Part shown: positions 1-36,986 of the stretch, one piece after another | Numbering within the stretch: position 1 is the first letter of the stretch | Layout: every line of letters starts with the position of its first letter | DNA from: a virus | Taxonomy: Duplodnaviria > Heunggongvirae > Uroviricota > Caudoviricetes | Length of the DNA: 36,986 nucleotides | IMG/VR virus record: IMGVR_UViG_2671180460_000002 | Reading direction: 5' to 3' (one strand) | Position numbers and translations under genes: made by a program | The notes under the pieces: model-generated | Databases searched by the model: none | Seen by the model: the letters and a program-made list of their open reading frames with translations, nothing else | What the model was told of the DNA's origin: nothing

Positions 1-1
1 C

Positions 2-184
2 CGCCAGCTTGAGTACAAGCAGCTCTGGCGTGGCGGTCAGGTGCTTGCTGTTCCGCCAGCGTACACAAGCCAGCGTTGCGCGTGCTGTGGTCATACAGCG
101 AAAGAATGTGGGGTAGTGATCAATTCTGGACTGAGTGAGAACAGCCTGGACGAGCCTATAAGCCTTGAGTGGCGCAGGATGTGA
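2..184 (+). pseudogene. IS200/IS605-family TnpB-like C-terminal fragment, apparently interrupted by the prophage left end
   Basis: Frame beginning at 2 reads ...PPAYTSQRCACCGHTAKE..., matching the YTSQ-C-CG zinc-finger region of TnpB/OrfB. After AKE (about nt 106) the expected second Cys pair is absent and the frame stops after 25 unrelated codons. ORF is open at the window edge. Confidence 0.5.
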
Positions 185-258
185 GAGATTTTACCGATTC
201 TGGATCGTTTTGAAGAAAATGATCAAAAGTACATTTTTTTGCGCTCAAATCTGGACTG
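125..258. repeat. three copies of TCTGGAYYG (125-133, 199-207, 250-258); candidate transposase end-binding sites (L1-L3 analogues)
   Basis: Direct repeats TTCTGGACTG, TTCTGGATCGTTTT and ATCTGGACTGTTTT spaced 74 and 51 bp apart, upstream of the leftward repressor gene, where Mu carries its L1-L3 MuA sites. Confidence 0.3.
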
Positions 259-411
259 TTTTAATCATTAATGGCAGATAATTGATCGTGTTTTAAATGC
301 TTTTAAAACGGGCTTTATCTGTACCCGTTTCCTTATTTTTCCTGTTTGGTTTTGTTTTGATGTGGTTGTTGCTGATTAGTTAGCAGCATGCGCCCCGCCA
401 AAACGAGGCGT

Positions 412-1059
412 TCATGCTGATTTTTTACTTACAGATTTTGTTTCTTGCTCCGGTGTGACATCGGTCTGATCACCCGGCGATTGTGGTCGTATATGAGATT
501 CAACAATTCGCAAAATCTCTCTGTCAGTATCTTCGTTTCCATGTAATGCTACTCGGATTGCATCCTTAAGTGATTTCCTGATATTCAGACTTTGGATAGC
601 ATTCTCTTGCTCCTCCAGCGTGTTAGCGGCTTGTTTCGCTTGCCTAGTGGGTTGTTGCAGACGTTTTAGGATTCCTTTGATACCCATATCACATATTGCA
701 TTTATCAATAGTTCTTTATCTTCTGTGGACGCTCTTTTCAATAACTCGTTAGCTAGCTCGTTTGTAATATCGGGAGAAGGCTGCGCTGTTTGGTTTGATA
801 AAGAGTTTGCTGTGGCGGTGAGTTCCTCACCATAAGCGAGCCAATTTAAACTTACCTGCTCTTTATCTGAGATAAGGCAGGCTATTTTAAAAGAGGGTTC
901 TGTTCCTTTATGGATGTAGTTGTTTAAGGTTGAAGGAGGGATACCCCAGTCGCTCGCGGCAGTTCTGACACTGCGCCCACCTATTAGTTTTACTAAACGC
1001 TCTCTAAAACTTTCTTTTCCTCGGTCAACTAAAGAAAAAGCGTCATCATTTTTTGTCAT
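412..1059 (-). CDS. prophage repressor (Mu c-like position), HTH DNA-binding protein
   Basis: Leftward ORF at the left end, divergent from ner. ATG at 1059 is preceded by AGGAAAGG; the track start at 1092 is a TTG. HTH-like segment ...RSVRTAASDWGIPPSTLNNYI... Confidence 0.6.
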   Translation of the reverse strand: MTKNDDAFSLVDRGKESFRERLVKLIGGRSVRTAASDWGIPPSTLNNYIHKGTEPSFKIACLISDKEQVSLNWLAYGEELTATANSLSNQTAQPSPDITNELANELLKRASTEDKELLINAICDMGIKGILKRLQQPTRQAKQAANTLEEQENAIQSLNIRKSLKDAIRVALHGNEDTDREILRIVESHIRPQSPGDQTDVTPEQETKSVSKKSA

Positions 1060-1192
1060 TTTTCCTTTCCTATTTAACCAATTGATTTTCAATCACAAAA
1101 CTATATAAAGACCAAAAGCAAAAAGAAAATACAAAGAAAAGGCTATTTTTGCTTTACATGGGTTACATATGGATCAATACTTATATCCGAAG

Positions 1193-1225
1193 GGATAACA
1201 CGGCGGTGTTATCCGCACGGATAAC
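1193..1225. promoter_or_regulatory. operator-like inverted repeat GGATAACAC-N4-GTGTTATCC with an extra GGATAAC half-site
   Basis: Perfect 9-bp inverted repeat at 1193-1214 plus a third half-site at 1219-1225, in the repressor-ner intergenic region just upstream of ner. A TTTACA hexamer at 1153-1158 is a possible -35. Confidence 0.5.
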
Positions 1226-1241
1226 TTTTAAGGGTAACCTA

Positions 1242-1478
1242 ATGATGGTTAGAAATGAAGTAATGAACCTGGACTGGCACCGCGAGTACATTGTCGCAGC
1301 TGTGCACACCAAAGGTTTTACATTGCGTGAACTGTCTGTTCGCGCTGGTCTAAAAAAAGACTCTTTAAAAAATGCATTGTATCGCTCATGCCCTAAATAT
1401 GAACGCATCATAGCCGATGCTATTGGTGTGGAACCTGCGGAGATCTGGCCAAGCCGGTATGCCAGTAAGGCGGCATAA
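1242..1478 (+). CDS. ner: Ner-like DNA-binding regulator
   Basis: Translation contains DWHREYIVAAV...IWPSRY, matching Mu Ner (DWHRADVIAG...IWPSRY). Stop overlaps the transposase start. Confidence 0.85.
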   Translation: MMVRNEVMNLDWHREYIVAAVHTKGFTLRELSVRAGLKKDSLKNALYRSCPKYERIIADAIGVEPAEIWPSRYASKAA

Positions 1479-3520
1479 TGTTTTATTCAGCCAATGAACT
1501 GGCCGGTCTTACTGGTTTGCCCGGTACAGTTCAGGGGGTGCGCTGGACGCTCAATCGGATCACAGAGACGCACCCGGAATGGAAGCGCAAGCGTGAAGGC
1601 ACCAAAGCATTCGAGTATCACATCGACTGCCTGCCCGCTGAAGCGCAGAAGGTTTTACGTAAGCGCCTGACTCATCAGGTCCTGGAAGATGCACAACTGC
1701 CCGCCGTGGTTGAGCAGAAGGCAGTTAAAAACGTCGCCGTTCGTGATGAACTGGAAGTGATGGTCAAATGCCCGGAACTGGCATTACGCGAAGTTCAGGC
1801 ACTGACCGACAAGCAAAAGGCCATCGCTGATGCGCGGATATTGCTGGCTACCGAAGTGCATAAACTGCGTGAATACGCAAGAATGTCCAGGACGGCAGCG
1901 ATAAAACACATTGTTGATGGTATCCGCCAGGAGGCTTTGCCCGAGCGCGTTATTGTGGCAGGTAATACCGCCAATGCCCGACAGGGTAAGCGAACTGGCG
2001 TCAGTACAGGGAGTTTACAGGAATGGTATTCCGCCTGGCTGATGGCGCGCGGTGATGCCAATCAGTTACTGGCGTTACTGGCTCCCGGTCATCATAAGGG
2101 AACACCGTGGGAGCAGGTTTGGTGGTTGAGCGATTTCTTTATGTTCTATCGCTCATGGAAGCGCCCGACCGTTGAATATGCGTATCGCGAGTTTTCAGCC
2201 TGGTGGCATGAAAAACACGCGAACGATGCGGGAATGCTGGCGGCACTGCCTTCAGTTCACGCAGTAAGACGGGTGTTAAGCAGCGTCCCGGTGATTGTTA
2301 AAGAGCGTTTCCGCTCCACCGGTTCAGCCTGGCGTTCGCTCAATCCCTTTGTGCGACGCGACTGGAGCACATTACCGGTTAATGCGGTATGGGTCGGGGA
2401 TGGTCACTGTATGAAAATGACCGCGTTTAACCCCCTGACCGGCAATATTTTCCGGCCAGAAGTGACGCTGGTTATGGATGCGGGGCAGCGCTTTGTTGTG
2501 GGCTGGTCGCTGTCCCTGTCGGAGAACGTGATAGCCGTTGCTGATGCGTTACGTTACGGCATGGCGCAGCACGGGATACCGCTGATTTATTACTCCGATA
2601 ACGGGGGCGGCGAAAAAAACCGGGTACTTGATGCCGATATTACCGGGATTCTGCCCCGTCTGGGTGTGGAACATCACACGGGGATACCAGGTAACCCACA
2701 GGGGCGCGGGGTGATTGAAAGGCTTAACAAGGAAATTCCCCGGGATGTGGCCCTGAGTTTCCGGACGTACTGCTCAAAGGGAGCAGACAAGGAAACCGTA
2801 ATGATGCAGCAACGGATTATGCAGTCAGCCATTAAGGCCACCCACAAAGGGAAAGAGCTGACAAAACGGCAGGTTAAGTCAAGGGATGAAATCCCCACCT
2901 TTGAGCAACTGATGGCAGCTATAGAGCTGGAGGTCAGACGCTATAACAACCGGCCACACAGCAGCCTTCCCCGCAAAGAGGATGGCGAATATTACAGTCC
3001 GGCAGCGTATCGCCGGAAACTGATAAAAGAACAGAATGTTGAAATTGATTTTCTGTCGCCGGAAGAGCTGCATGAAATGTTCAGACCGGAGGTGACGCGC
3101 AAAACATTTCGCGGGGAAATTCAGTTATTCAACAATATTTATTACTCGTATGAGCTGGCAGCAGAGCACGGAAATGAAGTCAGGGTTTGTTACGACATTC
3201 ACGACGCAAACAGCGTGATTGTCAGGCGGATGGACGGTTCTTATATCTGCGATGCCATCTGGAACGGTAATAAGGTTGATGCGTTCCCGAAAGCTGTTAT
3301 CGAACAGCAGCAGGAGAAACGCGCCAGAGGCCGCATTGCACGGGCCACGCAGAAAATCGAAGAGGCTAAACGCGAGCTTACCCCGGCTATTACGCAGAAG
3401 CCTGACTTTAATTTTGGATGTGGTCTGGAGCGTAAGGAGGAAAAGAAAAAAGAAGAACTTTATTTCTTTGCATCCGAGCGTGACCGCAATTTAAAGAAAG
3501 ACGGCACAAACAACCGTTAA
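1478..3520 (+). CDS. Mu-type DDE transposase (MuA-like)
   Basis: 680 aa, immediately after ner. N-terminal winged-helix-like region followed by a large catalytic core, size and position as for MuA (663 aa). Confidence 0.9.
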   Translation: MFYSANELAGLTGLPGTVQGVRWTLNRITETHPEWKRKREGTKAFEYHIDCLPAEAQKVLRKRLTHQVLEDAQLPAVVEQKAVKNVAVRDELEVMVKCPELALREVQALTDKQKAIADARILLATEVHKLREYARMSRTAAIKHIVDGIRQEALPERVIVAGNTANARQGKRTGVSTGSLQEWYSAWLMARGDANQLLALLAPGHHKGTPWEQVWWLSDFFMFYRSWKRPTVEYAYREFSAWWHEKHANDAGMLAALPSVHAVRRVLSSVPVIVKERFRSTGSAWRSLNPFVRRDWSTLPVNAVWVGDGHCMKMTAFNPLTGNIFRPEVTLVMDAGQRFVVGWSLSLSENVIAVADALRYGMAQHGIPLIYYSDNGGGEKNRVLDADITGILPRLGVEHHTGIPGNPQGRGVIERLNKEIPRDVALSFRTYCSKGADKETVMMQQRIMQSAIKATHKGKELTKRQVKSRDEIPTFEQLMAAIELEVRRYNNRPHSSLPRKEDGEYYSPAAYRRKLIKEQNVEIDFLSPEELHEMFRPEVTRKTFRGEIQLFNNIYYSYELAAEHGNEVRVCYDIHDANSVIVRRMDGSYICDAIWNGNKVDAFPKAVIEQQQEKRARGRIARATQKIEEAKRELTPAITQKPDFNFGCGLERKEEKKKEELYFFASERDRNLKKDGTNNR

Positions 3521-3537
3521 TTTAAAAGGTATTTAAT

Positions 3538-4431
3538 ATGAGTTTAATTACGCAATTAAATGACGTAATGGCCCGTCGCGGCTATACACAAACCCACGTT
3601 GCCCGTGCTATTGGTCGTAGCAGCGCCGTTATCAACCAGTATTTGCAGGGTAAATATCAGGGCGATATCACTGATATCGAAGAGCGAATTTCTGCCTTTG
3701 TCAGCCGTGAACGGGAAAAAGAAAACAACCGGCGTGTAAAAGCAAGTTTTGTGACTACAGGTATGGCCGCCAAAGGGTTGGAGGCACTGGCCTATGCTCA
3801 TCTGGAGTGTGAAATTAGCGTGTTGTATGGCGCGGCAGGTCTTGGCAAAACAATGATTTTGCGCGAATACGCCGCCAGAAACCGGGACGCAATACTGATT
3901 GAGGCTGACCCGGGCTATACAGCCAGGACACTGCTGGAGGAGTTGTGCCGCCAGTTGGGGGTAAAGGTTCGCGGCAATATTCACGAACTGATTAATGCCT
4001 GTGTACACGAATTGCGTGACTCCGGTCGCCTGCTGATGGTGGATGAAGCCGAACTGCTCCCCTATCGTGCGCTGGAAGTTCTGCGTCGTCTGCATGACAA
4101 GGCGGGCGTCGGTGTTGCCCTGGCTGGTATGCCGCGCCTGTTGATTAATCTTAAAGGCAATCGTGGGGAGTTCGCGCAGCTATACAGTCGGGTGGCTCTT
4201 TCGCTGGACCTCGGCGATACGCTGGCGCAGAAGGATTTCATCCAGATAGCCGCTGAACTGATGCCGGAAGCAGCAGCGCCTGAAATCTGTGAAGCACTTT
4301 ACACACGCTCACGGGGTAATGCCCGACGCCTGTTTAAACTTGTGCGTGGGGTCTACCGGATTTGTGATATCAGCGATGCCCCGGTCAGCGTGCAGGCTAT
4401 TGATGATTTCGCGGAAATGTTAATTCACTGA
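3538..4431 (+). CDS. MuB-like AAA+ ATPase, transposition target DNA activator
   Basis: 297 aa with Walker A GAAGLGKT and N-terminal HTH-like segment; directly downstream of the transposase as in Mu. Confidence 0.85.
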   Translation: MSLITQLNDVMARRGYTQTHVARAIGRSSAVINQYLQGKYQGDITDIEERISAFVSREREKENNRRVKASFVTTGMAAKGLEALAYAHLECEISVLYGAAGLGKTMILREYAARNRDAILIEADPGYTARTLLEELCRQLGVKVRGNIHELINACVHELRDSGRLLMVDEAELLPYRALEVLRRLHDKAGVGVALAGMPRLLINLKGNRGEFAQLYSRVALSLDLGDTLAQKDFIQIAAELMPEAAAPEICEALYTRSRGNARRLFKLVRGVYRICDISDAPVSVQAIDDFAEMLIH

Positions 4432-4444
4432 GTAAAGGTCAGGT

Positions 4445-4777
4445 ATGGAACAAATTGCCATTAAAAAAGAAATTAAAGCACTACGGAATATCGGTCGTAA
4501 TGGTTGTATTTATTTTAATGGATCCCCCGGTGAAATTATTCCGTTTGTTGATTGCTTCGTGCCGAGTGAACTGCGCATTGATTTGTATTCCCGGGAAAGG
4601 GAAATCAATGGAATCGGAAATACCAGTGATGACTGGGACGTTGATGAATGCTGCGCGCGATTAATGATTATCCCTTTTGAGCAGAATTTACAGGGGTTTC
4701 GTCGGGCTTATCGTCTTGCGCGTATGTGTGCCCGTCTTCCCCGTTATCAGCCACGACTTGCGTTTGCACTCAGATAA
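4445..4777 (+). CDS. hypothetical protein (early accessory region)
   Basis: ORF in an AT-rich early region, ATG at 4445. Confidence 0.35.
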   Translation: MEQIAIKKEIKALRNIGRNGCIYFNGSPGEIIPFVDCFVPSELRIDLYSREREINGIGNTSDDWDVDECCARLMIIPFEQNLQGFRRAYRLARMCARLPRYQPRLAFALR

Positions 4778-4815
4778 TGCAGCGCAGAACTGTTAATTCA
4801 CTGATGGAGAACAAA

Positions 4816-5043
4816 ATGATAGACAAGCAGACCATTAATGCCGTCCGTTCCCGTGCCCGTGTGGCCATCCACACCACCGGTGGTCGTGTAACGGGACAGC
4901 ATCACCGTTTACCTGTGGTTTATGCCTGCCCACCCGTGGGTGGTCCTGTATGGCCGGTAACGGAAATCATCCAGACATTCAGCGGCCTGCGTCGTGTGGT
5001 TAAAACGTCCTGTATCGACGGCTGCACCGTCGTATGGCAATAA
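4816..5043 (+). CDS. hypothetical protein
   Basis: ATG at 4816 preceded by GGAG; the track ORF from 4726 probably over-extends. Confidence 0.35.
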   Translation: MIDKQTINAVRSRARVAIHTTGGRVTGQHHRLPVVYACPPVGGPVWPVTEIIQTFSGLRRVVKTSCIDGCTVVWQ

Positions 5044-5058
5044 AACGAGGAATTAAAA

Positions 5059-5310
5059 GTGAGCGTGAAATTAACAATAGTATTTACCGACCTGGGTAAT
5101 AACCAGTGCCATAACCTTATTCGGGTGGAAAATGGCGACAATGCCACACTCGAAGAAGCGGCAAGAACTCTGGGGACTGTCGGCGCTATTTGTACGGTTC
5201 TGAAGGAGAAACACGGAAATGAACGGCTTGATCTGCAAATCTACCATGACTACGTGAAACAACTGGCACAGGGATGTCCGTATATTCCTCAAGAAACACA
5301 AATGCATTGA
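5059..5310 (+). CDS. hypothetical protein
   Basis: GTG start at 5059 preceded by GAGGAA. Confidence 0.35.
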   Translation: MSVKLTIVFTDLGNNQCHNLIRVENGDNATLEEAARTLGTVGAICTVLKEKHGNERLDLQIYHDYVKQLAQGCPYIPQETQMH

Positions 5311-5320
5311 GAGATGAAAA

Positions 5321-5512
5321 ATGTCACTGGAGCTTGAATTAACTTTCAGCCTGGACAGGCCAGGTAAACCGGAGAAAGCCGTCGCGACGTATCAGTTGTC
5401 GCCTGATGTCACGGGAGAGCAGGTTTCCGACATTATCATAAAAACTCACTGTTTTATGAACGAAATTATTTTTAAATCGTTTGATTTCAAAGGAGAAAAA
5501 TATGGCGGTTAA
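5321..5512 (+). CDS. hypothetical small protein
   Basis: ATG at 5321 preceded by GAGAG; 63 aa. Confidence 0.3.
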   Translation: MSLELELTFSLDRPGKPEKAVATYQLSPDVTGEQVSDIIIKTHCFMNEIIFKSFDFKGEKYGG

Positions 5513-5717
5513 GTTAGAAGTAATTATCTATACCGATGAAAACGGTACGCTTCGTGTCAGGAGTATGGGGGCTGTTGATAAAAAAGGATTTACGGATGAA
5601 GAGGTCGGTGTAAGACAACGGTTATGGGAGGTAATGAATCAAACGCTTAATAAAGAATTTAACGGCGTTGATTTATTTTCTGTTGGCGTGGAACCCTGCG
5701 CACATAACACACATTAA
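5502..5717 (+). CDS. hypothetical small protein
   Basis: ATG at 5502 preceded by AGGAGAAAA; overlaps the previous ORF end. Confidence 0.35.
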   Translation: MAVKLEVIIYTDENGTLRVRSMGAVDKKGFTDEEVGVRQRLWEVMNQTLNKEFNGVDLFSVGVEPCAHNTH

Positions 5718-5746
5718 TCTGTAAATATCACTGAGGTAATTTAATT

Positions 5747-6391
5747 ATGACGACTGAAAATAAAGTTAAGCAATACACGAAAACTGAAGCGCCTGAAGGT
5801 TACTGGGTGGATGCACGTGGCGTAATGACACCTGAAAGCCTGATTAAGGATATTGACCGCGACCGCGAGCAGCTGGTCGGTGAGATTGTCGAACTGGTGA
5901 TTGCTGCCTCCGCCTCGCTGCGTGATTTGAAACTGCGCGCGTTTGGCGATATTCAGGCATTTATTGACCTGTCGGCTGAGAAATACGGCGCTGTGAAAGG
6001 CGGTAAAAAAGGGAATATCACGCTTTACAGCTTTGACGGGTGTTACAAGATTCAGCGCGCCATGCAGGACCGTATCGCGTTTGATGAACGCATTCAGACC
6101 GCGAAGTCGCTGATTGATGATTGCCTGGCTGACTGGACGGAAGGTGCACGCCCTGAAATTAAGGCCATCATCAGTGAGGCATTCAGCACGGACAAGGAAG
6201 GCAACATCAACACCGGTCGCGTTCTGGCCCTGCGTCGCCTCGAGATTGAGGACGAACGCTGGAATAACGCCATGTCACTGATTGGTGAAGCCGTCCAGGT
6301 GATTGGCAGCAAAAGCTATATCCGCGTGTATGAGCGCGTCGGTGATTCTGCTGAATACCGCGCAATCCCGCTTGATATTGCAGGGGTTTAA
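5747..6391 (+). CDS. hypothetical protein, resembles DUF3164-type proteins of Mu-like prophages
   Basis: 214 aa acidic protein at the position after B where DUF3164 proteins occur in Mu-like phages; assignment from memory, not searched. No resemblance to Mu Gam. Confidence 0.45.
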   Translation: MTTENKVKQYTKTEAPEGYWVDARGVMTPESLIKDIDRDREQLVGEIVELVIAASASLRDLKLRAFGDIQAFIDLSAEKYGAVKGGKKGNITLYSFDGCYKIQRAMQDRIAFDERIQTAKSLIDDCLADWTEGARPEIKAIISEAFSTDKEGNINTGRVLALRRLEIEDERWNNAMSLIGEAVQVIGSKSYIRVYERVGDSAEYRAIPLDIAGV

Positions 6392-6392
6392 C

Positions 6393-6626
6393 ATGCATCA
6401 GGATATCAAAGAGTACAGAGCCAGAAATAGTTGCGCGGCGTATTCGCTGGGCGCGTCCAGAGCAGAACAACGCGGCGATTATGCCGAAGCTGAAAAACTG
6501 TGGCGTAAGGTAGCACAAAGCCCGTGTAGTACCCTGCGCCGCATCTGGGCGGAACACCGGGCAGAGTTCTGTGCCAATGCTCACCTGAAAGGATGGAAGC
6601 CGCCTCATGAACGCGAAGAACTTTAA
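6393..6626 (+). CDS. hypothetical protein
   Basis: ATG at 6393 one nt after the preceding stop; 77 aa. Confidence 0.35.
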   Translation: MHQDIKEYRARNSCAAYSLGASRAEQRGDYAEAEKLWRKVAQSPCSTLRRIWAEHRAEFCANAHLKGWKPPHEREEL

Positions 6627-6798
6627 TCAGTTATATCCGCCAGGAACTCGCTTCATGCACATTGCACACCCGGCACTGCGTGGTGGTCGTGTGGTGAAAA
6701 CCGTTTCACCTGCCAGAGATTTTAAATGTGGTTGTGTGGTTGAAATTAATGTCGAGCCTTATTTCGTTAAAGTCGAAACGCTGAAAGCACCGCATTAA
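6607..6798 (+). CDS. hypothetical small protein
   Basis: 63-aa ORF overlapping the previous gene by 20 nt. Confidence 0.3.
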   Translation: MNAKNFNQLYPPGTRFMHIAHPALRGGRVVKTVSPARDFKCGCVVEINVEPYFVKVETLKAPH

Positions 6799-6805
6799 TT
6801 TAATT

Positions 6806-6864
6806 TGTTTTTAATTGTTATTTAAAACAGGCGTAAATCCGCCGGGGCTGGCTTACGCCTGAAT
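6806..6864 (+). repeat. 58-bp direct repeat copy 1: AT-rich TGTTTTTAATT box followed by GC hairpin GGCGTAAATCCGCCGGGGCTGGCTTACGCC
   Basis: Near-identical copy at 7432-7489. Hairpin stem GGCGTAA/TTACGCC; no U-tract follows. Confidence 0.7.
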
Positions 6865-6879
6865 TAAGGGGATTTGTAT

Positions 6880-7425
6880 ATGAAAGATAAAGTCTGGGAT
6901 TTTATTGTTTCTCCTGAAGGTTTTGCTACCCGTTCATCTGAGAAGTTAACCAATGTAACGTTATGGGCTTCATCGTTGCTGGGACGTCTGGGAGGACCCG
7001 GTAGTTTTATGGATGTGGTACTTAATGCCCAGATTGCCGGGAATGCTATGGCCAGTAAGGGGGCTTATATTCAGGGGGATTTGTTCGCCATGATGGCAAA
7101 TGACACGGTGGCACTGTACCTCGCGACACGCAACATACTGACAAGAATATCCATGCAGTCATGTAGGGAGGGTATGGAAGACCTCCGGGACATTCTTGAA
7201 GGTGATTTGCTCACTATTTCAGGCGTGCAGGAATCCCTCCCGCGTCAGCTGCGGTTTATTGACCTGATGGAGTCATATAAAGATAAGCCTGATTTTTTTC
7301 AGATTCGATTCAGCGGAATGGAACTGCTGGATGAATATTATCCGCTGGATTCGATTTCCCGTGATGTGAAGGCGTTCGTAAAGTCTGTTGACCGTCATTA
7401 CCGGAAAGCTGAACGTCGTAGTTAA
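6880..7425 (+). CDS. hypothetical protein (AT-rich cargo gene flanked by direct repeats)
   Basis: ATG at 6880 with AAGGGG RBS 8 nt upstream; the track start at 6874 is a TTG. Visibly lower GC than the late region. Confidence 0.5.
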   Translation: MKDKVWDFIVSPEGFATRSSEKLTNVTLWASSLLGRLGGPGSFMDVVLNAQIAGNAMASKGAYIQGDLFAMMANDTVALYLATRNILTRISMQSCREGMEDLRDILEGDLLTISGVQESLPRQLRFIDLMESYKDKPDFFQIRFSGMELLDEYYPLDSISRDVKAFVKSVDRHYRKAERRS

Positions 7426-7431
7426 TAAGTC

Positions 7432-7489
7432 TGTTTTTAATTTTATTTGTATATGGCGTAAACCCGCCGGGGCTGGCTTACGCCTGAAT
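7432..7489 (+). repeat. 58-bp direct repeat copy 2 (same AT box plus hairpin)
   Basis: Matches 6806-6864 with a few substitutions; ends 16 nt before the ATG at 7506. Confidence 0.7.
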
Positions 7490-7505
7490 CTGAGGAAGTT
7501 TATTT

Positions 7506-7688
7506 ATGAATATCGCTAAGCAAAAAAAATTCTCCCGCGAAATTAATCTGACAATTGTTTGTTTTAATCGTCTTGCGACCAGTTCTCAGTCGACAGCAGA
7601 TGTTCATTCAGTACCGCAGCCAGAACGAACTCCCCACGTTCCTGAAGGCTGTGCCGGAAGTTGTGTAATTCAGAATTCAGGATGCTGA
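7506..7688 (+). CDS. hypothetical small protein
   Basis: ATG at 7506 with GAGGAAG RBS, positioned after hairpin copy 2 exactly as 6880 is after copy 1; coding quality uncertain. Confidence 0.3.
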   Translation: MNIAKQKKFSREINLTIVCFNRLATSSQSTADVHSVPQPERTPHVPEGCAGSCVIQNSGC

Positions 7689-7701
7689 GGTTCAGACGAC
7701 C

Positions 7702-8412
7702 ATGAAAGATAAATACATTGCCAAAATCAAAAAACTGTTACGCCTTGCCAGAGGAACATCAAGCCCGGAAGAAGCCGCTAACGCTATTGCAAAAGCCCAG
7801 GCTTATATGCGCCAGCATGGTATCAGCGAAAACGACGCGGAATTGTTCGACATTCAGGAAGCTGCCAGCGCGGGTGCGCCGAGTGATGCCAGTACGCCGC
7901 CGCTTTATATGCACATCCTGTGTGACCTGGTCTGTAAAGCCTTCGGTGTCGAGTGTTACATCTCCGGCGAATACCGGGCTTCTGGTTCACTCAAACGTTA
8001 CGTGCGTTTTTATGGTTCTGACAGCCGCCCGGAAATTGCGGCCTATGCGTTTGATGTGCTTTCCCGTCAGATGATGGCAGAGCGCAAGAAATATCAGGAT
8101 AAACACTGCAAACGTTGTGGTCCGTCCACGCGGGTAGCCCGTGGCGACCAGTTCTGCGAAGGCTGGGCCTTTGGTGCCCGTGACGTGATTACGGTGTATG
8201 ACGTCTCCCCGGAAGAGAAAGGTCGTATTGAGCTTTACCGGCAGAGCCTGCACAGCTCTAAAGGGCTGCGCGAAGGGAATATGCGCACAGCTAAAGCGTG
8301 TCGGGGTGCAGAGTTTGCCGCTACTGCGGGTTTTATCGCCGGGAAAAACGCCAGACTGCATCAGGGGGTTAATGGTCAGAGCAACAGACCGCTGGCACTG
8401 GGGAGGGGATAA
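7702..8412 (+). CDS. hypothetical protein with DUF2786-like N-terminus
   Basis: N-terminus MKDKYIAKIKKLLRLARGTSSPEEAANAIAKAQ resembles the DUF2786 motif common in phage and plasmid accessory genes; from memory. Confidence 0.5.
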   Translation: MKDKYIAKIKKLLRLARGTSSPEEAANAIAKAQAYMRQHGISENDAELFDIQEAASAGAPSDASTPPLYMHILCDLVCKAFGVECYISGEYRASGSLKRYVRFYGSDSRPEIAAYAFDVLSRQMMAERKKYQDKHCKRCGPSTRVARGDQFCEGWAFGARDVITVYDVSPEEKGRIELYRQSLHSSKGLREGNMRTAKACRGAEFAATAGFIAGKNARLHQGVNGQSNRPLALGRG

Positions 8413-8414
8413 CG

Positions 8415-8642
8415 ATGGCTTTTAAACTTCTCAGTGTTACCGAAGCAATATACCAGCCGCCAGGAGAACGCCACGAATACAGGATGAATGACGGCAGCGC
8501 GGCGGTTGAGTTTCCCAAATATCCGGGGGCTTCCCGGTGGCGGTTCTATGACAGTGTGGGACGCCGGATTATTAAAAGAACCGTGCACAACGCCATGAAA
8601 GCCGCTGTAGAACGTCACAAAAGGAGGTTTAACTGCAAATGA
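8415..8642 (+). CDS. hypothetical protein
   Basis: ATG at 8415 preceded by GGGAGGGG. Confidence 0.4.
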   Translation: MAFKLLSVTEAIYQPPGERHEYRMNDGSAAVEFPKYPGASRWRFYDSVGRRIIKRTVHNAMKAAVERHKRRFNCK

Positions 8643-8869
8643 ATATTGAATTTTATAACTATGGGACTAAAGCAAAAATCATTGTTACCTGCTGGCTCTG
8701 GGAGTTTCGCCGCTATAACCGGGTTGTGGATGCGGCGCTGTTTGCGGCCCCTGAAGTGCACCATCAGAGCGGTGGCGGTCTTTTAATGAGAACCGTCATC
8801 TACGGTAAGACGGTCCCGATGTTACGGGCGTTTAAAGTGGCAAAACAGGAGGCTGGCAATGGTCATTGA
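8639..8869 (+). CDS. hypothetical protein
   Basis: ATG at 8639 preceded by AAGGAGG; overlaps the previous stop. Confidence 0.4.
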   Translation: MNIEFYNYGTKAKIIVTCWLWEFRRYNRVVDAALFAAPEVHHQSGGGLLMRTVIYGKTVPMLRAFKVAKQEAGNGH

Positions 8870-9149
8870 TAAAACGATAACGATAGATGTAGCCATGAAT
8901 GCAGGCATCGCTCTTCTCGGTTGGTGTTACATCATGCTCCGCGCCGGGATGTGGCTGTCCCTTGTATTCCTGAAAACATGGAATAAGCACCGTAAACAGA
9001 CGCAGCAGCAGAAGGCAATGAATGCGTTTTTTGAGGCCTTCGATATCGACAGTATAGAGCCGGGAGAACCAACCCGCGTTATCCCCGTAGGTGATGTCGT
9101 GATTTTGGTATACCGGAGTGAAAAGAATGAACAGGAGGTGGCGCAGTGA
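8859..9149 (+). CDS. hypothetical protein with one predicted membrane helix
   Basis: ATG at 8859 preceded by CAGGAGG; hydrophobic stretch AGIALLGWCYIMLRAGMWLSLVFL. Confidence 0.4.
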   Translation: MVIDKTITIDVAMNAGIALLGWCYIMLRAGMWLSLVFLKTWNKHRKQTQQQKAMNAFFEAFDIDSIEPGEPTRVIPVGDVVILVYRSEKNEQEVAQ

Positions 9150-9310
9150 ACCAGCAAACCAGAATAAGCGATAAGAGTCTGACCAGACTGATTGCTGATG
9201 CGGACAAGGTGCTGGAGCGGAACACCCCGGTTGCCGATGAGGAATGGTGGCAGGATTTCCGGGCCGCAATGCTGGAACTTCAGGAACGTCGTCGGGAGGA
9301 GTTGAAGTGA
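9146..9310 (+). CDS. hypothetical small protein (54 aa)
   Basis: GTG at 9146 overlapping the upstream TGA, AGGAGG 8 nt upstream. Not in the supplied track because it is under 60 aa. Confidence 0.3.
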   Translation: MNQQTRISDKSLTRLIADADKVLERNTPVADEEWWQDFRAAMLELQERRREELK

Positions 9311-9330
9311 GCAAGGTGAAAGAGCGCGGC

Positions 9331-10014
9331 ATGATTTTTAATGATGAGATGGTCCGGGCCATCCTCGAAGGAAGGAAGACGCAGACTCGCCGACCTGTAA
9401 AAAATGTCAGGGCCGATAACTGCCTGGTTATCCGTAAACCGACAAAGAAACGCAATGGTGTCTATACCCACGTTATGGATGCACCTGAACATGGTTTATG
9501 CCCGTTCGGTAACGTTGGTGATCGCATATGGGTCCGTGAAGCGTGGGCGATATTAGGCAATGAGGATGGTTGCAGTGTGGACTGGAACGACAACCTTTGT
9601 CGTGGCGATGAGAAGAACGCAGCAAGGATTTATCGGGCCAGTTGTGAGCAAAAACCGGGGGATTATGGCTTATGGTCGATACCCGATGATGCCGACTGGA
9701 AGCCTCACACTGTGAATGAAAAGTTTGATGGTGGGTGGCGTCAATCAATTCACATGCCGCGCTGGGCTTCGCGTATTTTGCTGGAAATTACCGACGTGCG
9801 TGTGGAACGGCTGCATGACATGAGCGAGGCAGATGCTAAAGCGGAAGGTGTATCTCCGGCAACGTACAAAATTACGCCGCCGGAAGCTGTTTATCGCGTT
9901 GGTTTTGGTGATATCTGGCGCGGTATTTACGGGCAAGAGAACTGGCTATCTAACCCGTGGGTATGGGTAATTGAGTTTAAGCGTATTCAGGAGAAAACCA
10001 GTGAGCAAGATTGA
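9331..10014 (+). CDS. hypothetical protein with ASCH-like N-terminal motif
   Basis: MIFNDEMVRAILEGRKTQTRRP...WVREAW resembles ASCH (PUA-like) domain signatures; from memory. Confidence 0.45.
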   Translation: MIFNDEMVRAILEGRKTQTRRPVKNVRADNCLVIRKPTKKRNGVYTHVMDAPEHGLCPFGNVGDRIWVREAWAILGNEDGCSVDWNDNLCRGDEKNAARIYRASCEQKPGDYGLWSIPDDADWKPHTVNEKFDGGWRQSIHMPRWASRILLEITDVRVERLHDMSEADAKAEGVSPATYKITPPEAVYRVGFGDIWRGIYGQENWLSNPWVWVIEFKRIQEKTSEQD

Positions 10015-10594
10015 CTATCAGGCACTGCGAATGGCGGCAGAAAATGCAACACCAGGCGAATGGTGTACTGATGACTACCATGGGGTAATTGCCGATGCCG
10101 GACTGAACGCAAATTACTACATAGCATCATGCTCAGGACCAGATAATCGCTCCAATAAGCGATTCATAGCCGCAGCCAATCCGGCTGCTGTGCTGGTACT
10201 GCTGGATGAACTGGAGTATTACAAATCACGCGAAGAGCGGGTTACAAAGCTGGTTATGGATAACTCGACAAGTTGGGATGCTCTTTACAAGCAGCTGGAA
10301 GCCGCAGAGAAGCGCATAGCAGAACTGGAAGCACGGGAAACAAAACCAGCCAAAGGCGAAGTTCTTGTCGTTGTATCTGGTTTTACTGGTTGCGGAAAAA
10401 GCGCCATTGCCGGGGAAATAGAAATCGCGATGAAGGCTATTGGTGTACCGGTTAAGTGGACTAATGGCGATGCAGAAAAGCGCATGACTGGCGCTGACTG
10501 GCTGACAGCAATTGAGATGTACAAACCAACTGTGCGCATCGTGGAAGTTAATGTGCCACGCGTCGCTGGCATTCGCATCAAAGGAGGTGAGTAG
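10001..10594 (+). CDS. Ead/Ea22-like protein
   Basis: ...ATPGEWCTDDYHGV...NKRFIAAANPAAVLVLLDELE resembles the conserved N-terminal region of lambdoid Ea22-family proteins. GTG at 10001 with AGGAG upstream; alternative ATG at 10031. Confidence 0.5.
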   Translation: MSKIDYQALRMAAENATPGEWCTDDYHGVIADAGLNANYYIASCSGPDNRSNKRFIAAANPAAVLVLLDELEYYKSREERVTKLVMDNSTSWDALYKQLEAAEKRIAELEARETKPAKGEVLVVVSGFTGCGKSAIAGEIEIAMKAIGVPVKWTNGDAEKRMTGADWLTAIEMYKPTVRIVEVNVPRVAGIRIKGGE

Positions 10595-10767
10595 TGCGTG
10601 TGGCATGTATCGGCTTGTTACCGTACCCGACTCGTTTTTGGGCTTCTGCGCTAATTGCAAAGCCGTATGTCCTGATGGCTGACAGCATCATCCCTGCACC
10701 GAAACGCCGTACAGGCATTGCGGCGGCGAGACGAGCAGCAAAGAAACGCAGGAGAACAAAACGATGA
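10594..10767 (+). CDS. possible small basic protein (57 aa)
   Basis: GTG at 10594 with GGAGG 7 nt upstream; stop overlaps the next ATG. Weak. Confidence 0.2.
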   Translation: MRVACIGLLPYPTRFWASALIAKPYVLMADSIIPAPKRRTGIAAARRAAKKRRRTKR

Positions 10768-10946
10768 AAAACCGTAAGGCAAAAATTCTGTTAGCTCGCA
10801 GAAACGGTGTTGGGATCTGGCGATGGTTGAGGATTAGTAACAGACGAGTGAGGTTGACGGGGTGTTGCGGGGTGATGGGGCACAGCTGTTGCAAAAAGCC
10901 CAGCGCGGCGCAAAACCGCTGGAAGAATCACACTAACGCAAAGTAA
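10764..10946 (+). CDS. possible small Cys-rich protein
   Basis: 60-aa ORF, ATG overlapping the previous stop; weak. Confidence 0.2.
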   Translation: MKNRKAKILLARRNGVGIWRWLRISNRRVRLTGCCGVMGHSCCKKPSAAQNRWKNHTNAK

Positions 10947-10966
10947 TTAAATAATAACCAATAACA

Positions 10967-11010
10967 GACCAAAACATATGTTTTGGTCTGCCAAAAGTAG
11001 TGTTTTGGTC
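10967..11010. promoter_or_regulatory. twin palindromes GACCAAAACATATGTTTTGGTC and GCCAAAAGTAGTGTTTTGGTC
   Basis: Perfect 22-bp palindrome at 10967-10988 immediately followed by an imperfect copy, just upstream of the ATG at 11014. Confidence 0.5.
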
Positions 11011-11013
11011 ATT

Positions 11014-11292
11014 ATGAAGATTGAACAAATCGGAATGGCAGCCTTCCGGCAACAGGCTGAAAGCGGTGGTGTGGATGAGTTCGTCGTGCAGCGGTTCGGT
11101 GGTGTGTATCACCTCTTCGCTGTGAATCGCCGCGCCGGGGTGTCCTATTTTCTACAGGAACGCCGTGGCGATTACAAGACGTGGCTGTCTCTTGACCGTG
11201 CCGCCGCGTTCCTGTCGGGGATTGGTGTTTCTCGTTTTACCGTGCGTTTTGAGGATAACAAACATGCTGAAAAAGATGATCGGAGCCATTAA
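11014..11292 (+). CDS. hypothetical protein
   Basis: ATG at 11014 after the twin palindromes; the track start at 10978 lies inside the palindrome. 3' end overlaps the GemA-like gene in another frame. Confidence 0.35.
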   Translation: MKIEQIGMAAFRQQAESGGVDEFVVQRFGGVYHLFAVNRRAGVSYFLQERRGDYKTWLSLDRAAAFLSGIGVSRFTVRFEDNKHAEKDDRSH

Positions 11293-11677
11293 AGCCGGTC
11301 AGGCGTATCTGGGGTGGGATGATGCCCTTTATCGCCAGACACTGGCTCGCCTGACCGGTAAAACCAGCACCACACGCTGCAATCTCGATGAACTGCGCAT
11401 CATCCGGGAATACATGCACGAACAGGGATTTCCGCGCAAAGCGCCCGCCGGTAAAGGTCGCCGCCCCCGTGTTGCAATGAGCAGAAAATCGGTATTATCC
11501 AAAATTGAGGCGTTGCTGGCTGATGCCGGTCGTTCCTGGGCGTATACGGAAGGACTGGCATCTCACATGTATAAGCAACATGTGATCGAATGGCTGACAG
11601 ATGATCAACTGTTCGGGGTGATGGTGGCGCTGACAAAAGACGCCAGAAAACGAGCCAGAGCAGCACGTAAACAATAA
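11264..11677 (+). CDS. GemA-like protein (DUF1018-type)
   Basis: N-terminus ...AIKAGQAYLGWDDALYRQTLARLTGKTSTTRCNLDELRIIREYMHEQGF matches the GemA/gp16 pattern; position just upstream of the Mor/C gene as in Mu. Confidence 0.55.
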   Translation: MLKKMIGAIKAGQAYLGWDDALYRQTLARLTGKTSTTRCNLDELRIIREYMHEQGFPRKAPAGKGRRPRVAMSRKSVLSKIEALLADAGRSWAYTEGLASHMYKQHVIEWLTDDQLFGVMVALTKDARKRARAARKQ

Positions 11678-11682
11678 AGAAT

Positions 11683-11710
11683 CAGCCCCTGCCTTGCAGG
11701 GGCTTTTTTG
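11683..11710 (+). terminator. intrinsic terminator ending the early operon
   Basis: AGCCCCTGC-ctt-GCAGGGGCT stem-loop followed by TTTTTTG, 6 nt after the GemA-like stop. Confidence 0.7.
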
Positions 11711-11713
11711 TGG

Positions 11714-11743
11714 TCTGTACAGGCGATCATGTATGGCTATAAT
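11714..11743 (+). promoter_or_regulatory. putative sigma70-type promoter for the Mor/C-family gene
   Basis: Consensus -10 TATAAT at 11738-11743, 30 nt upstream of the start codon; -35 is weak (TGTACA). Confidence 0.4.
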
Positions 11744-11772
11744 AACAGTAAGTTACTACCGGAGACGCCATC

Positions 11773-12240
11773 ATGCAGACCTTCAGTGAAACAGATCTTC
11801 GCGATGCGCAGGCACTACTGCCCGATTCCGTGCAGCAACTGATTAGCGTGATTGGCTTTCCCGCTCTGACCCGGTTAATTCGTTCTTTTGGTGGTGTGAC
11901 GTTAAGCGGTAAAACCGGCGCACACACCGAACGCACCGGCGGTGTCCATGCCCTGTTACATGACGTGCTGACCGAAGACGAAATCAACAAACTGATCCGC
12001 TTTCTTGGCGGTGCGCCGTTTTATATTCCCCGTTGCGATCATGCGTTACGTGCCCTGCGTAACTCCCGTTTTATGGCTGATTTACAGCAACATATAAAAG
12101 GCGGATGCTCACACCGGCAGGCGCTGGCACTGCTTTGTCCACGTTACGGAATTTCAGACCGGTACGCATGGCAACTGATACACCGACGACAAAAACAGAT
12201 TTCGCTGAAGAGCCCCACCCAGGTGGGGCTTTTTGATTAA
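11773..12240 (+). CDS. Mor/C-family transcriptional activator (late gene activator)
   Basis: Contains the Mor-family ...GGAPFYIPR... segment followed by a C-terminal HTH-like region; located after the early terminator and before the lysis and structural genes. Confidence 0.8.
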   Translation: MQTFSETDLRDAQALLPDSVQQLISVIGFPALTRLIRSFGGVTLSGKTGAHTERTGGVHALLHDVLTEDEINKLIRFLGGAPFYIPRCDHALRALRNSRFMADLQQHIKGGCSHRQALALLCPRYGISDRYAWQLIHRRQKQISLKSPTQVGLFD

Positions 12241-12265
12241 TGGGCCTCAGAAAAAGGAGACACTT

Positions 12266-12544
12266 ATGACCAACTATACGGCCCTTGCCGAGTATACGGC
12301 CTACTCAGAGCAGGCCCGGGATGCTGCCGGACGCCGCTTCGCTTATATGAAAAATCTGTCCAGCCAGCTAAACCGAATGGCCGAACAACCGGATATGATT
12401 GTTCATGAAGAAGCGTTGCAGTGTGCCATTGCTGATATTATCGCCAGTGAAAACGAGATGCGAGCCGCTCTGGAAAAAGCAAACGCCTCTGCTCCGCTTT
12501 GCAATAAACCTCTTATTACGCCGGATTCCCTTTCCCGCTTCTGA
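12266..12544 (+). CDS. hypothetical protein
   Basis: ATG at 12266 preceded by AAGGAG; 92 aa. Confidence 0.4.
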   Translation: MTNYTALAEYTAYSEQARDAAGRRFAYMKNLSSQLNRMAEQPDMIVHEEALQCAIADIIASENEMRAALEKANASAPLCNKPLITPDSLSRF

Positions 12545-12563
12545 TTTATCACCCCGCCACGGT

Positions 12564-12580
12564 GGGGTGCTGAACTCCCC
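12564..12580 (+). promoter_or_regulatory. late-promoter dyad motif copy 1 (GGGGTGCTGAACTCCCC)
   Basis: One of three copies of GTGCTGAAC-N-CCC; overlaps a second dyad CACCCC-N8-GGGGTG. Lies upstream of the lysis cassette. Confidence 0.5.
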
Positions 12581-12663
12581 CAGCAGTACCTGCCACTCCA
12601 TACCGCCTATCCTGTCCACTCAGTCTGTAAAACACGCAGGGATAACACTCACAGGAGAATTTC

Positions 12664-13056
12664 ATGTCTGAACCCATTTCAGGCAGCGGCGCGGTGGCAC
12701 TGACCATTGGCGGTGCCGGTGTGTACGGCCTTATCACCAATACCGATTTCGGTGTGGTCGTGGGCGCATTTGCCGGGGCGCTGTTTGTGGTCACCCAGCA
12801 AAAAGAAATCCCGGTCTGGCGCATGATTATCCACCTGATTATCGCGTTTGTGGTCGGCGTTCTGGGGGCCGGTGTGGCGGCGTCACTGATGCAGTGGCTG
12901 ACCCACTACAACGACAAACCCCTCGACGCGTTATGTGCGGTCGGTGTCTCGGCGCTCTCAATCAAGATTCTGACGTTTATTTATAAACAGGATATTTCAT
13001 CGCTGTTTGGCCTGTTTTCACGGCTGCGCGGCGGAGGGGGTGAAAATGGTAAGTAG
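12664..13056 (+). CDS. putative holin-like membrane protein
   Basis: 130 aa with several hydrophobic helices, AGGAG RBS; first gene of the lysis cassette. Confidence 0.45.
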   Translation: MSEPISGSGAVALTIGGAGVYGLITNTDFGVVVGAFAGALFVVTQQKEIPVWRMIIHLIIAFVVGVLGAGVAASLMQWLTHYNDKPLDALCAVGVSALSIKILTFIYKQDISSLFGLFSRLRGGGGENGK

Positions 13057-13342
13057 CGTTGCCGGCATTGTTAACGTCTGGCTGTGTGTCGCCATTGTGT
13101 TCGGGTTGTTTGTGTACCGCCGTAAAGGGGCTGTTCATAAACCTGCGGTCACCTGGGCGGCGTACTGGCTGATGCTCTGGTACGCCATCATCCCGTTCCG
13201 CTGGTTGTTTGGTACGTACACCCACTCCAGCTGGCTGGTTGTGGCGCTTAATCTGGTGTTCTGTGCGCTCATCGTGTGGGCACACGGGAATTTGTCGAAA
13301 ATCCTTTCGTTACTGAGGTATCCATATGAAATCAAAAGATGA
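13046..13342 (+). CDS. putative membrane protein (holin or antiholin candidate)
   Basis: ATG at 13046 preceded by GGAGGGGG; three hydrophobic segments; directly upstream of the endolysin. Confidence 0.45.
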   Translation: MVSSVAGIVNVWLCVAIVFGLFVYRRKGAVHKPAVTWAAYWLMLWYAIIPFRWLFGTYTHSSWLVVALNLVFCALIVWAHGNLSKILSLLRYPYEIKR

Positions 13343-13871
13343 AATCTTTGACAGCGTTCTGGGTAAAGAAGGCGGTTACGTCAATCACCCGGATGATAAA
13401 GGTGGCCCGACCAAATGGGGAATTACGGAAAAAGTCGCCCGCGCTCACGGATACCGTGGCGATATGCGCGATTTAACCCGTGAACAGGCGCTGGAAATCC
13501 TTGAGGCCGATTACTGGTACGGTCCGCGCTTTGACCAGGTCGCCGCGTTATCCTCTGATATTGCCGCAGAGCTGTGTGATACCGGCGTGAATATGGGGCC
13601 ATCCGTGGCGTCAAAAATGCTTCAGCGCTGGCTGAATGTGTTCAATCTGTGCGGGAGGATGTACCCGGATATGGACGCAGACGGACGCATCGGGCCTCGT
13701 ACTATCAGTGCATTGCGCGCATTCCTGAATTATCGCGGTCAGGACGGCGAACGGGTGATGCTGAAGGCTCTGAACTGTACACAGGGCGACCGCTATCTGA
13801 CGCTGGCAGAGAAACGCGAGGCTAACGAATCGTTTGTTTATGGCTGGCTGGAGGAGCGCGTGGCGGTATGA
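13326..13871 (+). CDS. endolysin, GH108-type lysozyme with C-terminal peptidoglycan-binding region
   Basis: N-terminal motif VLGKEGGYVNHPDDKGGPTKWGIT is the GH108 signature; GAGGT RBS. Confidence 0.85.
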   Translation: MKSKDEIFDSVLGKEGGYVNHPDDKGGPTKWGITEKVARAHGYRGDMRDLTREQALEILEADYWYGPRFDQVAALSSDIAAELCDTGVNMGPSVASKMLQRWLNVFNLCGRMYPDMDADGRIGPRTISALRAFLNYRGQDGERVMLKALNCTQGDRYLTLAEKREANESFVYGWLEERVAV

Positions 13872-14050
13872 CGCGTCAGCACTGGACCCACAGAACGCCA
13901 CGTAAAGCCGCGCGCTGTGTTCTGGCCCTGTTTCTGGTGATGTTGCTTCCGGTGGGATGCACAGACATTAACAGAGCGGGCCAGCTGTTTGACGCGGCGG
14001 CGCAGGTCTGCCGGATTATTGACGGCATCCGGCAGTGTTCACAGAACTGA
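13868..14050 (+). CDS. putative lipoprotein (possible o-spanin-like lysis component)
   Basis: ATG overlaps the endolysin stop; signal peptide with lipobox-like LLPVGC. Confidence 0.4.
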   Translation: MTRQHWTHRTPRKAARCVLALFLVMLLPVGCTDINRAGQLFDAAAQVCRIIDGIRQCSQN

Positions 14051-14071
14051 TTTTTTTAAGGTTTTGCACAA

Positions 14072-14392
14072 ATGAAACAAAAAGAAAACACTGCGATTGC
14101 TCTGACGGAAGCCGCTGTTCCCGGGCGTCCATTTAAGTTCGGACTGACGCAGGTTGTGGCTTTGCACGTCAGCGGAGAATGCGGGGAAATTAAAGCCCGT
14201 ACCCAGTATGCAGATGGTGAAAACCGTTATCTGATTTATTACCAGGACGCCCGCAAGGCAGCACAGCTGAAATGGTTTGGTGAGTCCATGCTGGAAATGA
14301 TTGAGGATATCCGCCATCCCGGAATGCCTGTATTTGCAGTCACCGAACTACCTGATGGCGCAACGGTTTCAGATACCCGGAAGGGCGTTTGA
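14072..14392 (+). CDS. hypothetical protein
   Basis: 106-aa ORF between the lysis genes and small terminase. Confidence 0.4.
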   Translation: MKQKENTAIALTEAAVPGRPFKFGLTQVVALHVSGECGEIKARTQYADGENRYLIYYQDARKAAQLKWFGESMLEMIEDIRHPGMPVFAVTELPDGATVSDTRKGV

Positions 14393-14892
14393 TGGCGTGG
14401 TCGCAGGATATCAGGGACAAAGTCCGTAACGGGTACATCTTTGACCAGCTTCCGCTGGATATCGTCGCCATGAAGTACGCCGTGCCGCACGACACCGCGC
14501 GGCGCTGGAAAACGCAGGCGATGAAGAACGGCGACGACTGGGACAAGCTGCGGGCCGCTCACGCGCTCGCCGGTGACGGGCTGGAAAGTGTCGCCCGCAC
14601 CGTGCTTATCAGTCTGGTGGTGAAGTGTCAGACGACGCTTGAACGGCTGAATCAGAACCCGGACATCCCGCCGCGGGAGTCCGTCGAACTGCTGGCGAGT
14701 CTGTCTGACAGCCTCAGTAAGGCGGTGGCCAGCAGTAAAAAAATCCTGCCGGAAACCGACCGGCTCGCCACGGCACTGGAAGTGGTGCAGCGGCTCGGCG
14801 CGTTCATCAGGGACCGTCACCCGGCGCAGTATGCCCCGTTTCTTGAGGTGCTCGAAAGCTTCGCTAAAGAGCTTGAGGATAATTTCAGTTAA
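14392..14892 (+). CDS. putative terminase small subunit (Mu gp27-like, DUF1804-type)
   Basis: ATG at 14392 overlapping the upstream TGA; HTH-like N-terminus; position upstream of the large terminase. Confidence 0.55.
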   Translation: MAWSQDIRDKVRNGYIFDQLPLDIVAMKYAVPHDTARRWKTQAMKNGDDWDKLRAAHALAGDGLESVARTVLISLVVKCQTTLERLNQNPDIPPRESVELLASLSDSLSKAVASSKKILPETDRLATALEVVQRLGAFIRDRHPAQYAPFLEVLESFAKELEDNFS

Positions 14893-14938
14893 CCACAGCG
14901 GCCCGGTTTTCCGGGCCGTCTGATATTCGGGATTTGTA

Positions 14939-15679
14939 ATGCAAAAACAGATTATTGGTAACGCAACGTTGTATTGCGGTGATGTTCTTGATGTGCTGCC
15001 GGCGTTATCTGAACGTTTTGATGCCGTCATTACCGACCCGCCTTACAGCAGTGGTGGCACACACAAATCAGACCGCAGTATGGCCCCTTCGGACAAGTAT
15101 GTCGGTCACACCCACTATGCCGAGTTCAGCGGGGATAACCGCGACCAGCGCAGCTGGGCATACTGGAGCACCCTGTGGATGTCCGGGGCTGCCCGCCTTG
15201 TGCGCCCCGGTGGTTATTTCATGGTGTTCAGTGACTGGCGACAGCTTCCCACCATGACCGACGTTTTTCAGGCCGGTGGTGTGCTGTGGCGTGGTCTGGT
15301 TGTCTGGGATAAAACGCAGGCTTCCCGTGCGCCACACACTGGCTATTTCCGGCATCAGGCCGAGTATGTGGTCTGGGGCAGCAACGGAAAACTCGACAAA
15401 TGCCCGCACGGTGGCCCGTTCCCGGGTGTGATTACGCAGCGTGTTGTCCCGTCCGCAAAACTGCACATGATCGCAAAGCCGGTTCAGCTGATGGCCGAGC
15501 TGGTTAAACCGCTGGCACCGGATGCGCACGTTCTCGATCCGTTTATGGAAAGTGGCACCACCGCCATCCCTGTACTTGCCCGTGGCGGACGGTTTACCGG
15601 CATTGAAATGACTAACCAGTATTTTGATATCGCCTGCGCACGTATCGAAAAAGCGCAGGCAGAAGCAGCGCAGGTGTGA
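14939..15679 (+). CDS. DNA methyltransferase, beta-class amino-MTase (N6-adenine or N4-cytosine)
   Basis: Motif IV DPPY (AVITDPPYSSGG) near the N-terminus and motif I (LDPFMESGTT) near the C-terminus; this order defines the beta class. No restriction partner nearby. Confidence 0.85.
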   Translation: MQKQIIGNATLYCGDVLDVLPALSERFDAVITDPPYSSGGTHKSDRSMAPSDKYVGHTHYAEFSGDNRDQRSWAYWSTLWMSGAARLVRPGGYFMVFSDWRQLPTMTDVFQAGGVLWRGLVVWDKTQASRAPHTGYFRHQAEYVVWGSNGKLDKCPHGGPFPGVITQRVVPSAKLHMIAKPVQLMAELVKPLAPDAHVLDPFMESGTTAIPVLARGGRFTGIEMTNQYFDIACARIEKAQAEAAQV

Positions 15680-15680
15680 C

Positions 15681-17321
15681 GTGGCAAAACGTAAACTTTC
15701 CATTAAAGAGTTTCAGAGAAGCCTGCAGGAGTACATCGCCAACCTCCGCCAGACCATCGAGGCTGAATGTCTGGGGTTCGATGTTAACCCGCAGGCCACA
15801 CAGGCCCGCCGGGCGGCAGTCTGCGACCCGGTGACGGGCTACGATTATTTTGTCGAAAACTATTTTCCGCACTATGTCCGCAACCCGGCAAAAAGTGAGC
15901 TGCATAAATACCTGTTCAGCCGTCTGCCACAGGTTGTGGCAAGCCCGGCCCCGGAGAACGACGCCATCGCCGCCCCCCGTGGTGAAGCAAAATCCACGCT
16001 GGTGACTCAGCTGTTTACCCTGTGGACCATTATCCGGGCCATTAAACATTACCCGGTCATCATTATGGACAGTATCGACCAGGCTTACCCGATGCTGGAA
16101 GCCATCAAGGCTGAACTGGAATTTAACCCCCGTTTAAAAAACGATTTCCCGGAAGTGTGCGGACAGGGCCGTGTCTGGCGTATGGGGACCATCGTCACGG
16201 TCAACAATATCAAGGTGACCGTTGCCGGTAGTGGTAAAAAACTGCGTGGTCTGCGCCACGGCCCGTACCGTCCTGACCTGGTCATCCTCGACGACATCGA
16301 GAACGACGAGATGGTGCGTAACCCGGAGCAGCGCGACAAGCTGCATGACTGGCTCACCAGAACCGTGATGCCGCTGGGCGAGGCTGGCGGTAAAACCGAT
16401 ATTATTTATATCGGGACTATCCTGCATTACGACTCGGTATTGTCCCGCACCCTGGATAACCCGATGTGGAAAACGGCCCGCTTTAAGGCGGTCATTCAGT
16501 GGCCTGCCAACATGAAGCTGTGGGACGAGTGGGAAGAACTCATCCGCAACAAACAGCCGGAAGCGGCGGAGGCACTTTATCAGCAGAACGAAGCCGACAT
16601 GCTCGCCGGGTCGGTGGTGTCATGGGCGGCGCGCCCACTGCTGGCGCTGATGAAAATCCGTGTCCGTGACGGTCACGACACCTTTGATTCTGAATACCAG
16701 AACGACCCGGTCAGCGGTGAAGATGCGCTGTTTGCGGGCTGCATTAAGTTCTGGGTTAACCGTCTTGATGAATGGGTGTTTTATGGTGCTGTTGACCCCA
16801 GTCTCGGGAAGAAGAATAAAAACCGCGACCCGTCGGCCATTCTCGTGGGGGGCTTTAACCGTTTTACCGGCATTCTGGATGTGGTTGAAGCCGATATCCG
16901 CCGACGTCTGCCAAACAAACTTATCGAAGACGTGATTAAGTATCAGCGGGAATACCACTGTCTGTGCTGGTCGTTTGAGTCCGTCCAGTTTCAGGAGTTT
17001 CTGCGTACCGTGCTGGTTGAGCGTTCGGCGGCGCTGGGCGTGCCGGTTCCGGCGCTGCCGGTCATCCCGCTGGAGGATAAGGCGCTGCGCATTGAGTCCC
17101 TTCAGCCGCATATGGCCAACGGCCTGATTCGTATCAGCCACACACATCAGACGCTGATTGACCAGCTGCGCCACTACCCCAAAGCCGACCACGATGATGG
17201 CCCGGACTGTCTGCACATGCTGTGGACGCTGGCGGTATCGCGCAGCGCAAAATTTCAGATTCACACCCCACGCAGCACCGGGCGTGACCGTGGCGGGCGT
17301 TTTGGTTCAGGAGGATGGTAA
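15681..17321 (+). CDS. terminase large subunit (Mu gp28/E-like)
   Basis: About 546 aa from GTG 15681; Walker-A-like GEAKST; acidic nuclease-like C-terminal region; upstream of portal. Confidence 0.8.
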   Translation: MAKRKLSIKEFQRSLQEYIANLRQTIEAECLGFDVNPQATQARRAAVCDPVTGYDYFVENYFPHYVRNPAKSELHKYLFSRLPQVVASPAPENDAIAAPRGEAKSTLVTQLFTLWTIIRAIKHYPVIIMDSIDQAYPMLEAIKAELEFNPRLKNDFPEVCGQGRVWRMGTIVTVNNIKVTVAGSGKKLRGLRHGPYRPDLVILDDIENDEMVRNPEQRDKLHDWLTRTVMPLGEAGGKTDIIYIGTILHYDSVLSRTLDNPMWKTARFKAVIQWPANMKLWDEWEELIRNKQPEAAEALYQQNEADMLAGSVVSWAARPLLALMKIRVRDGHDTFDSEYQNDPVSGEDALFAGCIKFWVNRLDEWVFYGAVDPSLGKKNKNRDPSAILVGGFNRFTGILDVVEADIRRRLPNKLIEDVIKYQREYHCLCWSFESVQFQEFLRTVLVERSAALGVPVPALPVIPLEDKALRIESLQPHMANGLIRISHTHQTLIDQLRHYPKADHDDGPDCLHMLWTLAVSRSAKFQIHTPRSTGRDRGGRFGSGGW

Positions 17322-17324
17322 TTA

Positions 17325-18920
17325 ATGGCACAGCTTGTTGATATTTACGGACGCCCGCTGAAACGTGAGGCACTCAAAACCACGCAGACGGTCAGAGTGG
17401 CGGAACGGCTGCGCATTTATCCAGACCACCCGTCGCGTGGTCTGAACATCAGAAAACTGCCGCGCATTCTGGAAGCCGCCGAGCGTGGTTATCTTCCTGC
17501 GCAGGCGATGCTGTTTGCGGATATGGAAGAGCGTGACGGGCACCTGTTCGCCGAGATGGAAAAGCGCAAAAAAGCGTTGCTGACGCTGGACTGGTCGGTG
17601 GAGCCGCCCCGCAATGCCTCGAAGGCAGAAAAGGAGCTGGCCGCCGCCGTGGATGAGTGGCTGCACGGCATCCCGGACATGGAGGACATCATCCTCAACG
17701 GGATGAGCAGTGTCGGTTACGGCTTCAGCTGTCAGGAAATCAGCTGGGCGTTCGTGGATAAAACGTGGTTACCGGATGCGGTGACGCTGCGCCCGCATAA
17801 CTGGTTCATAACCCTGCCGGAACACAATGACGAACTCCGGCTGGATGACGGCGGTCGCGGGGAAGATGGTAAGGACGGTTCCGCACTGTGGCCGTTCGGC
17901 TGGCTGGTTCACCGTTACAACGCCCGGTCGGGGCTCCTGGGTTCATCCGGCCTGTTCCGCGTACTGGTCTGGCCGTATCTGTTCAAAAACTTTGCGCTGC
18001 GTGATATGGCGGAATTCCTGGAGATTTACGGCCTTCCGGCGCGTATTGCGTACTATGCACAGGGCACCAGTGACGAAGACCGGGACAACATTCTCGAAGC
18101 CCTGGTCAATCTGGGCCATGAAGCGGTGGCAGCCCTGCCGCAGGGTAACGAGATTGAGTTCAAGGAGGCCGCGTCCGGCGGACCGGAGGCGTTCATGTCG
18201 ATGGTGGAATGGGCAGAGCGCACCACCTCAAAAGCAATTCTGGGCAGTACGCTGACCAGCCAGGCTGACGGTAAAACCTCCACCAACGCGCTGGGTAATG
18301 TGCATAACGAGGTCCGGCACGACATTCTGGCCGCCGATGCGCGCCAGCTGTCCGGCATGTTCAGCAGCCTGATACAGATGATGGCCAGCCTGAACGGCTG
18401 GCAGGATATCCCGCCACGCCGTCTGCCGCGTCTGGTGTTTGATGTGCAGCAGGAAGCCGACATTAAGGGCGTGGCGGAAGCCGTCAGTGTGCTGGTCAAC
18501 AGTGTGGGGATGAAGGATATCCCGGCGTCGTGGGTGCGCAAAAAAACCGGTATCCCCACCCCGAAAGACGGCGAAGAGGTGCTGGTGCCGGTGGCACAGC
18601 GTCTCCCTGTGCAGGCGGGCCACAGCCAGCTGCGTGAGCGGATGAATGTTGCCGCACTCAGTCAGCAGGACAACGGGGAGGACGACCTGGCACAGAACGC
18701 CATCGACCGGGCAGAGCTTCCGGCAGAGGCCATCGCGCAGGGGATGAACGAACTGGTGGCCCCACTGGTGCAGGCCATACAGGAAGGCCGGGATGCAGAC
18801 GAGGCCATGAACATACTGGCGGAAGCCTGGCCGGAACTGCCGGATGAAACACTGCGGCAGTTGCTGACACAGGCATTCTTTGTGGCGGATATCTGGGGGC
18901 GACTGAATGCCGACAGCTGA
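17325..18920 (+). CDS. portal protein (Mu gp29/H-like, DUF935-type)
   Basis: 531 aa immediately after the large terminase; AGGAGG RBS; Mu-like synteny. Confidence 0.8.
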   Translation: MAQLVDIYGRPLKREALKTTQTVRVAERLRIYPDHPSRGLNIRKLPRILEAAERGYLPAQAMLFADMEERDGHLFAEMEKRKKALLTLDWSVEPPRNASKAEKELAAAVDEWLHGIPDMEDIILNGMSSVGYGFSCQEISWAFVDKTWLPDAVTLRPHNWFITLPEHNDELRLDDGGRGEDGKDGSALWPFGWLVHRYNARSGLLGSSGLFRVLVWPYLFKNFALRDMAEFLEIYGLPARIAYYAQGTSDEDRDNILEALVNLGHEAVAALPQGNEIEFKEAASGGPEAFMSMVEWAERTTSKAILGSTLTSQADGKTSTNALGNVHNEVRHDILAADARQLSGMFSSLIQMMASLNGWQDIPPRRLPRLVFDVQQEADIKGVAEAVSVLVNSVGMKDIPASWVRKKTGIPTPKDGEEVLVPVAQRLPVQAGHSQLRERMNVAALSQQDNGEDDLAQNAIDRAELPAEAIAQGMNELVAPLVQAIQEGRDADEAMNILAEAWPELPDETLRQLLTQAFFVADIWGRLNADS

Positions 18921-20073
18921 CGATGTTGACCTGGGGTATGCGTACACCCTGAAGCCGGAAGAAGCGATTAAGTATTTCGAAAGCAAGGGATACGTTATCG
19001 GCTTCCGCTGGCACGATGTGAAGGATATTGCAAACGCCCGGGCGTTCACGGTGGCGGGTGTGCTGAAACTGGATGTGCTGAAGGATATCCGTGATGGCCT
19101 GACGGCGGCACTGGCTGACGGCGGGACGTTCCGGGAGTTTGCTGCACAACTGGAGCCACTGCTGGAATCAAAAGGCTGGCTGGGTAAAAAGCTGATTGTG
19201 GACGAGGACACCGGCGAACTGCACGGCAGACAGCTGACGCCGCGCCGGTTGCGCACGATATTTGATACCAATATTCAGTCGTCCTACAACGCCGGGCGTT
19301 ATCAGCAGCAGATGGCGAACGTGGCCGACCGGCCTTATTTTGAGCGCGTGGCGGTGATGGACCTTCACACCCGCCCGAAACACGCCGCCCTGAACGGTTT
19401 TACCGCCCGGGCGGATGACCCGGTCTGGGAGTATTTCTACGCGCCGGACGGATACGGATGCCGCTGCCGTGTCCGGGCGCGTTCGGCATCGGATGTGGAG
19501 AAATATGGCCTGACGGTGCAGAGCAGCGAGGGACGACTGGTTGAGGTTGAGCAGGAATATGGCCAGCCGGGCCAGACCATCAGAACAATGGGACTGAAGA
19601 TGCCGGACGGCTCCGTGTATACCGCCGACCCGGGCTTCGGATTTAATCCCGGTCGGGTGGCATGGCAGCCGGAACTGGAAAAATATGATTACCGCAGTGC
19701 CCGCCAGTATGTCACCGGCACTCTGACCGGACCGGATTTTGCCCGGGGACTGGCGAACGTCAGCGAACTGGATGCGCGCCAGCGATATCCGCTGGCCATC
19801 CGTTCACCGGAACAGGTCGCCGCCACGGGCGCTGCGCGGCAGACGGTAAACCTTACGGCTGACGTTATGAAGCGCCTCAGTGCAACAGACACGCCCCCGA
19901 CCGCCGCCGACTATGCGCTGATGCAGCAGACCATCGAACGGGCGGAGCATGTCACGCAGGACGGTAACGCGTGGCGGTATGCGTTACAGTCGGGCGACCG
20001 CTGGTCAGTGGCGACGGTGGAGGATGACGTGCTGACAGACTGGGTTATGCAGGACACCCCGGAGGCATCATGA
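18907..20073 (+). CDS. head morphogenesis protein (Mu F-like)
   Basis: 388 aa overlapping the portal 3' end, as for Mu gp30/F. Confidence 0.8.
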   Translation: MPTADDVDLGYAYTLKPEEAIKYFESKGYVIGFRWHDVKDIANARAFTVAGVLKLDVLKDIRDGLTAALADGGTFREFAAQLEPLLESKGWLGKKLIVDEDTGELHGRQLTPRRLRTIFDTNIQSSYNAGRYQQQMANVADRPYFERVAVMDLHTRPKHAALNGFTARADDPVWEYFYAPDGYGCRCRVRARSASDVEKYGLTVQSSEGRLVEVEQEYGQPGQTIRTMGLKMPDGSVYTADPGFGFNPGRVAWQPELEKYDYRSARQYVTGTLTGPDFARGLANVSELDARQRYPLAIRSPEQVAATGAARQTVNLTADVMKRLSATDTPPTAADYALMQQTIERAEHVTQDGNAWRYALQSGDRWSVATVEDDVLTDWVMQDTPEAS

Positions 20074-20621
20074 GCGGCGGTAAACTGGATATTAAGATTG
20101 ATTTAAGCGCGTATAACACCACGCTGGGGAAACTGATTCGTTCCGTGAAGGACCGGCGCGACCTGATGACGGCACTTGCAGGCTCCATGCTGGATGCGGT
20201 TGAGACTAACTTTGAACAACAGGGTCGCCCGAAATGGATGGGCTGGAGTCCGGCTTATGCGAAGCGACGCGGCCCCGGGCAAATCCTCCAGAAGTCCGGG
20301 CGACTGGCTGCCAGTATCCGCTCTGCGGTTAACAATAACGAGGCCACGGTCGGGACAAACGTCCGTTACGCCCGTATCCACAACGAAGGCGGCGAAATCC
20401 GCCATCAGGCACGGACGCAGAACCTGTATTTTAAACAGTACAAAAACGGCAGCGTCAGCACCCGCTTTGTGAAAAAGCGCAACAGTAATTTTGTGCAGAG
20501 CGCAACGGTCGGTGCGTATACGGTCAACATGCCCGCGCGTCCCTTCCTTCAGCTTGTGCAGGACGACATCGACGAGCTGGAGAACACCGCAAACCGCTAT
20601 TTTGCGCGTGTGATTGACTGA
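20070..20621 (+). CDS. virion morphogenesis protein (Mu G-like)
   Basis: 183 aa, GGAGG RBS, start overlaps the F stop; resembles Mu G family. Confidence 0.75.
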   Translation: MSGGKLDIKIDLSAYNTTLGKLIRSVKDRRDLMTALAGSMLDAVETNFEQQGRPKWMGWSPAYAKRRGPGQILQKSGRLAASIRSAVNNNEATVGTNVRYARIHNEGGEIRHQARTQNLYFKQYKNGSVSTRFVKKRNSNFVQSATVGAYTVNMPARPFLQLVQDDIDELENTANRYFARVID

Positions 20622-20774
20622 GTGGCCAGAAGCGCGCTGTAATCATCTGTGACAACATAAACGCCTCACGGATGAGGCATTACAGCACCGCACCCCATAA
20701 ATGCTGTCAGAATCGTTTTTAAAATGGTTTTAAAAACGGTTTTATTTCCCCTTTTATCCTTTCGCGTTATGGCA

Positions 20775-20789
20775 GGGTGCTGAACACCC
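20775..20789 (+). promoter_or_regulatory. late-promoter dyad motif copy 2 (GGGTGCTGAACACCC)
   Basis: Perfect GGGTG-N5-CACCC dyad in the 200-bp gap before the protease/scaffold gene; an AT-rich TTTTAAAA repeat block lies upstream at 20715-20745. Confidence 0.5.
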
Positions 20790-20821
20790 TCCACAGTACC
20801 CCGTGTTCCCCTTCCGTCATC

Positions 20822-21964
20822 ATGACGCGTATGAAGATGAACATTGCGGCGTTAAGCCTCGAAATTACTAAAGCAACCCACAGCGAAATCCAGCTGTTTC
20901 CGGCAGGTGAGTTCAGTGCAGTGGATGGTCGCCCACATACCGATGAAGTCGAAAGCGGTAAATGGGTGCTGACTGCCGGACTGGCCGCGCAGCTTGTCGC
21001 GCAGGTGGCAGCCCGTACCACGCCATTTGTCATTGATTACGAACATCAGACGCTGCGCGCCGTAAACAACGGCAAGCCTGCCCCGGCGGCGGGCTGGTTC
21101 AGCCAGGTGGAATGGCGTGAAGGCGCGGGCCTGTATGCCATCGGTGTGGAGTGGACGGAGAACGCGGCGGCCATGATTGCCGCCGGTGAGTACAAATTTA
21201 TTTCCCCGGTATTTGGATACAACAAGCGCGGTGAAGTCATCGAACTGTTACACGCCGCACTGACCAATACCCCGGCGCTCGACGGTATGGACGCGGTCAT
21301 GCTGGCTGCGGCCAGCCGTCTTGCGAGTCTGTCAACTGAAACGGAGACCACAACGGTGGATGAAGAACTGTTAAACGATTTGCTGTCCAGTTTGCGCTGG
21401 ATGCTTAACCTCCCGGTGACCTCAACGGCGGAAGATATTAAAAGCGAGCTGCAAAAGGTCGTTGACATGATTTCGAACGGTCAGGGAACGGCGGCGGCAT
21501 CCGTCAGCCTGCTGGCCCTGCTGAATCAGAAAGACGAGCAAATCGCCAGCCTGTCAGCAAATGCCTATGACCCGACGAAGCATATCCCTCTGACGGCATA
21601 TGAAGAACTTCAGGGACGTTATGCCGTACTGGTGCAACAGTCCGGCGAAGCCGAAGCCGGGGCACTGATTCAGGCGGCGCTGTCTGACGGGCGACTGCTT
21701 CCGACGCTGGAAGACTGGGCGAAAGATTACGCTCGTCGCGATATCAACGGTTTTAAAACCTGGCTGGATAAAACCACCCCGCTTGCCGCACTCAGCAGCA
21801 CCCAGACCGGCGGCAAACCACCCAAAACGCCGTCACCGGCCCCGGCGCAGATTAAAACTGGCGATGACGTCGATGTCGATATCGCCATTTGTTCCATGAT
21901 GGGCACTGATCCAGAAGATATCGCCCGTTATGCAGGAAACGACTATTACGCAGGAGATGAGTAA
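20822..21964 (+). CDS. head protease/scaffold protein (Mu I-like)
   Basis: Position and size as Mu gp32/I. Start uncertain (ATG at 20822, 20831 or 20837; none has a strong RBS); the track start at 20777 lies inside the promoter motif. Confidence 0.7.
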   Translation: MTRMKMNIAALSLEITKATHSEIQLFPAGEFSAVDGRPHTDEVESGKWVLTAGLAAQLVAQVAARTTPFVIDYEHQTLRAVNNGKPAPAAGWFSQVEWREGAGLYAIGVEWTENAAAMIAAGEYKFISPVFGYNKRGEVIELLHAALTNTPALDGMDAVMLAAASRLASLSTETETTTVDEELLNDLLSSLRWMLNLPVTSTAEDIKSELQKVVDMISNGQGTAAASVSLLALLNQKDEQIASLSANAYDPTKHIPLTAYEELQGRYAVLVQQSGEAEAGALIQAALSDGRLLPTLEDWAKDYARRDINGFKTWLDKTTPLAALSSTQTGGKPPKTPSPAPAQIKTGDDVDVDIAICSMMGTDPEDIARYAGNDYYAGDE

Positions 21965-22360
21965 ATGGATCGCAATACCCCCTACCGTGACGGCGAGCTG
22001 AACCCGGTGCCGGTTGCCGCTGCGACCGAAATTTTTGGCGGCCATATGGTGGCCGTTAACGCATCCGGTTATGCCGTTCCGGCCAGTGCCACGGCCTCAC
22101 AGATTACGCTGGGCGTGTCTGATGGCTGGGTGGATAACAGCACCGGCAGCGATGGCGACGCCACCGTTCTGGTGCGTTGCGGCAAAGCCTTTCTGATGGC
22201 GAACAGCACCTCAGACCCGGTCACGCAATCGCAGGTCGGCAAGGTGTGCTACGTGGAAGACAGCGTGACCGTGGCAAAAACCGACAACAGCAGCGCCCGC
22301 CCTGTCGCCGGGAAAGTAATCGGCATCGGTGACGATGGCGTCTGGGTTCATTTCAGTTAA
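21965..22360 (+). CDS. hypothetical head-region protein
   Basis: 131-aa Gly/Ser/Val-rich ORF between protease/scaffold and major head; AGGAG RBS. Confidence 0.4.
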   Translation: MDRNTPYRDGELNPVPVAAATEIFGGHMVAVNASGYAVPASATASQITLGVSDGWVDNSTGSDGDATVLVRCGKAFLMANSTSDPVTQSQVGKVCYVEDSVTVAKTDNSSARPVAGKVIGIGDDGVWVHFS

Positions 22361-22370
22361 GGAGCAAAAC

Positions 22371-23279
22371 GTGTTAGTCAACGTTAAAAACGTCAAACAG
22401 ATTTTTATCAATCTGAAGGCCACCTTCCAGAAAGCCTTCGACCAGTCGCCAACTGACTGGCAGAAGGTGGCAATGGAAGTGCCATCAAACGGCAAGGAAA
22501 ACGACTACAGCTGGTTAAGTCGTTTCCCGAAAATGCGCGAGTGGATTGGTGACAAGGTCGTTAAATCACTGGCGGCATTTAACTACACCATCCGTAACAA
22601 GGACTGGGAAGCCACGGTTGAAGTCGATCGTAACGACATCGAGGACGACCAGATTATGGGCTATGCCCTTCAGGCAAAAGGAGCCGGACAGTCGGCAGCA
22701 GAGCTACCGGCAGATATTGTGGCGTCCCTTATCAGTAACGGTTTTACCAATCTCTGTTATGACGGTCAGCCGTTCTTTGATACCGACCACCTGGTCGCCG
22801 GTAAATCGGTGTCCAATAAAGGCACCAAAAAACTTAAAGTTGGCTCGCTTGCCGAGGCGAAAGCCTCCTACGGTGCCGCCCGTACATCCATGCGCAGCCT
22901 GAAAGATGACGAAGGCGCATCCCTTAAAATTCGCCCGAATCTGCTGGTTGTGCCACCGGCACTGGAAGATGACGCGAACTACCTGATGACCGCCGAGAAG
23001 TTCCCGGACGGTACGCCGAACCCGTACCGCAATACCGCCGAAGTGCTGGTGATGGCGGAGCTGGCGTCGGATTCTGCGTGGTTCCTGTTTGACACCACCA
23101 AACCGGTGAAACCGCTGATTTATCAGCTGCGTAAAAAGCCTGTTTTTGTGGAGCAGACGGACTACAACAGCGACAACGTGTTCAAGCGTAAGAAGTTCCT
23201 GTTTGGTGCCGAAGCGCGCTGTAACGGTGGTTACGGCTTCTGGCAGATGGCATTTGGTTCTGATGGTACGACGGAGTAA
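22371..23279 (+). CDS. major head subunit (Mu T-like)
   Basis: GTG at 22371 with TAAGGAG 6 nt upstream; about 300 aa; position after protease/scaffold. Confidence 0.75.
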   Translation: MLVNVKNVKQIFINLKATFQKAFDQSPTDWQKVAMEVPSNGKENDYSWLSRFPKMREWIGDKVVKSLAAFNYTIRNKDWEATVEVDRNDIEDDQIMGYALQAKGAGQSAAELPADIVASLISNGFTNLCYDGQPFFDTDHLVAGKSVSNKGTKKLKVGSLAEAKASYGAARTSMRSLKDDEGASLKIRPNLLVVPPALEDDANYLMTAEKFPDGTPNPYRNTAEVLVMAELASDSAWFLFDTTKPVKPLIYQLRKKPVFVEQTDYNSDNVFKRKKFLFGAEARCNGGYGFWQMAFGSDGTTE

Positions 23280-23282
23280 TGC

Positions 23283-23624
23283 ATGGAAAAGGTGATTGAA
23301 ATTACCGCCCGCCGTGAGGGTTTTCGCCGCTGCGGCGTGGCGCACAGTGCAACCACGAAGGCATGGCCTGCGGATGCGTTCACCCCGGAACAGCTGGCGG
23401 TGCTGAAAGCTGACCCCATGCTGATTGTGGTGGAGCGCGATAAAGCGTCCGGCCAGAACGACGCGGCCCAAAGTGATGAACTGGCCGCACAGCTGGATGC
23501 CGAGCGTCAGAAAGTCAGCGAACTGACGGCGCAACTGGAAGAAGAACGCCAGAAAGTCAGTGAACTGACCGCACAGCTGAACGCCGCACAGAAAACACAA
23601 AAAGCGAACAAAAAGGAGAAGTAA
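23283..23624 (+). CDS. hypothetical protein with tandem 14-aa repeats
   Basis: GGAG RBS; contains RQKVSELTAQLEEE and RQKVSELTAQLNAA, encoded by a 42-bp tandem repeat at 23505-23588. Confidence 0.45.
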   Translation: MEKVIEITARREGFRRCGVAHSATTKAWPADAFTPEQLAVLKADPMLIVVERDKASGQNDAAQSDELAAQLDAERQKVSELTAQLEEERQKVSELTAQLNAAQKTQKANKKEK

Positions 23625-23627
23625 CCC

Positions 23628-24059
23628 ATGTCTTACGCCACACCGGAACAGTTCATCAGGGCATTCAGTGAACGCGAGGCACGCACACTGACGGATGAAG
23701 ACATGACGGGATTCATCGACGAAGAAAAGCTGGCCTCCGCGCTTGCACGTGCCAGTGCCCAGATTGATGGCTATCTGGTGGGGCGTTACCGGACCCCGTG
23801 GCCTGACAGCCCGGGGATTCTGGTGGGTTACTGCTGCGATATCGCCCGTTACCACCTGGCGACCGATTACCGTATCTGCTCAGAAGAAATTCAGATGCGC
23901 TACCGGGACGCCATCCGCTTTCTGGAGAAAGTCGCGGCAGGACAAATCAACCTCGGGCGGGATACGTCCGGCAGCGTGATCCAGTCATCGTCACAGGTGC
24001 GTATCCGCTCTGGCTCCCGTCAGTTCGGGCGTGAGTCCACGCGGGGAGGTGCATTCTGA
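23628..24059 (+). CDS. Mu gp36-like protein (DUF1320-type)
   Basis: 143 aa after the major head, AGGAG RBS; synteny with Mu gp36. Confidence 0.5.
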   Translation: MSYATPEQFIRAFSEREARTLTDEDMTGFIDEEKLASALARASAQIDGYLVGRYRTPWPDSPGILVGYCCDIARYHLATDYRICSEEIQMRYRDAIRFLEKVAAGQINLGRDTSGSVIQSSSQVRIRSGSRQFGRESTRGGAF

Positions 24060-24112
24060 TTACTGAAATTGAACGGGCGCTGGTTGAGCGTCTGCGCTGT
24101 GGTCTGGGGCAT

Positions 24113-24694
24113 ATGGTGCAGGATGTCCGCACCTATGCCGGTGAACTGGATGAAGACCCGGGCCGGATTGTTCGCAGCCTTCCGGCAGCCTGGGTGACGT
24201 TCGGCGGCATCGTGAAAACCGAACGCTATTCCACGTCACGCCGGAAATACATTACCACCGGACGCTTTGTGGTTGTGGTGGGTGATTACAACACCCGCAG
24301 CGAACAGAGCGCCAGACAGGGAGGCACCGTCCGGGATGAAGTCGGGACAAACCAGATGGTTGAATCCGTCCGTCGCCTGCTGACCGGTCAGGATTTGGGG
24401 CTGGAGATTGATTATTTCGAACCCGGGCGGGTCAGGATGCTGTTTAACACCGGCGTGGCAGAGCGGGCAATGTCCGTGTTTGCCTGTGAGTTCGATACCC
24501 GCTGGGTGGAGCACGCGCTGGAGAACGGCAAATGGCCGGAGCGTGGCGCAGAAGCGGACCGCCTCTTCAACCGCTACCACGGCAGGCTGTCAGACCCGGA
24601 TCCGGATTTACTGCGAATTGGTACGCAATACGGCGCAGATATCTGTGGTCTGGATGAATTAAGAGAGCAACAGCATGAACAAAATGAAGGTTAA
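24113..24694 (+). CDS. Mu gp37-like protein (DUF1834-type); true start probably upstream at a non-AUG codon
   Basis: First ATG is at 24113, but the frame is open upstream and reads a protein-like ITEIERALVERLRCGLGH from ATT 24059 or CTG 24056, preceded by GGGGAGG at 24043-24049. Confidence 0.5.
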   Translation: MVQDVRTYAGELDEDPGRIVRSLPAAWVTFGGIVKTERYSTSRRKYITTGRFVVVVGDYNTRSEQSARQGGTVRDEVGTNQMVESVRRLLTGQDLGLEIDYFEPGRVRMLFNTGVAERAMSVFACEFDTRWVEHALENGKWPERGAEADRLFNRYHGRLSDPDPDLLRIGTQYGADICGLDELREQQHEQNEG

Positions 24695-24917
24695 GGCGGC
24701 TCCCGGGGTGAAGTTCCCGATGGAGGATAACGCCCGGAAATACATCACCACGGAAGCGGTGACCGTTGAGAACACCGCTTATTACCGGCGCGCCGTTCAG
24801 GACGGTGACCTGATTCTGGTGAAGGATGAGCCTGAAACCACCGTGACGGCTGAACAGGACGCCGTGCAGGTAAAAGCGAAGGCGAAGAGAGAGAAACAGG
24901 TGGATTCCGATGAGTGA
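24675..24917 (+). CDS. hypothetical small protein (Mu gp38-like position)
   Basis: 80-aa ORF directly upstream of the sheath gene. Confidence 0.4.
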   Translation: MNKMKVKAAPGVKFPMEDNARKYITTEAVTVENTAYYRRAVQDGDLILVKDEPETTVTAEQDAVQVKAKAKREKQVDSDE

Positions 24918-26331
24918 AATTCAGTTTGACACCATTTCGGGCGGCATCCGTAAGCCCGGTGTGCATTTTGAGTTCAATACCCGGCTGGCCGTTAACACGC
25001 TGCCGGGTAATGAACAGCGTGTTCTGGTGATTGGCCCGATGCTGTCAGGCGGCACCGCCACGCCCCTGAATGCCGTTTCCGTGTATTCCGAAGACGAAGC
25101 GGATGTGTATTTCGGGGCCGGTTCGCTGGCAGCTGCAATGGCGCGCGCGGCCATTAATGCCAACAGCTATCTGCAACTGGATGTTATCGGTATTGCAGAC
25201 AGTGGCGCAGGAAAGGCAGCAACCGGCGCGGTTACCGTCAGTGGTACAGCAATCAGCAGCGGCACACTGTCGGTATGGGTTGCCGGTGAGCAGGTCACGG
25301 TGGATGTGGAAACTGGTGATGAACCGTCGAAAATCATTCCGGCACTGGTGGAAGCAATGGCGCAGACGCCCTCGCTTCTGGTGACGGGGGAATACAAATC
25401 AGAAACCTCTCAGCTGACGGTGACCACCCGGACCAAAGGTGCCTGGGGGAATGATATCACCCTGTCAGCGTCCACCACGGCAGGTGGTCTGACCGTGAGC
25501 GCCACGCCGATGGCGAACGGCGAAATGGACCCGGATATTCAGCCCGCACTGGATGCGGTCTTTGCCGCCGGTCACAACATTCTGATTTGTCCGTTCAGTA
25601 CCACGCCAGCCCTTGCCGCCCTGAAGCAGCATCTGGAGAAAACCGGGAACGCGATGGAACAGCGCGGCGCGATTGGCTGTGCAGGCTGGACGGGCAGTCT
25701 CGGAAACGGGATCACCCTGGCAGCCGGTGTGAACAGTGGGCGCGTGTCCGTCCCCTGGTATCGCGGCTCCGTGAAGCTGCCAGCGGTGCTGGCTGCCATC
25801 TACGGCGCTGTGATGGCGGGCGAGGAAGACCCGGCGCGTCCGCTGAACTCGCTGGCGCTGTCCGGGCTGGATGTGGTCGCCATGTCACAGCGTGAAAGCC
25901 GTAACGAGCAGGAAAACGCCCTGCATAACGGCCTCACTCCGGTTGAGGTTGGTCCGGGTAACACGGTGCAGATTGTGCGTGCGGTCAGTACGTACACGGT
26001 TAACGCACAGGGCGTGACTGACGTCTCGTTACTGGATATCACGTCCATCAGAACGCTGGACTACACCCGCAAGGCGTGCCGCGAACGCATCAGCCTTCGC
26101 TTCCCGCGCGAAAAACTCAGCACCCGCACTATCGCAAAAGTGGAAAGCGAACTGTATGACGTGCTGATCAAGCTGGAGGAAGCGGAAATTCTGGAGAACG
26201 TGGAAGCGAACAAGGCAAAGCTGCGCGTTCAGCGAAACGGGAAAGATGCAAACCGTCTCGACTGCGTGGTTCCGGCGGATGTGGTTAACGGCCTGCATGT
26301 GTTTGCCGGTCGCATCGACATGATTTTGTAA
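24910..26331 (+). CDS. tail sheath protein (Mu L-like)
   Basis: 473 aa, AGGTGG RBS, followed by the tube gene; typical myovirus sheath size and position. Confidence 0.9.
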   Translation: MSEIQFDTISGGIRKPGVHFEFNTRLAVNTLPGNEQRVLVIGPMLSGGTATPLNAVSVYSEDEADVYFGAGSLAAAMARAAINANSYLQLDVIGIADSGAGKAATGAVTVSGTAISSGTLSVWVAGEQVTVDVETGDEPSKIIPALVEAMAQTPSLLVTGEYKSETSQLTVTTRTKGAWGNDITLSASTTAGGLTVSATPMANGEMDPDIQPALDAVFAAGHNILICPFSTTPALAALKQHLEKTGNAMEQRGAIGCAGWTGSLGNGITLAAGVNSGRVSVPWYRGSVKLPAVLAAIYGAVMAGEEDPARPLNSLALSGLDVVAMSQRESRNEQENALHNGLTPVEVGPGNTVQIVRAVSTYTVNAQGVTDVSLLDITSIRTLDYTRKACRERISLRFPREKLSTRTIAKVESELYDVLIKLEEAEILENVEANKAKLRVQRNGKDANRLDCVVPADVVNGLHVFAGRIDMIL

Positions 26332-26343
26332 GGAGCGCGGTAA

Positions 26344-26718
26344 ATGTCTCTGCATGAATACATTGGCTCGATTGTGCTGGAGGTGGACAGCCAGGAAATC
26401 GAGATCACCGACCTTGATGTTCAGATCAACACCGGGCGAAAACTGGTCAAGACCATGAACAAAACCGGCAGGGCCAAAGGCTTTGCCCGGGGCATTGGCA
26501 CCTATGAACTGTCCGTTTCGGCGGTGATCCCTGATACCAACGAGCCGGACTGGGAAAACCTTGAAGGTGTGAAAATCTCGTTGTACCCGCCCAGTAAAAG
26601 CGGTAAACGCACCTCTTATCTGGACTGCTTCACAACCGAAGTGGGTGAGAAATACACCGTCGATAATGAAGCGAAAATTGATATCAAACTGGCTGCACTC
26701 AGGAAGGTGACAGGATGA
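26344..26718 (+). CDS. tail tube protein (Mu M-like)
   Basis: 124 aa immediately after sheath; AAGGAG RBS. Confidence 0.75.
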   Translation: MSLHEYIGSIVLEVDSQEIEITDLDVQINTGRKLVKTMNKTGRAKGFARGIGTYELSVSAVIPDTNEPDWENLEGVKISLYPPSKSGKRTSYLDCFTTEVGEKYTVDNEAKIDIKLAALRKVTG

Positions 26719-27098
26719 CGATGATTAATACACAGACCGGCGAACTGTCTGATGGCGTGGTGTTTAACGGCACCGTTCATAAAAACTTTGAGCTGCGTCT
26801 GCCGGTCATGCGTGATAACGGACAGGCACTGGAAGAAACCGAAGAACGCTTTCAGACGGTGGATGGCTTCGCGGCGGATTATTACTACCGCTGTGCGGTG
26901 ATGGCGGCAACGCTGGTCCGTCTGGGGGATATTCCGCAGGAAGAACTGACGGCGGAGCTGTTGCACGACAACATGACGCCGGACGATTTTAATATTCTGC
27001 TGGCATCACGCAACGTCCTGAAGGTAAAGCGGAGCGGCGGGAATCCCGGATCGCCGGACTCCGGCTCGCAGTCCTCATCCTCGGGCGCTACGGAATAA
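26715..27098 (+). CDS. tail assembly chaperone (upstream frame)
   Basis: Located between tube and tape measure; a -1 frame ORF overlaps its 3' end. Confidence 0.55.
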   Translation: MTMINTQTGELSDGVVFNGTVHKNFELRLPVMRDNGQALEETEERFQTVDGFAADYYYRCAVMAATLVRLGDIPQEELTAELLHDNMTPDDFNILLASRNVLKVKRSGGNPGSPDSGSQSSSSGATE

Positions 27099-27271
27099 CC
27101 GAAGAGCAAATCATGACCATGAGCCGTCCCGAGCTGGACGGCTGGCTTGCCGCCGTTGACAGGCTGAACGGCGGCGGCTCAGGAAGGAAGGACACTTCAC
27201 AGACCACCCGCCAGTCATTTAAATCCCTCAGAAAGAAACGCAGAAAAGGTAAGCAGAAAAATGGCCGGTAA
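26993..27271 (+). other. -1 frame extension ORF of the tail assembly chaperone (candidate programmed frameshift product)
   Basis: Frame -1 relative to 26715..27098 is open from 26993 to the TAA at 27269-27271 and overlaps the chaperone over 26993-27098; encodes a basic tail ...RKKRRKGKQKNGR. Confidence 0.4.
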
Positions 27272-29534
27272 TTTCAAAGTTGGCATGACCCTGACTGCGA
27301 AGGACGAAGCCTCGCAGGTTCTGGAAAAGGGACAAAAACAGGTTATCAAAGCCACCGAAGGTGTAACAAAGGCAACACGGAAGGCAGGCGCAGAGCAGAC
27401 GCGTACCGGGCAGGAAAGCGTTAACTGCACGAAAAAGGCGGCAAAAGAGATACAGCGTGCCGCCCGTGCCCGGGAAACGCTCGGTATTCGTGCAGAGCGT
27501 GAGATCCGGCGTGAAATTTATCAGACGGTTGCCAGTTATAACCGTCTGGCCCGCGCCGGTTTTGAATCTGCGCAGGAGCAGGAGCGCGCCATGCAGGCCA
27601 CCCGGGAAAAAGCCCGGGCACTCAAGCGCGAACTGGATGGCGTTACTCAGGCTCAGATGAAGATGGCGAAAACGCCTGTTATCCCGGAGCCAGGGCGTTT
27701 TGCGCGTGCGGCTGCATTTGGCGGGAATGCCGTGACAATAGGCGGTGGTATTGCAGCAGGTGCTGCCATTATGGCGCAGCCGGTCAAAAAGCAGATGAGC
27801 TACGAACGCCAGCTGGCAATGATGGCCAATACCGCCTTCAGTGATGGCGGGCTGGAGGGGCGCAGGGCTGGTCTTGAGCAGATGAAAAGCAGCATCCGTA
27901 ACGCGGTGACCTATGGCGGCGGTACGAAAGAAGACGCAGCCGAAACGCTGGATGCCCTGCTGAAAGATGGCGGTATTTCATTTGAAACAGCCAGTAAGTG
28001 GCTGCCTGAACTGATGAAATACGCCACGGCTTCAGGCGCATCAGCGACAGACCTGGCTAATGTGATGCTTAAGGGTAAAAAGACCTTTGGATTCAGGGAT
28101 GAAGATATTTCCACCGTTCTGAATATGGCAATTGCAGCGGGCAAAGAAGGCAGCTTTGAACTGAGCGACATGGCCCGCTGGTTATCTTCGCAACTGGGGT
28201 CAGCGTCAGCTGCGGGGATGAGAGGCAAGGATGATTTTGTCAAGATTCTGGCGCTGAATGAAGCTGCCGCCATCACGGCGGGAAGCAGTGATGAGGCCGG
28301 AAATAACGTGTTTAACCTGCTGGCTAAACTGACCAGCCACGATATTGAAACAGCGGCAAAGCGCATTGATTACAACGGTAAAGGAATTGATTTTTCCGGC
28401 ACGCTGGTTCAGGCGCGCGAACATGGGCTTGATCCGATAGATGCGCTGTCCAGCCTGATAGACAAAATCGTTGCCAGCGATAAACGCTTTCAGGAGTTGC
28501 AAAAGAAACTGGCCTCCGCCCGGGATAAAGGTGAGCAGACGGCTGTTTACGATTCGATGGCAAAACTCCTTGAAGGCTTTGGTGTCGGGAAACTGGTTGC
28601 AGACCAACAGGCGTTAAAAGCGTTGCTGGCTTACCGTAACAACCCTGAATACCGGAAAAAGGTTGAAGACGCGATTAATCAGCAGCGCACCCTGCCGGAA
28701 GGCCAGCGCGCGGGTGATGTGGATTTTAACTTCATATCCGGCCTCAATGACTTTAAAACCGAACAGGCTAAAAACACGCTTGAATTTTCACAAATGGACA
28801 GCGTGAAAAAGCTGGCGGATGCATCCGGTACTGTGGCTGATGCCATAAGCTGGGCGGGTGAAAAGTTTCCGGGACTGACCACGGCAGTGGTGGGTGCCAC
28901 GACCGCCATTGAAGCGATGACCGCAGCGGCCCTGACATGGGCCGGGATCAAAATCCTGACCGGGGGTAAACCCGATGGCAAGGCTGGCGAGGTTGTCGGT
29001 GATGTCATTGAAAACACGGTCAAAAAAGGCAAAGGATTTAAATTCCCCGGCATTGCCGGTAGCCTGCTTTCTTTCGGTGGCACCGTTACGGCACTGGCCA
29101 CCGCAACCAGCCCGGAAGAAGACGCCGCCGTCGAAGGAAGCGAAGAACGCTGGAAGCGCATCCGTGCCCGATACCCCCAGGAAATCATCGACGCTGCCCG
29201 TAAAAAATACCAGCCGTGGTGGCAGTTTGGGGAAGGCTACTCCACCGAAAACGAAGAGTGGTTGAGGCGCTGGGAGGAAGACAGGAAAAAAGCCGCAGCT
29301 GATGCCCTGCCATCACCGGCACAGGTCAACAAAGCCGCCGGAAACACAACGCCTGAATCAGCATCAAAGCAAGCCGGACGCATCACCCAGCCGGAATACC
29401 TCACGCACTGGGTACCACCTGCCAGCCCCATTAATTTCACCACACAACTGGTGCTCGATGGTCAGGTTGTGGCGGAAGCAGTGAACAAATACAACCTTCA
29501 GGACGGTAACAGAGGCACGGGAGGAACTTACTGA
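27261..29534 (+). CDS. tail tape measure protein
   Basis: 757 aa, Ala/Gly-rich with coiled-coil and hydrophobic segments; follows the chaperone pair. Confidence 0.85.
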   Translation: MAGNFKVGMTLTAKDEASQVLEKGQKQVIKATEGVTKATRKAGAEQTRTGQESVNCTKKAAKEIQRAARARETLGIRAEREIRREIYQTVASYNRLARAGFESAQEQERAMQATREKARALKRELDGVTQAQMKMAKTPVIPEPGRFARAAAFGGNAVTIGGGIAAGAAIMAQPVKKQMSYERQLAMMANTAFSDGGLEGRRAGLEQMKSSIRNAVTYGGGTKEDAAETLDALLKDGGISFETASKWLPELMKYATASGASATDLANVMLKGKKTFGFRDEDISTVLNMAIAAGKEGSFELSDMARWLSSQLGSASAAGMRGKDDFVKILALNEAAAITAGSSDEAGNNVFNLLAKLTSHDIETAAKRIDYNGKGIDFSGTLVQAREHGLDPIDALSSLIDKIVASDKRFQELQKKLASARDKGEQTAVYDSMAKLLEGFGVGKLVADQQALKALLAYRNNPEYRKKVEDAINQQRTLPEGQRAGDVDFNFISGLNDFKTEQAKNTLEFSQMDSVKKLADASGTVADAISWAGEKFPGLTTAVVGATTAIEAMTAAALTWAGIKILTGGKPDGKAGEVVGDVIENTVKKGKGFKFPGIAGSLLSFGGTVTALATATSPEEDAAVEGSEERWKRIRARYPQEIIDAARKKYQPWWQFGEGYSTENEEWLRRWEEDRKKAAADALPSPAQVNKAAGNTTPESASKQAGRITQPEYLTHWVPPASPINFTTQLVLDGQVVAEAVNKYNLQDGNRGTGGTY

Positions 29535-30883
29535 TGGGCTGGGCTGAAAACCTGCAAAACGCTTCCTTTCGTGGCGTGCAGTTTGATGTACTGAACACGG
29601 ATGAACAAATCAGCCGCGACCATACGGTCTATGAATACCCGTTTGTTGACGGGGCGGATTTGCACGACCTCGGACGCAAGGCGCGACCGTTCCGCATGAC
29701 GGCGTTCCTGTGGGGGGAGTTTTACGAATATAAACTTGAAAAGCTGATCGCCGCCCTGGATAAAGGCGGCGATGGTGAGCTGATTCACCCGGTTTACGGC
29801 TCCGTACCGTCGGTGATTGTGACCGGCTACAGCATTCGCCATGACGCAGAAAGCCCGGACAGCTGCACCATCGACATGAGTTTTCTGGAGAACCGCACCG
29901 GCAGCGCGTTGTTCAGCACCCCGTTACCGGAGCTGTTTGCACAGCAGTTATTTGAAGAACTGGATAAGTTACTGGAACAGTTAAGCGAATTATTTGACGC
30001 TGTTACGGCCCCTTTAAAGACCATTAACAGCGTGATTAAAAAAATCCAGACGGTGCGTGCCACGCTGGTGAATACCCTGCTGACGTTCAAAAGCGATTTT
30101 CTCTCATCCATCGACAATATGATGTCACTGGCCAGCGAACCCGGAAAGTTCATCGGCGGGCTGGCAGAGGTGCTGGAAATCCACACGTCAGATGTCGGGC
30201 ACGCGGTGCCGGTGCTGGAGCGTACTGATTCCGCCACCACGACCGGACTGACCGGAGAAGACAGCGTCGCCAGTTCTGCGACCGTGATGACCTGCTGGAA
30301 TGAGGTGATGGCAGATATGGATGAGCTGGTCGCGCTGCCGGTCGCACTGGTCAGCGGTGATAAAACGCCGTCTGTGGCACTTCCGCCGGATGCGTCCGTG
30401 GAAGACGTGCAGGACGTGAAAGCGGCTTATGCGGTTCTGGCAGCCTCAGAGCTGGCCAGCGTGGCGACGGCGATACTGTCAGATGAGGCCCAGTCAGAGC
30501 AGCTTATACCGGCGGATATCGGGCGACTGGTCGGGGATGTGCGCACCCGCTTACAGGCCGCCATTACGCTGTTCCGTGAACGCTATGAAGGCGAACGCGA
30601 ACGGATAACCGAAACCGCATCACCACTGGGGCTGATGTACCCGGAAATCATTCAGAGCATGAAGAACGTGGCGGCATCCGTGCAGGATGTCGGCCTGCTG
30701 GTTCTGTCACGCCGCCCACCGCTGACGCAGAAACAGGTGCAGGCGGACAGCTGTCTGCTGTTGCTGGCGTGGCAGTGGTACGGCGACTACAGCCGTGCGG
30801 CAGAGCTGCAACGTCTGAACCCGCAGCTGCGTGACCCGAACAACATAACCGCCGGGATGGTGATTAATGCCTATGCAAAATAA
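29534..30883 (+). CDS. Mu gp43/N-like protein (DNA circularisation protein family)
   Basis: N-terminus MGWAENLQNASFRGVQFDV matches the DNA_circ_N-type start; GGAGG RBS; follows tape measure. Confidence 0.75.
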   Translation: MGWAENLQNASFRGVQFDVLNTDEQISRDHTVYEYPFVDGADLHDLGRKARPFRMTAFLWGEFYEYKLEKLIAALDKGGDGELIHPVYGSVPSVIVTGYSIRHDAESPDSCTIDMSFLENRTGSALFSTPLPELFAQQLFEELDKLLEQLSELFDAVTAPLKTINSVIKKIQTVRATLVNTLLTFKSDFLSSIDNMMSLASEPGKFIGGLAEVLEIHTSDVGHAVPVLERTDSATTTGLTGEDSVASSATVMTCWNEVMADMDELVALPVALVSGDKTPSVALPPDASVEDVQDVKAAYAVLAASELASVATAILSDEAQSEQLIPADIGRLVGDVRTRLQAAITLFRERYEGERERITETASPLGLMYPEIIQSMKNVAASVQDVGLLVLSRRPPLTQKQVQADSCLLLLAWQWYGDYSRAAELQRLNPQLRDPNNITAGMVINAYAK

Positions 30884-32078
30884 CGACGACAAAATCAGCC
30901 TGGTCATTGCCGGAAGGTCGCATTCTGACTGGAGCAGTTATCGTATTGACAGTGATTTCCTGAAAGCCGCCGACGGCTGGCAGCTTCAGCTGGGACTGCC
31001 TGAAAAGGTGTTCCCGGCGGATATCGTCCGGGGTGCGCCGGTCCGTTTGCAGGTGGGAGACGAGACGGTGCTCAGTGGGCGCGTGGACAGCGTGCGCCGC
31101 AGTGTATCCCGTCAGAGCTGCACGCTGACCCTGTCCGGGCGTGATGATGCCGCCATTCTGGTGGACTGTGCCGCGCCGGTATTCAGCGCCAACCAGCTGA
31201 CGCTGGACGAGGTCATCGACAGGATAGTCAGACCGCTGGGGATACAGCGCATCCGTATTCAGGCGTCCGGTGTGTCACGTAATGACAAGGTCGTTATAGA
31301 GCCGGGGATGCGTGCGTGGGATGCACTGGCCAAAGCTGCCGCCGGTCGCGGCTTATGGCCGTGGTTTGAGCCTGACGGGACGCTGGTTGTGGGTGGTCCT
31401 GACTACACCACCACGCCGGTGGACACGCTGCTTCTGACGCTGGACGGTACCGGGAACAACGTGATGGAGCTGGACGATACCCGGTCCATTAACGGCTGCT
31501 TCTCCGAACTGACGGTTCTGGCCCAGAGCCACGCCCGCCGCGCAGACAGCAAGAAACAGGTAGCCGTGGTGCCACTGGACATCTGGAACGAGGACGGCAG
31601 CGTGCGCACATTATCCGGGCAGGACAGCGGTAATACGGATAATGGCCAGACAGGCATTCACAACATGAAAGCCGTGGCCACCGACCCCACCGTGGATTAT
31701 TACCGCCCGCAGATAATCACCCAGGGCGACACCAGCAACATGGAGCAGGTGAACTGGCGCGCAAAAAAAATGATGAGTGATGCCCGTCTGTCGGGGCTGG
31801 ATATCGTCGCACTGGTTGCAGGCCATCGCACGGCGGACGGTGTCCTGTGGCAGCCCGGCCAGCGTGTGCGGATTGTCAGCGAACTCCACGGCATCGACGC
31901 CATCTTTTTCCTGATGGGGCGTGAGTTCAGCAGAGGCCGGAACGGGCAGACAACCCGGCTCCGCTTTAAGGAGGATGGCGTGTGGATACCTGATGCCTTC
32001 CCGCGCGAGAAGAAACGCCATCATCGCAGGGGCAAAAAGAAAAAAGAGGTCGCCATTGTTAAGGTCTGGGAGAAATGA
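30867..32078 (+). CDS. baseplate hub protein (Mu gp44/P-like)
   Basis: 403 aa in Mu synteny after gp43-like; overlaps the upstream gene end. Confidence 0.75.
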   Translation: MPMQNNDDKISLVIAGRSHSDWSSYRIDSDFLKAADGWQLQLGLPEKVFPADIVRGAPVRLQVGDETVLSGRVDSVRRSVSRQSCTLTLSGRDDAAILVDCAAPVFSANQLTLDEVIDRIVRPLGIQRIRIQASGVSRNDKVVIEPGMRAWDALAKAAAGRGLWPWFEPDGTLVVGGPDYTTTPVDTLLLTLDGTGNNVMELDDTRSINGCFSELTVLAQSHARRADSKKQVAVVPLDIWNEDGSVRTLSGQDSGNTDNGQTGIHNMKAVATDPTVDYYRPQIITQGDTSNMEQVNWRAKKMMSDARLSGLDIVALVAGHRTADGVLWQPGQRVRIVSELHGIDAIFFLMGREFSRGRNGQTTRLRFKEDGVWIPDAFPREKKRHHRRGKKKKEVAIVKVWEK

Positions 32079-32728
32079 TGTGGGACAAGGTTAATCAGCG
32101 CGTACAGCAGGCGCTGTCCGCCGTTCGCCAGGCATTCAGGGTGGTGACCGGTACGGTGGACAGTTCGACCAAAGTACAGCTTCTCCAGCTAAACGGGCTG
32201 GCAGGCGAACAGCTGGACGGTGCGGAGTATTTTCAGCATTACGGCCTCACCACATCCCCGCCGCCCGGCTCAATGGGTATTGCCGTTCCGCTGAACGGTA
32301 ATACCTCCCATACGGTTGTGGTCGCCACAGAGCACGGCGCATATCGCCTGACGGAACTGAAACCCGGGGAAGTGGCCCTGTATACCGACGAAGGCGCGAA
32401 AATCGTACTGAAGCGCGGGCGGATTGTTGAAACCGAATGTGACGTTTACCGGGTGAAATGCAAACGCTATGAGGTTGAGGCAGAGGAGAACGCCGCATTC
32501 ACGACACCGTTACTGACAGCCAGCGACAGGCTGATGGTGGAAGGCAAAATCACCGGCAACGGTGGCATGGCCATCAGCGGAGGTAAGAAATATGCCGCCA
32601 CCTTTGAAGGCAACATCAACCATGTGGGTGGTGTGATTACCTCCGTTGACGTCACCATTAATGGCGTTAAAATCGGAACGCACAAACACCCGACCCCACA
32701 CGGCATGTCTGACACGCCGGTTAATTAA
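32075..32728 (+). CDS. baseplate central spike protein (Mu gp45-like, gpV-type)
   Basis: 217 aa; C-terminal GTHKHPTPHG resembles the His-containing apex motif of spike proteins. Confidence 0.7.
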   Translation: MMWDKVNQRVQQALSAVRQAFRVVTGTVDSSTKVQLLQLNGLAGEQLDGAEYFQHYGLTTSPPPGSMGIAVPLNGNTSHTVVVATEHGAYRLTELKPGEVALYTDEGAKIVLKRGRIVETECDVYRVKCKRYEVEAEENAAFTTPLLTASDRLMVEGKITGNGGMAISGGKKYAATFEGNINHVGGVITSVDVTINGVKIGTHKHPTPHGMSDTPVN

Positions 32729-32741
32729 GTGCTGAACACCC
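32729..32741 (+). promoter_or_regulatory. late-promoter dyad motif copy 3 (GTGCTGAACACCC)
   Basis: Third copy of the motif, beginning 1 nt after the gp45-like stop and 53 nt before the gp46-like ATG. Confidence 0.45.
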
Positions 32742-32781
32742 TCACCTGATTCTGACCTGTCCATGCTGCCAGACTGGCGGC

Positions 32782-33132
32782 ATGGACCAGACGATTTCAC
32801 CTGCAACCGGCGACTACGAACGCCGCCGGATTTATACACTTCATAACGCGGTTTATCTGCGACTGGCGACACCGCTTGGCAGTTACTGGGCGGATGCGTC
32901 GCTGGGGTCACGCCTGCACGAACTGAAGCGGGAAAAAGACGTTTCCCGTGTTCACCGGCTGGCGGCGCAGTATGCCAGCCAGGCACTTCAGCCCCTGCTT
33001 GATGACGGGCGGGCGACAGCAATTACCGTTGACACGAAAGCGGGCCAGCGCGGCTGGCTGTTGCTGTTAATCACCGTCACGGATAACGCGGGCACACCGC
33101 AGACGTTTGAACACCCTGTGAGGATTATGTAA
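32782..33132 (+). CDS. baseplate protein (Mu gp46-like)
   Basis: 116 aa directly upstream of the baseplate-J-like gene, as Mu gp46. Confidence 0.65.
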   Translation: MDQTISPATGDYERRRIYTLHNAVYLRLATPLGSYWADASLGSRLHELKREKDVSRVHRLAAQYASQALQPLLDDGRATAITVDTKAGQRGWLLLLITVTDNAGTPQTFEHPVRIM

Positions 33133-34211
33133 TGCCGTTTTCTGTTCCGGGCGTTGCTGAAAACACAGAACGCCAGCTACGTGATATCGCTAACGCCCTG
33201 CCGGGAGAAACCATCGACACCGGCGCTGACAGCGATTACCGCATTCGTGCAAATGCCGTATCCGGCGTGGCGGACGGACTTTATATGCATCAGGGATGGA
33301 TCCTCCGTCAGGTGTTTCCTGACACGGCAGCCCCTGAATATCTGGAGCTGCACTGTCGCACGCGCAATGTTTTTCGTAAAAAAGCAACGGCCTCATCCGG
33401 TCCGGTGGTGATTACCGGCACACCCGGTAAGACGCTGCCAGCCGGTGCGGAAATTCGTGGTGAAGGTGTCAGCGTGGCCACCACAGCAGACTGCACCATC
33501 GGTGATAAAGGCAGCGCAGAGGTGACGGTAAAAAGCACCGCCACGGGTGCACAGACGAATGCATCCACGACGCAGACGGCAACGCTGGTCAGCCCACCTG
33601 AAGGCATCAACAGCACGGTGACGATTAAATCCCTGACCGGAGGAACGGACAGGGAAAGCGACGCCGACCTGCTGGCGCGTTATCTGGATATTCTGCGCAG
33701 GCCGCCCGCTGGCGGTAATAAATATGATTACAAACGCTGGGCGCTGGAAGTGGATGGCGTTACGTCTGCGTATGTGGAGCCGTTGCGTCGTGGACTGGGG
33801 ACGGTTGATGTGGCCATTACGTCAGCCAATGACCTCCCTTCGCAGGAACTGATTAATGCCGTGCTGGCACATATTGAGGAAGTCCGCCCGGTCACAGCAA
33901 AGGACACGATGGTACTAGCCCCGACGAAAAAAGCCGTTGATTTCGTTGTCCGGGTAAAAACCAGCGGCCTGACCGTTGAGCAGATAAAACCGCAGATAAC
34001 TGACGTTATCACGGATTTTATGAACCGGCTGGAGCCGGGGCAGGAATTAATAATTTCACAACTGGAAACCCAGATTTCATTAATTTCCGGTGTCAGTGAC
34101 CGGCGAATCATTACGCCAGCAGACAACGTAAAAGCCATTATTAACGCGTCAACGTGGGAATGGCTGCGCCCGGGAAATATTGATATTCAGTCTTTTCCAC
34201 GTGAGGGGTGA
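33132..34211 (+). CDS. baseplate J-like protein (Mu gp47-like)
   Basis: 359 aa; start overlaps the upstream stop; size and position of Baseplate_J family proteins. Confidence 0.8.
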   Translation: MPFSVPGVAENTERQLRDIANALPGETIDTGADSDYRIRANAVSGVADGLYMHQGWILRQVFPDTAAPEYLELHCRTRNVFRKKATASSGPVVITGTPGKTLPAGAEIRGEGVSVATTADCTIGDKGSAEVTVKSTATGAQTNASTTQTATLVSPPEGINSTVTIKSLTGGTDRESDADLLARYLDILRRPPAGGNKYDYKRWALEVDGVTSAYVEPLRRGLGTVDVAITSANDLPSQELINAVLAHIEEVRPVTAKDTMVLAPTKKAVDFVVRVKTSGLTVEQIKPQITDVITDFMNRLEPGQELIISQLETQISLISGVSDRRIITPADNVKAIINASTWEWLRPGNIDIQSFPREG

Positions 34212-34215
34212 TTTT

Positions 34216-34788
34216 ATGAATATGGTCGATTTATTTCGCGCCATGCTGCCACCTGTCAGTTATGACCTGAACGGGAAATATATTTCCGCAGAACTGACAG
34301 CCGAGGCTGACGTCATGGAGGCCGTGAAGGCCTCAGCGGCGCGCGTTCTGGCACAAATCACCCCGTTGCAGGCATCGATGACGCTGTCCGACTGGGAGCG
34401 CGTGTACGGTGTTGTCCCCCGTGAAGGGGCAATACAACAGGAGCGGCGGCAGAACATTCTGGTAAAAATGGCAGCCACGGGCGGGCTGTCAATCCCTTAC
34501 TTTAAGAGCCTTGCCGCCAGTCTGGGCTATACCATCACCATTACGGAGCCGCGACCGTTCCGGGTGGGGATAAACCGCTGCGGCGACCGTCTGCTGATAC
34601 CGGAAATCCGCTGGGTGTGGCAGGTCAACGTTATCGGGACAAAAACACCTGTCTACCGGTTCAGAACGGGCGCATCGGCAACCGGCGAACCGCTGACGGC
34701 CTTTGGTGAATCCATTTTAGAAAACACGTTTAAAGACTTTAAACCGGCTTTTACGGACTGTTATTTCACGTATGAGGTGGAGGAATAA
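34216..34788 (+). CDS. tail protein (Mu gp48-like, DUF2313-type)
   Basis: ATG at 34216 after GAGGGG; about 190 aa between baseplate J and the tail fibre. Confidence 0.65.
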   Translation: MNMVDLFRAMLPPVSYDLNGKYISAELTAEADVMEAVKASAARVLAQITPLQASMTLSDWERVYGVVPREGAIQQERRQNILVKMAATGGLSIPYFKSLAASLGYTITITEPRPFRVGINRCGDRLLIPEIRWVWQVNVIGTKTPVYRFRTGASATGEPLTAFGESILENTFKDFKPAFTDCYFTYEVEE

Positions 34789-35591
34789 TGCAGAATTTAA
34801 TGCCCCCGGTGAATACGCCGGATAAGTTATTTCATGATGGTGACCCGACTCAGGGAATTGAGGGAACCATCGTTACTGCTGAATTTATGAATAATCATCA
34901 GGCAGCAACGCGTGATTTGCAGCAGGAGGTGATTAACGTCCTTAAAGAAGCTGGCGTCACCCCTGACCCGGAAAAACAAAACCAGCTGGTTGAGGCGCTG
35001 ACCTCGTTTATTGGCCAGAAAGTCCCGGATGCATCACTGACGCAAAAAGGTGTAGTGCAGCTTAACAGTGCTGTTAACAGTGAATCAGAAACAGAAGCAG
35101 CTACGCCAAAAGCGGTCAAGATTACGATGGATAACGCAAACGCCAGACTGGCAAAAGACCGTAACGGCGCAGACATCCCGAATAAACAATTGTTTCTGGA
35201 TAACATCGGCGGTGCGCCGAAAACGCGCAAAATTAACAATATGCCCCTGACGTCGGATATCACCATCAGCAACATCGGCGGCAACGCCGGAACGGCAACC
35301 CGCCTTCAGACGGCCCGCAGGATTAACAATGTGCTGTTTGATGGCACCAGTGATATCACCATCAGCACCACCGATTCTGGTGCAGTACGTAATTTCAGAT
35401 ACACCAGCGAAGTGTTTCACAATCCCGGTGGTAACGAAATTTCCTGGGTATTCCGCGCGCCTTCAGGGTGTATTTTGTCAGGTATTAACGTTCAGGAAAC
35501 TGGCAAAAGCTCTGCGGATAACATCGGTGGTGTGTATTACAAACAAACTCAGATTTATATCAATGGCGGATGGCGCACGGTATCCGGCTAA
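34788..35591 (+). CDS. tail fibre protein (Mu S-like position)
   Basis: Contains KGVVQLNSAVNSESETEAATPKAVK, the conserved tail-fibre motif seen in lambda Stf and P2 H; strong GGAGG RBS; followed by an assembly chaperone. Confidence 0.75.
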   Translation: MQNLMPPVNTPDKLFHDGDPTQGIEGTIVTAEFMNNHQAATRDLQQEVINVLKEAGVTPDPEKQNQLVEALTSFIGQKVPDASLTQKGVVQLNSAVNSESETEAATPKAVKITMDNANARLAKDRNGADIPNKQLFLDNIGGAPKTRKINNMPLTSDITISNIGGNAGTATRLQTARRINNVLFDGTSDITISTTDSGAVRNFRYTSEVFHNPGGNEISWVFRAPSGCILSGINVQETGKSSADNIGGVYYKQTQIYINGGWRTVSG

Positions 35592-35605
35592 TTAAGGAGA
35601 AAATA

Positions 35606-36130
35606 ATGGAACTCAGAAACGTCACACGTTATTACCCTGAAAATATGCCTTATGGTGAAAATATTCAGTATTTCCGCAGTAAAGACGGACATGATTTTTA
35701 TGAATCACAGGATAAATTCACGAAGAAATACAAATTGTGTATTCACCCTGAAACCGGCGTGATTTATTCAATGGCGGAAGACGTTTCCCGTCTTTATCCT
35801 GTTGGTTTTACCATTGTGGAAGTGGACGAATTGCCTGAAGGGTTTGGTATTGAAGCCAGCTGGTATTACCGGGACGGCGAAGTACTGCCGGTGCCCGTTG
35901 ATTACCCACGATTATCAGAAAAACAACGCCAGCGTCTGCTGAATGAAGCAAAGGACATCACTTCTGACTGGAAAACCGAACTGGAGCTGGGCACCCTCAG
36001 CGATGATGACAAAGCCCGTCTTACGCAGTGGATGGAATATATCAAAGCGGTAAAGGCGCTGGATTTAAGTCAGGTCATTGATGAATCTTCCTTTTATTTA
36101 ATTCAGTGGCCGGAAAAACCTGACGTGTAA
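35606..36130 (+). CDS. tail fibre assembly protein (Tfa/U-like)
   Basis: ATG at 35606 after AAGGAG; about 175 aa directly downstream of the fibre gene. Confidence 0.75.
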   Translation: MELRNVTRYYPENMPYGENIQYFRSKDGHDFYESQDKFTKKYKLCIHPETGVIYSMAEDVSRLYPVGFTIVEVDELPEGFGIEASWYYRDGEVLPVPVDYPRLSEKQRQRLLNEAKDITSDWKTELELGTLSDDDKARLTQWMEYIKAVKALDLSQVIDESSFYLIQWPEKPDV

Positions 36131-36136
36131 AACAAT

Positions 36137-36166
36137 AACGGTCGCTGTCTGGCGACCGTTTTCAGT
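36137..36166 (+). terminator. putative intrinsic terminator after the tfa gene
   Basis: 9-bp stem AACGGTCGC/GCGACCGTT with a 6-nt loop, followed by a T-rich TTCAGTT. Confidence 0.5.
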
Positions 36167-36177
36167 TCAGAGGCTTT

Positions 36178-36986
36178 ATGTCTGTATTAATTTCAGGTGC
36201 ACTTGTTAATGGCACTGGCGTTCCGATGGCGGAATGCAAAATTTATTTAGATGCACTGGTTAATACCAGTGAAGTGGTTATTGAATCATTTGCGGTTATT
36301 GAAACCGATGCGGCGGGACAGTATGCCTTTGAAGCGCAGACAGGAAAATATGCCGTTCATATAAAACAAAAGAACGGCCCGAAATGTTGCGTGGGGAATA
36401 TTGCTGTTTATGACGATTCAAAGCCCGGCACGCTGAACGACTTTCTGACCGCCCCCGATGAAGGCGACCTCAAACCCGACGTGGTAAAACGCTTTGAGGA
36501 AATGGTGGCACAGGCGCAGCAGAGCGCAGAAGCCGCCGCTGGCAGCAAACAACAGGCAGGACAACACGCCACTGATGCACAGCAGATTAAGGCCGACTGT
36601 CAGGCGCTGGCGAAAGACGTACAGCAGAAAGCCGACGCGGTTGCGGAGGGTAAACAACAGGCCGAAAATCTGGTCTCACAGGTTGAGAATGCCGCCGAGG
36701 AGGTAAAAAAGGACGCTGAAGCTGCTAAACAGGCCGCATCTGATGCAGAGCATGTCAGGGAGGATATTGACACCGCGTTATCTGCGACACTGAAAACGGC
36801 GAATCGTTTATCAGAGCTGGCTGATGAAGGTGAAGAGGCTCAGCAGGAATCCCGTGATAATCTTGGACTGAAAAGCGCAGCCACGATGACGCCACAGAGC
36901 GACATTCGCGACCGGACTGAAGGCCGTCTGGCGACACCTGGCGCATTTGGTTTTGGGCATATTTTTCTGCCCGCAGAGCGTATCCG
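36178..36986 (+). CDS. side tail fibre protein, lambda Stf-like N-terminal domain (3' partial, runs off window)
   Basis: MSVLISGALVNGTGVPMAECKIYL...GKYAVHIKQ...IAVYDDSKPGTLNDFL...PDVVKRFEEMV parallels the lambda Stf N-terminus. No stop in window, so absent from the supplied track. Confidence 0.8.
   Translation, partial: MSVLISGALVNGTGVPMAECKIYLDALVNTSEVVIESFAVIETDAAGQYAFEAQTGKYAVHIKQKNGPKCCVGNIAVYDDSKPGTLNDFLTAPDEGDLKPDVVKRFEEMVAQAQQSAEAAAGSKQQAGQHATDAQQIKADCQALAKDVQQKADAVAEGKQQAENLVSQVENAAEEVKKDAEAAKQAASDAEHVREDIDTALSATLKTANRLSELADEGEEAQQESRDNLGLKSAATMTPQSDIRDRTEGRLATPGAFGFGHIFLPAERI

What the first reader, a model, noticed from the sequence alone, without database searches (positions are those of the whole stretch)
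12545..12663. Conserved dyad motif GTGCTGAAC-N-CCC heads three late operons: candidate Mor/C activator sites
The same 13-17 nt element occurs three times in the 37 kb, each in a non-coding gap at the start of a late gene block: lysis (12564-12580), head protease (20775-20789) and baseplate (32729-32741). Copy 2 is a perfect GGGTG-N5-CACCC dyad. In Mu, late promoters Plys, PI, PP and Pmom have poor -35 regions and depend on the C activator binding a dyad site; this element encodes exactly one Mor/C-family protein (11773..12240). Copy 1 also overlaps a second dyad, CACCCC-N8-GGGGTG.
Basis: partly seen in the sequence, partly recalled or inferred. Interest (0 to 1): 0.72.

Follow-up and report, generated by a model that had tools for sequence, protein, structure and literature searches.

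The report
Late promoters of a Mu-like prophage
The repeated GTGCTGAAC-N-CCC element marks three activator-dependent late promoters of a Mu-like prophage, as in phage Mu but with a different recognition sequence, and two of them appear to start transcription directly on the start codon.

Summary
GTGCTGAACNCCC occurs exactly three times, all on the + strand and all in gaps before the holin, head-protease (I) and gp46 baseplate genes; shuffles give 0.00. It is absent from 160 kb of E. coli chromosome sampled outside the related prophage.

- Each copy is followed at a fixed 41 bases by a -10-like hexamer (TATCCT, CATCAT, CAGACT), with no -35.
- Relatives whose single Mor/C homologue is 41-82% identical keep a related box at the same three places while the flanks diverge.
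- Among about 70 more distant Mu-like loci, those with a second copy in the DNA held (25 phage groups) repeat their own box 2-3 times. Box type tracks the activator's recognition helix.
- The family-wide symmetry is centred about 43-44 bases upstream of the predicted start, as for Mu C and Mor.
- The window has one Mor/C gene, homologous to Mu C over its length.

Two further points are new. The protease and gp46 ATGs lie 6-7 bases after the -10, without a Shine-Dalgarno sequence, which predicts leaderless mRNAs. At gp46 a covarying hairpin holds the -10 in its loop and the AUG in its 3' arm.

Verdict: a new member of a known kind.

The parts
11684..11710 (+). Intrinsic terminator after gemA (AGCCCCTGCCTTGCAGGGGCT plus a T-run). 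It ends the early transcript upstream of the activator gene.
   Evidence: conserved in L001, L002, L003 and L006
11716..11743 (+). Sigma-70-type promoter TGTACA-16-TATAAT (10 of 12) with a conserved GATC in the spacer. It is the likely 'middle' promoter of the activator gene and carries no Mor/C-type box.
11773..12240 (+). The only Mor/C-family gene (155 aa), in the position of Mu C. It has the FLGGxxFYIP beta-linker, a C-terminal HTH and a C-terminal QVGLFD motif that aligns with the clamp-binding QPDLF of Mu C.
12266..12544 (+). Small 92-aa ORF co-transcribed with the activator; function unknown. It is not conserved across the clade that shares the box.
12551..12568 (+). GC-rich hairpin just after the stop codon of the small ORF. 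Its 3' arm overlaps the first two bases of box 1, and no U-tract follows.
12567..12584 (+). Box 1 (GTGCTGAACTCCCCCAGC), the lysis-operon late promoter; predicted position -53 to -36.
12608..12613 (+). -10 hexamer TATCCT of promoter 1. The predicted start is about 12618-12622, the leader carries the Shine-Dalgarno AGGAG at 12654-12658, and the holin ATG is at 12664.
20777..20794 (+). Box 2 (GTGCTGAACACCCTCCAC), the head-operon late promoter.
20818..20823 (+). -10 hexamer CATCAT of promoter 2. Seven bases separate it from the protease-I ATG at 20831 and there is no Shine-Dalgarno sequence, so a leaderless mRNA is predicted.
32729..32746 (+). Box 3 (GTGCTGAACACCCTCACC), the baseplate/tail-fibre late promoter. 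It starts at the base after the gp45-like stop codon.
32770..32775 (+). -10 hexamer CAGACT of promoter 3. Six bases separate it from the gp46-like ATG at 32782, so a leaderless mRNA is predicted.
32759..32787 (+). 13-bp RNA hairpin GUCCAUGCUGCCA-GAC-UGGCGGCAUGGAC. The -10 lies at the loop and the gp46 AUG lies in the 3' arm. It can form only on transcripts that begin upstream.

Best explanation
The three copies are the activator boxes of three late promoters of a Mu-like prophage, the counterparts of Mu Plys, PI and PP.

Each promoter has three features: an 18-base box (GTGCTGAAC-N-CCC-YC-NNN; clade consensus GCTGAAs-CC-nTCAnC, an imperfect dyad), no -35 hexamer, and a -10 hexamer exactly 41 bases from the first G of the box.

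The single Mor/C-family protein (11773-12240) is made from its own sigma-70 promoter behind a terminator. I infer that it binds the boxes at about -43.5 and recruits or activates host sigma-70 RNA polymerase, as Mu C does.

Promoter 1 gives a leadered lysis mRNA. Promoters 2 and 3 are predicted to start on or next to the A of the protease-I and gp46 start codons, giving leaderless mRNAs.

Shown here: the motif statistics, spacing, conservation, co-variation and protein homology. Inferred: binding, dependence on the activator, and the transcription start points.
For: Statistics:
- 3 exact copies against 0.00 expected, + strand only.
- The composite 'box plus nAnnnT at fixed spacing' finds exactly these three sites with no mismatch.
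- There is no sigma-70 -35/-10 pair at site 1 or site 2.

Footprinting in relatives:
- A Salmonella relative (activator 65% identical, different lysis genes) has GTGCTGAACCCCGTCAAC and GTGCTGAACCCGGTCAAC before its holin and protease genes, in otherwise diverged gaps.
- Klebsiella phage ST405-OXA48phi1.1 (activator 41.5% identical) has CCACTGAAGCCC-N-TCAA at all three homologous gaps.
- Xenorhabdus and Aeromonas relatives have related boxes at the lysis/late-operon and protease positions.
- The -10-like hexamer is at offset 40-42 in every case.

Family-wide pattern:
- 62 of 67 distinct protease-I upstream regions and 47 of 49 gp46 upstream regions have nAnnnT 6-8 bases before the ATG; other offsets reach at most 11.
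- The best dyads are centred at -43/-44.
- In 25 phage groups the phage's own box recurs 2-3 times per locus, for example GCGGAAsCsCTTCCGCC three times in L037.
- Box type tracks the activator's recognition helix: SDRxxWxL with CTGAA, DRQV[ML]xI with CCGAAT, xRHIRNI with CGGAA.

Protein:
- Pfam Mor above its cut-off.
- hhalign to Mu C 95.9%, E = 6e-9, 112 columns including the C-terminal clamp-binding motif.
- It is the only such ORF in the window.

Precedent: Mu C binds a 16-bp imperfect dyad centred at -43.5 in promoters that lack a -35 (PMC2582627). Mor does the same at Pm (abstract of PMC4390567, as listed).
Against: - There is no experimental evidence of binding, of activator dependence or of any 5' end in this element.
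- The right half of the dyad is degenerate in the window's own copies 2 and 3.
- The box does not resemble Mu's C site in sequence.
- The related loci share ancestry, so the counts are not independent events.
- At sites with a hairpin, the A and T of the nAnnnT hexamer also form the closing pair of the loop, so part of that signal could be structural.
Confidence: 0.8

Rival explanations
1. The boxes are bound by a different factor: another phage protein, such as the 92-aa product made with the activator, or a host regulator. On this view the Mor/C homologue acts elsewhere.
For: Binding was not tested. A small gene always lies between the activator gene and the first box.
Against: The small ORF is homologous only within the enterobacterial sub-lineage (40% to L003). 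It shows no significant similarity to the equivalents in L005 and L008, which keep the CTGAA box, and it has no Pfam domain. The only regulator-like protein that follows the box type across lineages is the Mor/C homologue. A host factor would not explain phage-specific boxes in phages of many hosts.
Confidence: 0.08
2. The element works as RNA: the G-run/C-run dyad around CTGAA forms a hairpin that terminates, stabilises or antiterminates transcripts coming from upstream, rather than acting as a DNA site.
For: Copy 1 overlaps a hairpin. Some close relatives have a perfect 9-bp-arm repeat, CTGGGGGTG-CTGAA-CACCCCCAG, at site 1. Conserved RNA hairpins do exist nearby, at site 3.
Against: The conserved part is the asymmetric core CTGAAC-N-CC, not the arms. 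The triplet 5' of CTGAA varies (GTG, CCG, CCA, CTG, TTG) without compensation. Copy 3 has only 3-bp arms. No U-tract follows and no Rfam family matches. The fixed distance to a -10 hexamer, and not to any RNA feature, is what is conserved.
Confidence: 0.05
3. The boxes are Mor/C sites and promoters, but transcription starts upstream of the ATG or translation starts further downstream, so the protease and gp46 mRNAs have ordinary short leaders and are not leaderless.
For: Start sites are predicted from -10 spacing only. The Klebsiella phage gp46 starts with GTG, which is poor for leaderless translation in E. coli. Mu itself has an I leader with an AGGA Shine-Dalgarno sequence.
Against: The ATG lies 6-7 bases after the hexamer in 62 of 67 and 39 of 49 distinct sequences. 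SD-like 4-mers occur in 6 of 67 and 13 of 49, against 37 of 46 for the other prophage genes. Protein alignments begin at this ATG in most relatives. A start upstream of the hairpin would leave the gp46 AUG sequestered in every transcript.
Confidence: 0.3
4. The three copies are chance matches or remnants of a repeat with no function.
For: None beyond the short length of the motif.
Against: 0.00 expected against 3 observed. All copies are on one strand and in gaps. They are conserved at homologous junctions in relatives whose flanks have diverged. The motif is absent from 160 kb of host DNA.
Confidence: 0.01

Closest known systems
Phage Mu C-dependent late promoters (Plys, PI, PP, Pmom)
   Same: - An activator box overlapping or upstream of the -35 position and centred near -43.5.
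- A recognisable -10 and no -35.
- Promoters ahead of the lysis, head (I) and tail/baseplate gene blocks.
- An activator of the Mor/C family encoded just upstream of the lysis genes, behind a terminator and its own promoter (PMC2582627).
   Different: - The box sequence is unrelated. Mu's site is TTAT-N5-6-ATAA according to PMC12867686 (seen here as ATAA followed by a C-run in the Plys and PI sequences), against GCTGAAC-N-CC-N-TCA.
- The third promoter lies before gp46, not before gp44 (P).
- No mom gene or promoter was found.
- There is no separate Mor, so the cascade has two tiers.
- The I and gp46 start codons lie at the predicted start, whereas Mu I has an inferred leader of about 26 nt with a Shine-Dalgarno sequence.
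- There is an AUG-sequestering hairpin at the third promoter.
Phage Mu Mor / middle promoter Pm
   Same: The same protein family. [quoted passage not shown] Relatives of the window phage that carry two paralogues (the Xenorhabdus type, L007) have a box of the same kind in front of the second paralogue, a Mor-to-C cascade like Mu's.
   Different: The window has no Mor-tier protein. Its activator gene is preceded by a near-consensus sigma-70 promoter without a box. The protein aligns better with C (112 columns, E = 6e-9) than with Mor (64 columns, E = 1e-5).
Leaderless phage mRNAs, such as lambda cI from PRM (from my own knowledge)
   Same: Transcription is predicted to start on the A of the AUG. 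There is no Shine-Dalgarno sequence and the start codon is a 5'-terminal AUG.
   Different: Here the leaderless genes would be late structural genes driven by an activator-dependent promoter. The arrangement is conserved across dozens of Mu-like lineages. It is not demonstrated experimentally.
Mu mom translation-inhibition structure relieved by Com (from my own knowledge)
   Same: An RNA stem that sequesters a start codon in a Mu-type late transcript.
   Different: No Com-like factor is implied. The stem can form only on read-through transcripts, because its 5' arm lies upstream of the predicted start. The -10 hexamer sits in the loop.

Membership tests
Mor/C family of phage transcription activators (Pfam PF08765) | Significant match to the family profile | tested here: met
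   Pfam Mor 28.7 bits against a cut-off of 24.9. hhalign of a 15-sequence profile to Mu C gives 95.9% probability, E = 6e-9; to Mu Mor it gives 82.6%, E = 1e-5.
Mor/C family of phage transcription activators (Pfam PF08765) | Glycine-containing beta-strand linker (LGGxxxYIP) between the dimerisation and DNA-binding domains | tested here: met
   FLGGAPFYIPRCD aligns with FLGGRQFYIPCGD of Mu C. G79, Y84, I85 and P86 are invariant and F83 and R87 nearly invariant among 15 homologues; G80 is not conserved.
Mor/C family of phage transcription activators (Pfam PF08765) | C-terminal helix-turn-helix DNA-binding domain | tested here: inconclusive
Mor/C family of phage transcription activators (Pfam PF08765) | Clamp-binding motif (QxxLF) at a terminus, reported as general for the family (PMC12867686) | tested here: met
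   The C-terminal QVGLFD aligns with QPDLF of Mu C. Q150, L153 and F154 are nearly invariant. This is sequence evidence only.
Mor/C family of phage transcription activators (Pfam PF08765) | Binds DNA as a dimer or tetramer and activates sigma-70 RNA polymerase | not testable with these tools
   Needs biochemistry.
Mu-type activator-dependent late promoter | Recognisable -10 hexamer and no -35 hexamer | tested here: met
   TATCCT, CATCAT and CAGACT at a fixed offset. No sigma-70 -35/-10 pair at sites 1 and 2.
Mu-type activator-dependent late promoter | Imperfect dyad of about 16 bp centred near -43.5 | tested here: inconclusive
   Relative to the predicted start, the clade's dyads peak at -43/-44. 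The window's own copies keep the left half (GCTGAAC) but have a degenerate right half, and their strongest dyad is centred at -48. The start site has not been measured.
Mu-type activator-dependent late promoter | Placed ahead of the lysis, head and tail late gene blocks | tested here: met
   Before the holin, protease I and gp46 genes. The third site is two genes downstream of Mu's PP position.
Mu-type activator-dependent late promoter | Transcription depends on the activator; the activator footprints the box | not testable with these tools
   Supported only indirectly, by box/recognition-helix co-variation.
Leaderless mRNA | Start codon AUG with no Shine-Dalgarno sequence upstream | tested here: met
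   ATG at 20831 and 32782. SD-like 4-mers occur in 6 of 67 and 13 of 49 homologous upstream regions, against 37 of 46 other prophage genes.
Leaderless mRNA | The 5' end of the transcript coincides with the A of the AUG | not testable with these tools
   Predicted from the 6-7 bases between the -10 hexamer and the ATG. Needs 5' end mapping.

The most novel reading that the evidence does not exclude
In a large clade of Mu-like phages, though not in Mu itself, the Mor/C-dependent promoters for the head protease and for gp46 fire directly on the start codon.

A covarying RNA hairpin carries the -10 hexamer in its loop and the AUG in its 3' arm. It would silence that same SD-less AUG on read-through transcripts.

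On this reading, translation of the distal late genes is gated by which promoter made the RNA. Only the leaderless transcript, which lacks the 5' arm, would be translated. The dozens of phage-specific box and recognition-helix pairs would also give a natural recognition code for the Mor/C family.
Probability: 0.4. Interest if true: 0.65.

Novelty: new member of a known kind. Interest (0 to 1): 0.5.

Why it matters
**For this element.** The result gives a testable map of its late transcription: three promoters, one activator, and a two-tier cascade instead of Mu's three-tier one.

**For the field.** Mor/C biology rests almost entirely on Mu itself. Here the same promoter architecture, a box centred near -43.5 at fixed spacing to a -10, is seen in about 70 distinct Mu-like lineages. 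Each has its own box sequence and a matching recognition helix. That is ready material for specificity-swap experiments and for reading the recent Mor/C-RNA polymerase cryo-EM structures.

**If confirmed.** The predicted leaderless late genes and the AUG-sequestering hairpin would be an unreported way of tying translation to promoter choice in a well-studied phage group.

Tried and rejected
- **Nucleotide searches of the phage collection.** Near and distant searches with the Mor-holin region found nothing. Relatives were reached through E. coli genomes, protein look-ups and IMG/VR instead.
- **Weaker motif copies.**
  - GAGCGGAACACCC at 9215 has a counterpart in L001 that lies inside an annotated CDS. 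In the window the ATG at 9244 comes before the position where a -10 would fall.
  - The 1-mismatch composite at 6350 lies at the end of an early ORF, and 0.76 such hits are expected by chance.
  - Both were rejected.
- **Mis-typed pattern.** My first composite pattern had the wrong spacing and found nothing. It was corrected.
- **Alternative sigma factor.** I considered GAAC as the -35 of an ECF-sigma promoter. There is no conserved partner element at 16-17 bases; the TCTGA in copy 3 is only 10 bases away. Rejected by inspection.
- **Known RNA families.** Rfam found none in the window.
- **Sequence likeness to Mu's C site.** I considered aligning ATAAtCCC with TGAACaCCC. The two lie 8 bases apart relative to the -10, so I make no such claim.
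- **Literature.** Five full-text searches and two genome papers gave no description of this box or of leaderless late genes in Mu-like phages. Subscription-only papers, such as the Mu and BcepMu genome papers, were not searchable.

Full report
**What the window is.** The window is a Mu-like prophage. Its gene order is repressor, ner-like gene, transposase A, transposase B, early genes, gemA, one Mor/C gene, lysis genes, head genes and tail genes. It is about 92% identical over the Mor-holin region to a prophage inserted in eutC of E. coli E2348/69 and present in 58 of 5,426 complete E. coli genomes. No deposited phage genome matches it at the nucleotide level.

- GTGCTGAACNCCC occurs exactly three times, all on the + strand, against 0.00 expected.
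- Each copy lies in a non-coding gap: before the holin gene (ATG 12664), before the Mu-like protease I gene (ATG 20831), and between the gp45-like stop and the gp46-like ATG at 32782.
- The E. coli relative has the same three copies.
- The pattern is absent from 160 kb of E2348/69 chromosome sampled away from the prophage.
- In 1.84 Mb of Mu-like phage loci it occurs only on the gene strand.

**Anatomy of the three sites.** I count from the first G of GTGCTGAAC as offset 0.
- All three copies have a -10-like hexamer at offsets 41-46: TATCCT, CATCAT and CAGACT.
- A pattern combining the box core with nAnnnT at that spacing finds just these three sites with no mismatch.
- None has a sigma-70 -35/-10 pair.
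- At site 1 the holin ATG is 97 bases from the box and is preceded by AGGAG.
- At sites 2 and 3 the ATG is at offsets 54 and 53, that is 7 and 6 bases after the hexamer, with no Shine-Dalgarno sequence.

**Relatives found through the activator.**
- A Salmonella prophage has a 65% identical activator and different lysis genes. It carries GTGCTGAACCCCGTCAAC before its holin and GTGCTGAACCCGGTCAAC before its protease, in gaps that are otherwise unalignable.
- Klebsiella phage ST405-OXA48phi1.1 (41.5% identical) carries CCACTGAAGCCC-N-TCAA at all three homologous gaps.
- Salmonella (60%), Xenorhabdus and Aeromonas (54%) relatives carry CCGCTGAAC, CTGCTGAAC and TTGCTGAAC boxes.
- In every one the hexamer is at offset 40-42 and the protease ATG at offset 53-54.
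- The triplet 5' of CTGAA varies freely. The conserved core is CTGAA(C/G)-(C/A)C-N-N-TCA.

**More distant Mu-like phages.**
- A search with the protease gave 79 loci down to 37% identity. One with gp46 gave 80 loci.
- 62 of 67 distinct protease upstream regions have nAnnnT with 6 or 7 bases before the ATG.
- 47 of 49 gp46 upstream regions have it with 6-8 bases. At other offsets the counts are at most 5 for the protease set and at most 11 for the gp46 set.
- Each phage has its own dyad box in the same place, for example GCTGAAGCCCTTCAGC, CCGAATCCATTCG, GCGGAAGCCCTTCCGC, TTAACCTGGGTTAA and GACGAACCCCTTCGTC.
- Where a second copy lies within the DNA held (25 phage groups), that box recurs 2-3 times per 21-kb locus.
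- The best dyads are centred 43-44 bases before the ATG. A separate group of 13 sequences, all close relatives of the window, peaks at -48.
It is real in this lineage, and some relatives have 9-bp arms at site 1. It is already lost in a relative with 78% protease identity, L028, which instead has a perfect GCTGA-N6-TCAGC centred at -43.5.

**The activator.**
- The window has one Mor/C ORF on either strand, even at E <= 10, using an HMM that detects both Mu Mor and Mu C.
- Its Pfam Mor score is above the cut-off.
- A 15-sequence profile aligns to Mu C with 95.9% probability, E = 6e-9, over 112 columns.
- That alignment includes the FLGGxxFYIP linker and a C-terminal QVGLFD opposite the clamp-binding QPDLF of Mu C.
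- The match to Mor is shorter.
- Xenorhabdus-type relatives have two paralogues, and the window protein is the orthologue of the second, C-position one.
- Across lineages the recognition helix goes with the box: SDRxxWxL with CTGAA, DRQV(M/L)xI with CCGAAT, xRHIRNI with CGGAA.
- The 92-aa ORF between the activator gene and box 1 is not conserved across the clade.
- Monomer structure searches were uninformative.

**Comparison with Mu.**
- Mu C binds a 16-bp imperfect dyad centred at -43.5 in promoters with a -10 but no -35 (PMC2582627). Mor does the same at Pm (abstract of PMC4390567, as listed). Cryo-EM shows tetramers covering nearly three helical turns upstream of the -35 position (bioRxiv 10.1101/2025.05.02.651988).
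- The window's architecture is the same, but its box is unrelated in sequence.
- Its third promoter sits before gp46 rather than gp44.
- It has no Mor tier. The activator gene follows an intrinsic terminator (11684-11710) and a TGTACA-16-TATAAT promoter with a conserved GATC.
- In Mu the I start codon lies well downstream of the inferred PI -10 and has an AGGA. The leaderless arrangement is therefore a feature of this wider clade, not of Mu.

**The hairpin at site 3.**
- Bases 32759-32787 fold into a 13-bp stem. The 51-nt stretch folded gives -23.8 kcal/mol, z = -4.8.
- The -10 lies at the loop and the AUG in the 3' arm.
- In 36 of 48 distinct gp46 upstream regions at least two bases of the AUG are paired.
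- A gap-free alignment of 16 sequences is 91.8% paired, against 27-43% when the partner is slid by 1-3 columns. Four pairs change on both sides, and many G.U pairs are compatible only with + strand RNA. I chose those 16 sequences for equal length, which is a bias.
- Many distant lineages have the same device before the protease gene, but the window does not.
- The 5' arm lies upstream of the predicted start, so the stem can form only on read-through RNA. I infer that it blocks the SD-less AUG there.

**Verdict.** As a late-promoter set it is a new member of a known kind. The family-wide box and helix pairs, the predicted leaderless late genes and the promoter-embedded hairpin are the parts worth following up.

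Noticed in passing
window 32759-32787: A 13-bp RNA hairpin with the -10 hexamer at its loop and the gp46 AUG in its 3' arm. It covaries across relatives; in Klebsiella phage L005 the ATG-to-GTG change is matched by GTCCAT-to-GTCCAC in the 5' arm. It can form only on read-through transcripts.
   Followed up: partly
window 20831 and 32782; loci L010-L168: The protease-I and gp46 start codons lie 6-8 bases after a -10-like hexamer, without a Shine-Dalgarno sequence, in nearly all of about 115 distinct Mu-like upstream regions. This predicts leaderless late mRNAs. Mu itself is an exception.
   Followed up: partly
window 11684-11743: The activator gene has its own intrinsic terminator and a near-consensus sigma-70 promoter (TGTACA-16-TATAAT) with a GATC in the spacer. 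The unit CTGTACA-nnC-GATCA-n4-TGGCTATAAT is conserved in relatives down to 60% activator identity. How it is kept silent in a lysogen, and whether Dam methylation or replication controls it, is unknown.
   Followed up: partly
window 12551-12568; L001 20853-20872; L002 10779-10796: A GC-rich hairpin directly after the stop codon of the small ORF overlaps the 5' edge of box 1, with no U-tract. Its loop-proximal pairs differ between relatives. Other relatives (L012, L019 and similar) have a different upstream gene and instead a perfect 9-bp-arm repeat around CTGAA.
   Followed up: partly
window 12222-12237 (protein residues 150-155): The activator ends in QVGLFD, a near-consensus beta-clamp-binding motif. 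It is conserved in homologues and aligns with the functional QPDLF of Mu C.
   Followed up: partly
L007 4315-5786 (also L034, L051, L071): Xenorhabdus-type relatives carry two Mor/C paralogues. A box, CCACTGAACCCCTTCAAC, lies just upstream of the second, giving a Mu-like Mor-to-C cascade that the window lineage lacks.
   Followed up: no
window 20715-20750: The gap before box 2 contains A/T-rich repeats (GTTTTTAAAATGGTTTTAAAAACGG). They resemble the sequence around the strong gyrase site between G and I in Mu (Mu 17879) and recur in L003 and L005. This is possibly a gyrase site.
   Followed up: no
window 12266-12544: A 92-aa ORF made with the activator has no Pfam domain. It is 40% identical to the equivalent in a Salmonella relative and is replaced by unrelated genes in Klebsiella and Aeromonas relatives.
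   Followed up: partly
window 14939-15679: A DNA methyltransferase gene sits inside the late region. A Salmonella relative has one within its lysis cluster. No mom-like gene or fourth box was seen.
   Followed up: no

What the first reader, a model, noticed from the sequence alone, without database searches (positions are those of the whole stretch)
14893..15679. Solitary beta-class DNA methyltransferase between small and large terminase genes
The ORF has DPPY (motif IV) before the FxGxG-like motif I, the beta-class amino-MTase arrangement, and has no restriction endonuclease partner. It sits in the late packaging operon, so it would be made when progeny DNA is packaged, consistent with protecting phage DNA from host restriction. 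A strong hairpin (CGGCCCGG-TTTT-CCGGGCCG, 14899-14918) precedes it. Mu itself uses Mom at the right end; this is a different solution at a different locus.
Basis: partly seen in the sequence, partly recalled or inferred. Interest (0 to 1): 0.6.

Follow-up and report, generated by a model that had tools for sequence, protein, structure and literature searches.

The report
Orphan phage DNA methylase, probably inactivated
A Mu-like E. coli prophage carries an ordinary solitary adenine-methylase gene just ahead of its large terminase gene, but this copy has a mutation in the cofactor-binding motif that most likely kills the enzyme.

Summary
ORF 14939-15679 (246 aa) is a beta-class N6_N4 DNA methyltransferase with DPPY before motif I, and its model has the CcrM/M1.HpyAVI/RsrI fold. 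It lies between a DUF1804 gene and TerL in a Mu-like prophage. The window has no mom, no com and no detectable restriction enzyme.

Three corrections:
- The hairpin at 14899-14918 is real, but 19 near-identical E. coli prophages that lack the methylase also have it. It belongs to the backbone, not to the gene.
- The methylase is a 743-bp single-gene cassette (14928-15670). Relatives fill the same DUF1804/TerL gap with other genes. Homologues sit in late operons of P2-like phages, often behind a Mu Com-like gene.
- This copy reads FMESG where 120/120 close and 143/149 distant homologues have glycine (G204E). It also carries T178I. In M1.HpyAVI, the closest solved homologue, changing that glycine to alanine cripples AdoMet binding. 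No complete E. coli genome (0 of 5426) has this allele.

The family is plausibly a late-expressed anti-restriction methylase and is under purifying selection. It is an ordinary member of a known kind, and Mu-like prophages that use m6A methylases in place of Mom are already published. Interest is low.

The parts
14392..14892 (+). DUF1804 gene (166 aa from ATG 14392). It occupies the small-terminase position, but that role is not demonstrated.
   Evidence: Pfam PF08822 at 2.2e-52 and PHROG 756 'DNA binding protein' at 1.6e-66. RefSeq annotates the E2348/69 orthologue as a DUF1804 family protein. No terminase family matched.
14899..14918 (+). GC-rich hairpin (8-bp stem, 4-nt loop) just after the DUF1804 stop codon. 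It is a backbone element, possibly a leaky terminator or an RNA 3' stabiliser.
   Evidence: Folds at -22.3 kcal/mol, z = -3.06, and is unique in the window. It fails the terminator-like scan. It is identical in MTase-less prophages. Buttiauxella and Intestinirhabdus relatives keep the stem but have different loops.
14928..15670 (+). Segment specific to MTase-carrying prophages: a 743-nt single-gene cassette made of an 11-nt leader and nearly the whole ORF. MTase-less relatives have TGCATAC (TGTATAC in UMNF18) in its place.
   Evidence: Alignment of the window and E2348/69 against tcmA_3 and UMNF18. The match spans 1521 nt against 785 nt in the record.
14939..15679 (+). Beta-class N6_N4 DNA methyltransferase ORF (246 aa), identical to WP_057698357.1.
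   Evidence: Family matches. AF2 model with pLDDT 84 whose top Foldseek hits are CcrM, M1.HpyAVI, M.BceJIV, PvuII and RsrI. Exact-sequence look-up.
15035..15046 (+). Motif IV, DPPY (aa 33-36), intact.
   Evidence: Read directly from the sequence. DPPY is present in 119 of 120 close homologues, and D33 in 143 of 150 representatives.
15470..15472 (+). Codon 178, ATC (Ile), where homologues have Thr in the H-x-T-x-K-P motif. This substitution is private to the window.
   Evidence: Thr in 120 of 120 close homologues. Among the 150 representatives the counts shown are T 108, A 27, S 4, V 3, C 3, N 2, with no Ile among them. Private against 8 E. coli alleles.
15536..15562 (+). Motif I, DPFMESGTT (aa 200-208). 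Codon 204 (15548-15550) is GAA (Glu) instead of GGA (Gly).
   Evidence: Gly in 120 of 120 close homologues and in 143 of 149 residues at that column among representatives. No complete E. coli genome has the private bases. G197A in M1.HpyAVI cripples AdoMet binding (PMC5173035).
15672..15683 (+). AGGTG Shine-Dalgarno sequence for TerL inside the last MTase codons, then the MTase stop TGA (15677-15679), then the TerL GTG start (15681).
   Evidence: Read directly from the sequence. RefSeq places the TerL start 2 nt after the MTase end in E2348/69. MTase-less prophages and other genera keep the same AGGTGTGACGTG-type junction.
15681..17321 (+). Large terminase subunit.
   Evidence: PHROG 38 at 5.5e-143, TIGR01630 and the RefSeq terL annotation.

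Best explanation
The ORF is a single-gene cassette for an orphan beta-class, DPPY-type (N6-adenine) DNA methyltransferase. It sits in a variable accessory-gene slot between the DUF1804 gene and TerL of a Mu-like E. coli prophage.

Inferred mechanism for the family:
- The gene has no promoter of its own. It is transcribed with the lysis and head genes from the late operon that follows the Mor/C-family activator gene.
- It is translated just ahead of TerL. Its stop codon lies 1 nt before the TerL GTG start, and the TerL ribosome-binding site lies inside its last codons.
- It would methylate replicating phage DNA before headful packaging, so that progeny escape restriction in the next host. Mu's Mom has this role, as do the m6A methylases of FluMu-type prophages.

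Shown for this copy: it carries three private amino-acid changes, E173A, T178I and G204E. G204E replaces the first glycine of the AdoMet-binding FxGxG motif. This allele is therefore most likely unable to bind AdoMet and is a recently inactivated gene, while the rest of the cassette and TerL expression stay intact.

The preceding hairpin belongs to the phage backbone. It is probably a weak terminator or RNA stabiliser after DUF1804, not a methylase regulator.
For: Identity:
- PF01555 at 73.7 bits, PHROG 67 at 1e-50, PADLOC MTase_II at 8e-63.
- Motif order IV before I.
- AF2 model (pLDDT 84) matches CcrM, M1.HpyAVI, M.BceJIV, PvuII and RsrI at E of 1e-15 to 1e-10.
- 51% identity to Bordetella phage BPP-1 Bpm, which is annotated as an adenine methyltransferase.

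Orphan status: no mom, com or REase-like protein in the window.

Cassette and slot:
- Of 55 complete E. coli genomes with a match, 35 have the gene between DUF1804 and TerL and 19 have DUF1804 directly next to TerL. One more (RM9088) keeps MTase and TerL but has lost DUF1804. Flanks are 97-98% identical, and the difference is a clean 743-nt against 7-nt replacement.
- The same position is used in Buttiauxella, Intestinirhabdus, Edwardsiella, Serratia and 12 IMG/VR contigs, including phages whose TerL is only 33-36% identical.
- D3112 and a Klebsiella Mu-like phage hold unrelated genes in this gap.
- In P2-like phages, homologues sit behind Com-like genes, or between gpL and gpR, or between tail-fibre assembly (or a resolvase/invertase gene) and sheath.

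Selection: pN/pS is 0.0-0.09 between alleles of one group.

Inactivation:
- G204 is Gly in 120/120 close and 143/149 distant homologues.
- T178 is Thr in 120/120 close homologues.
- All three changes are private against 8 E. coli alleles and 12 cluster members.
- The best match among 5426 complete genomes still differs at all 4 private bases.
- The allele is on 2 contigs, against 512 for the commonest allele.
- In M1.HpyAVI (same FMGSG motif) G197A is 'crucial' for AdoMet binding, and the same glycine is essential in EcoKI and EcoP15I (PMC5173035).

Expression: no sigma-70-like promoter lies upstream of the gene, and no canonical terminator lies on the + strand between the holin gene and the end of the head block. 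The TerL junction is conserved.
Against: - No activity, methylation or transcript data exist for this gene or any close homologue, and its recognition sequence is unknown.
- The effect of G204E is inferred from a 22-24%-identical enzyme and from other classes. One of the 150 distant representatives also has Glu at this column, and a few have Ala, Cys or Asp, so residual activity cannot be excluded.
- The private branch shows 3 non-synonymous against 3 synonymous changes. This is compatible with relaxed selection but is too few events to prove it.
- Anti-restriction is the conventional reading for orphan phage methylases, not something tested here.
- Late expression rests on synteny with Mu.
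Confidence: 0.7

Rival explanations
1. One reading: this copy is an active late methyltransferase that methylates progeny DNA and protects it from host restriction.
For: Motif IV DPPY, the H-x-x-x-K-P motif, E223 and the rest of motif I (D, P, F, S, G, T, T) are intact and the ORF is full length. The family is under purifying selection. The gene is in a late-operon context.
Against: G204E lies at a glycine that is invariant in 120/120 close and 143/149 distant homologues. The milder G to A change in the closest solved homologue cripples AdoMet binding (PMC5173035). A second private change sits at T178, and the allele is rare.
Confidence: 0.15
2. The methylase, in its active alleles, serves the phage's own regulation or packaging rather than anti-restriction. 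One possibility is marking DNA for terminase, as Dam methylation does at the P1 pac site. Another is epigenetic control of phage or host genes.
For: The gene is wedged between the two packaging-module genes and is translationally linked to TerL. In other Mu-like contigs homologues sit next to TerL or the portal.
Against: Nineteen of the 55 matching E. coli genomes carry prophages with 97-98% identical DUF1804 and TerL that lack the gene altogether, so packaging does not depend on it. In P2-like phages the same family sits in tail-gene slots or behind Com, which fits portable cargo rather than a packaging component. No promoter is available for expression in the lysogen.
Confidence: 0.08
3. The enzyme family methylates cytosine N4 rather than adenine N6. 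Beta-class enzymes include both types.
For: PF01555 covers both N6A and N4C enzymes. Foldseek hits include N4C enzymes (rotifer N4CMT, M.PvuII) at scores similar to the N6A hits.
Against: Motif IV is DPPY. The N4C-type relative examined here (phiE125 gp56, similar to the Cfr9I methylase) has SPPY, as is typical of N4C enzymes (established knowledge). The best sequence and fold matches are N6A enzymes (M1.HpyAVI, CcrM, M.BceJIV). Source annotations of homologues say adenine-specific.
Confidence: 0.05

Closest known systems
Orphan beta-class phage DNA methyltransferases of PF01555 / PHROG 67, for example Bordetella phage BPP-1 Bpm and the methylase of Escherichia phage Chuche
   Same: Same family (51-54% identity over about 94% of the length), same size, same motif order, single gene with no restriction partner, carried by temperate phages.
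   Different: The genomic position and regulation differ. Here the gene lies between DUF1804 and TerL of a transposable phage and is coupled to TerL. In Chuche and many P2-like prophages it follows a Com-like gene. This copy also has G204E.
M1.HpyAVI of Helicobacter pylori (PDB 5HFJ/5HEK), the closest solved structure
   Same: Beta-class N6-adenine methyltransferase of about 230 aa with DPPY and the identical motif I sequence FMGSG in normal alleles. Foldseek E = 8e-15.
   Different: Only 22-24% identical. It belongs to a chromosomal H. pylori system and is not a phage gene. The TRD regions are unrelated, so its specificity cannot be transferred.
Hia5 / Hin1523 / Nma1821, the non-specific m6A methyltransferases of Mu-like prophages (Drozdz et al. 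2012, PMC3299994)
   Same: These Mu-like prophages also lack Mom and carry an AdoMet-dependent adenine methylase instead, which is silent in the lysogen and presumed to act late against restriction.
   Different: Those genes sit at the mom position at the right end, behind a com homologue, and have DPPY near residue 194, so their motif order and subfamily differ. The gene here is beta-class, lies in the DUF1804/TerL gap, and the window has no com.
Mu Mom/Com
   Same: Same presumed biological purpose: late modification of phage adenines against restriction.
   Different: No sequence or chemical relationship. Mom makes N6-(1-acetamido)-adenine and is controlled by Com, C and Dam/OxyR. Neither mom nor com is present in this window.
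Phage 'morons' and accessory-gene slots in late operons, such as the P2 slot between tail-fibre assembly and sheath
   Same: A single dispensable gene, present or absent between conserved late genes in otherwise near-identical phages.
   Different: Classical morons bring their own promoter and terminator. This cassette has neither and relies on read-through and coupling within the operon. The P2-like copies do have their own downstream terminator hairpins.

Membership tests
Beta-class (group beta) amino-DNA methyltransferase, Pfam N6_N4_Mtase PF01555 | Profile match above the curated threshold | tested here: met
   73.7 bits against a cut-off of 26.7. PADLOC MTase_II at 8.4e-63.
Beta-class (group beta) amino-DNA methyltransferase, Pfam N6_N4_Mtase PF01555 | Circular permutation: catalytic motif IV (D/S-P-P-Y) N-terminal to AdoMet motif I (FxGxG), with the TRD between them | tested here: met
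   DPPY at aa 33-36 and motif I at aa 200-208.
Beta-class (group beta) amino-DNA methyltransferase, Pfam N6_N4_Mtase PF01555 | Fold of solved beta-class enzymes | tested here: met
   AF2 model with pLDDT 84 and pTM 0.84. Foldseek top hits are CcrM 6PBD, M1.HpyAVI 5HFJ, M.BceJIV 8URK, PvuII 1BOO, MboIIA 1G60 and RsrI 1NW6, at probability 1.00.
Beta-class (group beta) amino-DNA methyltransferase, Pfam N6_N4_Mtase PF01555 | Intact AdoMet-binding motif I, with glycine at the first G of FxGxG | tested here: not met
   The window has FMESG. Gly occurs in 120/120 close and 143/149 distant homologues. All 8 other E. coli alleles sequenced here have Gly. So this copy is a member by descent but probably not by activity.
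Beta-class (group beta) amino-DNA methyltransferase, Pfam N6_N4_Mtase PF01555 | AdoMet-dependent methyl transfer to adenine N6 (or cytosine N4) in DNA | not testable with these tools
   This needs expression followed by SMRT or nanopore sequencing, or a radiometric assay.
Orphan (solitary) methyltransferase | No cognate restriction endonuclease encoded nearby | tested here: met
   Nothing nuclease-like was found among the window ORFs scanned with Pfam, PHROGs and PADLOC. The E2348/69 prophage annotation lists none. Restriction enzymes are poorly covered by profiles, so the absence is not absolute.
Mu Mom/Com modification module | A mom homologue with an upstream com zinc-finger gene at the right end | tested here: not met
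   After the tail-fibre assembly gene (35570-36130) no ORF exceeds 79 aa.
Hia5/Hin1523-type non-specific m6A methyltransferases of Mu-like prophages | Located at the mom position behind com, with motif I before DPPY (DPPY near residue 194) | tested here: not met
   The position is the DUF1804/TerL gap and DPPY is at residue 33. The family's features are taken from PMC3299994.
Rho-independent terminator (for the hairpin at 14899-14918) | GC-rich stem-loop immediately followed by a U-rich tract | tested here: inconclusive
   The stem is strong (-22.3 kcal/mol), but the tail TCTGATATT fails the scan criterion of 5 T in 8 bases. The Buttiauxella and Intestinirhabdus versions have more T-rich tails. 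Read-through must occur, because TerL lies downstream.
Small terminase subunit (for the upstream DUF1804 gene) | Membership of a recognised TerS family, or demonstrated pac binding | tested here: not met
   Only DUF1804 and PHROG 756 'DNA binding protein' match, and NCBIfam gives nothing. Its position directly upstream of TerL in D3112-like and other Mu-like phages is the only argument for the label.

The most novel reading that the evidence does not exclude
The presence/absence polymorphism (35 genomes with the gene against 19 without it among near-identical E. coli prophages) and the point-inactivated allele seen here could reflect balancing selection. Methylation helps against Type I-III restriction but exposes the phage to methylation-dependent (Type IV, Mrr-like) restriction. 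Lineages would then repeatedly lose or kill the cassette, while the backbone keeps a conserved 'socket' (the hairpin plus the TerL ribosome-binding site) into which single-gene cargo is swapped without disturbing terminase expression.
Probability: 0.1. Interest if true: 0.4.

Novelty: new member of a known kind. Interest (0 to 1): 0.18.

Why it matters
It matters little on its own. The finding adds one more orphan phage methyltransferase, already auto-annotated in RefSeq, and documents its cassette boundaries and a natural loss-of-function allele.

Its practical value is as a caution. A motif-level reading ('FxGxG-like') hid the one residue that decides whether the enzyme works.

The natural series of E. 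coli prophages would make a clean experimental system for measuring what an orphan late methylase contributes to the host range of a transposable phage. The series comprises prophages with an active-looking allele, with the G204E allele, and without the gene.

Tried and rejected
- **Hairpin as a methylase-specific regulator or Com-type target.** Rejected. It is base-for-base identical in prophages lacking the gene, and the window has no com.
- **Hairpin as a known RNA family.** Rfam gave no match at E up to 1 in 14300-15900.
- **Own promoter for the methylase (classical moron).** No sigma-70-like site lies upstream, and no motif is shared with other intergenic regions.
- **Antisense or alternative-frame genes.** The long ORFs 14239-15030(-), 15068-15703(-) and 14955-15257(+) hit no Pfam family and are treated as spurious.
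- **Burkholderia phage phiE125 as an experimental precedent for a homologue.** Its methylation is restricted to induced phage DNA (Smith and Jeddeloh 2005, seen only as a reference in PMC4553209). Rejected as a homologue: gp27 shares only the DPPY tetrapeptide, with DPPY at residue 176, so it has a different motif order. gp56 is a distant SPPY-type enzyme. It remains an analogy only.
- **Recognition specificity from the literature.** Searches for the protein accessions and for E2348/69 methylome data returned nothing usable, so specificity stays unknown.
- **Megablast of the region against the phage collection.** No match. This prophage type is not among the deposited phage genomes at the 85% identity level or above.
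- **T178I as independent proof of inactivation.** Weakened. Among distant representatives Ala, Ser, Val or Cys occur at this position, so only G204E carries real weight.

Full report
**What is at the coordinates**

The window is a Mu-like transposable prophage of E. coli. On the + strand it carries, in order:
- a repressor region, then the Mu A-type transposase (1478-3520) and the B-type ATPase (3538-4431);
- a GemA-like gene and a Mor/C-family activator (11773-12240);
- two holins and a GH108 endolysin (13326-13871), then two small ORFs;
- a DUF1804 gene (14392-14892), the ORF in question (14939-15679) and TerL (GTG 15681-17321);
- a Mu-type portal (17325-18920), then head and tail genes, ending with a tail-fibre assembly gene at 35570-36130.

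The exact 246-aa protein is WP_057698357.1. It is on record on two contigs, the longest being a 37,210-bp contig of assembly GCA_009799095.1. The finding's start (14893) includes the 46-nt intergenic region. The ORF itself starts at ATG 14939.

**Identity of the ORF**

- It matches Pfam N6_N4_Mtase (73.7 bits against a cut-off of 26.7), PHROG 67 'DNA methyltransferase' (1.4e-50) and PADLOC Type II MTase (8.4e-63).
- DPPY lies at residues 33-36 and motif I at residues 200-208, which is the beta-class permutation.
- An AlphaFold model built on 35 homologues (pLDDT 84, pTM 0.84) finds CcrM, M1.HpyAVI, M.BceJIV, TTHA0409, M.PvuII, M.MboIIA and M.RsrI as best PDB matches.
- By sequence, the closest solved protein is M1.HpyAVI (1.2e-12).
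- The closest isolated phages are Escherichia phage Chuche (54%) and Bordetella phage BPP-1 Bpm (51%, annotated as an adenine methyltransferase).
- DPPY points to N6-adenine rather than N4-cytosine. A distant phage relative of the Cfr9I methylase type has SPPY.
- No restriction-enzyme-like protein, no mom and no com were found anywhere in the window.

**The hairpin**

CGGCCCGG-TTTT-CCGGGCCG is exactly at 14899-14918. It folds at -22.3 kcal/mol (z = -3.06), and its core occurs once in the window against none expected.

It is not a property of the methylase gene. Among 5,426 complete E. coli genomes, 55 carry this prophage region:
- 35 have DUF1804-MTase-TerL;
- one has a copy truncated by IS66;
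- 19 have DUF1804 directly followed by TerL, with 97-98% identical flanks.

Aligning both kinds shows that the hairpin and the following TCTGATATT are identical in the MTase-less prophages. The difference is a clean replacement: 743 nt (14928-15670) in the window against TGCATAC (TGTATAC in UMNF18). Both versions rejoin at CAGGTGTGAC-GTG, which is TerL's Shine-Dalgarno sequence and GTG start.

Buttiauxella and Intestinirhabdus relatives keep the GGCCCGG/CCGGGCC stem with different loops and more T-rich tails. The window's version fails a simple terminator criterion, and Rfam has nothing there. I read it as a backbone element after DUF1804, either a leaky terminator or a 3' stabiliser. That is inference only.

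**The gene as cargo**

- The DUF1804-MTase-TerL order recurs in Buttiauxella, Intestinirhabdus, Edwardsiella and Serratia genomes and in 12 IMG/VR contigs. Some of these phages have TerL only 33-36% identical.
- Other transposable phages fill the same gap differently. D3112 has a reverse-strand orf25, a Klebsiella Mu-like phage has three small ORFs, and Serratia has an extra short ORF.
- Homologues of 54-70% identity sit in P2-like phages. There they lie behind a Mu Com-like gene (Chuche, Salmonella, 23 IMG/VR loci), or between gpL and gpR, or just upstream of the tail sheath gene after a tail-fibre assembly or resolvase gene. Each has its own downstream terminator hairpin.
- GC content matches the flanks (0.568 against 0.566 for TerL).

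This is a portable late-operon accessory gene, not part of the packaging machinery. 'Small terminase' for DUF1804 is only a positional label.

**Expression logic (inferred)**

- No sigma-70-like promoter precedes the gene.
- No canonical + strand terminator interrupts the block from the holin to the end of the head-morphogenesis genes.
- A strong terminator and a promoter-like site bracket the Mor/C-family gene upstream.

By synteny with Mu's lys operon (established knowledge of Mu late transcription), the methylase would be made late, together with lysis and packaging proteins. Its TGA stop (15677-15679) lies 1 nt before TerL's GTG, with AGGTG inside its last codons. This junction is conserved across genera and is retained when the cassette is absent.

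**Is this copy functional?**

- The window reads DPFMESGTT, while the E2348/69 orthologue (98% identical) reads DPFMGSGTT.
- All 120 closest database homologues have Gly at this position, as do 143 of 149 aligned representatives from a library clustered at 50% identity.
- Against eight E. coli alleles, the window has six private nucleotide changes. Three are synonymous and three are not: E173A, T178I and G204E.
- T178 is Thr in 120/120 close homologues but varies among distant ones.
- No complete E. coli genome carries any of the four private bases in 15440-15580.
- The allele is on 2 contigs, against 512 for the commonest allele.
[quoted passage not shown] The authors note that the same glycine is essential in M.EcoKI and M.EcoP15I (PMC5173035).

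A Gly to Glu change is harsher, so this copy is most likely unable to bind AdoMet. Elsewhere the gene is constrained: pN/pS is 0.0-0.09 within an allele group. That argues the family is useful to the phage and that this allele is a recent loss.

**Comparison with what is known**

Orphan phage methyltransferases are commonplace. The specific idea that Mu-like prophages lacking Mom carry an m6A methylase instead was shown experimentally for Hia5, Hin1523 and Nma1821 (PMC3299994). Those enzymes sit at the mom position behind com and have the opposite motif order, so the present gene is an analogue at another locus, not a member of that subfamily. phiE125 gp27, another experimentally studied late phage methylase, is also not homologous. 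RefSeq already names this protein 'DNA-methyltransferase'. I found no paper on it, and its recognition sequence is unknown.

**Verdict**

The gene is an ordinary new member of a known kind, and interest is low. The modestly interesting residue is the natural allelic series (active-looking, G204E, absent), together with the conserved 'socket' in front of TerL.

Noticed in passing
window 11684-11743 and 12208-12233: A strong bidirectional terminator hairpin (AGCCCCTGC-CTT-GCAGGGGCT followed by a T run) is followed by the best sigma-70-like promoter in the region (TGTACA-16-TATAAT). Both lie just upstream of the Mor/C-family activator gene. A second GC hairpin with a T run closes that gene. It looks like a self-contained middle-to-late switch unit.
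   Followed up: no
window 20711-20741: An AT-rich near-perfect palindrome (AATCGTTTTTAAAA-TGG-TTTTAAAAACGGTT) lies in the gap before the protease/scaffold gene. It is a candidate regulator or late-promoter site for the second late operon.
   Followed up: no
L005 (phage Chuche) 3778-4720; L023 (Salmonella); L135-L161 (IMG/VR): Homologues of this methylase (54-56% identity) in P2-like phages sit immediately behind a gene about 60% identical to Mu Com. The Com translational switch is thus paired with a beta-class methylase outside Mu-like phages. Com-methylase pairs are already known for B3 and FluMu (PMC3299994).
   Followed up: partly
L087 (D3112) 3503-4039; L086 (Klebsiella phage) 3494-4399; L016/L017 (Serratia) about 4800-5000: The gap between DUF1804 and TerL is a variable slot in transposable phages. 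It holds a reverse-strand orf25 in D3112, three small ORFs in a Klebsiella phage, and an extra ORF of about 65 aa before the methylase in Serratia.
   Followed up: partly
window 15161-15267 (aa 75-109 of the methylase): E. coli alleles fall into two groups that differ by about 24 amino-acid changes, which among the cluster members cluster in residues 75-109. The rest of the gene is nearly identical. This looks like a recombinant mosaic segment in the helix after motif IV.
   Followed up: partly
L004 (E. coli RM9088) 1-2549: This prophage copy is truncated by an IS66 element. Homology to the window resumes right at the DUF1804 stop codon. The hairpin, the methylase and TerL are retained and everything upstream is lost.
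   Followed up: no
L027 (contig labelled Vagococcus sp. WN89Y): A contig assigned to a Gram-positive genus carries an enterobacterial-type Com-methylase pair that gives the same kind of hit as the Salmonella locus. This may be contamination or a mislabelled assembly.
   Followed up: no
window 14239-15030 (-) and 15068-15703 (-): Two long antisense ORFs (263 and 211 aa) overlap DUF1804 and the methylase. They have no family matches and are presumably by-products of GC-rich coding sequence.
   Followed up: yes

What the first reader, a model, noticed from the sequence alone, without database searches (positions are those of the whole stretch)
20622..20830. 200-bp control region before the head protease gene: hairpin, TTTTAAAA block, dyad motif, and a near-leaderless start
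After the G-like gene there is a hairpin CGCCTCA-cgga-TGAGGCG (about 20661-20678), then an AT-rich block with TTTTAAAA-type repeats (20715-20745, UP-element or IHF-like), then the perfect dyad GGGTGCTGAACACCC. The first in-frame ATG of the protease/scaffold gene is only about 44 nt after the motif and has no obvious Shine-Dalgarno, so the mRNA may be leaderless or nearly so.
Basis: partly seen in the sequence, partly recalled or inferred. Interest (0 to 1): 0.5.

Follow-up and report, generated by a model that had tools for sequence, protein, structure and literature searches.

The report
Mu-like prophage late promoter, leaderless start
The 209-bp gap between the G and I (head protease) genes of this Mu-like E. 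coli prophage matches phage Mu's G-I control region, but its activator-dependent late promoter seems to start the transcript on the ATG itself, and about 40 related prophages share this layout.

Summary
All four elements exist at roughly the stated coordinates, but the reading changes. The window is a Mu-like E. coli prophage, and 20622-20830 is its G-I spacer. In Mu, GenBank annotates this spacer with the strong gyrase site, a terminator and late promoter PI.

GCTGAACNCCC occurs exactly three times, each before an operon (holin, I, gp46). A -10-like hexamer starts 39 nt after it in all three copies, as in Mu C-dependent promoters.

The conserved start codon is ATG 20831, the second in-frame ATG. 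It lies 7 nt after CATCAT and has no Shine-Dalgarno. Of 47 related loci, 38 have a -10-like hexamer 6-7 nt before the ATG, 3 have any SD, and 22 have a dyad centred 42.5-45.5 nt upstream. A leaderless I mRNA is well supported but inferred.

The AT block is not an UP element or IHF site. It matches the phased TTTAAA repeats of Mu's gyrase-site right arm and can also form a terminator-like hairpin. An approximate gyrase matrix gave only a moderate score.

The hairpin lacks a T-run. It sits where relatives have a true terminator.

The parts
11773..12240 (+). Gene for the only Mor/C-family activator in the window; presumed activator of the three late promoters
   Evidence: Pfam PF08765 Mor, E=1.4e-6. 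Homologues are named Mor family activators by their sources. Weak local similarity to Mu C and Mu Mor.
20070..20621 (+). G-like virion morphogenesis gene, the last gene of the upstream operon
   Evidence: Pfam Phage_tail_S, E=2.3e-26.
20632..20643 (+). GCGCGCTGTAAT. It corresponds to the conserved 5' arm and loop of the intrinsic terminator that relatives carry just after G. The 3' arm and T-run are missing in this lineage.
   Evidence: Alignment A3: Intestinirhabdus and Buttiauxella have ACGCGC...GCGCGTTTT(T)AT and Trabulsiella a variant (GCGCCGTTTTGT). The window and E2348/69 have GACAAC/GACAGC...CATAAACGC instead.
20660..20681 (+). No U-run. Function unproven.
   Evidence: -9.3 kcal/mol. 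The stem is unchanged in 9 of 11 E. coli variants, with one G-U change and one mismatch. It is absent from more distant relatives.
20636..20686 (+). Alternative long hairpin (GCTGTAAT...ATTACAGC outer stem). Predicted to be stable but not conserved.
   Evidence: -24 kcal/mol, z = -4.7. The arms vary among E. coli variants without compensating changes.
20678..20681 (.). Candidate gyrase cleavage core (4-bp stagger CATT). Low confidence.
   Evidence: It aligns with the Mu core AATC|AGCCGCAC. It lies 37 bp before the GTTTTTAAA block, against 36 bp in Mu and in the Buttiauxella relative. The approximate matrix scores it 4.9, the top 0.78% of the window.
20711..20762 (.). Block of AT repeats phased at 11-12 bp, TTTTTAAAA-TGG-TTTTAAAAA-CGG-TTTTATTT-CCCC-TTTTAT. 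It is the counterpart of Mu's gyrase-site right arm. As RNA it is also a 14-16-bp AU-rich hairpin with a U-rich tail, which is terminator-like.
   Evidence: -12.3 kcal/mol. Invariant in 11 E. coli variants apart from one loop base. TTWAA tandem repeats occur in the G-I spacer of 19 of 48 loci, against 3.1% of background windows. AT/GC periodicity is in the top 0.22% of the window.
20775..20789 (+).
   Evidence: Its symmetry is not kept in relatives.
20779..20794 (+). Presumed activator-dimer site, GCTGA-ACACCC-TCCAC. This is the 16-bp imperfect dyad of the family type GCTGA-N6-TCAGC; 3 of 5 arm pairs match here.
   Evidence: Relatives have 4-5 of 5 arm pairs at the same position.
20818..20823 (+). 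-10-like hexamer CATCAT
   Evidence: It starts 39 nt after the G of GCTGA, exactly as TATCCT (12608) and CAGACT (32770) do at the other two copies. Invariant in 11 E. coli variants.
20830..20831 (+). Predicted transcription start (T20830 or A20831). The leader would be 0 or 1 nt.
   Evidence: Inferred from the -10 position and from the dyad centre, which falls at -43.5 or -44.5.
20831..21964 (+). Gene I (head protease/scaffold), starting MKMNIAAL
   Evidence: PGAP uses this start in 10 E. coli genomes. The N-terminus MK..IAAL is conserved in relatives and in Mu. One variant has an in-frame GAA insertion right after this ATG. ATG 20837 is CTG in 3 of 11 variants.
12569..12613 (+). Sister late promoter before the holin/lysis operon (dyad GCTGAACTCCCCCAGC, -10 TATCCT). 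This one has a leader of about 44 nt and the SD GGAG.
32731..32784 (+). Sister late promoter before gp46 (dyad GCTGAACACCCTCACC, -10 CAGACT). The ATG at 32782 lies 7 nt after the hexamer, so this start also looks leaderless.

Best explanation
The spacer is this prophage's version of phage Mu's G-I intergenic region, and it holds three overlapping functions.

(1) A late promoter of the Mu PI type (likelihood about 0.85). A dimer of the prophage's single Mor/C-family activator (gene 11773-12240) binds the imperfect 16-bp dyad GCTGA-N6-TCCAC at 20779-20794. This lets sigma-70 RNA polymerase use the weak -10 hexamer CATCAT (20818-23), which has no -35 partner and is followed by a GC-rich discriminator.

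(2) Transcription starts at, or 1 nt before, the A of ATG 20831 (about 0.7). The gene I mRNA is therefore leaderless. Ribosomes would load on a 5'-terminal AUG, so efficient translation of I would depend on initiation at this promoter rather than on read-through from the upstream operon.

(3) Upstream, the phased TTTAAA-type AT repeats (20711-20762) are the counterpart of the right arm of Mu's central strong gyrase site (about 0.5). That arm wraps a GyrA C-terminal domain. The putative cleavage core would lie near 20678. In this lineage the same AT palindrome, with its U-rich tail, may also end the upstream holin-to-G operon.

The GC hairpin at 20660-81 lies where relatives carry a true terminator. 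No function can be assigned to it.

What the sequence shows: the motifs, their spacings and their conservation. What is inferred: activator binding, the transcription start, leaderless translation and gyrase binding.
For: Context:
- Mu-like gene order with transposase A and B, GemA, Mor/C, holin, portal, F, G, I and T.
- 55 E. coli genomes carry the same prophage at 94-97% identity.
- Mu's GenBank record annotates a gyrase cut site, a terminator, late promoter PI and an RBS in its own G-I spacer.

Promoter:
- GCTGAACNCCC occurs exactly three times, before the holin, I and gp46 operons. The same three copies are in the E2348/69 prophage.
- All three copies have an NAnnnT hexamer starting 39 nt after the G of GCTGA. 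This puts the dyad centre at -43.5, the geometry reported for Mu C (PMC2582627).
- No -35/-10 sigma-70 pair is found in the region.
- In 47 related loci, a dyad with at least 4 of 5 arm pairs is centred 42.5-45.5 nt before the ATG in 22 loci; about 3 are expected.
- The half-sites differ between clades (GCTGAA/TTCAGC, ATTAAA/TTTAAT, GCTGAC/GTCAGC, ACTAAC/GTTAGT) while the position stays fixed.

Leaderless start:
- 38 of 47 loci have an NAnnnT hexamer ending 6-7 nt before the I ATG, against 9.8% of all ATG trinucleotides in the same loci.
- Only 3 of 47 have an SD of 4 nt or more.
- The O157:H7 Mu-like prophage has TATGCT-gccgga-ATG.
- ATG 20831 is invariant and is the PGAP start.
- No upstream ORF could couple translation into I.

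Gyrase arm:
- The repeats resemble Mu's ATTTTTTAAAA...ATTTTTAAA...TATTTAA.
- They recur in the G-I spacers of distant relatives: 19 of 48 loci against 3.1% of background windows.
- An AT/GC periodicity test ranks Mu's real right arm second in its genome. It places the window's block in the top 0.22%, and ranks the spacer first in three relatives' loci.
- In Mu, a cryo-EM study found these AT repeats facing GyrA-CTD (PMC11626157).
- The spacer lies at 53-54% of the E2348/69 prophage.
- The core-to-block distance is 36-37 bp in Mu, in Buttiauxella and in the window.
Against: - No transcription start, activator-binding or gyrase-cleavage data exist for this prophage.
- The promoter-proximal half-site of this copy is weak: only 3 of 5 arm pairs match.
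- The ATG lies 1 nt further from the -10 hexamer than in most relatives, so a 1-nt leader is equally possible.
- The related loci share ancestry, so the binomial figures overstate independence.
- Leaderless mRNAs are generally poorly translated in E. coli (my own knowledge). That fits awkwardly with a head-assembly gene.
- Gyrase reading: an approximate cleavage matrix ranks the true Mu site 8th of 36,600 positions, yet gives the spacer's best homologous candidate only 4.9 (top 0.78%).
- The highest score in the window is at 19396, inside gene F.
- The two Salmonella relatives show no strong AT/GC periodicity.
- A review states that, of the sites tested, only the O157:H7 Sakai prophage's site could replace Mu's (PMC10052514).
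Confidence: 0.65

Rival explanations
1. One reading: the AT block is an UP element or an IHF/bending site that boosts the promoter directly, and the perfect dyad GGGTG-N5-CACCC is the operator.
For: The AT block is invariant among 11 E. coli variants. It lies upstream of a promoter. The dyad is perfect in this copy.
Against: - The block lies at -71 to -115, outside the UP-element zone, which the GC-rich activator site occupies.
- The spacer has no IHF consensus at up to 1 mismatch.
- The other two copies of the promoter have no AT block.
- Mu Plys needs only -60 to +8 (PMC2582627).
- Mu C does not need the alpha-CTD (PMC12867686).
- The GGGTG/CACCC symmetry is lost in relatives, whereas GCTGA-N6-TCAGC is kept.
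Confidence: 0.1
2. The AT palindrome is mainly an intrinsic terminator for the holin-to-G operon (AU-rich hairpin plus U-tract) and has no gyrase role.
For: - The hairpin is -12.3 kcal/mol and is followed by UUUAUUUCCCCUUUUAU.
- This lineage has lost the canonical terminator that relatives carry just after G.
- Mu's predicted terminator also overlaps its AT repeats.
Against: - The palindrome itself is not conserved. Intestinirhabdus, Trabulsiella, Photorhabdus and the Salmonella relatives keep direct TTTAAA repeats without the inverted symmetry.
- Several of those relatives already carry a separate proper terminator upstream.
- The stem has only 2 G-C pairs.
Confidence: 0.25
3. The TTTAAAC-type repeats bind some other protein, either a phage DNA-binding protein or a nucleoid protein such as Fis or H-NS, rather than gyrase.
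For: The repeats are sequence-specific (TTAAAC-GG units about one helical turn apart). They are conserved across distant hosts. The approximate gyrase matrix is unimpressed by the window's site.
Against: In Mu, the only function I found documented for the homologous repeats is gyrase wrapping. No candidate binding protein was identified here.
Confidence: 0.2
4. There is no promoter here. I is transcribed by read-through from the holin promoter and translated without an SD by some other route. The motif and the -10-like hexamer are coincidences.
For: This lineage has no canonical terminator after G, so read-through is plausible.
Against: - The motif has three exact copies, each before an operon.
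- The motif-to-hexamer spacing is identical in all three.
- Dyad, hexamer and ATG keep the same fixed positions across 47 loci.
- The sequence just before the ATG is GC-rich and has no SD.
Confidence: 0.05

Closest known systems
Phage Mu late promoter PI (C-dependent; sister promoters Plys, PP, Pmom)
   Same: - It sits between G and I.
- The phage encodes a Mor/C-family activator.
- It has a recognisable -10 but no -35.
- A 16-bp imperfect dyad is centred at -43.5.
- Several copies head the late operons.
   Different: - The half-sites are CTGA...TCAG, not Mu C's TTAT-N5-6-ATAA (PMC12867686).
- Mu's I gene has an annotated RBS at 18044-46, 10 nt before its ATG. Here the ATG sits at the predicted +1 and has no SD.
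- This prophage has one Mor/C gene; Mu has two.
- The third copy precedes gp46. Mu's PP lies inside gene N.
Phage Mu central strong gyrase site (SGS)
   Same: - Same G-I spacer, near the middle of the genome (53-54% here, 48.7% in Mu).
- AT repeats (TTTAAA type) alternate with GC-rich segments about every 11-12 bp downstream of a putative core.
- The core-to-block distance is 36-37 bp.
   Different: - No cleavage data exist here.
- The approximate matrix scores the site 4.9 (top 0.78%), against 7.9 (top 0.02%) for Mu.
- The repeat spacing is a regular 12 bp here, against 22 bp then 12-13 bp in Mu.
Leaderless mRNAs of E. coli and its phages, for example lambda cI from PRM (from my own knowledge)
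   Same: The AUG is at, or within 1 nt of, the predicted 5' end. There is no Shine-Dalgarno. A -10 hexamer lies 6-7 nt upstream.
   Different: This case opens an activator-dependent late structural operon rather than a regulator gene. The arrangement is conserved in about 40 related prophages. The 5' end has not been mapped.
Intrinsic terminators after gene G in related Mu-like prophages, and Mu's predicted terminator at 17908-17953
   Same: Same position at the end of the upstream operon. The 5' arm and loop, ACGCGCTGTAAT, are retained.
   Different: The window's lineage lacks the 3' arm and the T-run. The GC hairpin that sits there has no U-tract.

Membership tests
Mor/C-dependent late promoter (Mu type) | The phage encodes a Mor/C-family activator | tested here: met
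   Pfam PF08765, E=1.4e-6, for 11773-12240. Homologues are annotated as Mor family.
Mor/C-dependent late promoter (Mu type) | A recognisable -10 hexamer without a usable -35 | tested here: met
   CATCAT at 20818-23. No sigma-70 -35/-10 pair in 20400-21000.
Mor/C-dependent late promoter (Mu type) | A 16-bp imperfect dyad centred at -43.5 | tested here: met
   The GCTGA-N6 dyad begins 39 nt before the hexamer in all three copies. This puts its centre at -43.5 if the hexamer spans -12 to -7. In relatives the dyads peak 43.5 nt before the ATG. The transcription start itself is inferred.
Mor/C-dependent late promoter (Mu type) | Several copies at the heads of the late operons | tested here: met
   Three exact copies of GCTGAACNCCC, before the holin, I and gp46 genes.
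Mor/C-dependent late promoter (Mu type) | Mu C half-site consensus TTAT-N5-6-ATAA | tested here: not met
   The half-sites are CTGA/TCAG. This is therefore not a site for Mu C itself, but for a divergent family member.
Mor/C-dependent late promoter (Mu type) | Transcription depends on the activator | not testable with these tools
   Needs a reporter assay or in vitro transcription.
Mu-type strong gyrase site | Location in the G-I spacer near the centre of the prophage | tested here: met
   The spacer lies at 53-54% of the 35.7-kb E2348/69 prophage. Mu's site is at 48.7%.
Mu-type strong gyrase site | A right arm with phased AT/GC repeats | tested here: inconclusive
   The periodicity test puts the block in the top 0.22% of the window. 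The same test ranks Mu's right arm second in the Mu genome. The repeats resemble Mu's and are enriched in relatives' spacers. However, the right-arm part of the approximate matrix is only in the top 13%.
Mu-type strong gyrase site | A high score with the published gyrase cleavage matrix | tested here: inconclusive
   The published matrix was not available because the supplement sheet is cut. A matrix rebuilt from 416 sites correlates at r=0.74 with published scores on held-out sites. It gives 4.9 at 20678 (top 0.78%), against 7.9 (top 0.02%) for Mu's site.
Mu-type strong gyrase site | Strong gyrase cleavage, and a requirement for efficient replicative transposition | not testable with these tools
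   Needs cleavage mapping and a deletion or replacement assay.
Leaderless mRNA | AUG start codon with no Shine-Dalgarno | tested here: met
   ATG 20831 is invariant. No SD of 4 nt or more is present here, nor in 44 of 47 relatives.
Leaderless mRNA | The transcript's 5' end coincides with the A of AUG | not testable with these tools
   Inferred only. The -10 hexamer ends 7 nt before the A here and 6-7 nt before it in 38 of 47 relatives.
   The stem is present, but it is followed by TTACAGCACC. The scan finds no + strand terminator.
   The block lies at -71 to -115. There is no IHF match at up to 1 mismatch between 19197 and 21742.

The most novel reading that the evidence does not exclude
In a large clade of Mu-like transposable prophages, the head protease/scaffold operon is transcribed as a leaderless mRNA. 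The clade includes the E. coli prophages of E2348/69 and O157:H7 and many gamma- and betaproteobacterial relatives. In this phage the gp46 baseplate operon would be leaderless as well. The Mor/C-type activator dyad is fixed 43.5 nt before the AUG. Translation of gene I would then be tied to firing of the late promoter, and read-through transcripts would stay largely untranslated for I. A stronger form of the idea is that the adjacent gyrase-wrapping repeats couple local supercoiling to opening of this promoter, which has a GC-rich discriminator.
Probability: 0.5. Interest if true: 0.6.

Novelty: new variant of a known kind. Interest (0 to 1): 0.45.

Why it matters
The G-I spacer of Mu is a textbook composite of gyrase site, terminator and C-dependent promoter PI. 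This prophage keeps that architecture with a different activator specificity, so it offers a natural comparison for how Mor/C activators read their sites.

Putting the AUG at the predicted +1, without an SD, is the notable departure. Leaderless mRNAs are rare in E. coli and usually weakly translated (my own knowledge). A conserved leaderless start on a late structural operon, in about 40 prophages from many hosts, would be a ready test case. It could show how leaderless translation is used for regulation, for example to set protease/scaffold dosage or to separate promoter-initiated from read-through transcripts.

It also matters for annotation. Gene finders that expect an SD may choose the wrong start for these genes.

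Neither of two full-text searches turned up a paper that links leaderless mRNAs to Mu-like phages.

Tried and rejected
- DNA search of the region against 50,697 phage records: no match. The closest phage protein match is 43% identical.
- Gyrase scoring by counting matches to the published 133-bp consensus: it failed validation on Mu, so I discarded it.
- Ridge regression of a symmetric matrix on 416 published site scores: cross-validated r = 0.82-0.84, but it did not rank Mu's site at the top and gave the wrong genome mean. Discarded.
- Frequency matrix from the same 416 sites: partly validated and used only as weak evidence.
- IHF consensus: nothing in the spacer.
- Rfam at E up to 1: only a chance snoRNA hit at E = 0.93.
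- The long hairpin 20636-20686: stable, but its arms vary without compensation.
- A larger dyad, GGTGCTG-N11-CAGTACC, which I noticed in the I and holin copies: it is absent from the gp46 copy and from relatives, so I dropped it.
- Small ORFs in the spacer: only mechanical ones on the minus strand. No upstream ORF could couple translation into I.
- The mechanical GTG start at 20777 and ATG 20822: rejected. GTG lies inside the activator site. ATG 20822 lies inside the -10 hexamer and is out of frame in Trabulsiella.
- Oram & Pato 2004 and Oram et al. 2006, on gyrase sites of Mu-like prophages: not held in the library.
Full report
WHAT THE WINDOW IS

The ORF map and Pfam hits show a Mu-like prophage. 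It carries transposase A and B, GemA, one Mor/C-family gene (11773-12240), a holin, the portal, F, G (20070-20621), the I protease (up to 21964), the T major head protein, tail genes and gp46. The same prophage, at 94-97% identity, is in 55 complete E. coli genomes, including E2348/69 and UMNF18. No sequenced phage matches at the DNA level. In E2348/69 it is inserted in eutC and is about 35.7 kb long. The window starts outside the prophage and ends before its right end.

CHECKING THE OBSERVATION

The interval 20622-20830 is exactly the G-I spacer.

- Hairpin. The sequence is CGCCTCA-CGGA-TGAGGCA, a perfect 6-bp stem at 20663-68 / 20673-78, with -9.3 kcal/mol and z = -4.7. No T-run follows, and the scan finds no + strand terminator.
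- AT block. It is real and extends to about 20762. Its first two blocks also form a 14-nt inverted repeat.
- Dyad. GGGTGCTGAACACCC is exact at 20775-89.
- Start codons. In-frame ATGs lie at 20822, 20831 and 20837. None has a Shine-Dalgarno.

THE KNOWN COUNTERPART

Mu's GenBank record annotates four features in its own 196-bp G-I spacer:

- the gyrase cut site of the central strong gyrase site (17879/80);
- a predicted terminator (17908-53);
- late promoter PI (17977-18043);
- an RBS (18044-46) before the I ATG (18056).

Mu's late promoters have a -10 hexamer but no -35. The activator C binds a 16-bp imperfect dyad centred at -43.5 (PMC2582627). Its half-sites follow TTAT-N5-6-ATAA (PMC12867686).

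THE MOTIF IS A LATE-PROMOTER ELEMENT

GCTGAACNCCC occurs exactly three times in the window, all on the + strand: at 12569 before the holin gene, at 20779 before I, and at 32731 before gp46. The E2348/69 prophage has the same three copies. In each copy an NAnnnT hexamer starts 39 nt after the G of GCTGA: TATCCT at 12608, CATCAT at 20818 and CAGACT at 32770. If the hexamer spans -12 to -7, the 16-bp element beginning at GCTGA is centred at -43.5, which is Mu's geometry.

I collected relatives in two ways. One was through homologues of the activator. The other was through the I protein, which gave 44 loci from Enterobacterales to Betaproteobacteria.

In these relatives the symmetry that is conserved is GCTGA-N6-TCAGC. 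Intestinirhabdus, Buttiauxella and Trabulsiella match 5 of 5 arm pairs. Other clades carry different palindromes at the same place: ATTAAA..TTTAAT, GCTGAC..GTCAGC and ACTAAC..GTTAGT.

Dyads with at least 4 of 5 arm pairs peak sharply 43.5 nt before the ATG. Counting centres from -42.5 to -45.5, 22 of 47 loci have one, where about 3 are expected. The half-sites change while the position stays fixed. That is what a co-evolving activator and binding site should look like.

The window's own copy is weaker, with 3 of 5 arm pairs. The activator is only distantly related to Mu C and Mor.

THE START CODON AND THE LEADERLESS INFERENCE

ATG 20831 is the start, for five reasons:

- It is invariant in 11 E. 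coli variants.
- One variant has an in-frame GAA insertion directly after it.
- ATG 20837 is CTG in 3 of 11 variants.
- ATG 20822 lies inside the -10 hexamer and is out of frame in Trabulsiella.
- NCBI's PGAP annotation starts the gene at the 20831 equivalent in all 10 genomes inspected.

Protein conservation (MK..IAAL) begins at this ATG in relatives and in Mu.

The A of this ATG lies 7 nt after CATCAT. For gp46 the distance is 6 nt (CAGACT-ggcggc-ATG). Across 47 loci:

- 38 have an NAnnnT hexamer ending 6-7 nt before the I ATG, typically followed by GGCGGC-ATG. Among all ATG trinucleotides in the same loci the figure is 9.8%.
- Only 3 have an SD of 4 nt or more.

The O157:H7 Mu-like prophage shows TATGCT-gccgga-ATG. 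No upstream ORF could provide translational coupling.

The -10 position and the dyad position both place +1 on the A of the ATG. In this window it could instead be 1 nt before it, because the dyad centre is -44.5 from the A and -43.5 from T20830. I therefore consider a leaderless or 1-nt-leader I mRNA likely, at about 0.7.

This remains an inference, because no 5' end has been mapped. The loci are also phylogenetically related, so the binomial numbers overstate independence. Mu itself differs, having an annotated RBS. The holin promoter in this window has a leader of about 44 nt with GGAG.

Neither of my two full-text searches found a paper linking leaderless mRNAs with Mu-like phages.

THE AT BLOCK

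As a promoter element it fails several tests:

- It lies at -71 to -115.
- The spacer has no IHF consensus.
- The other two promoter copies lack it.
- Mu Plys needs only -60 to +8.

It does resemble Mu's sequence just right of the gyrase cut site, ATTTTTTAAAAcgcgccacgggATTTTTAAAccggTATTTAAcgg. Similar TTTAAA(C)-GG repeats, about 11-12 bp apart, occur in the G-I spacers of many distant relatives. These include Photorhabdus, Xenorhabdus, an Ectothiorhodospiraceae genome, Chitinimonas and the O157:H7 prophage. In total 19 of 48 loci have them, against 3.1% of background windows, and they are often the only such site in a 7-kb locus.

In Mu these AT repeats face the GyrA C-terminal domain in a cryo-EM structure (PMC11626157). 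The right arm is the essential part of the site (PMC10052514).

A simple AT/GC periodicity test gave these results:

- Mu's right arm ranks second in the whole Mu genome.
- The window's block is in the top 0.22%.
- The spacer ranks first in three relatives' loci.
- The two Salmonella relatives do not stand out.

TESTING FOR A GYRASE CLEAVAGE CORE

The published position matrix was cut from the stored supplement. I rebuilt an approximate matrix from 416 published cleavage sites in W3110.

Two versions failed validation on Mu and were discarded: consensus match-counting and a regression on the published scores. A frequency matrix performed better:

- It correlates at r = 0.74 with published scores on held-out sites.
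- It ranks Mu's site 8th of 36,600 positions, with a score of 7.9.

In the window it gives 4.9 at 20678, the top 0.78%. By alignment this position corresponds to the Mu core and to a high-scoring site (8.6) in the Buttiauxella spacer. The distance from core to AT block is the same, 36-37 bp, in all three.

The highest score in the window, 10.0, is at 19396 inside gene F. The gyrase reading therefore rests on homology and architecture, not on a strong predicted core. I put it at about 0.5.

HAIRPINS AND TERMINATION

Relatives carry a canonical terminator just after G: ACGCGC-loop-GCGCGTTTT in Intestinirhabdus and Buttiauxella, a variant of it (GCGCCGTTTTGT) in Trabulsiella, and other GC stems with T-runs in the Salmonella loci.

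The window's lineage keeps the 5' arm and loop (GCGCGCTGTAAT, 20632-43). That hairpin is conserved within E. coli but shows no informative covariation. A more stable long hairpin (20636-86) is not conserved.

The AT palindrome folds at -12.3 kcal/mol and is followed by a U-rich tail. It may serve as the terminator here, much as Mu's predicted terminator overlaps its AT repeats. The palindromic symmetry is not conserved in relatives, so termination cannot explain why the repeats themselves are conserved.

VERDICT

The region is a new member of a well-known composite, Mu's G-I spacer. It has a divergent activator specificity and one interesting variation: a late promoter that appears to put the AUG at +1, conserved across a wide clade. 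The promoter assignment is strong. The leaderless start is well supported but unproven. The gyrase role is plausible but unresolved. The hairpin has no demonstrated role.

Noticed in passing
window 32731-32784: The third copy of the late-promoter motif sits between gp45 and gp46, whereas Mu's PP lies inside gene N. The gp46 ATG (32782) is exactly 7 nt after the -10-like CAGACT and has no SD. This is a second apparently leaderless late operon in the same phage.
   Followed up: partly
window 19396 (gene F); E2348/69 locus L054 21337: My approximate gyrase cleavage matrix gives its highest score in the whole window (10.0) here, inside gene F. In the E2348/69 prophage the same site lies at 50.1% of the prophage length. 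This may be noise from a rough matrix, or it may be the real central gyrase site.
   Followed up: partly
window 3521-3560; Mu (L009) 3315-3340: TTTAA-type tandem AT repeats also occur at the junction of the transposase A and B genes, in both this prophage and Mu. I know of no function for them.
   Followed up: no
window 11165-12544: Only one Mor/C-family gene is present, right after gemA and just upstream of the first late promoter. Mu has two (mor and C). This suggests a two-step rather than a three-step transcription cascade.
   Followed up: no
window 20683-20689 versus 20776-20782: CAGCACC, next to the hairpin, is the exact inverted copy of the motif's left part GGTGCTG, 86 nt away (pair I2). 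This is probably chance.
   Followed up: no
window 29907-29921 (minus strand): A copy of the 15-mer motif with 2 mismatches lies on the opposite strand inside the DNA-circularisation (N-like) gene. No gene start follows it, so it is likely chance.
   Followed up: no
window 1-240 and 36700-36986: The window begins in DNA that does not look like the prophage's left end, and it stops inside a tail-fibre-like gene. Neither prophage end was defined in the window.
   Followed up: partly
L062 1150-1237 (E. coli O157:H7 Mu-like prophage): RefSeq annotates a 'tRNA-OTHER' on the minus strand between the F and G genes of that prophage.
   Followed up: no
L055 (strain Z1324SEC0014), equivalent of window 20834: A 3-nt in-frame insertion (GAA) directly after the I start codon gives MKKM instead of MKM.
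   Followed up: yes

What the first reader, a model, noticed from the sequence alone, without database searches (positions are those of the whole stretch)
24040..24120. gp37-like gene probably starts at a non-AUG codon 54 nt upstream of its first ATG
Upstream of the first ATG (24113) the frame is open and encodes a plausible N-terminus ITEIERALVERLRCGLGH. A strong GGGGAGG sits at 24043-24049, correctly spaced for CTG 24056 or ATT 24059, and overlaps the stop of the preceding gene (translational coupling). A sequencing error removing an ATG is the alternative.
Basis: seen in the sequence. Interest (0 to 1): 0.45.

Follow-up and report, generated by a model that had tools for sequence, protein, structure and literature searches.

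The report
Tail terminator gene starts at CTG
The tail-terminator gene of this Mu-like E. coli prophage almost certainly begins at a rare CTG codon that overlaps the stop of the gene before it, not at its first ATG. It is a tidy but ordinary case of a non-standard start codon, and public annotation handles it inconsistently.

Summary
The gp37 frame is open from 24035. It has no ATG, GTG or TTG before ATG 24113. GGGGAGG lies at 24043-24049, and the gp36 stop (TGA 24057-24059) overlaps an in-frame CTG at 24056.

The 19 upstream codons are real coding sequence:
- They align to positions 2-20 of Pfam PF08873 and add 24 bits to the score.
- They contain four residues invariant across the family (E6, L13, G16, G18).
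- They form the confident first helix of a tail-terminator fold, whose best structural match is phage Mu gp37.

Every homologue examined starts at or within a few codons of the position of CTG 24056. The closest relatives read ...GGGGAGGTGCATT-TTGA with a TTG start. The Escherichia clade differs there by one T-to-C change, which is silent in gp36 (Phe TTT to TTC).

This is not a sequencing error. All 54 complete E. coli genomes that carry the junction have CTGA, as do 21 IMG/VR contigs. The prophage sits at different chromosomal sites in different strains, so the lineage was still mobile after the change.

RefSeq already calls the CTG start in 31 of the 54 genomes and ATG 24113 in the other 23. 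The likely mechanism, inferred and not shown, is initiation or reinitiation at CUG, helped by a very strong Shine-Dalgarno site and the 4-nt stop/start overlap. Interest is low to moderate.

The parts
23628..24059 (+). gp36-like gene (head-tail adaptor, PF07030). Its last codons, ...R G G A F*, encode the SD for gp37. Its stop is TGA 24057-24059.
   Evidence: ORF. Pfam PF07030 at 114.5 bits. PHROG 195 'head-tail adaptor'.
24043..24051 (+). Shine-Dalgarno site GGGGAGGUG inside the 3' end of gp36. The GGAGG core ends 6 nt before CTG 24056.
   Evidence: Sequence. Duplex with the 16S 3' tail is -12.3 kcal/mol, the strongest among neighbouring late genes and in the top 0.6% of the window. Invariant in the CTG clade.
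24056..24058 (+). Proposed CTG (CUG) start codon of gp37, overlapping the gp36 stop as CTGA.
   Evidence: Homologous to TTG in the closest relatives and to ATG in SuMu and Mannheimia phage, all with the same 4-nt overlap. Pfam profile position 2 aligns to the next codon. RefSeq uses it as the start in 31 of 54 genomes.
24056..24694 (+). Full gp37-like tail terminator gene, 212 codons plus stop.
   Evidence: PF08873 at 162.7 bits over profile 2-148. AlphaFold2 model with pLDDT 84.7. Foldseek best matches are the Mu tail terminator 9khy_1 and 9lj8_A.
24059..24115 (+). Codons 2-20, which encode N-terminal helix alpha-1. This is the 'extension' that is lost if the gene is called from ATG 24113.
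   Evidence: Helix 2-20 with mean pLDDT about 95-96. Family-invariant E6, L13, G16 and G18 lie in it. Within the CTG clade it shows 4 synonymous-only and 2 non-synonymous variable codons, with no indel or stop.
24113..24115 (+). First ATG, which is internal Met20, a conserved hydrophobic position of the family. Gene callers that lack CTG in their start set use it as the start.
   Evidence: Homologues have M, or L in Klebsiella phage ST405-OXA48phi1.1, at this position inside GLGxM. The SD is weak (-4.7 kcal/mol) with a 2-3 nt spacer. RefSeq calls this start in 23 of 54 genomes.
24675..24917 (+). Downstream DUF2635 gene, which overlaps the 3' end of gp37. Included as context for the tightly packed late operon.
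   Evidence: ORF. PF10948. PHROG 208 aligned from residue 1.

Best explanation
The gp37-like gene encodes the tail terminator of a Mu-like transposable prophage. The terminator is a hexameric cap on the tail tube and sheath, six copies per virion. It is translated from CUG 24056, giving a 212-residue protein that begins (f)Met-Ile-Thr-Glu-Ile-Glu.

The ancestral start was UUG, embedded in UUUUGA: Phe codon, UGA stop of gp36, and UUG start of gp37. In the Escherichia clade a single T-to-C transition turned UUG into CUG. The change is silent in gp36 (TTT to TTC).

Initiator tRNA still reads CUG through a first-position mismatch, as it does for UUG. Two features probably make that initiation sufficient: an unusually strong SD (GGGGAGGUG) at optimal spacing, and the 4-nt stop/start overlap, which delivers terminating ribosomes directly onto the site (termination-reinitiation or de novo initiation on unfolded mRNA). 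A low yield is tolerable because only six copies are needed per virion.

Shown here: the extension is homologous, conserved coding sequence; CTG occupies the homologous start position; the junction is fixed in a mobile phage lineage. Inferred: that CUG, rather than the adjacent AUU, is the codon used; that coupling contributes; and that low expression is tolerated.
For: 1. Pfam PF08873 aligns from profile position 2 at the codon after CTG. The extension adds 23.9 bits.
2. Homologues start at the equivalent codon. Examples are TTGA in Klebsiella phage ST405-OXA48phi1.1 and ATGA in SuMu and Mannheimia phage.
3. In the census of distinct junctions, CTG accounts for 11, TTG 53, ATG 40 and GTG 9. 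Every locus at 90% or more protein identity to the window has CTGA and no canonical start upstream of conserved E6.
4. The closest TTG relatives are Citrobacter braakii P0003 (89% identity) and P0002 (87%). Both share the identical context gcggggaggtgcattTTGA. Escherichia P0005 (86%) has CTGA.
5. All 54 complete E. coli genomes with the junction fall into three haplotypes that all carry CTGA: 24 + 23 + 7.
6. The prophage is inserted in eutC, in the melR-melA spacer, and in fliH in three different strains, with intact gene sets. The lineage therefore made infectious, transposing phage after CTG arose.
7. Residues 2-20 form helix alpha-1 at pLDDT about 95 in a tail-terminator fold. Mu gp37, PDB 9khy 'Probable tail terminator protein', aligns from residue 1.
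8. Within the CTG clade the extension shows mostly third-position synonymous change (4 synonymous, 2 non-synonymous) and no frame disruption.
9. The SD scores -12.3 kcal/mol before CTG and -4.7 kcal/mol, badly spaced, before ATG 24113.
10. CUG supports initiation in E. coli at about 1-2% of AUG (bioRxiv 10.1101/063800). Four-nt overlaps with an intragenic SD commonly give termination-reinitiation coupling in E. coli (PMC6728339; review PMC12548453).
Against: - There is no direct evidence of initiation: no N-terminal peptide, no start-site ribosome profiling and no reporter data.
- In reporter assays CUG is 10- to 100-fold weaker than UUG, so the output might be very low.
- ATT 24059 (9-nt spacer) is an equally near-cognate codon and cannot be excluded by sequence. 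It would give a protein one residue shorter.
- The synonymous-to-non-synonymous signal in the extension rests on only six variable codons (binomial p about 0.04 against a 1:3 neutral expectation) and ignores recombination.
- No isolated phage of this lineage is in the phage collection. 'Active' is inferred from the diversity of insertion sites.
Confidence: 0.8

Rival explanations
1. Translation starts at AUU 24059, or less likely AUU 24053, not at CUG 24056. The same SD is used and the protein is one residue shorter (MTEIE...) or one longer.
For: AUU and CUG fall in the same efficiency class in E. coli, 1-2% of AUG. ATT 24059 lies 9 nt after the GGAGG core, still within the workable range. Codon 2 (ATT) is invariant in the clade.
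Against: Homologues place their canonical start exactly at the CTG position and keep Ile as residue 2. ATT 24053 is only 3 nt from the SD core, and pairing extends to within 1 nt of it. CTG has the better spacing.
Confidence: 0.1
2. In this clade the T-to-C change abolished the authentic start. The protein is now made only from ATG 24113 as a 193-residue terminator lacking helix alpha-1. That protein is either still functional or defective, in which case the prophages would be tail-defective.
For: ATG 24113 is the first canonical start codon. 23 of 54 RefSeq annotations and several database proteins (P0054, P0094, P0030) use it. A weak GGGG lies just upstream.
Against: - The truncated form lacks four family-invariant residues and the whole of a confidently predicted helix.
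- The SD before 24113 is weak and only 2-3 nt away.
- The 57-nt extension has acquired no stop or indel, and mostly synonymous changes, across 21 alleles that diverge by up to about 14%.
- Different insertion sites argue that the lineage still makes infectious particles.
- Met20 is a conserved internal residue in relatives that have an upstream TTG or ATG start.
Confidence: 0.07
3. The junction is a sequencing or assembly error that destroyed an ATG or TTG start in this one record.
For: None beyond the absence of a canonical start codon.
Against: An identical CTGA junction occurs in 54 independently sequenced complete E. coli genomes, in 21 IMG/VR contigs and in two further Escherichia assemblies.
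Confidence: 0.005
4. The extension is expressed as a gp36-gp37 fusion by a programmed -1 ribosomal frameshift at the end of gp36, stimulated by the SD.
For: The gp37 frame is -1 relative to gp36. A strong SD lies just upstream of the stop, as at the prfB and dnaX frameshift sites. This is a recollection of those systems, not a test.
Against: - There is no X XXY YYZ slippery heptamer. Read directly from the sequence, the P-site codon UUC would have to re-pair on AUU.
- Relatives use other junction geometries (TGATG, non-overlapping ATG) that do not conserve any shift site.
- Fusing a head-side adaptor to the tail terminator makes little assembly sense, because Mu heads and tails assemble separately (established knowledge).
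- Mu gp37 in PDB 9khy is deposited as a separate 182-residue chain.
Confidence: 0.02

Closest known systems
Phage Mu gp37 (gene K region; PDB 9khy and 9lj8, 'Probable tail terminator protein'), Pfam PF08873 / DUF1834
   Same: Same Pfam family (162.7 bits). Same position in the late operon: gp36, gp37, DUF2635, sheath. Same tail-terminator fold (Foldseek E 4.8e-8). The N-termini align residue 1 to residue 1: MLEETEAALLARVR against (M)ITEIERALVERLR.
   Different: Only about 16-22% sequence identity. Mu uses an ATG start with a 1-nt TGATG overlap, whereas the window uses CTG in a 4-nt CTGA overlap. The window protein has a C-terminal tail about 30 residues longer.
TTG-start gp37 genes of the closest relatives (Citrobacter braakii P0003, Klebsiella phage ST405-OXA48phi1.1, and many enterobacterial Mu-like prophages)
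   Same: Identical architecture and, in C. braakii, an identical 25-nt upstream context: GGGGAGGTGCATT-NTGA. The stop/start overlap and the SD inside gp36 are the same.
   Different: The first base of the start codon is T in the relatives and C here. In reporter assays this moves the codon from the 'canonical' class (10-100% of AUG) to the 'near-cognate' class (about 1-2%).
Documented non-canonical bacterial start codons (AUU of infC and pcnB, named from memory; near-cognate CUG, AUU, AUC and AUA quantified by Hecht et al., bioRxiv 10.1101/063800)
   Same: A near-cognate codon read by initiator tRNA, with dependence on a good SD.
   Different: For infC the weak codon is a regulatory device (IF3 autoregulation). 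Nothing here shows regulation. The change may simply be a tolerated, gp36-silent substitution in a gene needed at low copy.
Translational coupling by termination-reinitiation at 4-nt overlaps (ATGA), Huber et al. 2019, PMC6728339
   Same: A 4-nt stop/start overlap with a strong intragenic SD in a co-directional pair that encodes interacting structural proteins.
   Different: The overlap is CTGA, not ATGA, GTGA or TTGA. Whether reinitiating ribosomes accept CUG better than de novo initiation complexes do is not known.

Membership tests
Pfam PF08873 (Phage_Mu_Gp37 / DUF1834), tail terminator of Mu-like phages | Profile HMM score above the gathering threshold | tested here: met
   162.7 bits against a cut-off of 25, covering profile 2-148 of 149.
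Pfam PF08873 (Phage_Mu_Gp37 / DUF1834), tail terminator of Mu-like phages | N-terminal helix with conserved E6, L13, G16 and G18 present in the product | tested here: met
   Met only if translation starts at or next to CTG 24056. These columns are invariant in 96 sequences. Helix 2-20 has pLDDT about 95.
Pfam PF08873 (Phage_Mu_Gp37 / DUF1834), tail terminator of Mu-like phages | Tail-terminator fold (lambda gpU / Mu gp37 type) | tested here: met
   Foldseek hits: 9khy_1 at E 4.8e-8 (TM 0.51/0.60) and 9lj8_A. Also T5 p142, pyocin R2 collar, lambda gpU and 2gjv. 9khy_1 is Mu gp37.
Pfam PF08873 (Phage_Mu_Gp37 / DUF1834), tail terminator of Mu-like phages | Synteny: between gp36 (PF07030) and DUF2635 plus tail sheath | tested here: met
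Pfam PF08873 (Phage_Mu_Gp37 / DUF1834), tail terminator of Mu-like phages | Forms a hexameric ring that caps the tube and sheath in the virion | not testable with these tools
   Inferred from Mu structures 9khy and 9lj8, which have 12 chains across 2 entries.
Genes with a non-canonical (CUG) initiation codon | No ATG, GTG or TTG in frame upstream of conserved N-terminal sequence | tested here: met
   The same holds in all 25 other loci at 90% identity or more.
Genes with a non-canonical (CUG) initiation codon | The candidate codon occupies the position of canonical start codons in homologues | tested here: met
   TTG or ATG at the same aligned codon in close relatives.
Genes with a non-canonical (CUG) initiation codon | SD at functional spacing | tested here: met
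   GGGGAGGUG at -12.3 kcal/mol, with the core ending 6 nt before CTG.
Genes with a non-canonical (CUG) initiation codon | Not a sequencing artefact or pseudogene: fixed in many independent genomes, with the frame maintained | tested here: met
   54 of 54 E. coli genomes. 21 alleles with an intact frame. Different insertion sites.
Genes with a non-canonical (CUG) initiation codon | Direct demonstration of initiation at that codon (N-terminal peptide, start-site profiling or mutagenesis) | not testable with these tools
   No experimental data are available. A literature search found no report on this gene.
Translational coupling by termination-reinitiation at a 4-nt overlap | Stop of the upstream gene overlaps the start of the downstream gene (NUGA), with an SD inside the upstream gene | tested here: met
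   CTGA at 24056-24059, SD at 24043-24051.
Translational coupling by termination-reinitiation at a 4-nt overlap | Downstream translation depends on upstream translation | not testable with these tools
   Needs a premature-stop reporter, as in PMC6728339.
Programmed -1 frameshift fusion | Slippery heptamer X XXY YYZ at the frame junction, conserved in homologues | tested here: not met
   The sequence GCA UUC UGA has no such site. Junction geometry varies among homologues.

The most novel reading that the evidence does not exclude
Because the start sits inside a stop/start overlap directly behind a very strong SD, gp37 may be made mainly by ribosomes that terminate on gp36 and reinitiate in place. 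In that mode the identity of the first base of NUG would matter little. The UUG-to-CUG change would then be nearly neutral and could fix in a successful, mobile phage lineage. That would make this locus a natural, population-validated example of efficient reinitiation on CUG. It would also imply that near-cognate starts are systematically under-called at 4-nt overlaps. The census trend fits a trade-off between codon strength and SD strength: mean SD energy is -12.3 kcal/mol for CTG, -10.4 for TTG, -6.8 for ATG and -5.6 for GTG junctions.
Probability: 0.35. Interest if true: 0.45.

Novelty: new member of a known kind. Interest (0 to 1): 0.27.

Why it matters
In practice this is an annotation problem. 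Identical DNA is annotated with two different gp37 proteins in RefSeq: 212-217 residues from CTG, or 193-198 residues from ATG. This happens even for two assemblies of the same strain, E2348/69. Gene callers that do not allow CTG cut off a conserved helix of the tail terminator, which corrupts protein families, structure predictions and pangenome clustering.

Biologically, the case shows step by step how a start codon can decay from UUG to CUG. The substitution is silent in the overlapping upstream gene, and the phage lineage did not lose function. The lineage therefore offers a convenient natural substrate for testing whether termination-reinitiation relaxes start-codon selection. It does not reveal a new mechanism.

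Tried and rejected
- **Near-identical phage records:** megablast of the locus against isolated phage genomes found nothing. No cultured phage of this lineage is available, so activity had to be inferred from insertion sites.
- **PDB sequence search:** a profile search of the PDB with the family alignment gave only a chance hit to a pyrophosphohydrolase (E 0.29). The fold had to be identified through an AlphaFold2 model and Foldseek.
- **Direct BLASTP to Mu gp37:** the match is insignificant (E 1.6). It is nevertheless co-linear from residue 1 and is used only as supporting alignment.
- **Sequencing error:** rejected on population data.
- **Frameshift fusions:** both types were considered from the sequence and rejected. 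A prfB-like +1 shift would enter the wrong frame. A -1 shift has no slippery site.
- **Literature search:** a search for CUG starts in E. coli phages returned nothing specific to this gene.

Full report
**What is in the sequence**

The window holds the late region of a Mu-like transposable prophage. In order, the genes are:
- a gpT-type major head gene, 22329-23279;
- a FluMu_N-domain gene, 23283-23624;
- a gp36-like gene (PF07030), 23628-24059;
- the gp37-like gene (PF08873), ending at 24694;
- a DUF2635 gene, 24675-24917;
- the tail sheath gene, 24910-26331.

In the gp37 frame a TGA lies at 24032-24034. The frame is then open and reads VHAGRCILITEIERALVERLRCGLGH before the first ATG at 24113. 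There is no ATG, GTG or TTG in between.

GGGGAGG lies at 24043-24049. The gp36 stop is TGA 24057-24059. The in-frame near-cognate codons are ATT 24053, CTG 24056 and ATT 24059.

**Is the upstream stretch coding?**

Yes, on four independent grounds.

1. Profile match. Pfam PF08873 matches the protein read from CTG 24056 over profile positions 2-148 at 162.7 bits. The protein read from ATG 24113 matches only positions 20-148 at 138.8 bits. The 19 extra residues contribute about 24 bits.
2. Homologue N-termini. Of 107 database homologues, about 95 begin M-I-T-x-I-E-x-A-L-x-x-R-L-x-x-G-L-G-x-M. In a 96-sequence alignment, E6, L13, G16 and G18 are invariant, and all four lie in the extension.
3. 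Structure. An AlphaFold2 model (mean pLDDT 84.7) places residues 2-20 in the first helix at pLDDT about 95. The model's best PDB matches are 9khy_1 and 9lj8_A, followed by other tail terminators: T5 p142, the R2 pyocin collar, lambda gpU and 2gjv. 9khy_1 is phage Mu gp37, deposited as 'Probable tail terminator protein'. Mu gp37 aligns with the extended protein from residue 1: MLEETEAALLARVR against MITEIERALVERLR.
4. Variation within the clade. Among 21 distinct alleles that share the CTG junction, the 19 codons show four codons with only synonymous third-position variation and two with amino-acid changes. The changes are E/D at codon 4 and H/K/E at codon 19, which is a variable column in the family. 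No stop or indel occurs. The rest of the Pfam domain shows 21 synonymous and 14 non-synonymous variable codons, a similar pattern. The numbers are small, with binomial p about 0.04 against a neutral 1:3 expectation, but they point the same way.

**Which codon?**

I fetched 146 loci: 57 from species-representative genomes, 80 from IMG/VR, and annotated phage and E. coli records. In each I located the codon aligned with residue 1.

- Every locus whose protein is at least 90% identical to the window's (25 loci plus the window) reads ...GGGGAGGTGCATT-CTGA-TTAC... and has no canonical start upstream of conserved E6.
- L086 (85% identity) and essentially all relatives at 55-76% identity read TTT-TGA. 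That is a TTG start in a 4-nt overlap with the gp36 stop.
- More distant relatives use TGATG, GTGA or ATGA.
- Annotated phages agree: Klebsiella phage ST405-OXA48phi1.1 has TTGA, and Haemophilus phage SuMu and Mannheimia phage 3927AP2 have ATGA. In each, the deposited gp37 CDS overlaps gp36 by four bases.

The closest TTG relatives are Citrobacter braakii P0003 (89% identity) and P0002 (87%). Both share the identical 25-nt context gcggggaggtgcattTTGA. An Escherichia allele at 86% identity (P0005) already has CTGA.

The event is therefore a single T-to-C transition at the first base of a TTG start. It is synonymous in gp36 (Phe TTT to TTC). CTG 24056, 57 nt upstream of the ATG, is the homologous start.

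**Not an error, and not a dead prophage**

The 40-nt junction occurs in 54 of 5,426 complete E. coli genomes, plus one partial copy. Three haplotypes account for all 54: the window's in 24 genomes, an A24067C variant in 23 and a G24041A variant in 7. All three carry CTGA.

The prophage interrupts eutC in E2348/69. It lies between melR and melA in strain tcmA_3. It interrupts fliH in OkiPb01701. In each case the complement of Mu-type genes is full and intact. The window's own left flank differs again.

All these copies inherit CTG, and Mu-like phages reach new sites only by infection and transposition. The lineage must therefore have produced functional virions after the change. This is an inference, but a strong one.

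**Ribosome-binding context**

GGGGAGGUG pairs with the 16S rRNA 3' tail at -12.3 kcal/mol. Comparable values are:

| Site | SD energy (kcal/mol) |
|---|---|
| gp37, before CTG 24056 | -12.3 |
| gp36 start | -8.7 |
| Sheath start | -5.9 |
| Before ATG 24113 (2-3 nt spacer) | -4.7 |

Only 0.6% of sampled window positions reach -11.

Across non-redundant junctions, mean SD energy tracks codon weakness: CTG -12.3, TTG -10.4, ATG -6.8 and GTG -5.6. This trend is not corrected for phylogeny. The strong SD is ancestral, since the TTG relatives share it, so it is not a compensation that arose after the CTG change.

**Mechanism**

Established measurements put CUG, with AUU, AUC and AUA, at about 1-2% of AUG in E. 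coli (0.02-3% depending on the reporter). GUG and UUG give 10-100% (Hecht et al., bioRxiv 10.1101/063800).

Four-nt overlaps preceded by an intragenic SD usually show tight translational coupling in E. coli, and removing the SD usually lowers reinitiation (PMC6728339). Whether this works by 30S or 70S scanning or by mRNA unfolding remains debated (PMC12548453).

My best account is that initiator tRNA reads CUG 24056 on ribosomes held by the strong SD. A substantial share of those ribosomes have probably just terminated at UGA 24057-24059. The product is needed at only six copies per virion, on the evidence of the Mu hexamer in 9khy and 9lj8. A weak start, already UUG in the ancestors, is therefore tolerable.

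The following steps are not shown:
- use of CUG rather than AUU 24059;
- any contribution of coupling;
- the actual expression level.

**Rivals**

- AUU 24059 as the start: probability about 0.10.
- Exclusive use of ATG 24113, giving a helix-less 193-residue protein: about 0.07. It is disfavoured by conservation, the poor SD, the maintained frame and the mobility of the lineage.
- A -1 frameshift fusion: about 0.02. There is no slippery site, the junction geometry varies among homologues, and Mu gp37 is a separate chain.
- Sequencing error: below 0.01.

**Comparison with what is known, and novelty**

The protein is a regular member of PF08873, the Mu gp37 tail-terminator family. The start-codon feature belongs to the known class of near-cognate bacterial starts.

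It is already partly captured in public data. RefSeq's pipeline calls the CDS from CTG in 31 of the 54 genomes. I verified that the E2348/69 CDS at NC_011601.1 2738469 begins with CTG. Examples are WP_071791946.1, WP_160450639.1 and WP_077781769.1. In the other 23 genomes it calls the CDS from ATG 24113 (for example WP_000249531.1). Two assemblies of E2348/69 disagree with each other. The 212-residue form heads a cluster of 723 member sequences.

I found no paper on this gene. I therefore file it as a new member of a known kind, of modest interest. Its value lies in correcting annotation and in offering a clean natural substrate for testing start-codon stringency during reinitiation.

Noticed in passing
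window 24675-24917: The start of the next gene (DUF2635) is also called inconsistently. RefSeq uses an ATG equivalent to window 24708, giving 69 residues. The longest ORF starts at ATG 24675, giving 80 residues that overlap gp37 by 20 nt. PHROG 208 aligns from residue 1 of that longer form. Other callers give forms of 77-86 residues in relatives.
   Followed up: partly
window 24056-24694; L149 3455-4003 (Mu Mup37): PHROG 490 labels this family 'portal protein', as do the RefSeq records of Mu, SuMu and Mannheimia phage. The solved Mu structure deposits gp37 as the tail terminator, and the fold search agrees. The 'portal' label is a propagated misannotation.
   Followed up: yes
window about 103 to beyond 36644; L146, L147, L148: The same prophage type sits in eutC (E2348/69), between melR and melA (tcmA_3) and in fliH (OkiPb01701). 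Homology of the window to these prophages begins at about position 103-107, so the first 100 nt or so are a different host flank. I did not identify what that flank is.
   Followed up: partly
window about 14930-15680: This block is present in the window and in E2348/69, where it is annotated as a DNA methyltransferase between the DUF1804 gene and terL. It is absent from the tcmA_3 and OkiPb01701 prophages. This is one of several mosaic blocks; early-region identity is only 88-96% with gaps.
   Followed up: no
L009-L145 junctions (gp36/gp37 boundary in relatives): Across distinct junctions, TTG is the commonest gp37 start (53, against 40 ATG, 9 GTG and 11 CTG). SD strength rises as codon strength falls. 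This is not corrected for shared ancestry.
   Followed up: partly
L147 36936-39058 (tcmA_3) compared with L146 37692-39934: The tail-fibre end of the prophage carries oppositely oriented tail-fibre and assembly genes. In one genome it also carries fragments annotated as 'integrase'. This looks like a Mu G-segment-type invertible region caught in different orientations.
   Followed up: no

What the first reader, a model, noticed from the sequence alone, without database searches (positions are those of the whole stretch)
26715..27271. Probable programmed -1 frameshift in the tail assembly chaperone
The chaperone ORF (26715..27098) is overlapped over 26993-27098 by a -1 frame ORF that continues to 27271, just where the tape measure gene begins. 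This two-ORF arrangement between tube and tape measure is the conserved tail-chaperone frameshift layout (lambda G/GT, P2 E/E'). I could not find a canonical X XXY YYZ heptamer in the overlap, so the slip site may be atypical.
Basis: partly seen in the sequence, partly recalled or inferred. Interest (0 to 1): 0.5.

Follow-up and report, generated by a model that had tools for sequence, protein, structure and literature searches.

The report
Mu-like tail chaperone -1 frameshift
This is the usual two-frame tail assembly chaperone gene of a Mu-like E. coli prophage, where a few ribosomes slip back one base to make a longer fusion protein; only its worn-down slip site (G_GTA_AAG rather than a perfect heptamer) is unusual.

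Summary
ORF1 (26715-27098, 127 aa) is a tail assembly chaperone (PHROG 508, the family of Mu gp41). It lies between the tube gene and the tape measure gene of a complete Mu-like prophage. The -1 frame is open from 26993 to 27271. The -1 peptide upstream of the annotated ATG (27113) is conserved in distant relatives (BLASTP E 3e-9), while the frame-0 translation of the same DNA is not. Variable sites fall mostly on -1-frame third positions. One 43%-identical relative has no ATG in its -1 ORF. I place the slip at Lys codon AAG 27027-27029 (G_GTA_AAG, core tetramer A_AAG). All 11 distinct distant relatives whose extension lies in the -1 frame carry the canonical A_AAA_AAG at the aligned Lys-Lys, and one closer relative has G_GGA_AAG. 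A 22-nt invariant block, 5 nt downstream, can form a 7-bp GC hairpin (27035-27056). That is a plausible stimulator, but its stability is not statistically distinctive. The predicted product is a 185-aa G-T fusion. PGAP annotates two separate hypothetical proteins. This is a new member of a known kind, with modest interest.

The parts
26344..26718 (+). Tail tube gene, the upstream neighbour
   Evidence: PHROG 185 tail tube protein, E 7.6e-33; ORF.
26715..27098 (+). Chaperone ORF1 (the 'G' product, 127 aa), frame 0, stop TAA 27096-27098
   Evidence: PHROG 508 tail assembly chaperone, E 1e-40. The AF2 model has pLDDT 83.7, with residues 1-107 folded and 108-127 disordered. The best PDB fold hit is the HK97 tail assembly chaperone 2ob9. 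Mu FS-gp41 matches in BFVD with TMq 0.60. The Shine-Dalgarno pairing is strong, -7.8 kcal/mol.
26990..26992 (+). TAA stop in the -1 frame, the upstream limit for any productive -1 slip
   Evidence: In relatives this stop moves closer to the slip site. It lies 4 codons upstream in L003/L025 and immediately upstream in L002/L037/L038/L040.
27023..27029 (+). Proposed slip site G_GTA_AAG (degenerate heptamer). The core tetramer A_AAG is 27026-27029 and the Lys codon AAG is 27027-27029.
   Evidence: G_GNA_AAG is invariant in all 17 distinct sequences of the clade, and synonymous positions are also fixed. Canonical A_AAA_AAG sits at the aligned Lys-Lys in L002, L037, L038, L032, L033, L040, L041, L042, L044, L045 and L046. 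L028 has canonical G_GGA_AAG. A_AAG is the most shift-prone tetramer in E. coli (PMC4066793).
27035..27056 (+). Possible stimulatory hairpin CGGCGGG / AAUCCCGG / (A)UCGCCG, 5 nt after the AAG codon
   Evidence: It coincides with a block that is invariant across relatives whose ORF1 is only 54-66% identical. dG is -10.9 kcal/mol in relatives and -7.5 in the window, which carries A instead of C at 27050. It is not distinctive against shuffles (z -1.5 and -0.4), and no covariation test is possible. This part is inferred.
27029..27271 (+). -1 frame extension (the 'T' part, 80 aa: AERRESRIAGLRLAVLILGRYGITEEQIMTMSRPELDGW...KKRRKGKQKNGR), stop TAA 27269-27271
   Evidence: Translation. The 28 residues upstream of the ATG align with the Klebsiella phage counterpart at 50% identity, E 3e-9, while the frame-0 translations give no alignment. 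Between the slip and the ATG, variable sites fall 17/12/8 on -1-frame positions 3/1/2.
27113..27271 (+). The 52-aa ORF that annotation pipelines call a separate hypothetical protein. It is the C-terminal part of the T extension.
   Evidence: PGAP CDS WP_000178828.1 in E. coli M8; PHROG 3114, E 9e-19. Shine-Dalgarno pairing is only -2.1 kcal/mol for ATG 27113 and 27119, weaker than the mean of random positions (-2.7) and than 16 of 17 other gene starts tested.
27261..29534 (+). Tape measure gene, the downstream neighbour. It overlaps the end of the T frame by 11 nt.
   Evidence: PF10145 PhageMin_Tail, E 5.7e-20; ORF.

Best explanation
ORF1 and the -1 ORF are one recoded gene for the tail assembly chaperone of a Mu-like prophage. 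Most ribosomes translate 26715-27098 and release the 127-aa chaperone. This has a folded domain to about residue 107 and a disordered Ser/Gly/Pro-rich tail. A minority slip back one nucleotide while tRNA-Lys decodes AAG 27027-27029. The tRNA re-pairs with AAA 27026-27028. The preceding Val tRNA on GTA can re-pair only partially on GGT. Those ribosomes then read GCG (27029-27031) onward in the -1 frame to the stop at 27269-27271. The product is a 185-aa fusion: residues 1-105 of the chaperone joined to an 80-aa T extension with a very basic C-terminus. The GC-rich hairpin 5 nt downstream (27035-27056) probably pauses the ribosome and raises slippage on this weak motif. By analogy with lambda gpG/gpGT, the shared N-terminal domain would coat the tape measure protein and the T extension would recruit the tube protein, with the fixed low ratio set by slip efficiency. 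What the evidence shows: the two-frame architecture, coding constraint on the -1 frame upstream of its ATG, and slip-motif conservation with canonical heptamers in relatives. What is inferred: the exact slip codon, the stimulatory role of the hairpin, the efficiency, and the binding partners.
For: (1) Context and family: searches give sheath-tube-chaperone-tape measure in a complete Mu-like prophage. ORF1 and Mu gp41 both match PHROG 508. Fold hits are to the HK97 chaperone and Mu FS-gp41. (2) The -1 frame is coding before its ATG. Window and Klebsiella phage -1 peptides give BLASTP E 3e-9 with 79% positives, while frame-0 peptides from the same DNA give no alignment. Variable sites are 17/12/8 on -1-frame codon positions 3/1/2, whereas frame-0 position 2 is the most variable. 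PHROG 2768 matches T residues 11-49, starting upstream of the ATG. (3) The 43%-identical relative L040 has no ATG or TTG in its -1 ORF. Its only GTG lies downstream of the conserved core, and no gene was called there. (4) Slip site: G_GNA_AAG is invariant in the clade. A_AAA_AAG occupies the aligned Lys-Lys in 11 distinct distant loci from the Klebsiella, Ralstonia, Pseudomonas and metagenomic lineages, often with the -1 stop immediately upstream. L028 has G_GGA_AAG. (5) Identity at synonymous codons rises from 51% in the ORF1 body to 94% over the 15 codons around the slip site and hairpin. (6) The folded domain ends at about residue 107, two residues after the slip codon K105. (7) A_AAG is the best -1 tetramer in E. 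coli, reaching 5.6% with a strong downstream stimulator (PMC4066793). That is in the range that the lambda 30:1 ratio requires (PMC5009743). (8) The ATGs of the small ORF have very weak Shine-Dalgarno pairing.
Against: There is no protein or ribosome-profiling evidence. The window lacks a canonical heptamer. P-site re-pairing of GUA to GGU has a mismatch in the middle position. According to PMC4066793, tetramers are barely shifty without a stimulator. The proposed hairpin is not more stable than shuffled sequence (z -1.5 in relatives, -0.4 in the window). It shows no covariation because it is invariant, and that invariance could be due simply to dual coding. The window's own C-to-A change at 27050 weakens it. 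Within the clade both frames are invariant around the slip, so the exact slip codon rests on homology with more distant relatives. The Met at 27119 is conserved in nearly all relatives, and several relatives have TAATG or ATGA stop-start overlaps. Some independent or coupled translation of the short ORF therefore cannot be excluded.
Confidence: 0.8

Rival explanations
1. The -1 ORF is an independent small gene (52 aa, ATG 27113 or 27119), as annotated by PGAP and grouped in PHROG 3114. It would be translated by its own initiation, or by termination-reinitiation after the ORF1 stop, with no frameshift.
For: It is annotated this way in E. coli genomes and in the Klebsiella phage. PHROG 3114 matches from the ATG. 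The Met at 27119 is conserved in most relatives. The ORF1 stop lies only 15 nt upstream of ATG 27113. Several relatives have overlapping TAATG or ATGA, a classic coupling arrangement.
Against: The -1 frame is under amino-acid constraint for 28 codons upstream of the ATG, while frame 0 is not. L040 has no ATG in the -1 ORF at all. In L032 the conserved Met lies about 50 nt past the ORF1 stop. Shine-Dalgarno pairing is -2.1 kcal/mol, below the random mean. Slippery motifs are conserved exactly at the 5' boundary of the -1 ORF. Gene callers start ORFs at ATG by construction, so the annotation is not independent evidence.
Confidence: 0.08
2. A -1 frameshift does occur, but at another position in the overlap. 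Candidates are the tetramer G_GGC at 27083-27086 near the end of ORF1, or the GGC GGG AAT CCC GGA run (27036-27050).
For: G_GGC is a Z_ZZN tetramer in frame (sequence). The GGC GGG AAT CCC GG block is invariant. PRFect authors propose non-canonical G/C-rich motifs such as CCCGGAA in chaperone genes (PMC10885494). Within the clade the data cannot separate neighbouring positions.
Against: G_GGN tetramers were not among the efficient motifs in E. coli. TCG GGC is not conserved: relatives have TCG GAC, TCG GAA and TTG GCC. The distant relatives place canonical heptamers at the Lys codon and nowhere else, and their -1 peptides align from the Ala right after it. The folded domain ends at the Lys codon.
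Confidence: 0.1
3. The overlap is a chance open frame in GC-rich DNA, or a decaying remnant, and only ORF1 is functional.
For: A 93-codon open alternative frame is not extremely improbable. There is no Pfam hit for either ORF.
Against: The -1 ORF is kept open and conserved at the amino-acid level across lineages with 30-43% ORF1 identity, from Enterobacteriaceae, Pseudomonas, Ralstonia and metagenomes. Homologous extensions exist in Mu and in L039/L043, in a different frame.
Confidence: 0.02

Closest known systems
Phage Mu gp41 / FS-gp41 (Mu_41 / Mu_56) tail assembly chaperone
   Same: Same protein family: both match PHROG 508, and the BFVD fold match to Mu FS-gp41 has TMq 0.60. Same position between tube (M) and tape measure (Y). 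Both have a short extension reached by recoding, and the extension shares a hydrophobic core resembling L-x-L-G-x-G.
   Different: Mu's extension lies in the other frame and is reached by a -2 shift, annotated as verified (PMID 15469818), at CGG GGG CGA. Here the extension is in the -1 frame and the slip is on a Lys codon. Sequence similarity is too low for tblastn at E 1e-3.
Lambda gpG / gpGT (and P2 gpE / gpE+E')
   Same: Two overlapping ORFs between the tail tube gene and the tape measure gene. [quoted passage not shown] The close relative L028 carries lambda's heptamer G_GGA_AAG (the lambda heptamer is from my own knowledge).
   Different: There is no detectable sequence similarity, and only a weak fold match to a siphophage chaperone (HK97 2ob9, E 0.05). 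The window's heptamer is degenerate (G_GTA_AAG). A downstream hairpin may be needed here, whereas to my knowledge lambda needs no stimulator.
IS3-type A_AAG tetramer -1 frameshift signals
   Same: An in-frame A_AAG motif followed after 5 nt by a GC-rich structure. This is the same spacing as in IS3 (A_AAG GCCGC-pseudoknot). It relies on the single E. coli tRNA-Lys (anticodon UUU) pairing weakly with AAG (PMC4066793).
   Different: IS3 uses a pseudoknot. Only a simple 6-7 bp hairpin is predicted here, and a conserved second stem could not be found. The gene context is a structural-assembly chaperone, not a transposase.
dnaX-type A_AAA_AAG heptamer
   Same: The distant relatives of this chaperone (Klebsiella phage ST405-OXA48phi1.1, Ralstonia phage YO374_1, Pseudomonas prophages, L040) use exactly this heptamer at the aligned codons.
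   Different: The window and its enterobacterial clade have replaced the first Lys codon with GTA, GCA or GGA, leaving only the A_AAG core. No properly spaced upstream Shine-Dalgarno-like stimulator is present (sequence).

Membership tests
Frameshifted tail assembly chaperone (G/GT-type, Xu-Hendrix-Duda 2004) | Gene lies between the major tail/tube gene and the tape measure gene | tested here: met
   Tube 26344-26718 (PHROG 185), chaperone 26715-27098, tape measure 27261-29534 (PF10145).
Frameshifted tail assembly chaperone (G/GT-type, Xu-Hendrix-Duda 2004) | A second ORF overlaps the 3' end of the first in another frame and ends next to the tape measure start | tested here: met
   The -1 frame is open 26993-27271, overlaps ORF1 by 106 nt, and overlaps the tape measure ATG by 11 nt.
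Frameshifted tail assembly chaperone (G/GT-type, Xu-Hendrix-Duda 2004) | Slippery sequence within the overlap | tested here: inconclusive
   There is no canonical X_XXY_YYZ in the window. The degenerate G_GTA_AAG / tetramer A_AAG at 27023-27029 is conserved. Canonical A_AAA_AAG or G_GGA_AAG occupies the aligned codons in relatives.
Frameshifted tail assembly chaperone (G/GT-type, Xu-Hendrix-Duda 2004) | The arrangement and the extension are conserved in relatives, and the extension is coding upstream of any start codon | tested here: met
Frameshifted tail assembly chaperone (G/GT-type, Xu-Hendrix-Duda 2004) | A fusion protein is made at a low, fixed ratio and is required for tail assembly | not testable with these tools
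   This needs a Western blot or mass spectrometry and genetics.
Frameshifted tail assembly chaperone (G/GT-type, Xu-Hendrix-Duda 2004) | The N-terminal domain has the chaperone fold | tested here: inconclusive
   AF2 model with pLDDT 83.7. The top PDB hit is the HK97 chaperone 2ob9, but only at E 0.05 and TM 0.42-0.50. BFVD hits include annotated chaperones and Mu FS-gp41, all with E above 1e-3.
Mu gp41 family (PHROG 508) | Significant match to the family profile | tested here: met
   Window ORF1 E 1e-40; Mu gp41 E 6e-49 to the same PHROG.
Mu gp41 family (PHROG 508) | Mu-type -2 shift into the +1 frame | tested here: not met
   The +1 frame of the window has stops at 27019, 27025 and 27157. 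The extension lies in the -1 frame. Mu's lies in the +1 frame.
A_AAG tetramer -1 frameshift signal (IS3 type) | In-frame Z_ZZN tetramer | tested here: met
   GTA AAG at 27024-27029.
A_AAG tetramer -1 frameshift signal (IS3 type) | Downstream stimulatory structure about 5-8 nt away | tested here: inconclusive
   A hairpin at 27035-27056 with a 5-nt spacer is invariant in the clade. Its dG is -7.5 to -10.9 kcal/mol, with z only -0.4 to -1.5. No covariation is available. No conserved pseudoknot partner was seen on inspection of the aligned sequences.

The most novel reading that the evidence does not exclude
In this enterobacterial clade the ancestral canonical heptamer (A_AAA_AAG or G_GGA_AAG) has decayed to G_GUA_AAG or G_GCA_AAG. 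Frameshifting would then rest on slippage of tRNA-Lys alone, compensated by an invariant GC hairpin 5 nt downstream. Together with Mu (-2) and L039/L043 (+1 frame), one homologous chaperone family would hold at least four different recoding solutions. That would make it a natural series for asking how slip sites and stimulators co-evolve while keeping the G:GT ratio.
Probability: 0.5. Interest if true: 0.4.

Novelty: new member of a known kind. Interest (0 to 1): 0.3.

Why it matters
In practice, this gene pair is annotated in dozens of E. coli genomes as two unrelated hypothetical proteins. It should instead be annotated as one tail assembly chaperone with a ribosomal-slippage product: join(26715..27029,27029..27271) in window coordinates. 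Mechanistically, it is a natural example of a phage structural gene that appears to rely on a degenerate heptamer or A_AAG tetramer. That motif type is documented mainly in IS elements, and heptamer-only predictors miss it. The family offers side-by-side canonical, degenerate, -1 and -2 versions of the same recoding event. None of this changes the established picture of tail assembly chaperones.

Tried and rejected
(1) A scan for canonical heptamers found only G_GGG_GAT at 26924, which is unproductive because the -1 frame stops at 26990.
(2) Pfam gave no hit for ORF1 or the -1 ORF. A PDB sequence search found nothing. Rfam found nothing relevant in 26600-27400.
(3) I searched for naturally fused, in-frame homologues using the 185-aa predicted fusion. 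None were found. The few longer hits (P0034, P0040, P0041) are frameshifted reads of error-prone assemblies.
(4) Transcriptional slippage was rejected for the window because it has only three consecutive A. It remains conceivable for the A8 runs in L002 and L040.
(5) An upstream Shine-Dalgarno-like stimulator was rejected. The only candidate, GAAGG at 27020-27024, abuts the slip site instead of lying about 10 nt upstream, and it is absent in L004.
(6) A pseudoknot was considered. Pairing the hairpin loop CCGG or CCCGG with downstream CCGG (27060-27063) or UCGGG (27080-27084) is possible in the window. The partners are not conserved in L003, L004 or L028, so no pseudoknot is claimed.
(7) Longer folds of the region are not more stable than shuffles.
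(9) DNA-level searches of the phage collection found only two weak hits. Relatives had to be found by protein search.

Full report
**1. Observation**
ORF1 runs 26715-27098 (127 aa, stop TAA at 27096-27098). The frame one base back has a TAA at 26990-26992 and is then open from 26993 to a TAA at 27269-27271. It therefore overlaps ORF1 over 26993-27098. It ends 11 nt after the ATG (27261) of a 757-aa protein with a PhageMin_Tail tape measure domain. No in-frame X_XXY_YYZ heptamer lies in the overlap. The only one in ORF1 (G_GGG_GAT at 26924) precedes the -1 stop and is a dead end.

**2. Context**
The window is a complete Mu-like transposable prophage. It encodes:
- a CI-type repressor (412-1092, minus strand);
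- a Mu transposase (1478-3520) and a MuB-like AAA protein (3538-4431);
- Mu Gp37 (24113-24694) and DUF2635 (24675-24917);
- sheath (24910-26331) and tube (26344-26718, PHROG 185);
- ORF1, tape measure, DNA circularisation protein (29534-30883), GpP/gp44 hub and Baseplate J.

Near-identical prophages occur in 56 of 5,426 complete E. coli genomes. There PGAP annotates tube, ORF1 and a 52-aa ORF from ATG 27113 as three hypothetical proteins, with no slippage feature.

**3. What ORF1 is**
- ORF1 matches PHROG 508 'tail assembly chaperone' (E 1e-40). Mu gp41 matches the same PHROG (E 6e-49).
- An AlphaFold model built on 22 homologues has pLDDT 83.7. Residues 1-107 form a compact beta-hairpin plus helices, and residues 108-127 are disordered.
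- The best PDB fold match is the HK97 tail assembly chaperone 2ob9, which is weak (E 0.05, prob 0.96). The BFVD list contains annotated chaperones and Mu FS-gp41 (TMq 0.60, rmsd 3.3 over 111 columns).
- Pfam and the PDB sequence search give nothing.

**4. Is the -1 frame translated upstream of its ATG?**
This question separates a frameshift from an independent small gene. Six lines of evidence bear on it.
- *Peptide conservation.* In 30 related loci the -1 peptide before the ATG (...AERRESRLAGLRLAVLILGRYGITEEQIM...) is conserved. The Klebsiella phage ST405-OXA48phi1.1 chaperone is only 38% identical to ORF1. The 28 -1-frame residues between the proposed slip and the ATG still align with its counterpart at 50% identity and 79% positives, E 3e-9. 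The frame-0 translations of the same DNA give no alignment at E up to 100.
- *Codon-position pattern.* Among ten divergent clade members, the 37 variable sites between the slip and the ATG fall 17/12/8 on -1-frame positions 3/1/2. In frame 0, position 2 is the most variable. This is the signature of selection on the -1 frame.
- *A relative without a start codon.* L040 is 43% identical to ORF1. Its -1 ORF contains no ATG or TTG. Its single GTG lies downstream of the conserved core, and no gene was called there.
- *PHROG 2768* matches residues 11-49 of the extension, starting before the Met.
[quoted passage not shown] Random positions average -2.7, and 16 of the 17 other gene starts tested give -3.9 to -10.3.
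- *No natural fusions.* No in-frame fused homologues were found in the 5.8-billion-protein collection. The apparent ones are assembly errors.

**5. Where the slip occurs**
- Frame-0 codons around 27021 are AAG GTA AAG CGG. In all 17 distinct clade sequences this reads G_GNA_AAG followed by CGG, or CGC in L028. N is T, C or G. L028 therefore has G_GGA_AAG, the lambda-type canonical heptamer.
- In the protein alignment the second Lys aligns with the second Lys of a Lys-Lys pair in distant relatives.
- At that pair every distant relative whose extension lies in the -1 frame has the canonical A_AAA_AAG. These are L002/L037/L038 (Klebsiella phage group), L032 (Ralstonia phage YO374_1), L033 (faecal phage), L040, and the Pseudomonas prophages L041, L042, L044, L045 and L046.
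- In L002, L037, L038 and L040 the -1-frame stop lies immediately upstream of the heptamer, and in L033 and L041 it lies two codons upstream. This leaves no other place to slip.
- In all of these relatives the -1 peptide begins with Ala right after the Lys-Lys.
- The window's site is therefore G_GTA_AAG (27023-27029). tRNA-Lys can re-pair perfectly from AAG to AAA. The preceding Val tRNA re-pairs on GGT with a mismatch in the middle position. This second point is my inference from anticodon rules.
- Functionally this is the A_AAG tetramer class. Sharma et al. found A_AAG far the best of 16 tetramers in E. coli. It gave 5.6% with the IS3 pseudoknot but was near background without a stimulator (PMC4066793).
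- The predicted fusion is 185 aa: residues 1-105 plus 80 residues from 27029-27268.
- The junction falls two residues before the end of the last helix of the folded domain.

**6. Possible stimulator**
- Identity at synonymous codons among ten divergent clade members is 51% over ORF1 columns 1-110. It is 94% over the 15 codons L-K-V-K-R-S-G-G-N-P-G-S-P-D-S and 82% over the rest of the overlap. The pairs are not independent, so the nominal P value is not meaningful.
- The fully invariant stretch GGCGGGAATCCCGGCTCGCCGG coincides with a hairpin, CGGCGGG / AAUCCCGG / CUCGCCG. It starts 5 nt after AAG, the same spacing as in IS3.
- Its dG is -10.9 kcal/mol in relatives. In the window it is -7.5, because a C-to-A change at 27050 removes the closing pair.
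- Against dinucleotide shuffles it is not distinctive (z -1.5, 18 of 200 shuffles as good; for the window z -0.4). Longer folds are no better than shuffles.
- Because the block is invariant there is no covariation to test. Dual coding alone could explain much of the invariance.
- The Pseudomonas clade has a different GC hairpin (GCCGC-N5-GCGGC, extended to 7 bp in L046) at a 3-5 nt spacing. The A8-run lineages (L002, L040) have only weak ones. This fits stronger structures accompanying some sites, but it proves nothing.
- I rate the hairpin as plausible and inferred.

**7. Mechanism and function**
Established knowledge of lambda gpG/gpGT is summarised in PMC5009743. The short form and the shared part of the long form bind the tape measure protein. 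The T part binds the tube subunit. Neither protein is in the virion, and the roughly 30:1 ratio set by slippage is required for assembly. By position, family and architecture the same logic is expected here, with the tube protein of a contractile tail as the likely T partner. This is inference; nothing here tests binding. The T extension ends in a very basic tail (KSLRKKRRKGKQKNGR), and this basic character is kept across the family.

**8. Comparison with known systems**
- The locus is homologous to Mu gp41 but does not use Mu's recoding. The Mu record annotates a verified -2 shift (PMID 15469818), and its extension lies in the +1 frame after CGG GGG CGA.
- In the window the +1 frame is closed by stops at 27019, 27025 and 27157.
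- L039/L043, about 30% identical, also has its homologous extension in the +1 frame.
- The family therefore contains -1 canonical, -1 degenerate, and -2 or +1 solutions. This agrees with the known statement that different tailed phages use -1, -2 or +1 shifts for this gene (PMC5009743).
- Non-canonical slip motifs in chaperone genes are also already recognised (PMC10885494).

**9. Verdict**
This is a new, currently mis-annotated member of a well-known kind. Its slip site is degenerate and can now be pinned to 27023-27029. My confidence that a -1 frameshift fusion is made is about 0.85. My confidence that the slip is on AAG 27027-27029 is about 0.75. My confidence that the hairpin is a stimulator is about 0.4.

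Noticed in passing
L039:1781-1949 and L043:1293-1461: A relative about 30% identical (IMG/VR and JGI copies of the same sequence) has the homologous T extension (LLALLKLGFSYTEALAMPWSEAF...) in the +1 frame, as in Mu. The +1 frame opens right after CTA AAA. The slip motif was not identified.
   Followed up: partly
window 27050: The window alone among 17 distinct clade sequences has A instead of C here. The change is synonymous in frame 0 (GGA for GGC). It gives Leu to Ile in the -1 frame and removes the closing G-C pair of the proposed hairpin (dG -10.9 to -7.5 kcal/mol).
   Followed up: partly
L003:3397, L004, L005, L025-L027 (TAATG); L002:3402-3405 (ATGA): In several relatives the ORF1 stop overlaps an ATG of the -1 frame (TAATG or ATGA), the classic translational-coupling arrangement. 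A free T peptide might therefore also be made there. The window lacks this overlap: its stop is at 27096-27098 and its ATG at 27113.
   Followed up: partly
window 27215-27271: The T extension ends in a strongly basic tail (KSLRKKRRKGKQKNGR). Its last codons overlap the tape measure start (ATG 27261). A basic C-terminus is kept in all lineages examined, but its role is unknown.
   Followed up: no
proteins P0034, P0040, P0041: Database proteins that seem to join the chaperone or T ORF to neighbouring sequence are products of indel-ridden assemblies, not natural fusions. They could mislead automated fused-homologue tests.
   Followed up: yes
window 26924-26930: A perfect heptamer G_GGG_GAT sits in frame inside ORF1, but the -1 frame stops at 26990. 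Any slip there would give a truncated chaperone.
   Followed up: yes
window 1-36986: The window appears to be a whole Mu-like transposable prophage. It runs from the CI-type repressor (412-1092, minus strand), Mu transposase (1478-3520) and MuB-like ATPase (3538-4431) through to the baseplate and fibre genes. The prophage ends were not examined.
   Followed up: partly
L002:3301-3315, L040:1271-1283: The Klebsiella phage group and L040 have a run of eight A (CTT AAA AAA AAG). In principle this could also allow transcriptional slippage in addition to ribosomal slippage.
   Followed up: no

What the first reader, a model, noticed from the sequence alone, without database searches (positions are those of the whole stretch)
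32726..32785. Internal late promoter candidate inside the tail/baseplate gene string
Motif copy 3 begins 1 nt after the gp45-like stop and 53 nt before the gp46-like ATG, inside an otherwise tightly packed, overlapping tail gene block. This suggests the baseplate genes have their own activator-dependent promoter, analogous to Mu PP but placed before the gp46 analogue rather than the gp44 analogue.
Basis: partly seen in the sequence, partly recalled or inferred. Interest (0 to 1): 0.5.

Follow-up and report, generated by a model that had tools for sequence, protein, structure and literature searches.

The report
Conserved internal late promoter before gp46
The only real non-coding gap in the tail genes of this Mu-like E. 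coli prophage very probably holds a promoter switched on by the phage's own late activator. It is predicted to start the message exactly at the start codon of the baseplate gene gp46, and a conserved hairpin hides that codon in any message read through from upstream.

Summary
GTGCTGAACACCCTC (32729-32743) directly follows the gp45 stop, lies 53 nt before the gp46 ATG, and is an exact copy of the 15-mer upstream of gene I (20777). A 13/15 copy precedes the holin gene (12567).

A weight matrix built only from distant relatives scores this site highest in the whole window: 25.6 bits against a best of 20.4 in 200 shuffles.

- **Conservation:** 67 of 69 distinct relatives with a gp45-gp46 gap carry the motif there.
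- **Co-variation:** the motif changes together with the gene I and lysis copies of the same genome, and with the recognition helix of the single Mor/C-family activator (11773-12240).
- **Geometry:** the imperfect dyad CTGA-N6-TCAC lies 31.5 nt before a -10-like hexamer (CAGACT, 32770-32775) and 43.5 nt before the A of the ATG. This is the geometry of Mu C and Mor sites. There is no -35 and no usable Shine-Dalgarno sequence.

I therefore read it as an activator-dependent late promoter, probably giving a leaderless gp46 message. A covarying 13-bp hairpin (32759-32787) pairs the start codon only in read-through RNA.

It is the functional counterpart of Mu PP at a different place. No transcript has been mapped, and a Klebsiella clade that starts gp46 with GTG argues against strict leaderless translation.

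The parts
32075..32728 (+). gp45-like baseplate spike gene, stop TAA at 32726-32728 (context)
   Evidence: Pfam Phage_Mu_Gp45, E 8.6e-24. RefSeq sets the same end in E2348/69.
32729..32745 (+). Predicted activator-binding site: the exact 15-mer repeat 32729-32743, and the imperfect dyad CTGA-N6-TCAC at 32732-32745 (centre 32738.5)
   Evidence: Exact copy of 20777-20791. Top weight-matrix hit of the window at 25.6 bits. Kept in 67 of 69 distinct relatives with a gap. Co-varies with the gene I copy and with the activator's recognition helix.
32746..32769 (+). Spacer with no -35 hexamer (TGATTC at the -35 position matches TTGACA at 1 of 6)
   Evidence: Read from the sequence. The sigma-70 consensus scan calls no promoter here. 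The sequence varies among relatives.
32770..32775 (+). -10-like hexamer CAGACT (A at position 2, T at position 6), 38 nt after the start of CTGA and 6 nt before the ATG
   Evidence: The offset of 38 is the same at all three window copies: TATCCT at 12608, CATCAT at 20818, CAGACT at 32770. An nAnnnT hexamer lies 6-7 nt before the start codon in 62 of 69 distinct relatives. The leadered lysis promoters of relatives have TATACT, GATACT or TACACT at the same offset.
32776..32781 (+). G+C-rich stretch GGCGGC between the hexamer and the start codon; also part of the 3' arm of the hairpin
   Evidence: Sequence; alignment A2.
32782..32782 (+). Predicted transcription start (+1), the A of the gp46 ATG, give or take 1 nt (inferred, not mapped)
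   Evidence: The dyad centre lies 43.5 nt upstream in 49 of 67 motif-bearing relatives, range 41.5-45.5. SuMu shows the same 43.5 nt with a different motif. Mu C and Mor sites are centred at -43.5 (PMC2582627).
32759..32787 (+). 13-bp hairpin GUCCAUGCUGCCA-GAC-UGGCGGCAUGGAC that pairs the start codon; the -10 hexamer lies in its tip
   Evidence: Free energy -23.0 kcal/mol. The AUG is paired with probability 1.0 in read-through RNA and 0.04-0.09 in RNA starting at 32782. z = -3.07. Covariation: 90.5% of cells paired, 6 pairs with compensatory change, 0 of 500 shuffles reach this. CAU/AUG becomes CAC/GUG in the Klebsiella clade.
32782..33132 (+). gp46-like baseplate wedge gene, first gene of the predicted unit (gp46, gp47, gp48, tail fibre genes)
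   Evidence: Pfam GP46 and phrog_180. No usable Shine-Dalgarno sequence: -4.8 kcal/mol at spacing 0.
20777..20833 (+). Motif copy 2, the counterpart of Mu PI: 15-mer at 20777-20791, CATCAT at 20818-20823, gene I ATG at 20831
   Evidence: Gene I has no Shine-Dalgarno sequence, +0.7 kcal/mol.
12567..12620 (+). Motif copy 1, the counterpart of Mu Plys: GTGCTGAACTCCCCC at 12567-12581, TATCCT at 12608-12613, predicted start about 12620. A leader of about 45 nt with AGGAG precedes the holin ATG at 12664.
11773..12240 (+). The only Mor/C-family activator gene in the window, the presumed factor acting on all three motif copies
   Evidence: Pfam Mor 28.7 bits against a cut-off of 24.9, and phrog_836 'late transcriptional activator' at E 1e-42. 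No second copy by tblastn. Its recognition helix co-varies with the motif.

Best explanation
The gap 32729-32781 is a late promoter that depends on the phage's single Mor/C-family activator (gene 11773-12240).

**Proposed mechanism.**
- An activator oligomer binds the imperfect dyad CTGA-N6-TCAC (32732-45), which occupies the place of the missing -35.
- It helps host sigma-70 RNA polymerase use the weak -10 hexamer CAGACT (32770-75).
- Transcription starts at or within a base of the A of the gp46 ATG (32782). This gives a message for gp46, gp47, gp48 and the tail fibre genes whose first cistron is leaderless.
- RNA read through from the upstream late promoter carries both arms of a 13-bp hairpin that buries the gp46 start codon. 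gp46 would then be translated mainly from promoter-started RNA.

**Shown here.** The motif, its statistics, its conservation, its co-variation with the other two copies and with the activator helix, the fixed geometry, the lack of a -35 and of a Shine-Dalgarno sequence, and the covarying hairpin.

**Inferred.** Binding by the activator, the start site, leaderless translation, and masking of read-through RNA.

**Confidence by step.** About 0.8 that it is an activator-dependent late promoter; about 0.55 that the gp46 message is leaderless; about 0.45 that the hairpin masks the start codon in read-through RNA.
For: **The site itself.**
- It is an exact 15-mer copy of the site upstream of gene I, with a 13/15 copy upstream of the holin gene. 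All three are on the + strand in the three real non-coding gaps of the late region.
- A weight matrix built from relatives only ranks it first in the window: 25.6 bits against a shuffle maximum of 20.4.

**Conservation.**
- The gap is 98-100% identical among close relatives, while the gp45 gene is 87-96% identical.
- 67 of 69 distinct relatives with a gap carry the motif.
- In L042 a 1-kb insertion after gp45 left the module next to the gp46 ATG.

**Co-variation.**
- Gap copy against gene I copy: 3.38 mismatches within a genome, 7.60 between genomes, 0 of 10,000 permutations.
- The Klebsiella phage has CTGAAG in all three promoters.
- SuMu has a different dyad, GGAA-N4-TTCC, at the same three places.
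- Recognition helix against motif: SDR[FYIQ].W goes with CTGAAC and SDRTGW with CTGAAG, in two separate clades. [GC]DR[TG]GWR goes with CTGACA.
- Some lineages carry the motif directly before the activator gene itself.

**Geometry.**
- The offset from CTGA to the hexamer is 38 nt in all three window copies, and also in the leadered lysis promoters of relatives, which have good hexamers.
- The dyad centre lies 43.5 nt from the start codon in 49 of 67 relatives and in SuMu. This equals the -43.5 reported for Mu C and Mor (PMC2582627).

**Leaderless reading.** gp46 and gene I are the only late genes with no usable Shine-Dalgarno sequence.

**Hairpin.**
- It covaries.
- It pairs the AUG only in read-through RNA.
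- Strong structure around +1 is found at gp46 (mean -19.5 kcal/mol) and partly at gene I (-8.2), but not at the leadered lysis promoters (-1.6).
Against: - No transcript end, binding assay or reporter exists. All of this is comparative inference.
- CAGACT matches TATAAT at only 3 of 6 positions. Its A2 and T6 are also the closing pair of the hairpin triloop, so in the window the hexamer could be a by-product of the hairpin. Relatives with larger loops and lineages without a hairpin still keep nAnnnT.
- 11 of 69 distinct relatives, all in the Klebsiella clade, start gp46 with GTG. E. coli translates GUG poorly on leaderless RNA (PMC9031893).
- In G+C-rich lineages GGAAAAT could be read as a weak ribosome-binding site rather than a -10.
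- Copy 3 lacks the flanks that copies 1 and 2 share (GG..GGG upstream, CAGTACC downstream). It may therefore be weaker, or differently tuned.
- The activator shows only weak similarity to Mu C and Mor (E 5e-5 and 2e-4), so carrying the -43.5 rule over to it is an assumption.
Confidence: 0.8

Rival explanations
1. The gap is mainly an RNA element. The hairpin would act in the polycistronic tail message as a processing site, as a 3' stabiliser for the gp43-45 part, or as a translational control of gp46. The CTGAAC motif would then not drive transcription here.
For: The hairpin is strong and covaries, including compensation at the start codon and G.U wobbles on the + strand. The GTG clade fits translation from a longer RNA better than leaderless translation.
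Against: This does not explain why the motif matches the gene I and lysis copies of the same genome and tracks the activator helix. It does not explain why the motif keeps the 38-nt offset to an nAnnnT hexamer, as at the hairpin-free lysis promoters. Lineages without a hairpin keep the motif and the geometry. There is no Rfam match. The two functions can coexist, and my model includes the hairpin.
Confidence: 0.08
2. It is a promoter or operator, but the motif is read by another factor, either a host protein or another phage protein, and not by the Mor/C-like protein.
For: No binding data exist. The window's activator gene has its own sigma-70-like TATAAT (11738-43) and no motif upstream.
Against: Recognition-helix residues change together with motif bases in independent clades. 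SuMu has a divergent activator (33% identity) and a different dyad at the same three places. The window has only one Mor-family gene, and no other late regulator was found among the ten proteins scanned against Pfam and PHROGs. In several lineages the motif sits right before the activator gene.
Confidence: 0.05
3. It is a chance match or a decaying relic, for example a piece copied from the gene I promoter by recombination, with no present function.
For: Copy 3 shares only the 15-nt core with copies 1 and 2 and lacks their flanks. A search allowing 3 mismatches is not in itself above chance.
Against: The matrix score exceeds all 200 shuffles. The gap is more conserved than the flanking genes. 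The module is kept down to about 45% gp45 identity, and across a 1-kb insertion.
Confidence: 0.03

Closest known systems
Phage Mu late promoter PP (and Plys, PI), activated by protein C
   Same: A phage activator of the Mor/C family. An imperfect dyad that replaces the -35 and lies 31.5 nt before the -10, which is -43.5 (PMC2582627). A recognisable -10 and no -35. A three-promoter layout of lysis genes, gene I and baseplate/tail genes.
   Different: - The recognition sequence differs: CTGA-N6-TCAn against Mu's ATAACCCC-type box.
- The position differs. Mu PP lies inside gene N, about 390 nt before P (gp44), and Mu gp45 and gp46 overlap. Here the promoter fills a dedicated gap two genes further on.
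- There is one activator instead of the Mor-then-C cascade.
- The predicted start falls on the start codon, and a hairpin pairs that codon. Mu gene I has a leader with AGGA.
Single-activator Mu-like phages: Haemophilus phage SuMu, Klebsiella phage ST405-OXA48phi1.1, and E. coli Mu-like prophages such as the one in E2348/69
   Same: Same gene order, the same gp45-gp46 gap, and an activator-type motif in it. The window belongs to this group, which was found in 59 of 5,426 complete E. coli genomes.
   Different: The papers I could search describe no promoter at this place. The SuMu paper does not contain the word 'promoter', and the Mannheimia paper mentions it only in its methods. SuMu uses GGAA-N4-TTCC and has a terminator-like inverted repeat before it. 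The Klebsiella clade uses CTGAAG and a GTG start.
IS10 'fold-back inhibition' of transposase translation in read-through transcripts (from my own knowledge: Davis, Simons and Kleckner 1985; not checked here)
   Same: The start codon pairs with a sequence that lies upstream of the element's own transcription start. Only RNA coming from outside carries both arms and is silenced.
   Different: Here it sits inside a phage late operon, not at the edge of a transposable element. The effect on translation is only predicted.
Leaderless lambda cI mRNA from PRM
   Same: An activator-dependent promoter whose transcript starts at the AUG. cI is named as a leaderless mRNA in PMC9031893; the PRM details are from my own knowledge.
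   Different: Here the gene is a late structural gene and the activator belongs to the Mor/C family. The start is not mapped, and some relatives use GTG.

Membership tests
Mor/C-dependent late promoters of Mu-like phages | A Mor/C-family activator is encoded by the same phage | tested here: met
   11773-12240: Pfam Mor 28.7 bits (cut-off 24.9), phrog_836 E 1e-42. It shares the GGxxFYIPRC segment with Mu C and Mor.
Mor/C-dependent late promoters of Mu-like phages | An imperfect dyad-symmetrical site overlapping the -35 region, centred at -43.5 | tested here: met
   The centre of CTGA-N6-TCAC (32738.5) lies 31.5 nt before the hexamer at 32770, which is -43.5 if the hexamer spans -12 to -7. The same holds for 49 of 67 relatives and for SuMu. 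This is measured from the -10, not from a mapped start.
Mor/C-dependent late promoters of Mu-like phages | A recognisable -10 hexamer and no -35 hexamer | tested here: met
   CAGACT has A2 and T6 and matches 3 of 6. The -35 position reads TGATTC, 1 of 6. The consensus scan finds no sigma-70 promoter in the gap.
Mor/C-dependent late promoters of Mu-like phages | Transcription requires the activator, and the activator binds the site | not testable with these tools
   Only indirect support: helix-motif co-variation and concerted change of all copies within a genome.
Mu C regulon proper (Plys, PI, PP, Pmom) | A C box of the Mu type (ATAACCCC-like) and the PP position within N, upstream of P | tested here: not met
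   The window motif is GTGCTGAACACCCTC. Mu PP is at 27298-27317 inside N, and Mu has no gp45-gp46 gap. The matrix finds no site inside the window's gp43 gene.
Leaderless mRNA | The primary 5' end coincides with the start codon | not testable with these tools
   Predicted from the geometry only.
Leaderless mRNA | An AUG start codon and no Shine-Dalgarno sequence | tested here: met
   The window has ATG, and the best anti-SD pairing is -4.8 kcal/mol at spacing 0. Among relatives 58 have ATG and 11 have GTG. The GTG clade is a caveat.
Fold-back masking of a start codon in read-through RNA (IS10 type) | The start codon pairs with a segment that lies upstream of the element's own transcription start | tested here: met
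   A 13-bp stem, 32759-71 with 32775-87. Pairing probability is 1.0 against 0.04-0.09. Covariation. This depends on the predicted start.
Fold-back masking of a start codon in read-through RNA (IS10 type) | Translation is blocked on read-through RNA and allowed on promoter-started RNA | not testable with these tools
   No expression data.
Intrinsic terminator | A G+C-rich hairpin followed directly by a run of U | tested here: not met
   The hairpin is followed by CAGACGAUUUCACC. The scan calls no terminator at 32759-32800 on the + strand.

The most novel reading that the evidence does not exclude
In a wide clade of single-activator Mu-like phages, the first genes of two late units (gp46, and partly gene I) are expressed through a compact module. 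It consists of an activator site, a -10 placed in the tip of a hairpin, and a start codon at +1. The promoter-started RNA is leaderless and translatable. RNA read through from upstream folds back on the start codon and is silent. Synthesis of these proteins would then be tied to fresh, activator-dependent initiation rather than to operon read-through. As far as I could find, this design has not been described for phage late genes.
Probability: 0.4. Interest if true: 0.65.

Novelty: new variant of a known kind. Interest (0 to 1): 0.5.

Why it matters
- **Transcription units.** It moves the baseplate/tail-fibre unit boundary of a common family of Mu-like prophages to the gp45|gp46 junction. This family includes those of pathogenic E. 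coli, Klebsiella, Morganella, Yersinia, Xenorhabdus and Haemophilus.
- **Specificity of the activator family.** It provides a set of matched activator and site variants (CTGAAC, CTGAAG, CTGACA, GGAA-N4-TTCC) from which the DNA-recognition code of the Mor/C family could be read.
- **A testable case of leaderless translation.** It gives a simple test of a leaderless structural-gene message in enterobacteria, where such messages are thought rare. The case comes with a built-in hairpin that would distinguish promoter-started RNA from read-through RNA.
- **Annotation.** It explains why gp46 and gene I have no ribosome-binding site, and it warns against moving their start codons.

Tried and rejected
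**Searches that gave little.**
- A near-identity search of the phage collection with 30000-36986 found only tail-fibre pieces.
- A single-protein scan with the activator reached only relatives at 92-99% identity. I replaced it with sheath- and portal-anchored scans.
- Rfam found nothing, at gathering and at E-value thresholds.
- Literature searches found no description of a promoter at this junction or of leaderless late messages in Mu-like phages. The search on IS10 fold-back inhibition found no usable source.

**An error corrected.** My first regular expression placed the TCA arm one base off, so its hit list was meaningless. I replaced it with the weight matrix.

**Readings considered and rejected.**
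- CATGCT (32762-67) as the -10. A2 or T6 is lost in several lineages, and it would put the dyad at about -36.
- A start upstream of the hairpin. The activator site would then be centred at about -26.
- An intrinsic terminator. No run of U follows the hairpin.
- The other 53-nt 'gap' (24060-24112) as a second internal promoter. The reading frame is open from 24035 and no motif is there.
- The 22.4-bit hit at 36843(-). It is antisense inside a tail-fibre ORF, has G at an otherwise invariant position and has no in-register -10, so it is probably chance.
- A hairpin around the -10 as a general feature of this activator's promoters. The leadered lysis promoters have a mean of -1.6 kcal/mol there.
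Full report
**What the window is.** The window is a Mu-like, transposable prophage read left to right.
- A repressor gene lies on the minus strand (412-1092).
- Pfam or PHROGs hits identify GemA (11264-11677), one Mor/C-family 'late transcriptional activator' (11773-12240), a holin (12664-13056), and the tail/baseplate genes gp43 (29534-30883), gp44 (30867-32078), gp45 (32075-32728), gp46 (32782-33132) and gp47 (33132-34211).
- The A-like (1478-3520) and B-like (3538-4431) transposition genes are assigned only from ORF size and position.
- A further + strand tail-fibre ORF starting at 36247 runs off the right end.
- The same prophage, at 92-97% identity, is present in 59 of 5,426 complete E. 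coli genomes, including E2348/69. RefSeq there annotates the same gp45 end and gp46 start.
- No sequenced phage isolate is closely related at the DNA level.

**Check of the observation.**
- TAA at 32726-28 ends gp45, GTGCTGAACACCCTC begins at 32729, and the gp46 ATG is at 32782, so the gap is 53 nt.
- The 15-mer recurs exactly at 20777, in the 209-nt gap before gene I. It recurs with two mismatches at 12567, in the 119-nt gap before the holin gene.
- By my own arithmetic, an exact second copy of a given 15-mer is expected about 7e-5 times in this window.
- A weight matrix built from 26 unique sites of relatives below 85% identity, with the window left out, scores 32732(+) at 25.6 bits. That is the best position on either strand. 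The best score per shuffle over 200 shuffles had mean 13.4 and maximum 20.4.
- All other junctions of the 21.9-36.1 kb structural block overlap or are at most 14 nt. The one other apparent 53-nt gap (24060-24112) is coding.

**Relatives.**
- Sheath-, portal- and gp45-anchored scans returned about 240 loci from Intestinirhabdus, Xenorhabdus, Photorhabdus, Serratia, Morganella, Yersinia, Bergeriella and many uncultivated viral contigs. I also fetched Mu, Klebsiella phage ST405-OXA48phi1.1 and Haemophilus phage SuMu.
- Of 73 distinct gp46 upstream sequences, 69 have a gap. Of those 69, 67 carry an activator-type motif at a fixed distance from the start codon: 65 of CTGA type and 2 of GGAA-N4-TTCC type.
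- Among close relatives the non-coding gap is 98-100% identical, while the adjacent gp45 gene is 87-96% identical and gp46 95-98%.
- In L042 a 1-kb insertion carrying an extra gene sits after gp45, yet the motif, hexamer and hairpin module stays next to the gp46 ATG.
- Mu itself has no gap, since gp45 and gp46 overlap. A few distant lineages also have none.

**Link to the activator.**
- Within a genome, the gap motif resembles the gene I motif much more than it resembles the gene I motifs of other genomes: 3.38 against 7.60 mismatches over 22 nt, 21 distinct pairs, 0 of 10,000 permutations.
- Lineage-specific variants appear in all copies together. Examples are CCCCGCCAACTC in Morganella types, CCTCTTCACACAC in L071, and CTGACACCTGTCA in L059. 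The Klebsiella phage has CTGAAG in its gap, gene I and lysis copies.
- SuMu's activator is 33% identical to the window's. SuMu has a different dyad, GGAA-N4-TTCC, at the same three places.
- The predicted recognition helix changes with the motif. SDR[FYIQ][AG]W goes with CTGAAC. SDRTGW goes with CTGAAG, seen in the Klebsiella clade and separately in L110, whose sister lineages have SDRQGW and CTGAAC. [GC]DR[TG]GWR goes with CTGACA.
- In the L116-L126 and L163 lineages, which by comparison are the Xenorhabdus-, Photorhabdus- and Morganella-type phages, a further copy sits right before the activator gene itself.
- The window has only one Mor-family gene.
- These facts make the 11773-12240 protein the likely reader of the motif. 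Binding itself is inferred.

**Geometry.**
- The conserved core reads as an imperfect dyad, CTGA-N6-TCAn. It is a perfect CTGAACCCCCTCAG in the L001 gene I copy.
- In all three window copies an nAnnnT hexamer starts 38 nt after the C of CTGA: TATCCT at 12608, CATCAT at 20818, CAGACT at 32770.
- The leadered lysis promoters of relatives have TATACT, GATACT or TACACT at the same offset.
- The dyad centre is thus 31.5 nt before the hexamer, which is -43.5 for a hexamer at -12 to -7. This is the position reported for the C site at Mu late promoters (PMC2582627).
- At gp46 the hexamer ends 6 nt (sometimes 7) before the start codon. The dyad centre is 43.5 nt from the A of the ATG in 49 of 67 relatives, range 41.5-45.5. 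It is exactly 43.5 nt in SuMu despite the different motif.
- No -35 is present, and the consensus scan finds no self-sufficient promoter.

**Consequence: a leaderless first cistron.**
- With +1 at 32782 give or take 1, the gp46 message has no leader. The same holds, within 1-2 nt, for gene I, whose conserved start is ATG 20831 (MKMNIAAL).
- In keeping with this, gp46 and gene I are the only late genes with no usable Shine-Dalgarno pairing: -4.8 kcal/mol at spacing 0, and +0.7 kcal/mol.
- The holin promoter has a leader of about 45 nt with AGGAG.
- The start is a purine in every case.

**The hairpin.**
It pairs the start codon and the next codon and holds the -10 hexamer in its tip.
- Across 19 distinct sequences a 10-pair helix is 90.5% paired and has 6 pairs with compensatory changes. 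None of 500 shuffles reaches this, and all slid controls are far lower.
- A-to-G changes that keep G.U with the U of AUG argue for selection at the RNA level on the + strand. So does the switch of CAU/AUG to CAC/GUG in the Klebsiella clade.
- In RNA that starts upstream the AUG is paired with probability 1.0. In RNA that starts at 32782 the probability is 0.04-0.09.
- Structure around +1 is strong at gp46 (mean -19.5 kcal/mol), intermediate at gene I (-8.2), and absent at the leadered lysis promoters (-1.6, median 0). It therefore goes with 'start codon at +1', not with the activator's promoters in general.
- My reading is that read-through RNA is translationally masked at gp46, while promoter-started RNA, which lacks the 5' arm, is open. 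This resembles IS10 fold-back inhibition, which I cite from memory.
- Other roles cannot be excluded: a processing site, a 3' stabiliser of the upstream message, or a pause signal.

**Weak points.**
- Nothing has been measured.
- CAGACT is a poor -10, and in the window its A2 and T6 are also the closing pair of the triloop.
- Copy 3 lacks the flanks shared by copies 1 and 2.
- Eleven of 69 relatives use GTG, which E. coli reads poorly on leaderless RNA, although natural leaderless messages suffer less (PMC9031893).
- In G+C-rich lineages GGAAAAT could be a weak ribosome-binding site.
- The activator is only distantly related to Mu C and Mor.

**Comparison with what is known.**
- The element works like Mu PP, the C-dependent promoter of the baseplate/tail genes. 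It is not a member of the Mu C regulon, because the box differs and so does the place.
- I located Mu PP from the published primer sequences (PMC4461284). Its C-box is at 27298-27317, inside gene N and about 390 nt before P.
- In SuMu and in the Bergeriella relative the same junction carries a terminator-like inverted repeat followed by the promoter module. So gp45|gp46 appears to be a transcription-unit boundary across this clade.
- The papers I could search do not describe it.

**Verdict.** I rate it a new variant of a known kind: a Mor/C-type late promoter at a new, conserved position, with a predicted leaderless start and a start-codon-masking hairpin. Confidence is about 0.8 for 'activator-dependent late promoter', about 0.55 for 'leaderless', and about 0.45 for 'read-through masking'. 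Interest is 0.5.

Noticed in passing
window 36822-36843 (minus strand): Second-best weight-matrix hit of the window (22.4 bits, CCTGCTGAGCCTCTTCACCTTC). It is antisense inside a + strand tail-fibre ORF that starts at 36247 and runs off the window end. It has G at an otherwise invariant position and no in-register -10, so it is probably chance.
   Followed up: partly
window 20714-20746: An A/T-phased element, CGTTTTTAAAATGGTTTTAAAAACGGTTTTATTT, lies between gene G and gene I and is kept in relatives. Mu has its strong gyrase site in the same interval (cut site 17879), so this may be its counterpart.
   Followed up: no
window 11684-11743: The activator gene is preceded by a terminator-like hairpin with a T-run (11684-11709) and a consensus TATAAT (11738-11743). 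It has no CTGAAC motif. The L116-L126 and L163 lineages instead have the motif plus AATACT right before the activator ATG, which suggests autoregulation there.
   Followed up: partly
window 6809-6864 and 7434-7489: A 56-nt direct repeat (84% identical) containing a G+C-rich hairpin (GGCGTAAA.CCGCCGGGGCTGGCTTACGCC) flanks ORF 6874-7425 in the early region.
   Followed up: no
window 23478-23603: Three tandem 42-nt repeats lie inside ORF 23283-23624 and encode a repeated ELxAQL...RQKVS segment.
   Followed up: no
L042, between gp45 and gp46: A 1,015-nt gap with inserted sequence that appears to hold an extra ORF lies after the gp45 stop. The promoter, hairpin and ATG module remains intact next to gp46.
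   Followed up: partly
L172-L189 and L170 (Klebsiella phage ST405-OXA48phi1.1, 29735-29802): The whole clade starts gp46 with GTG, and the 5' arm of the hairpin has CAC in place of CAT. L180 and L183 carry two tandem CTGAAG motifs in the gap.
   Followed up: partly
L171 (SuMu) 30415-30516, 18295-18533, 9448-9616: ACAAGCGGTC repeats occur upstream of gp46, gene I and the activator gene, and in the gp45-gp46 gap they form an inverted pair. From my own knowledge this is the Pasteurellaceae uptake signal sequence. The inverted pair looks like a terminator placed just before the promoter motif.
   Followed up: no
L165, about 4.4 kb before and 3.8 kb after the portal gene start: In this distant lineage the lysis-side promoter also has the leaderless layout: GCCGCCGAACATGGCGGC directly followed by ATG. 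It is almost identical to the gene I copy of the same genome. The module therefore recurs before different genes.
   Followed up: no
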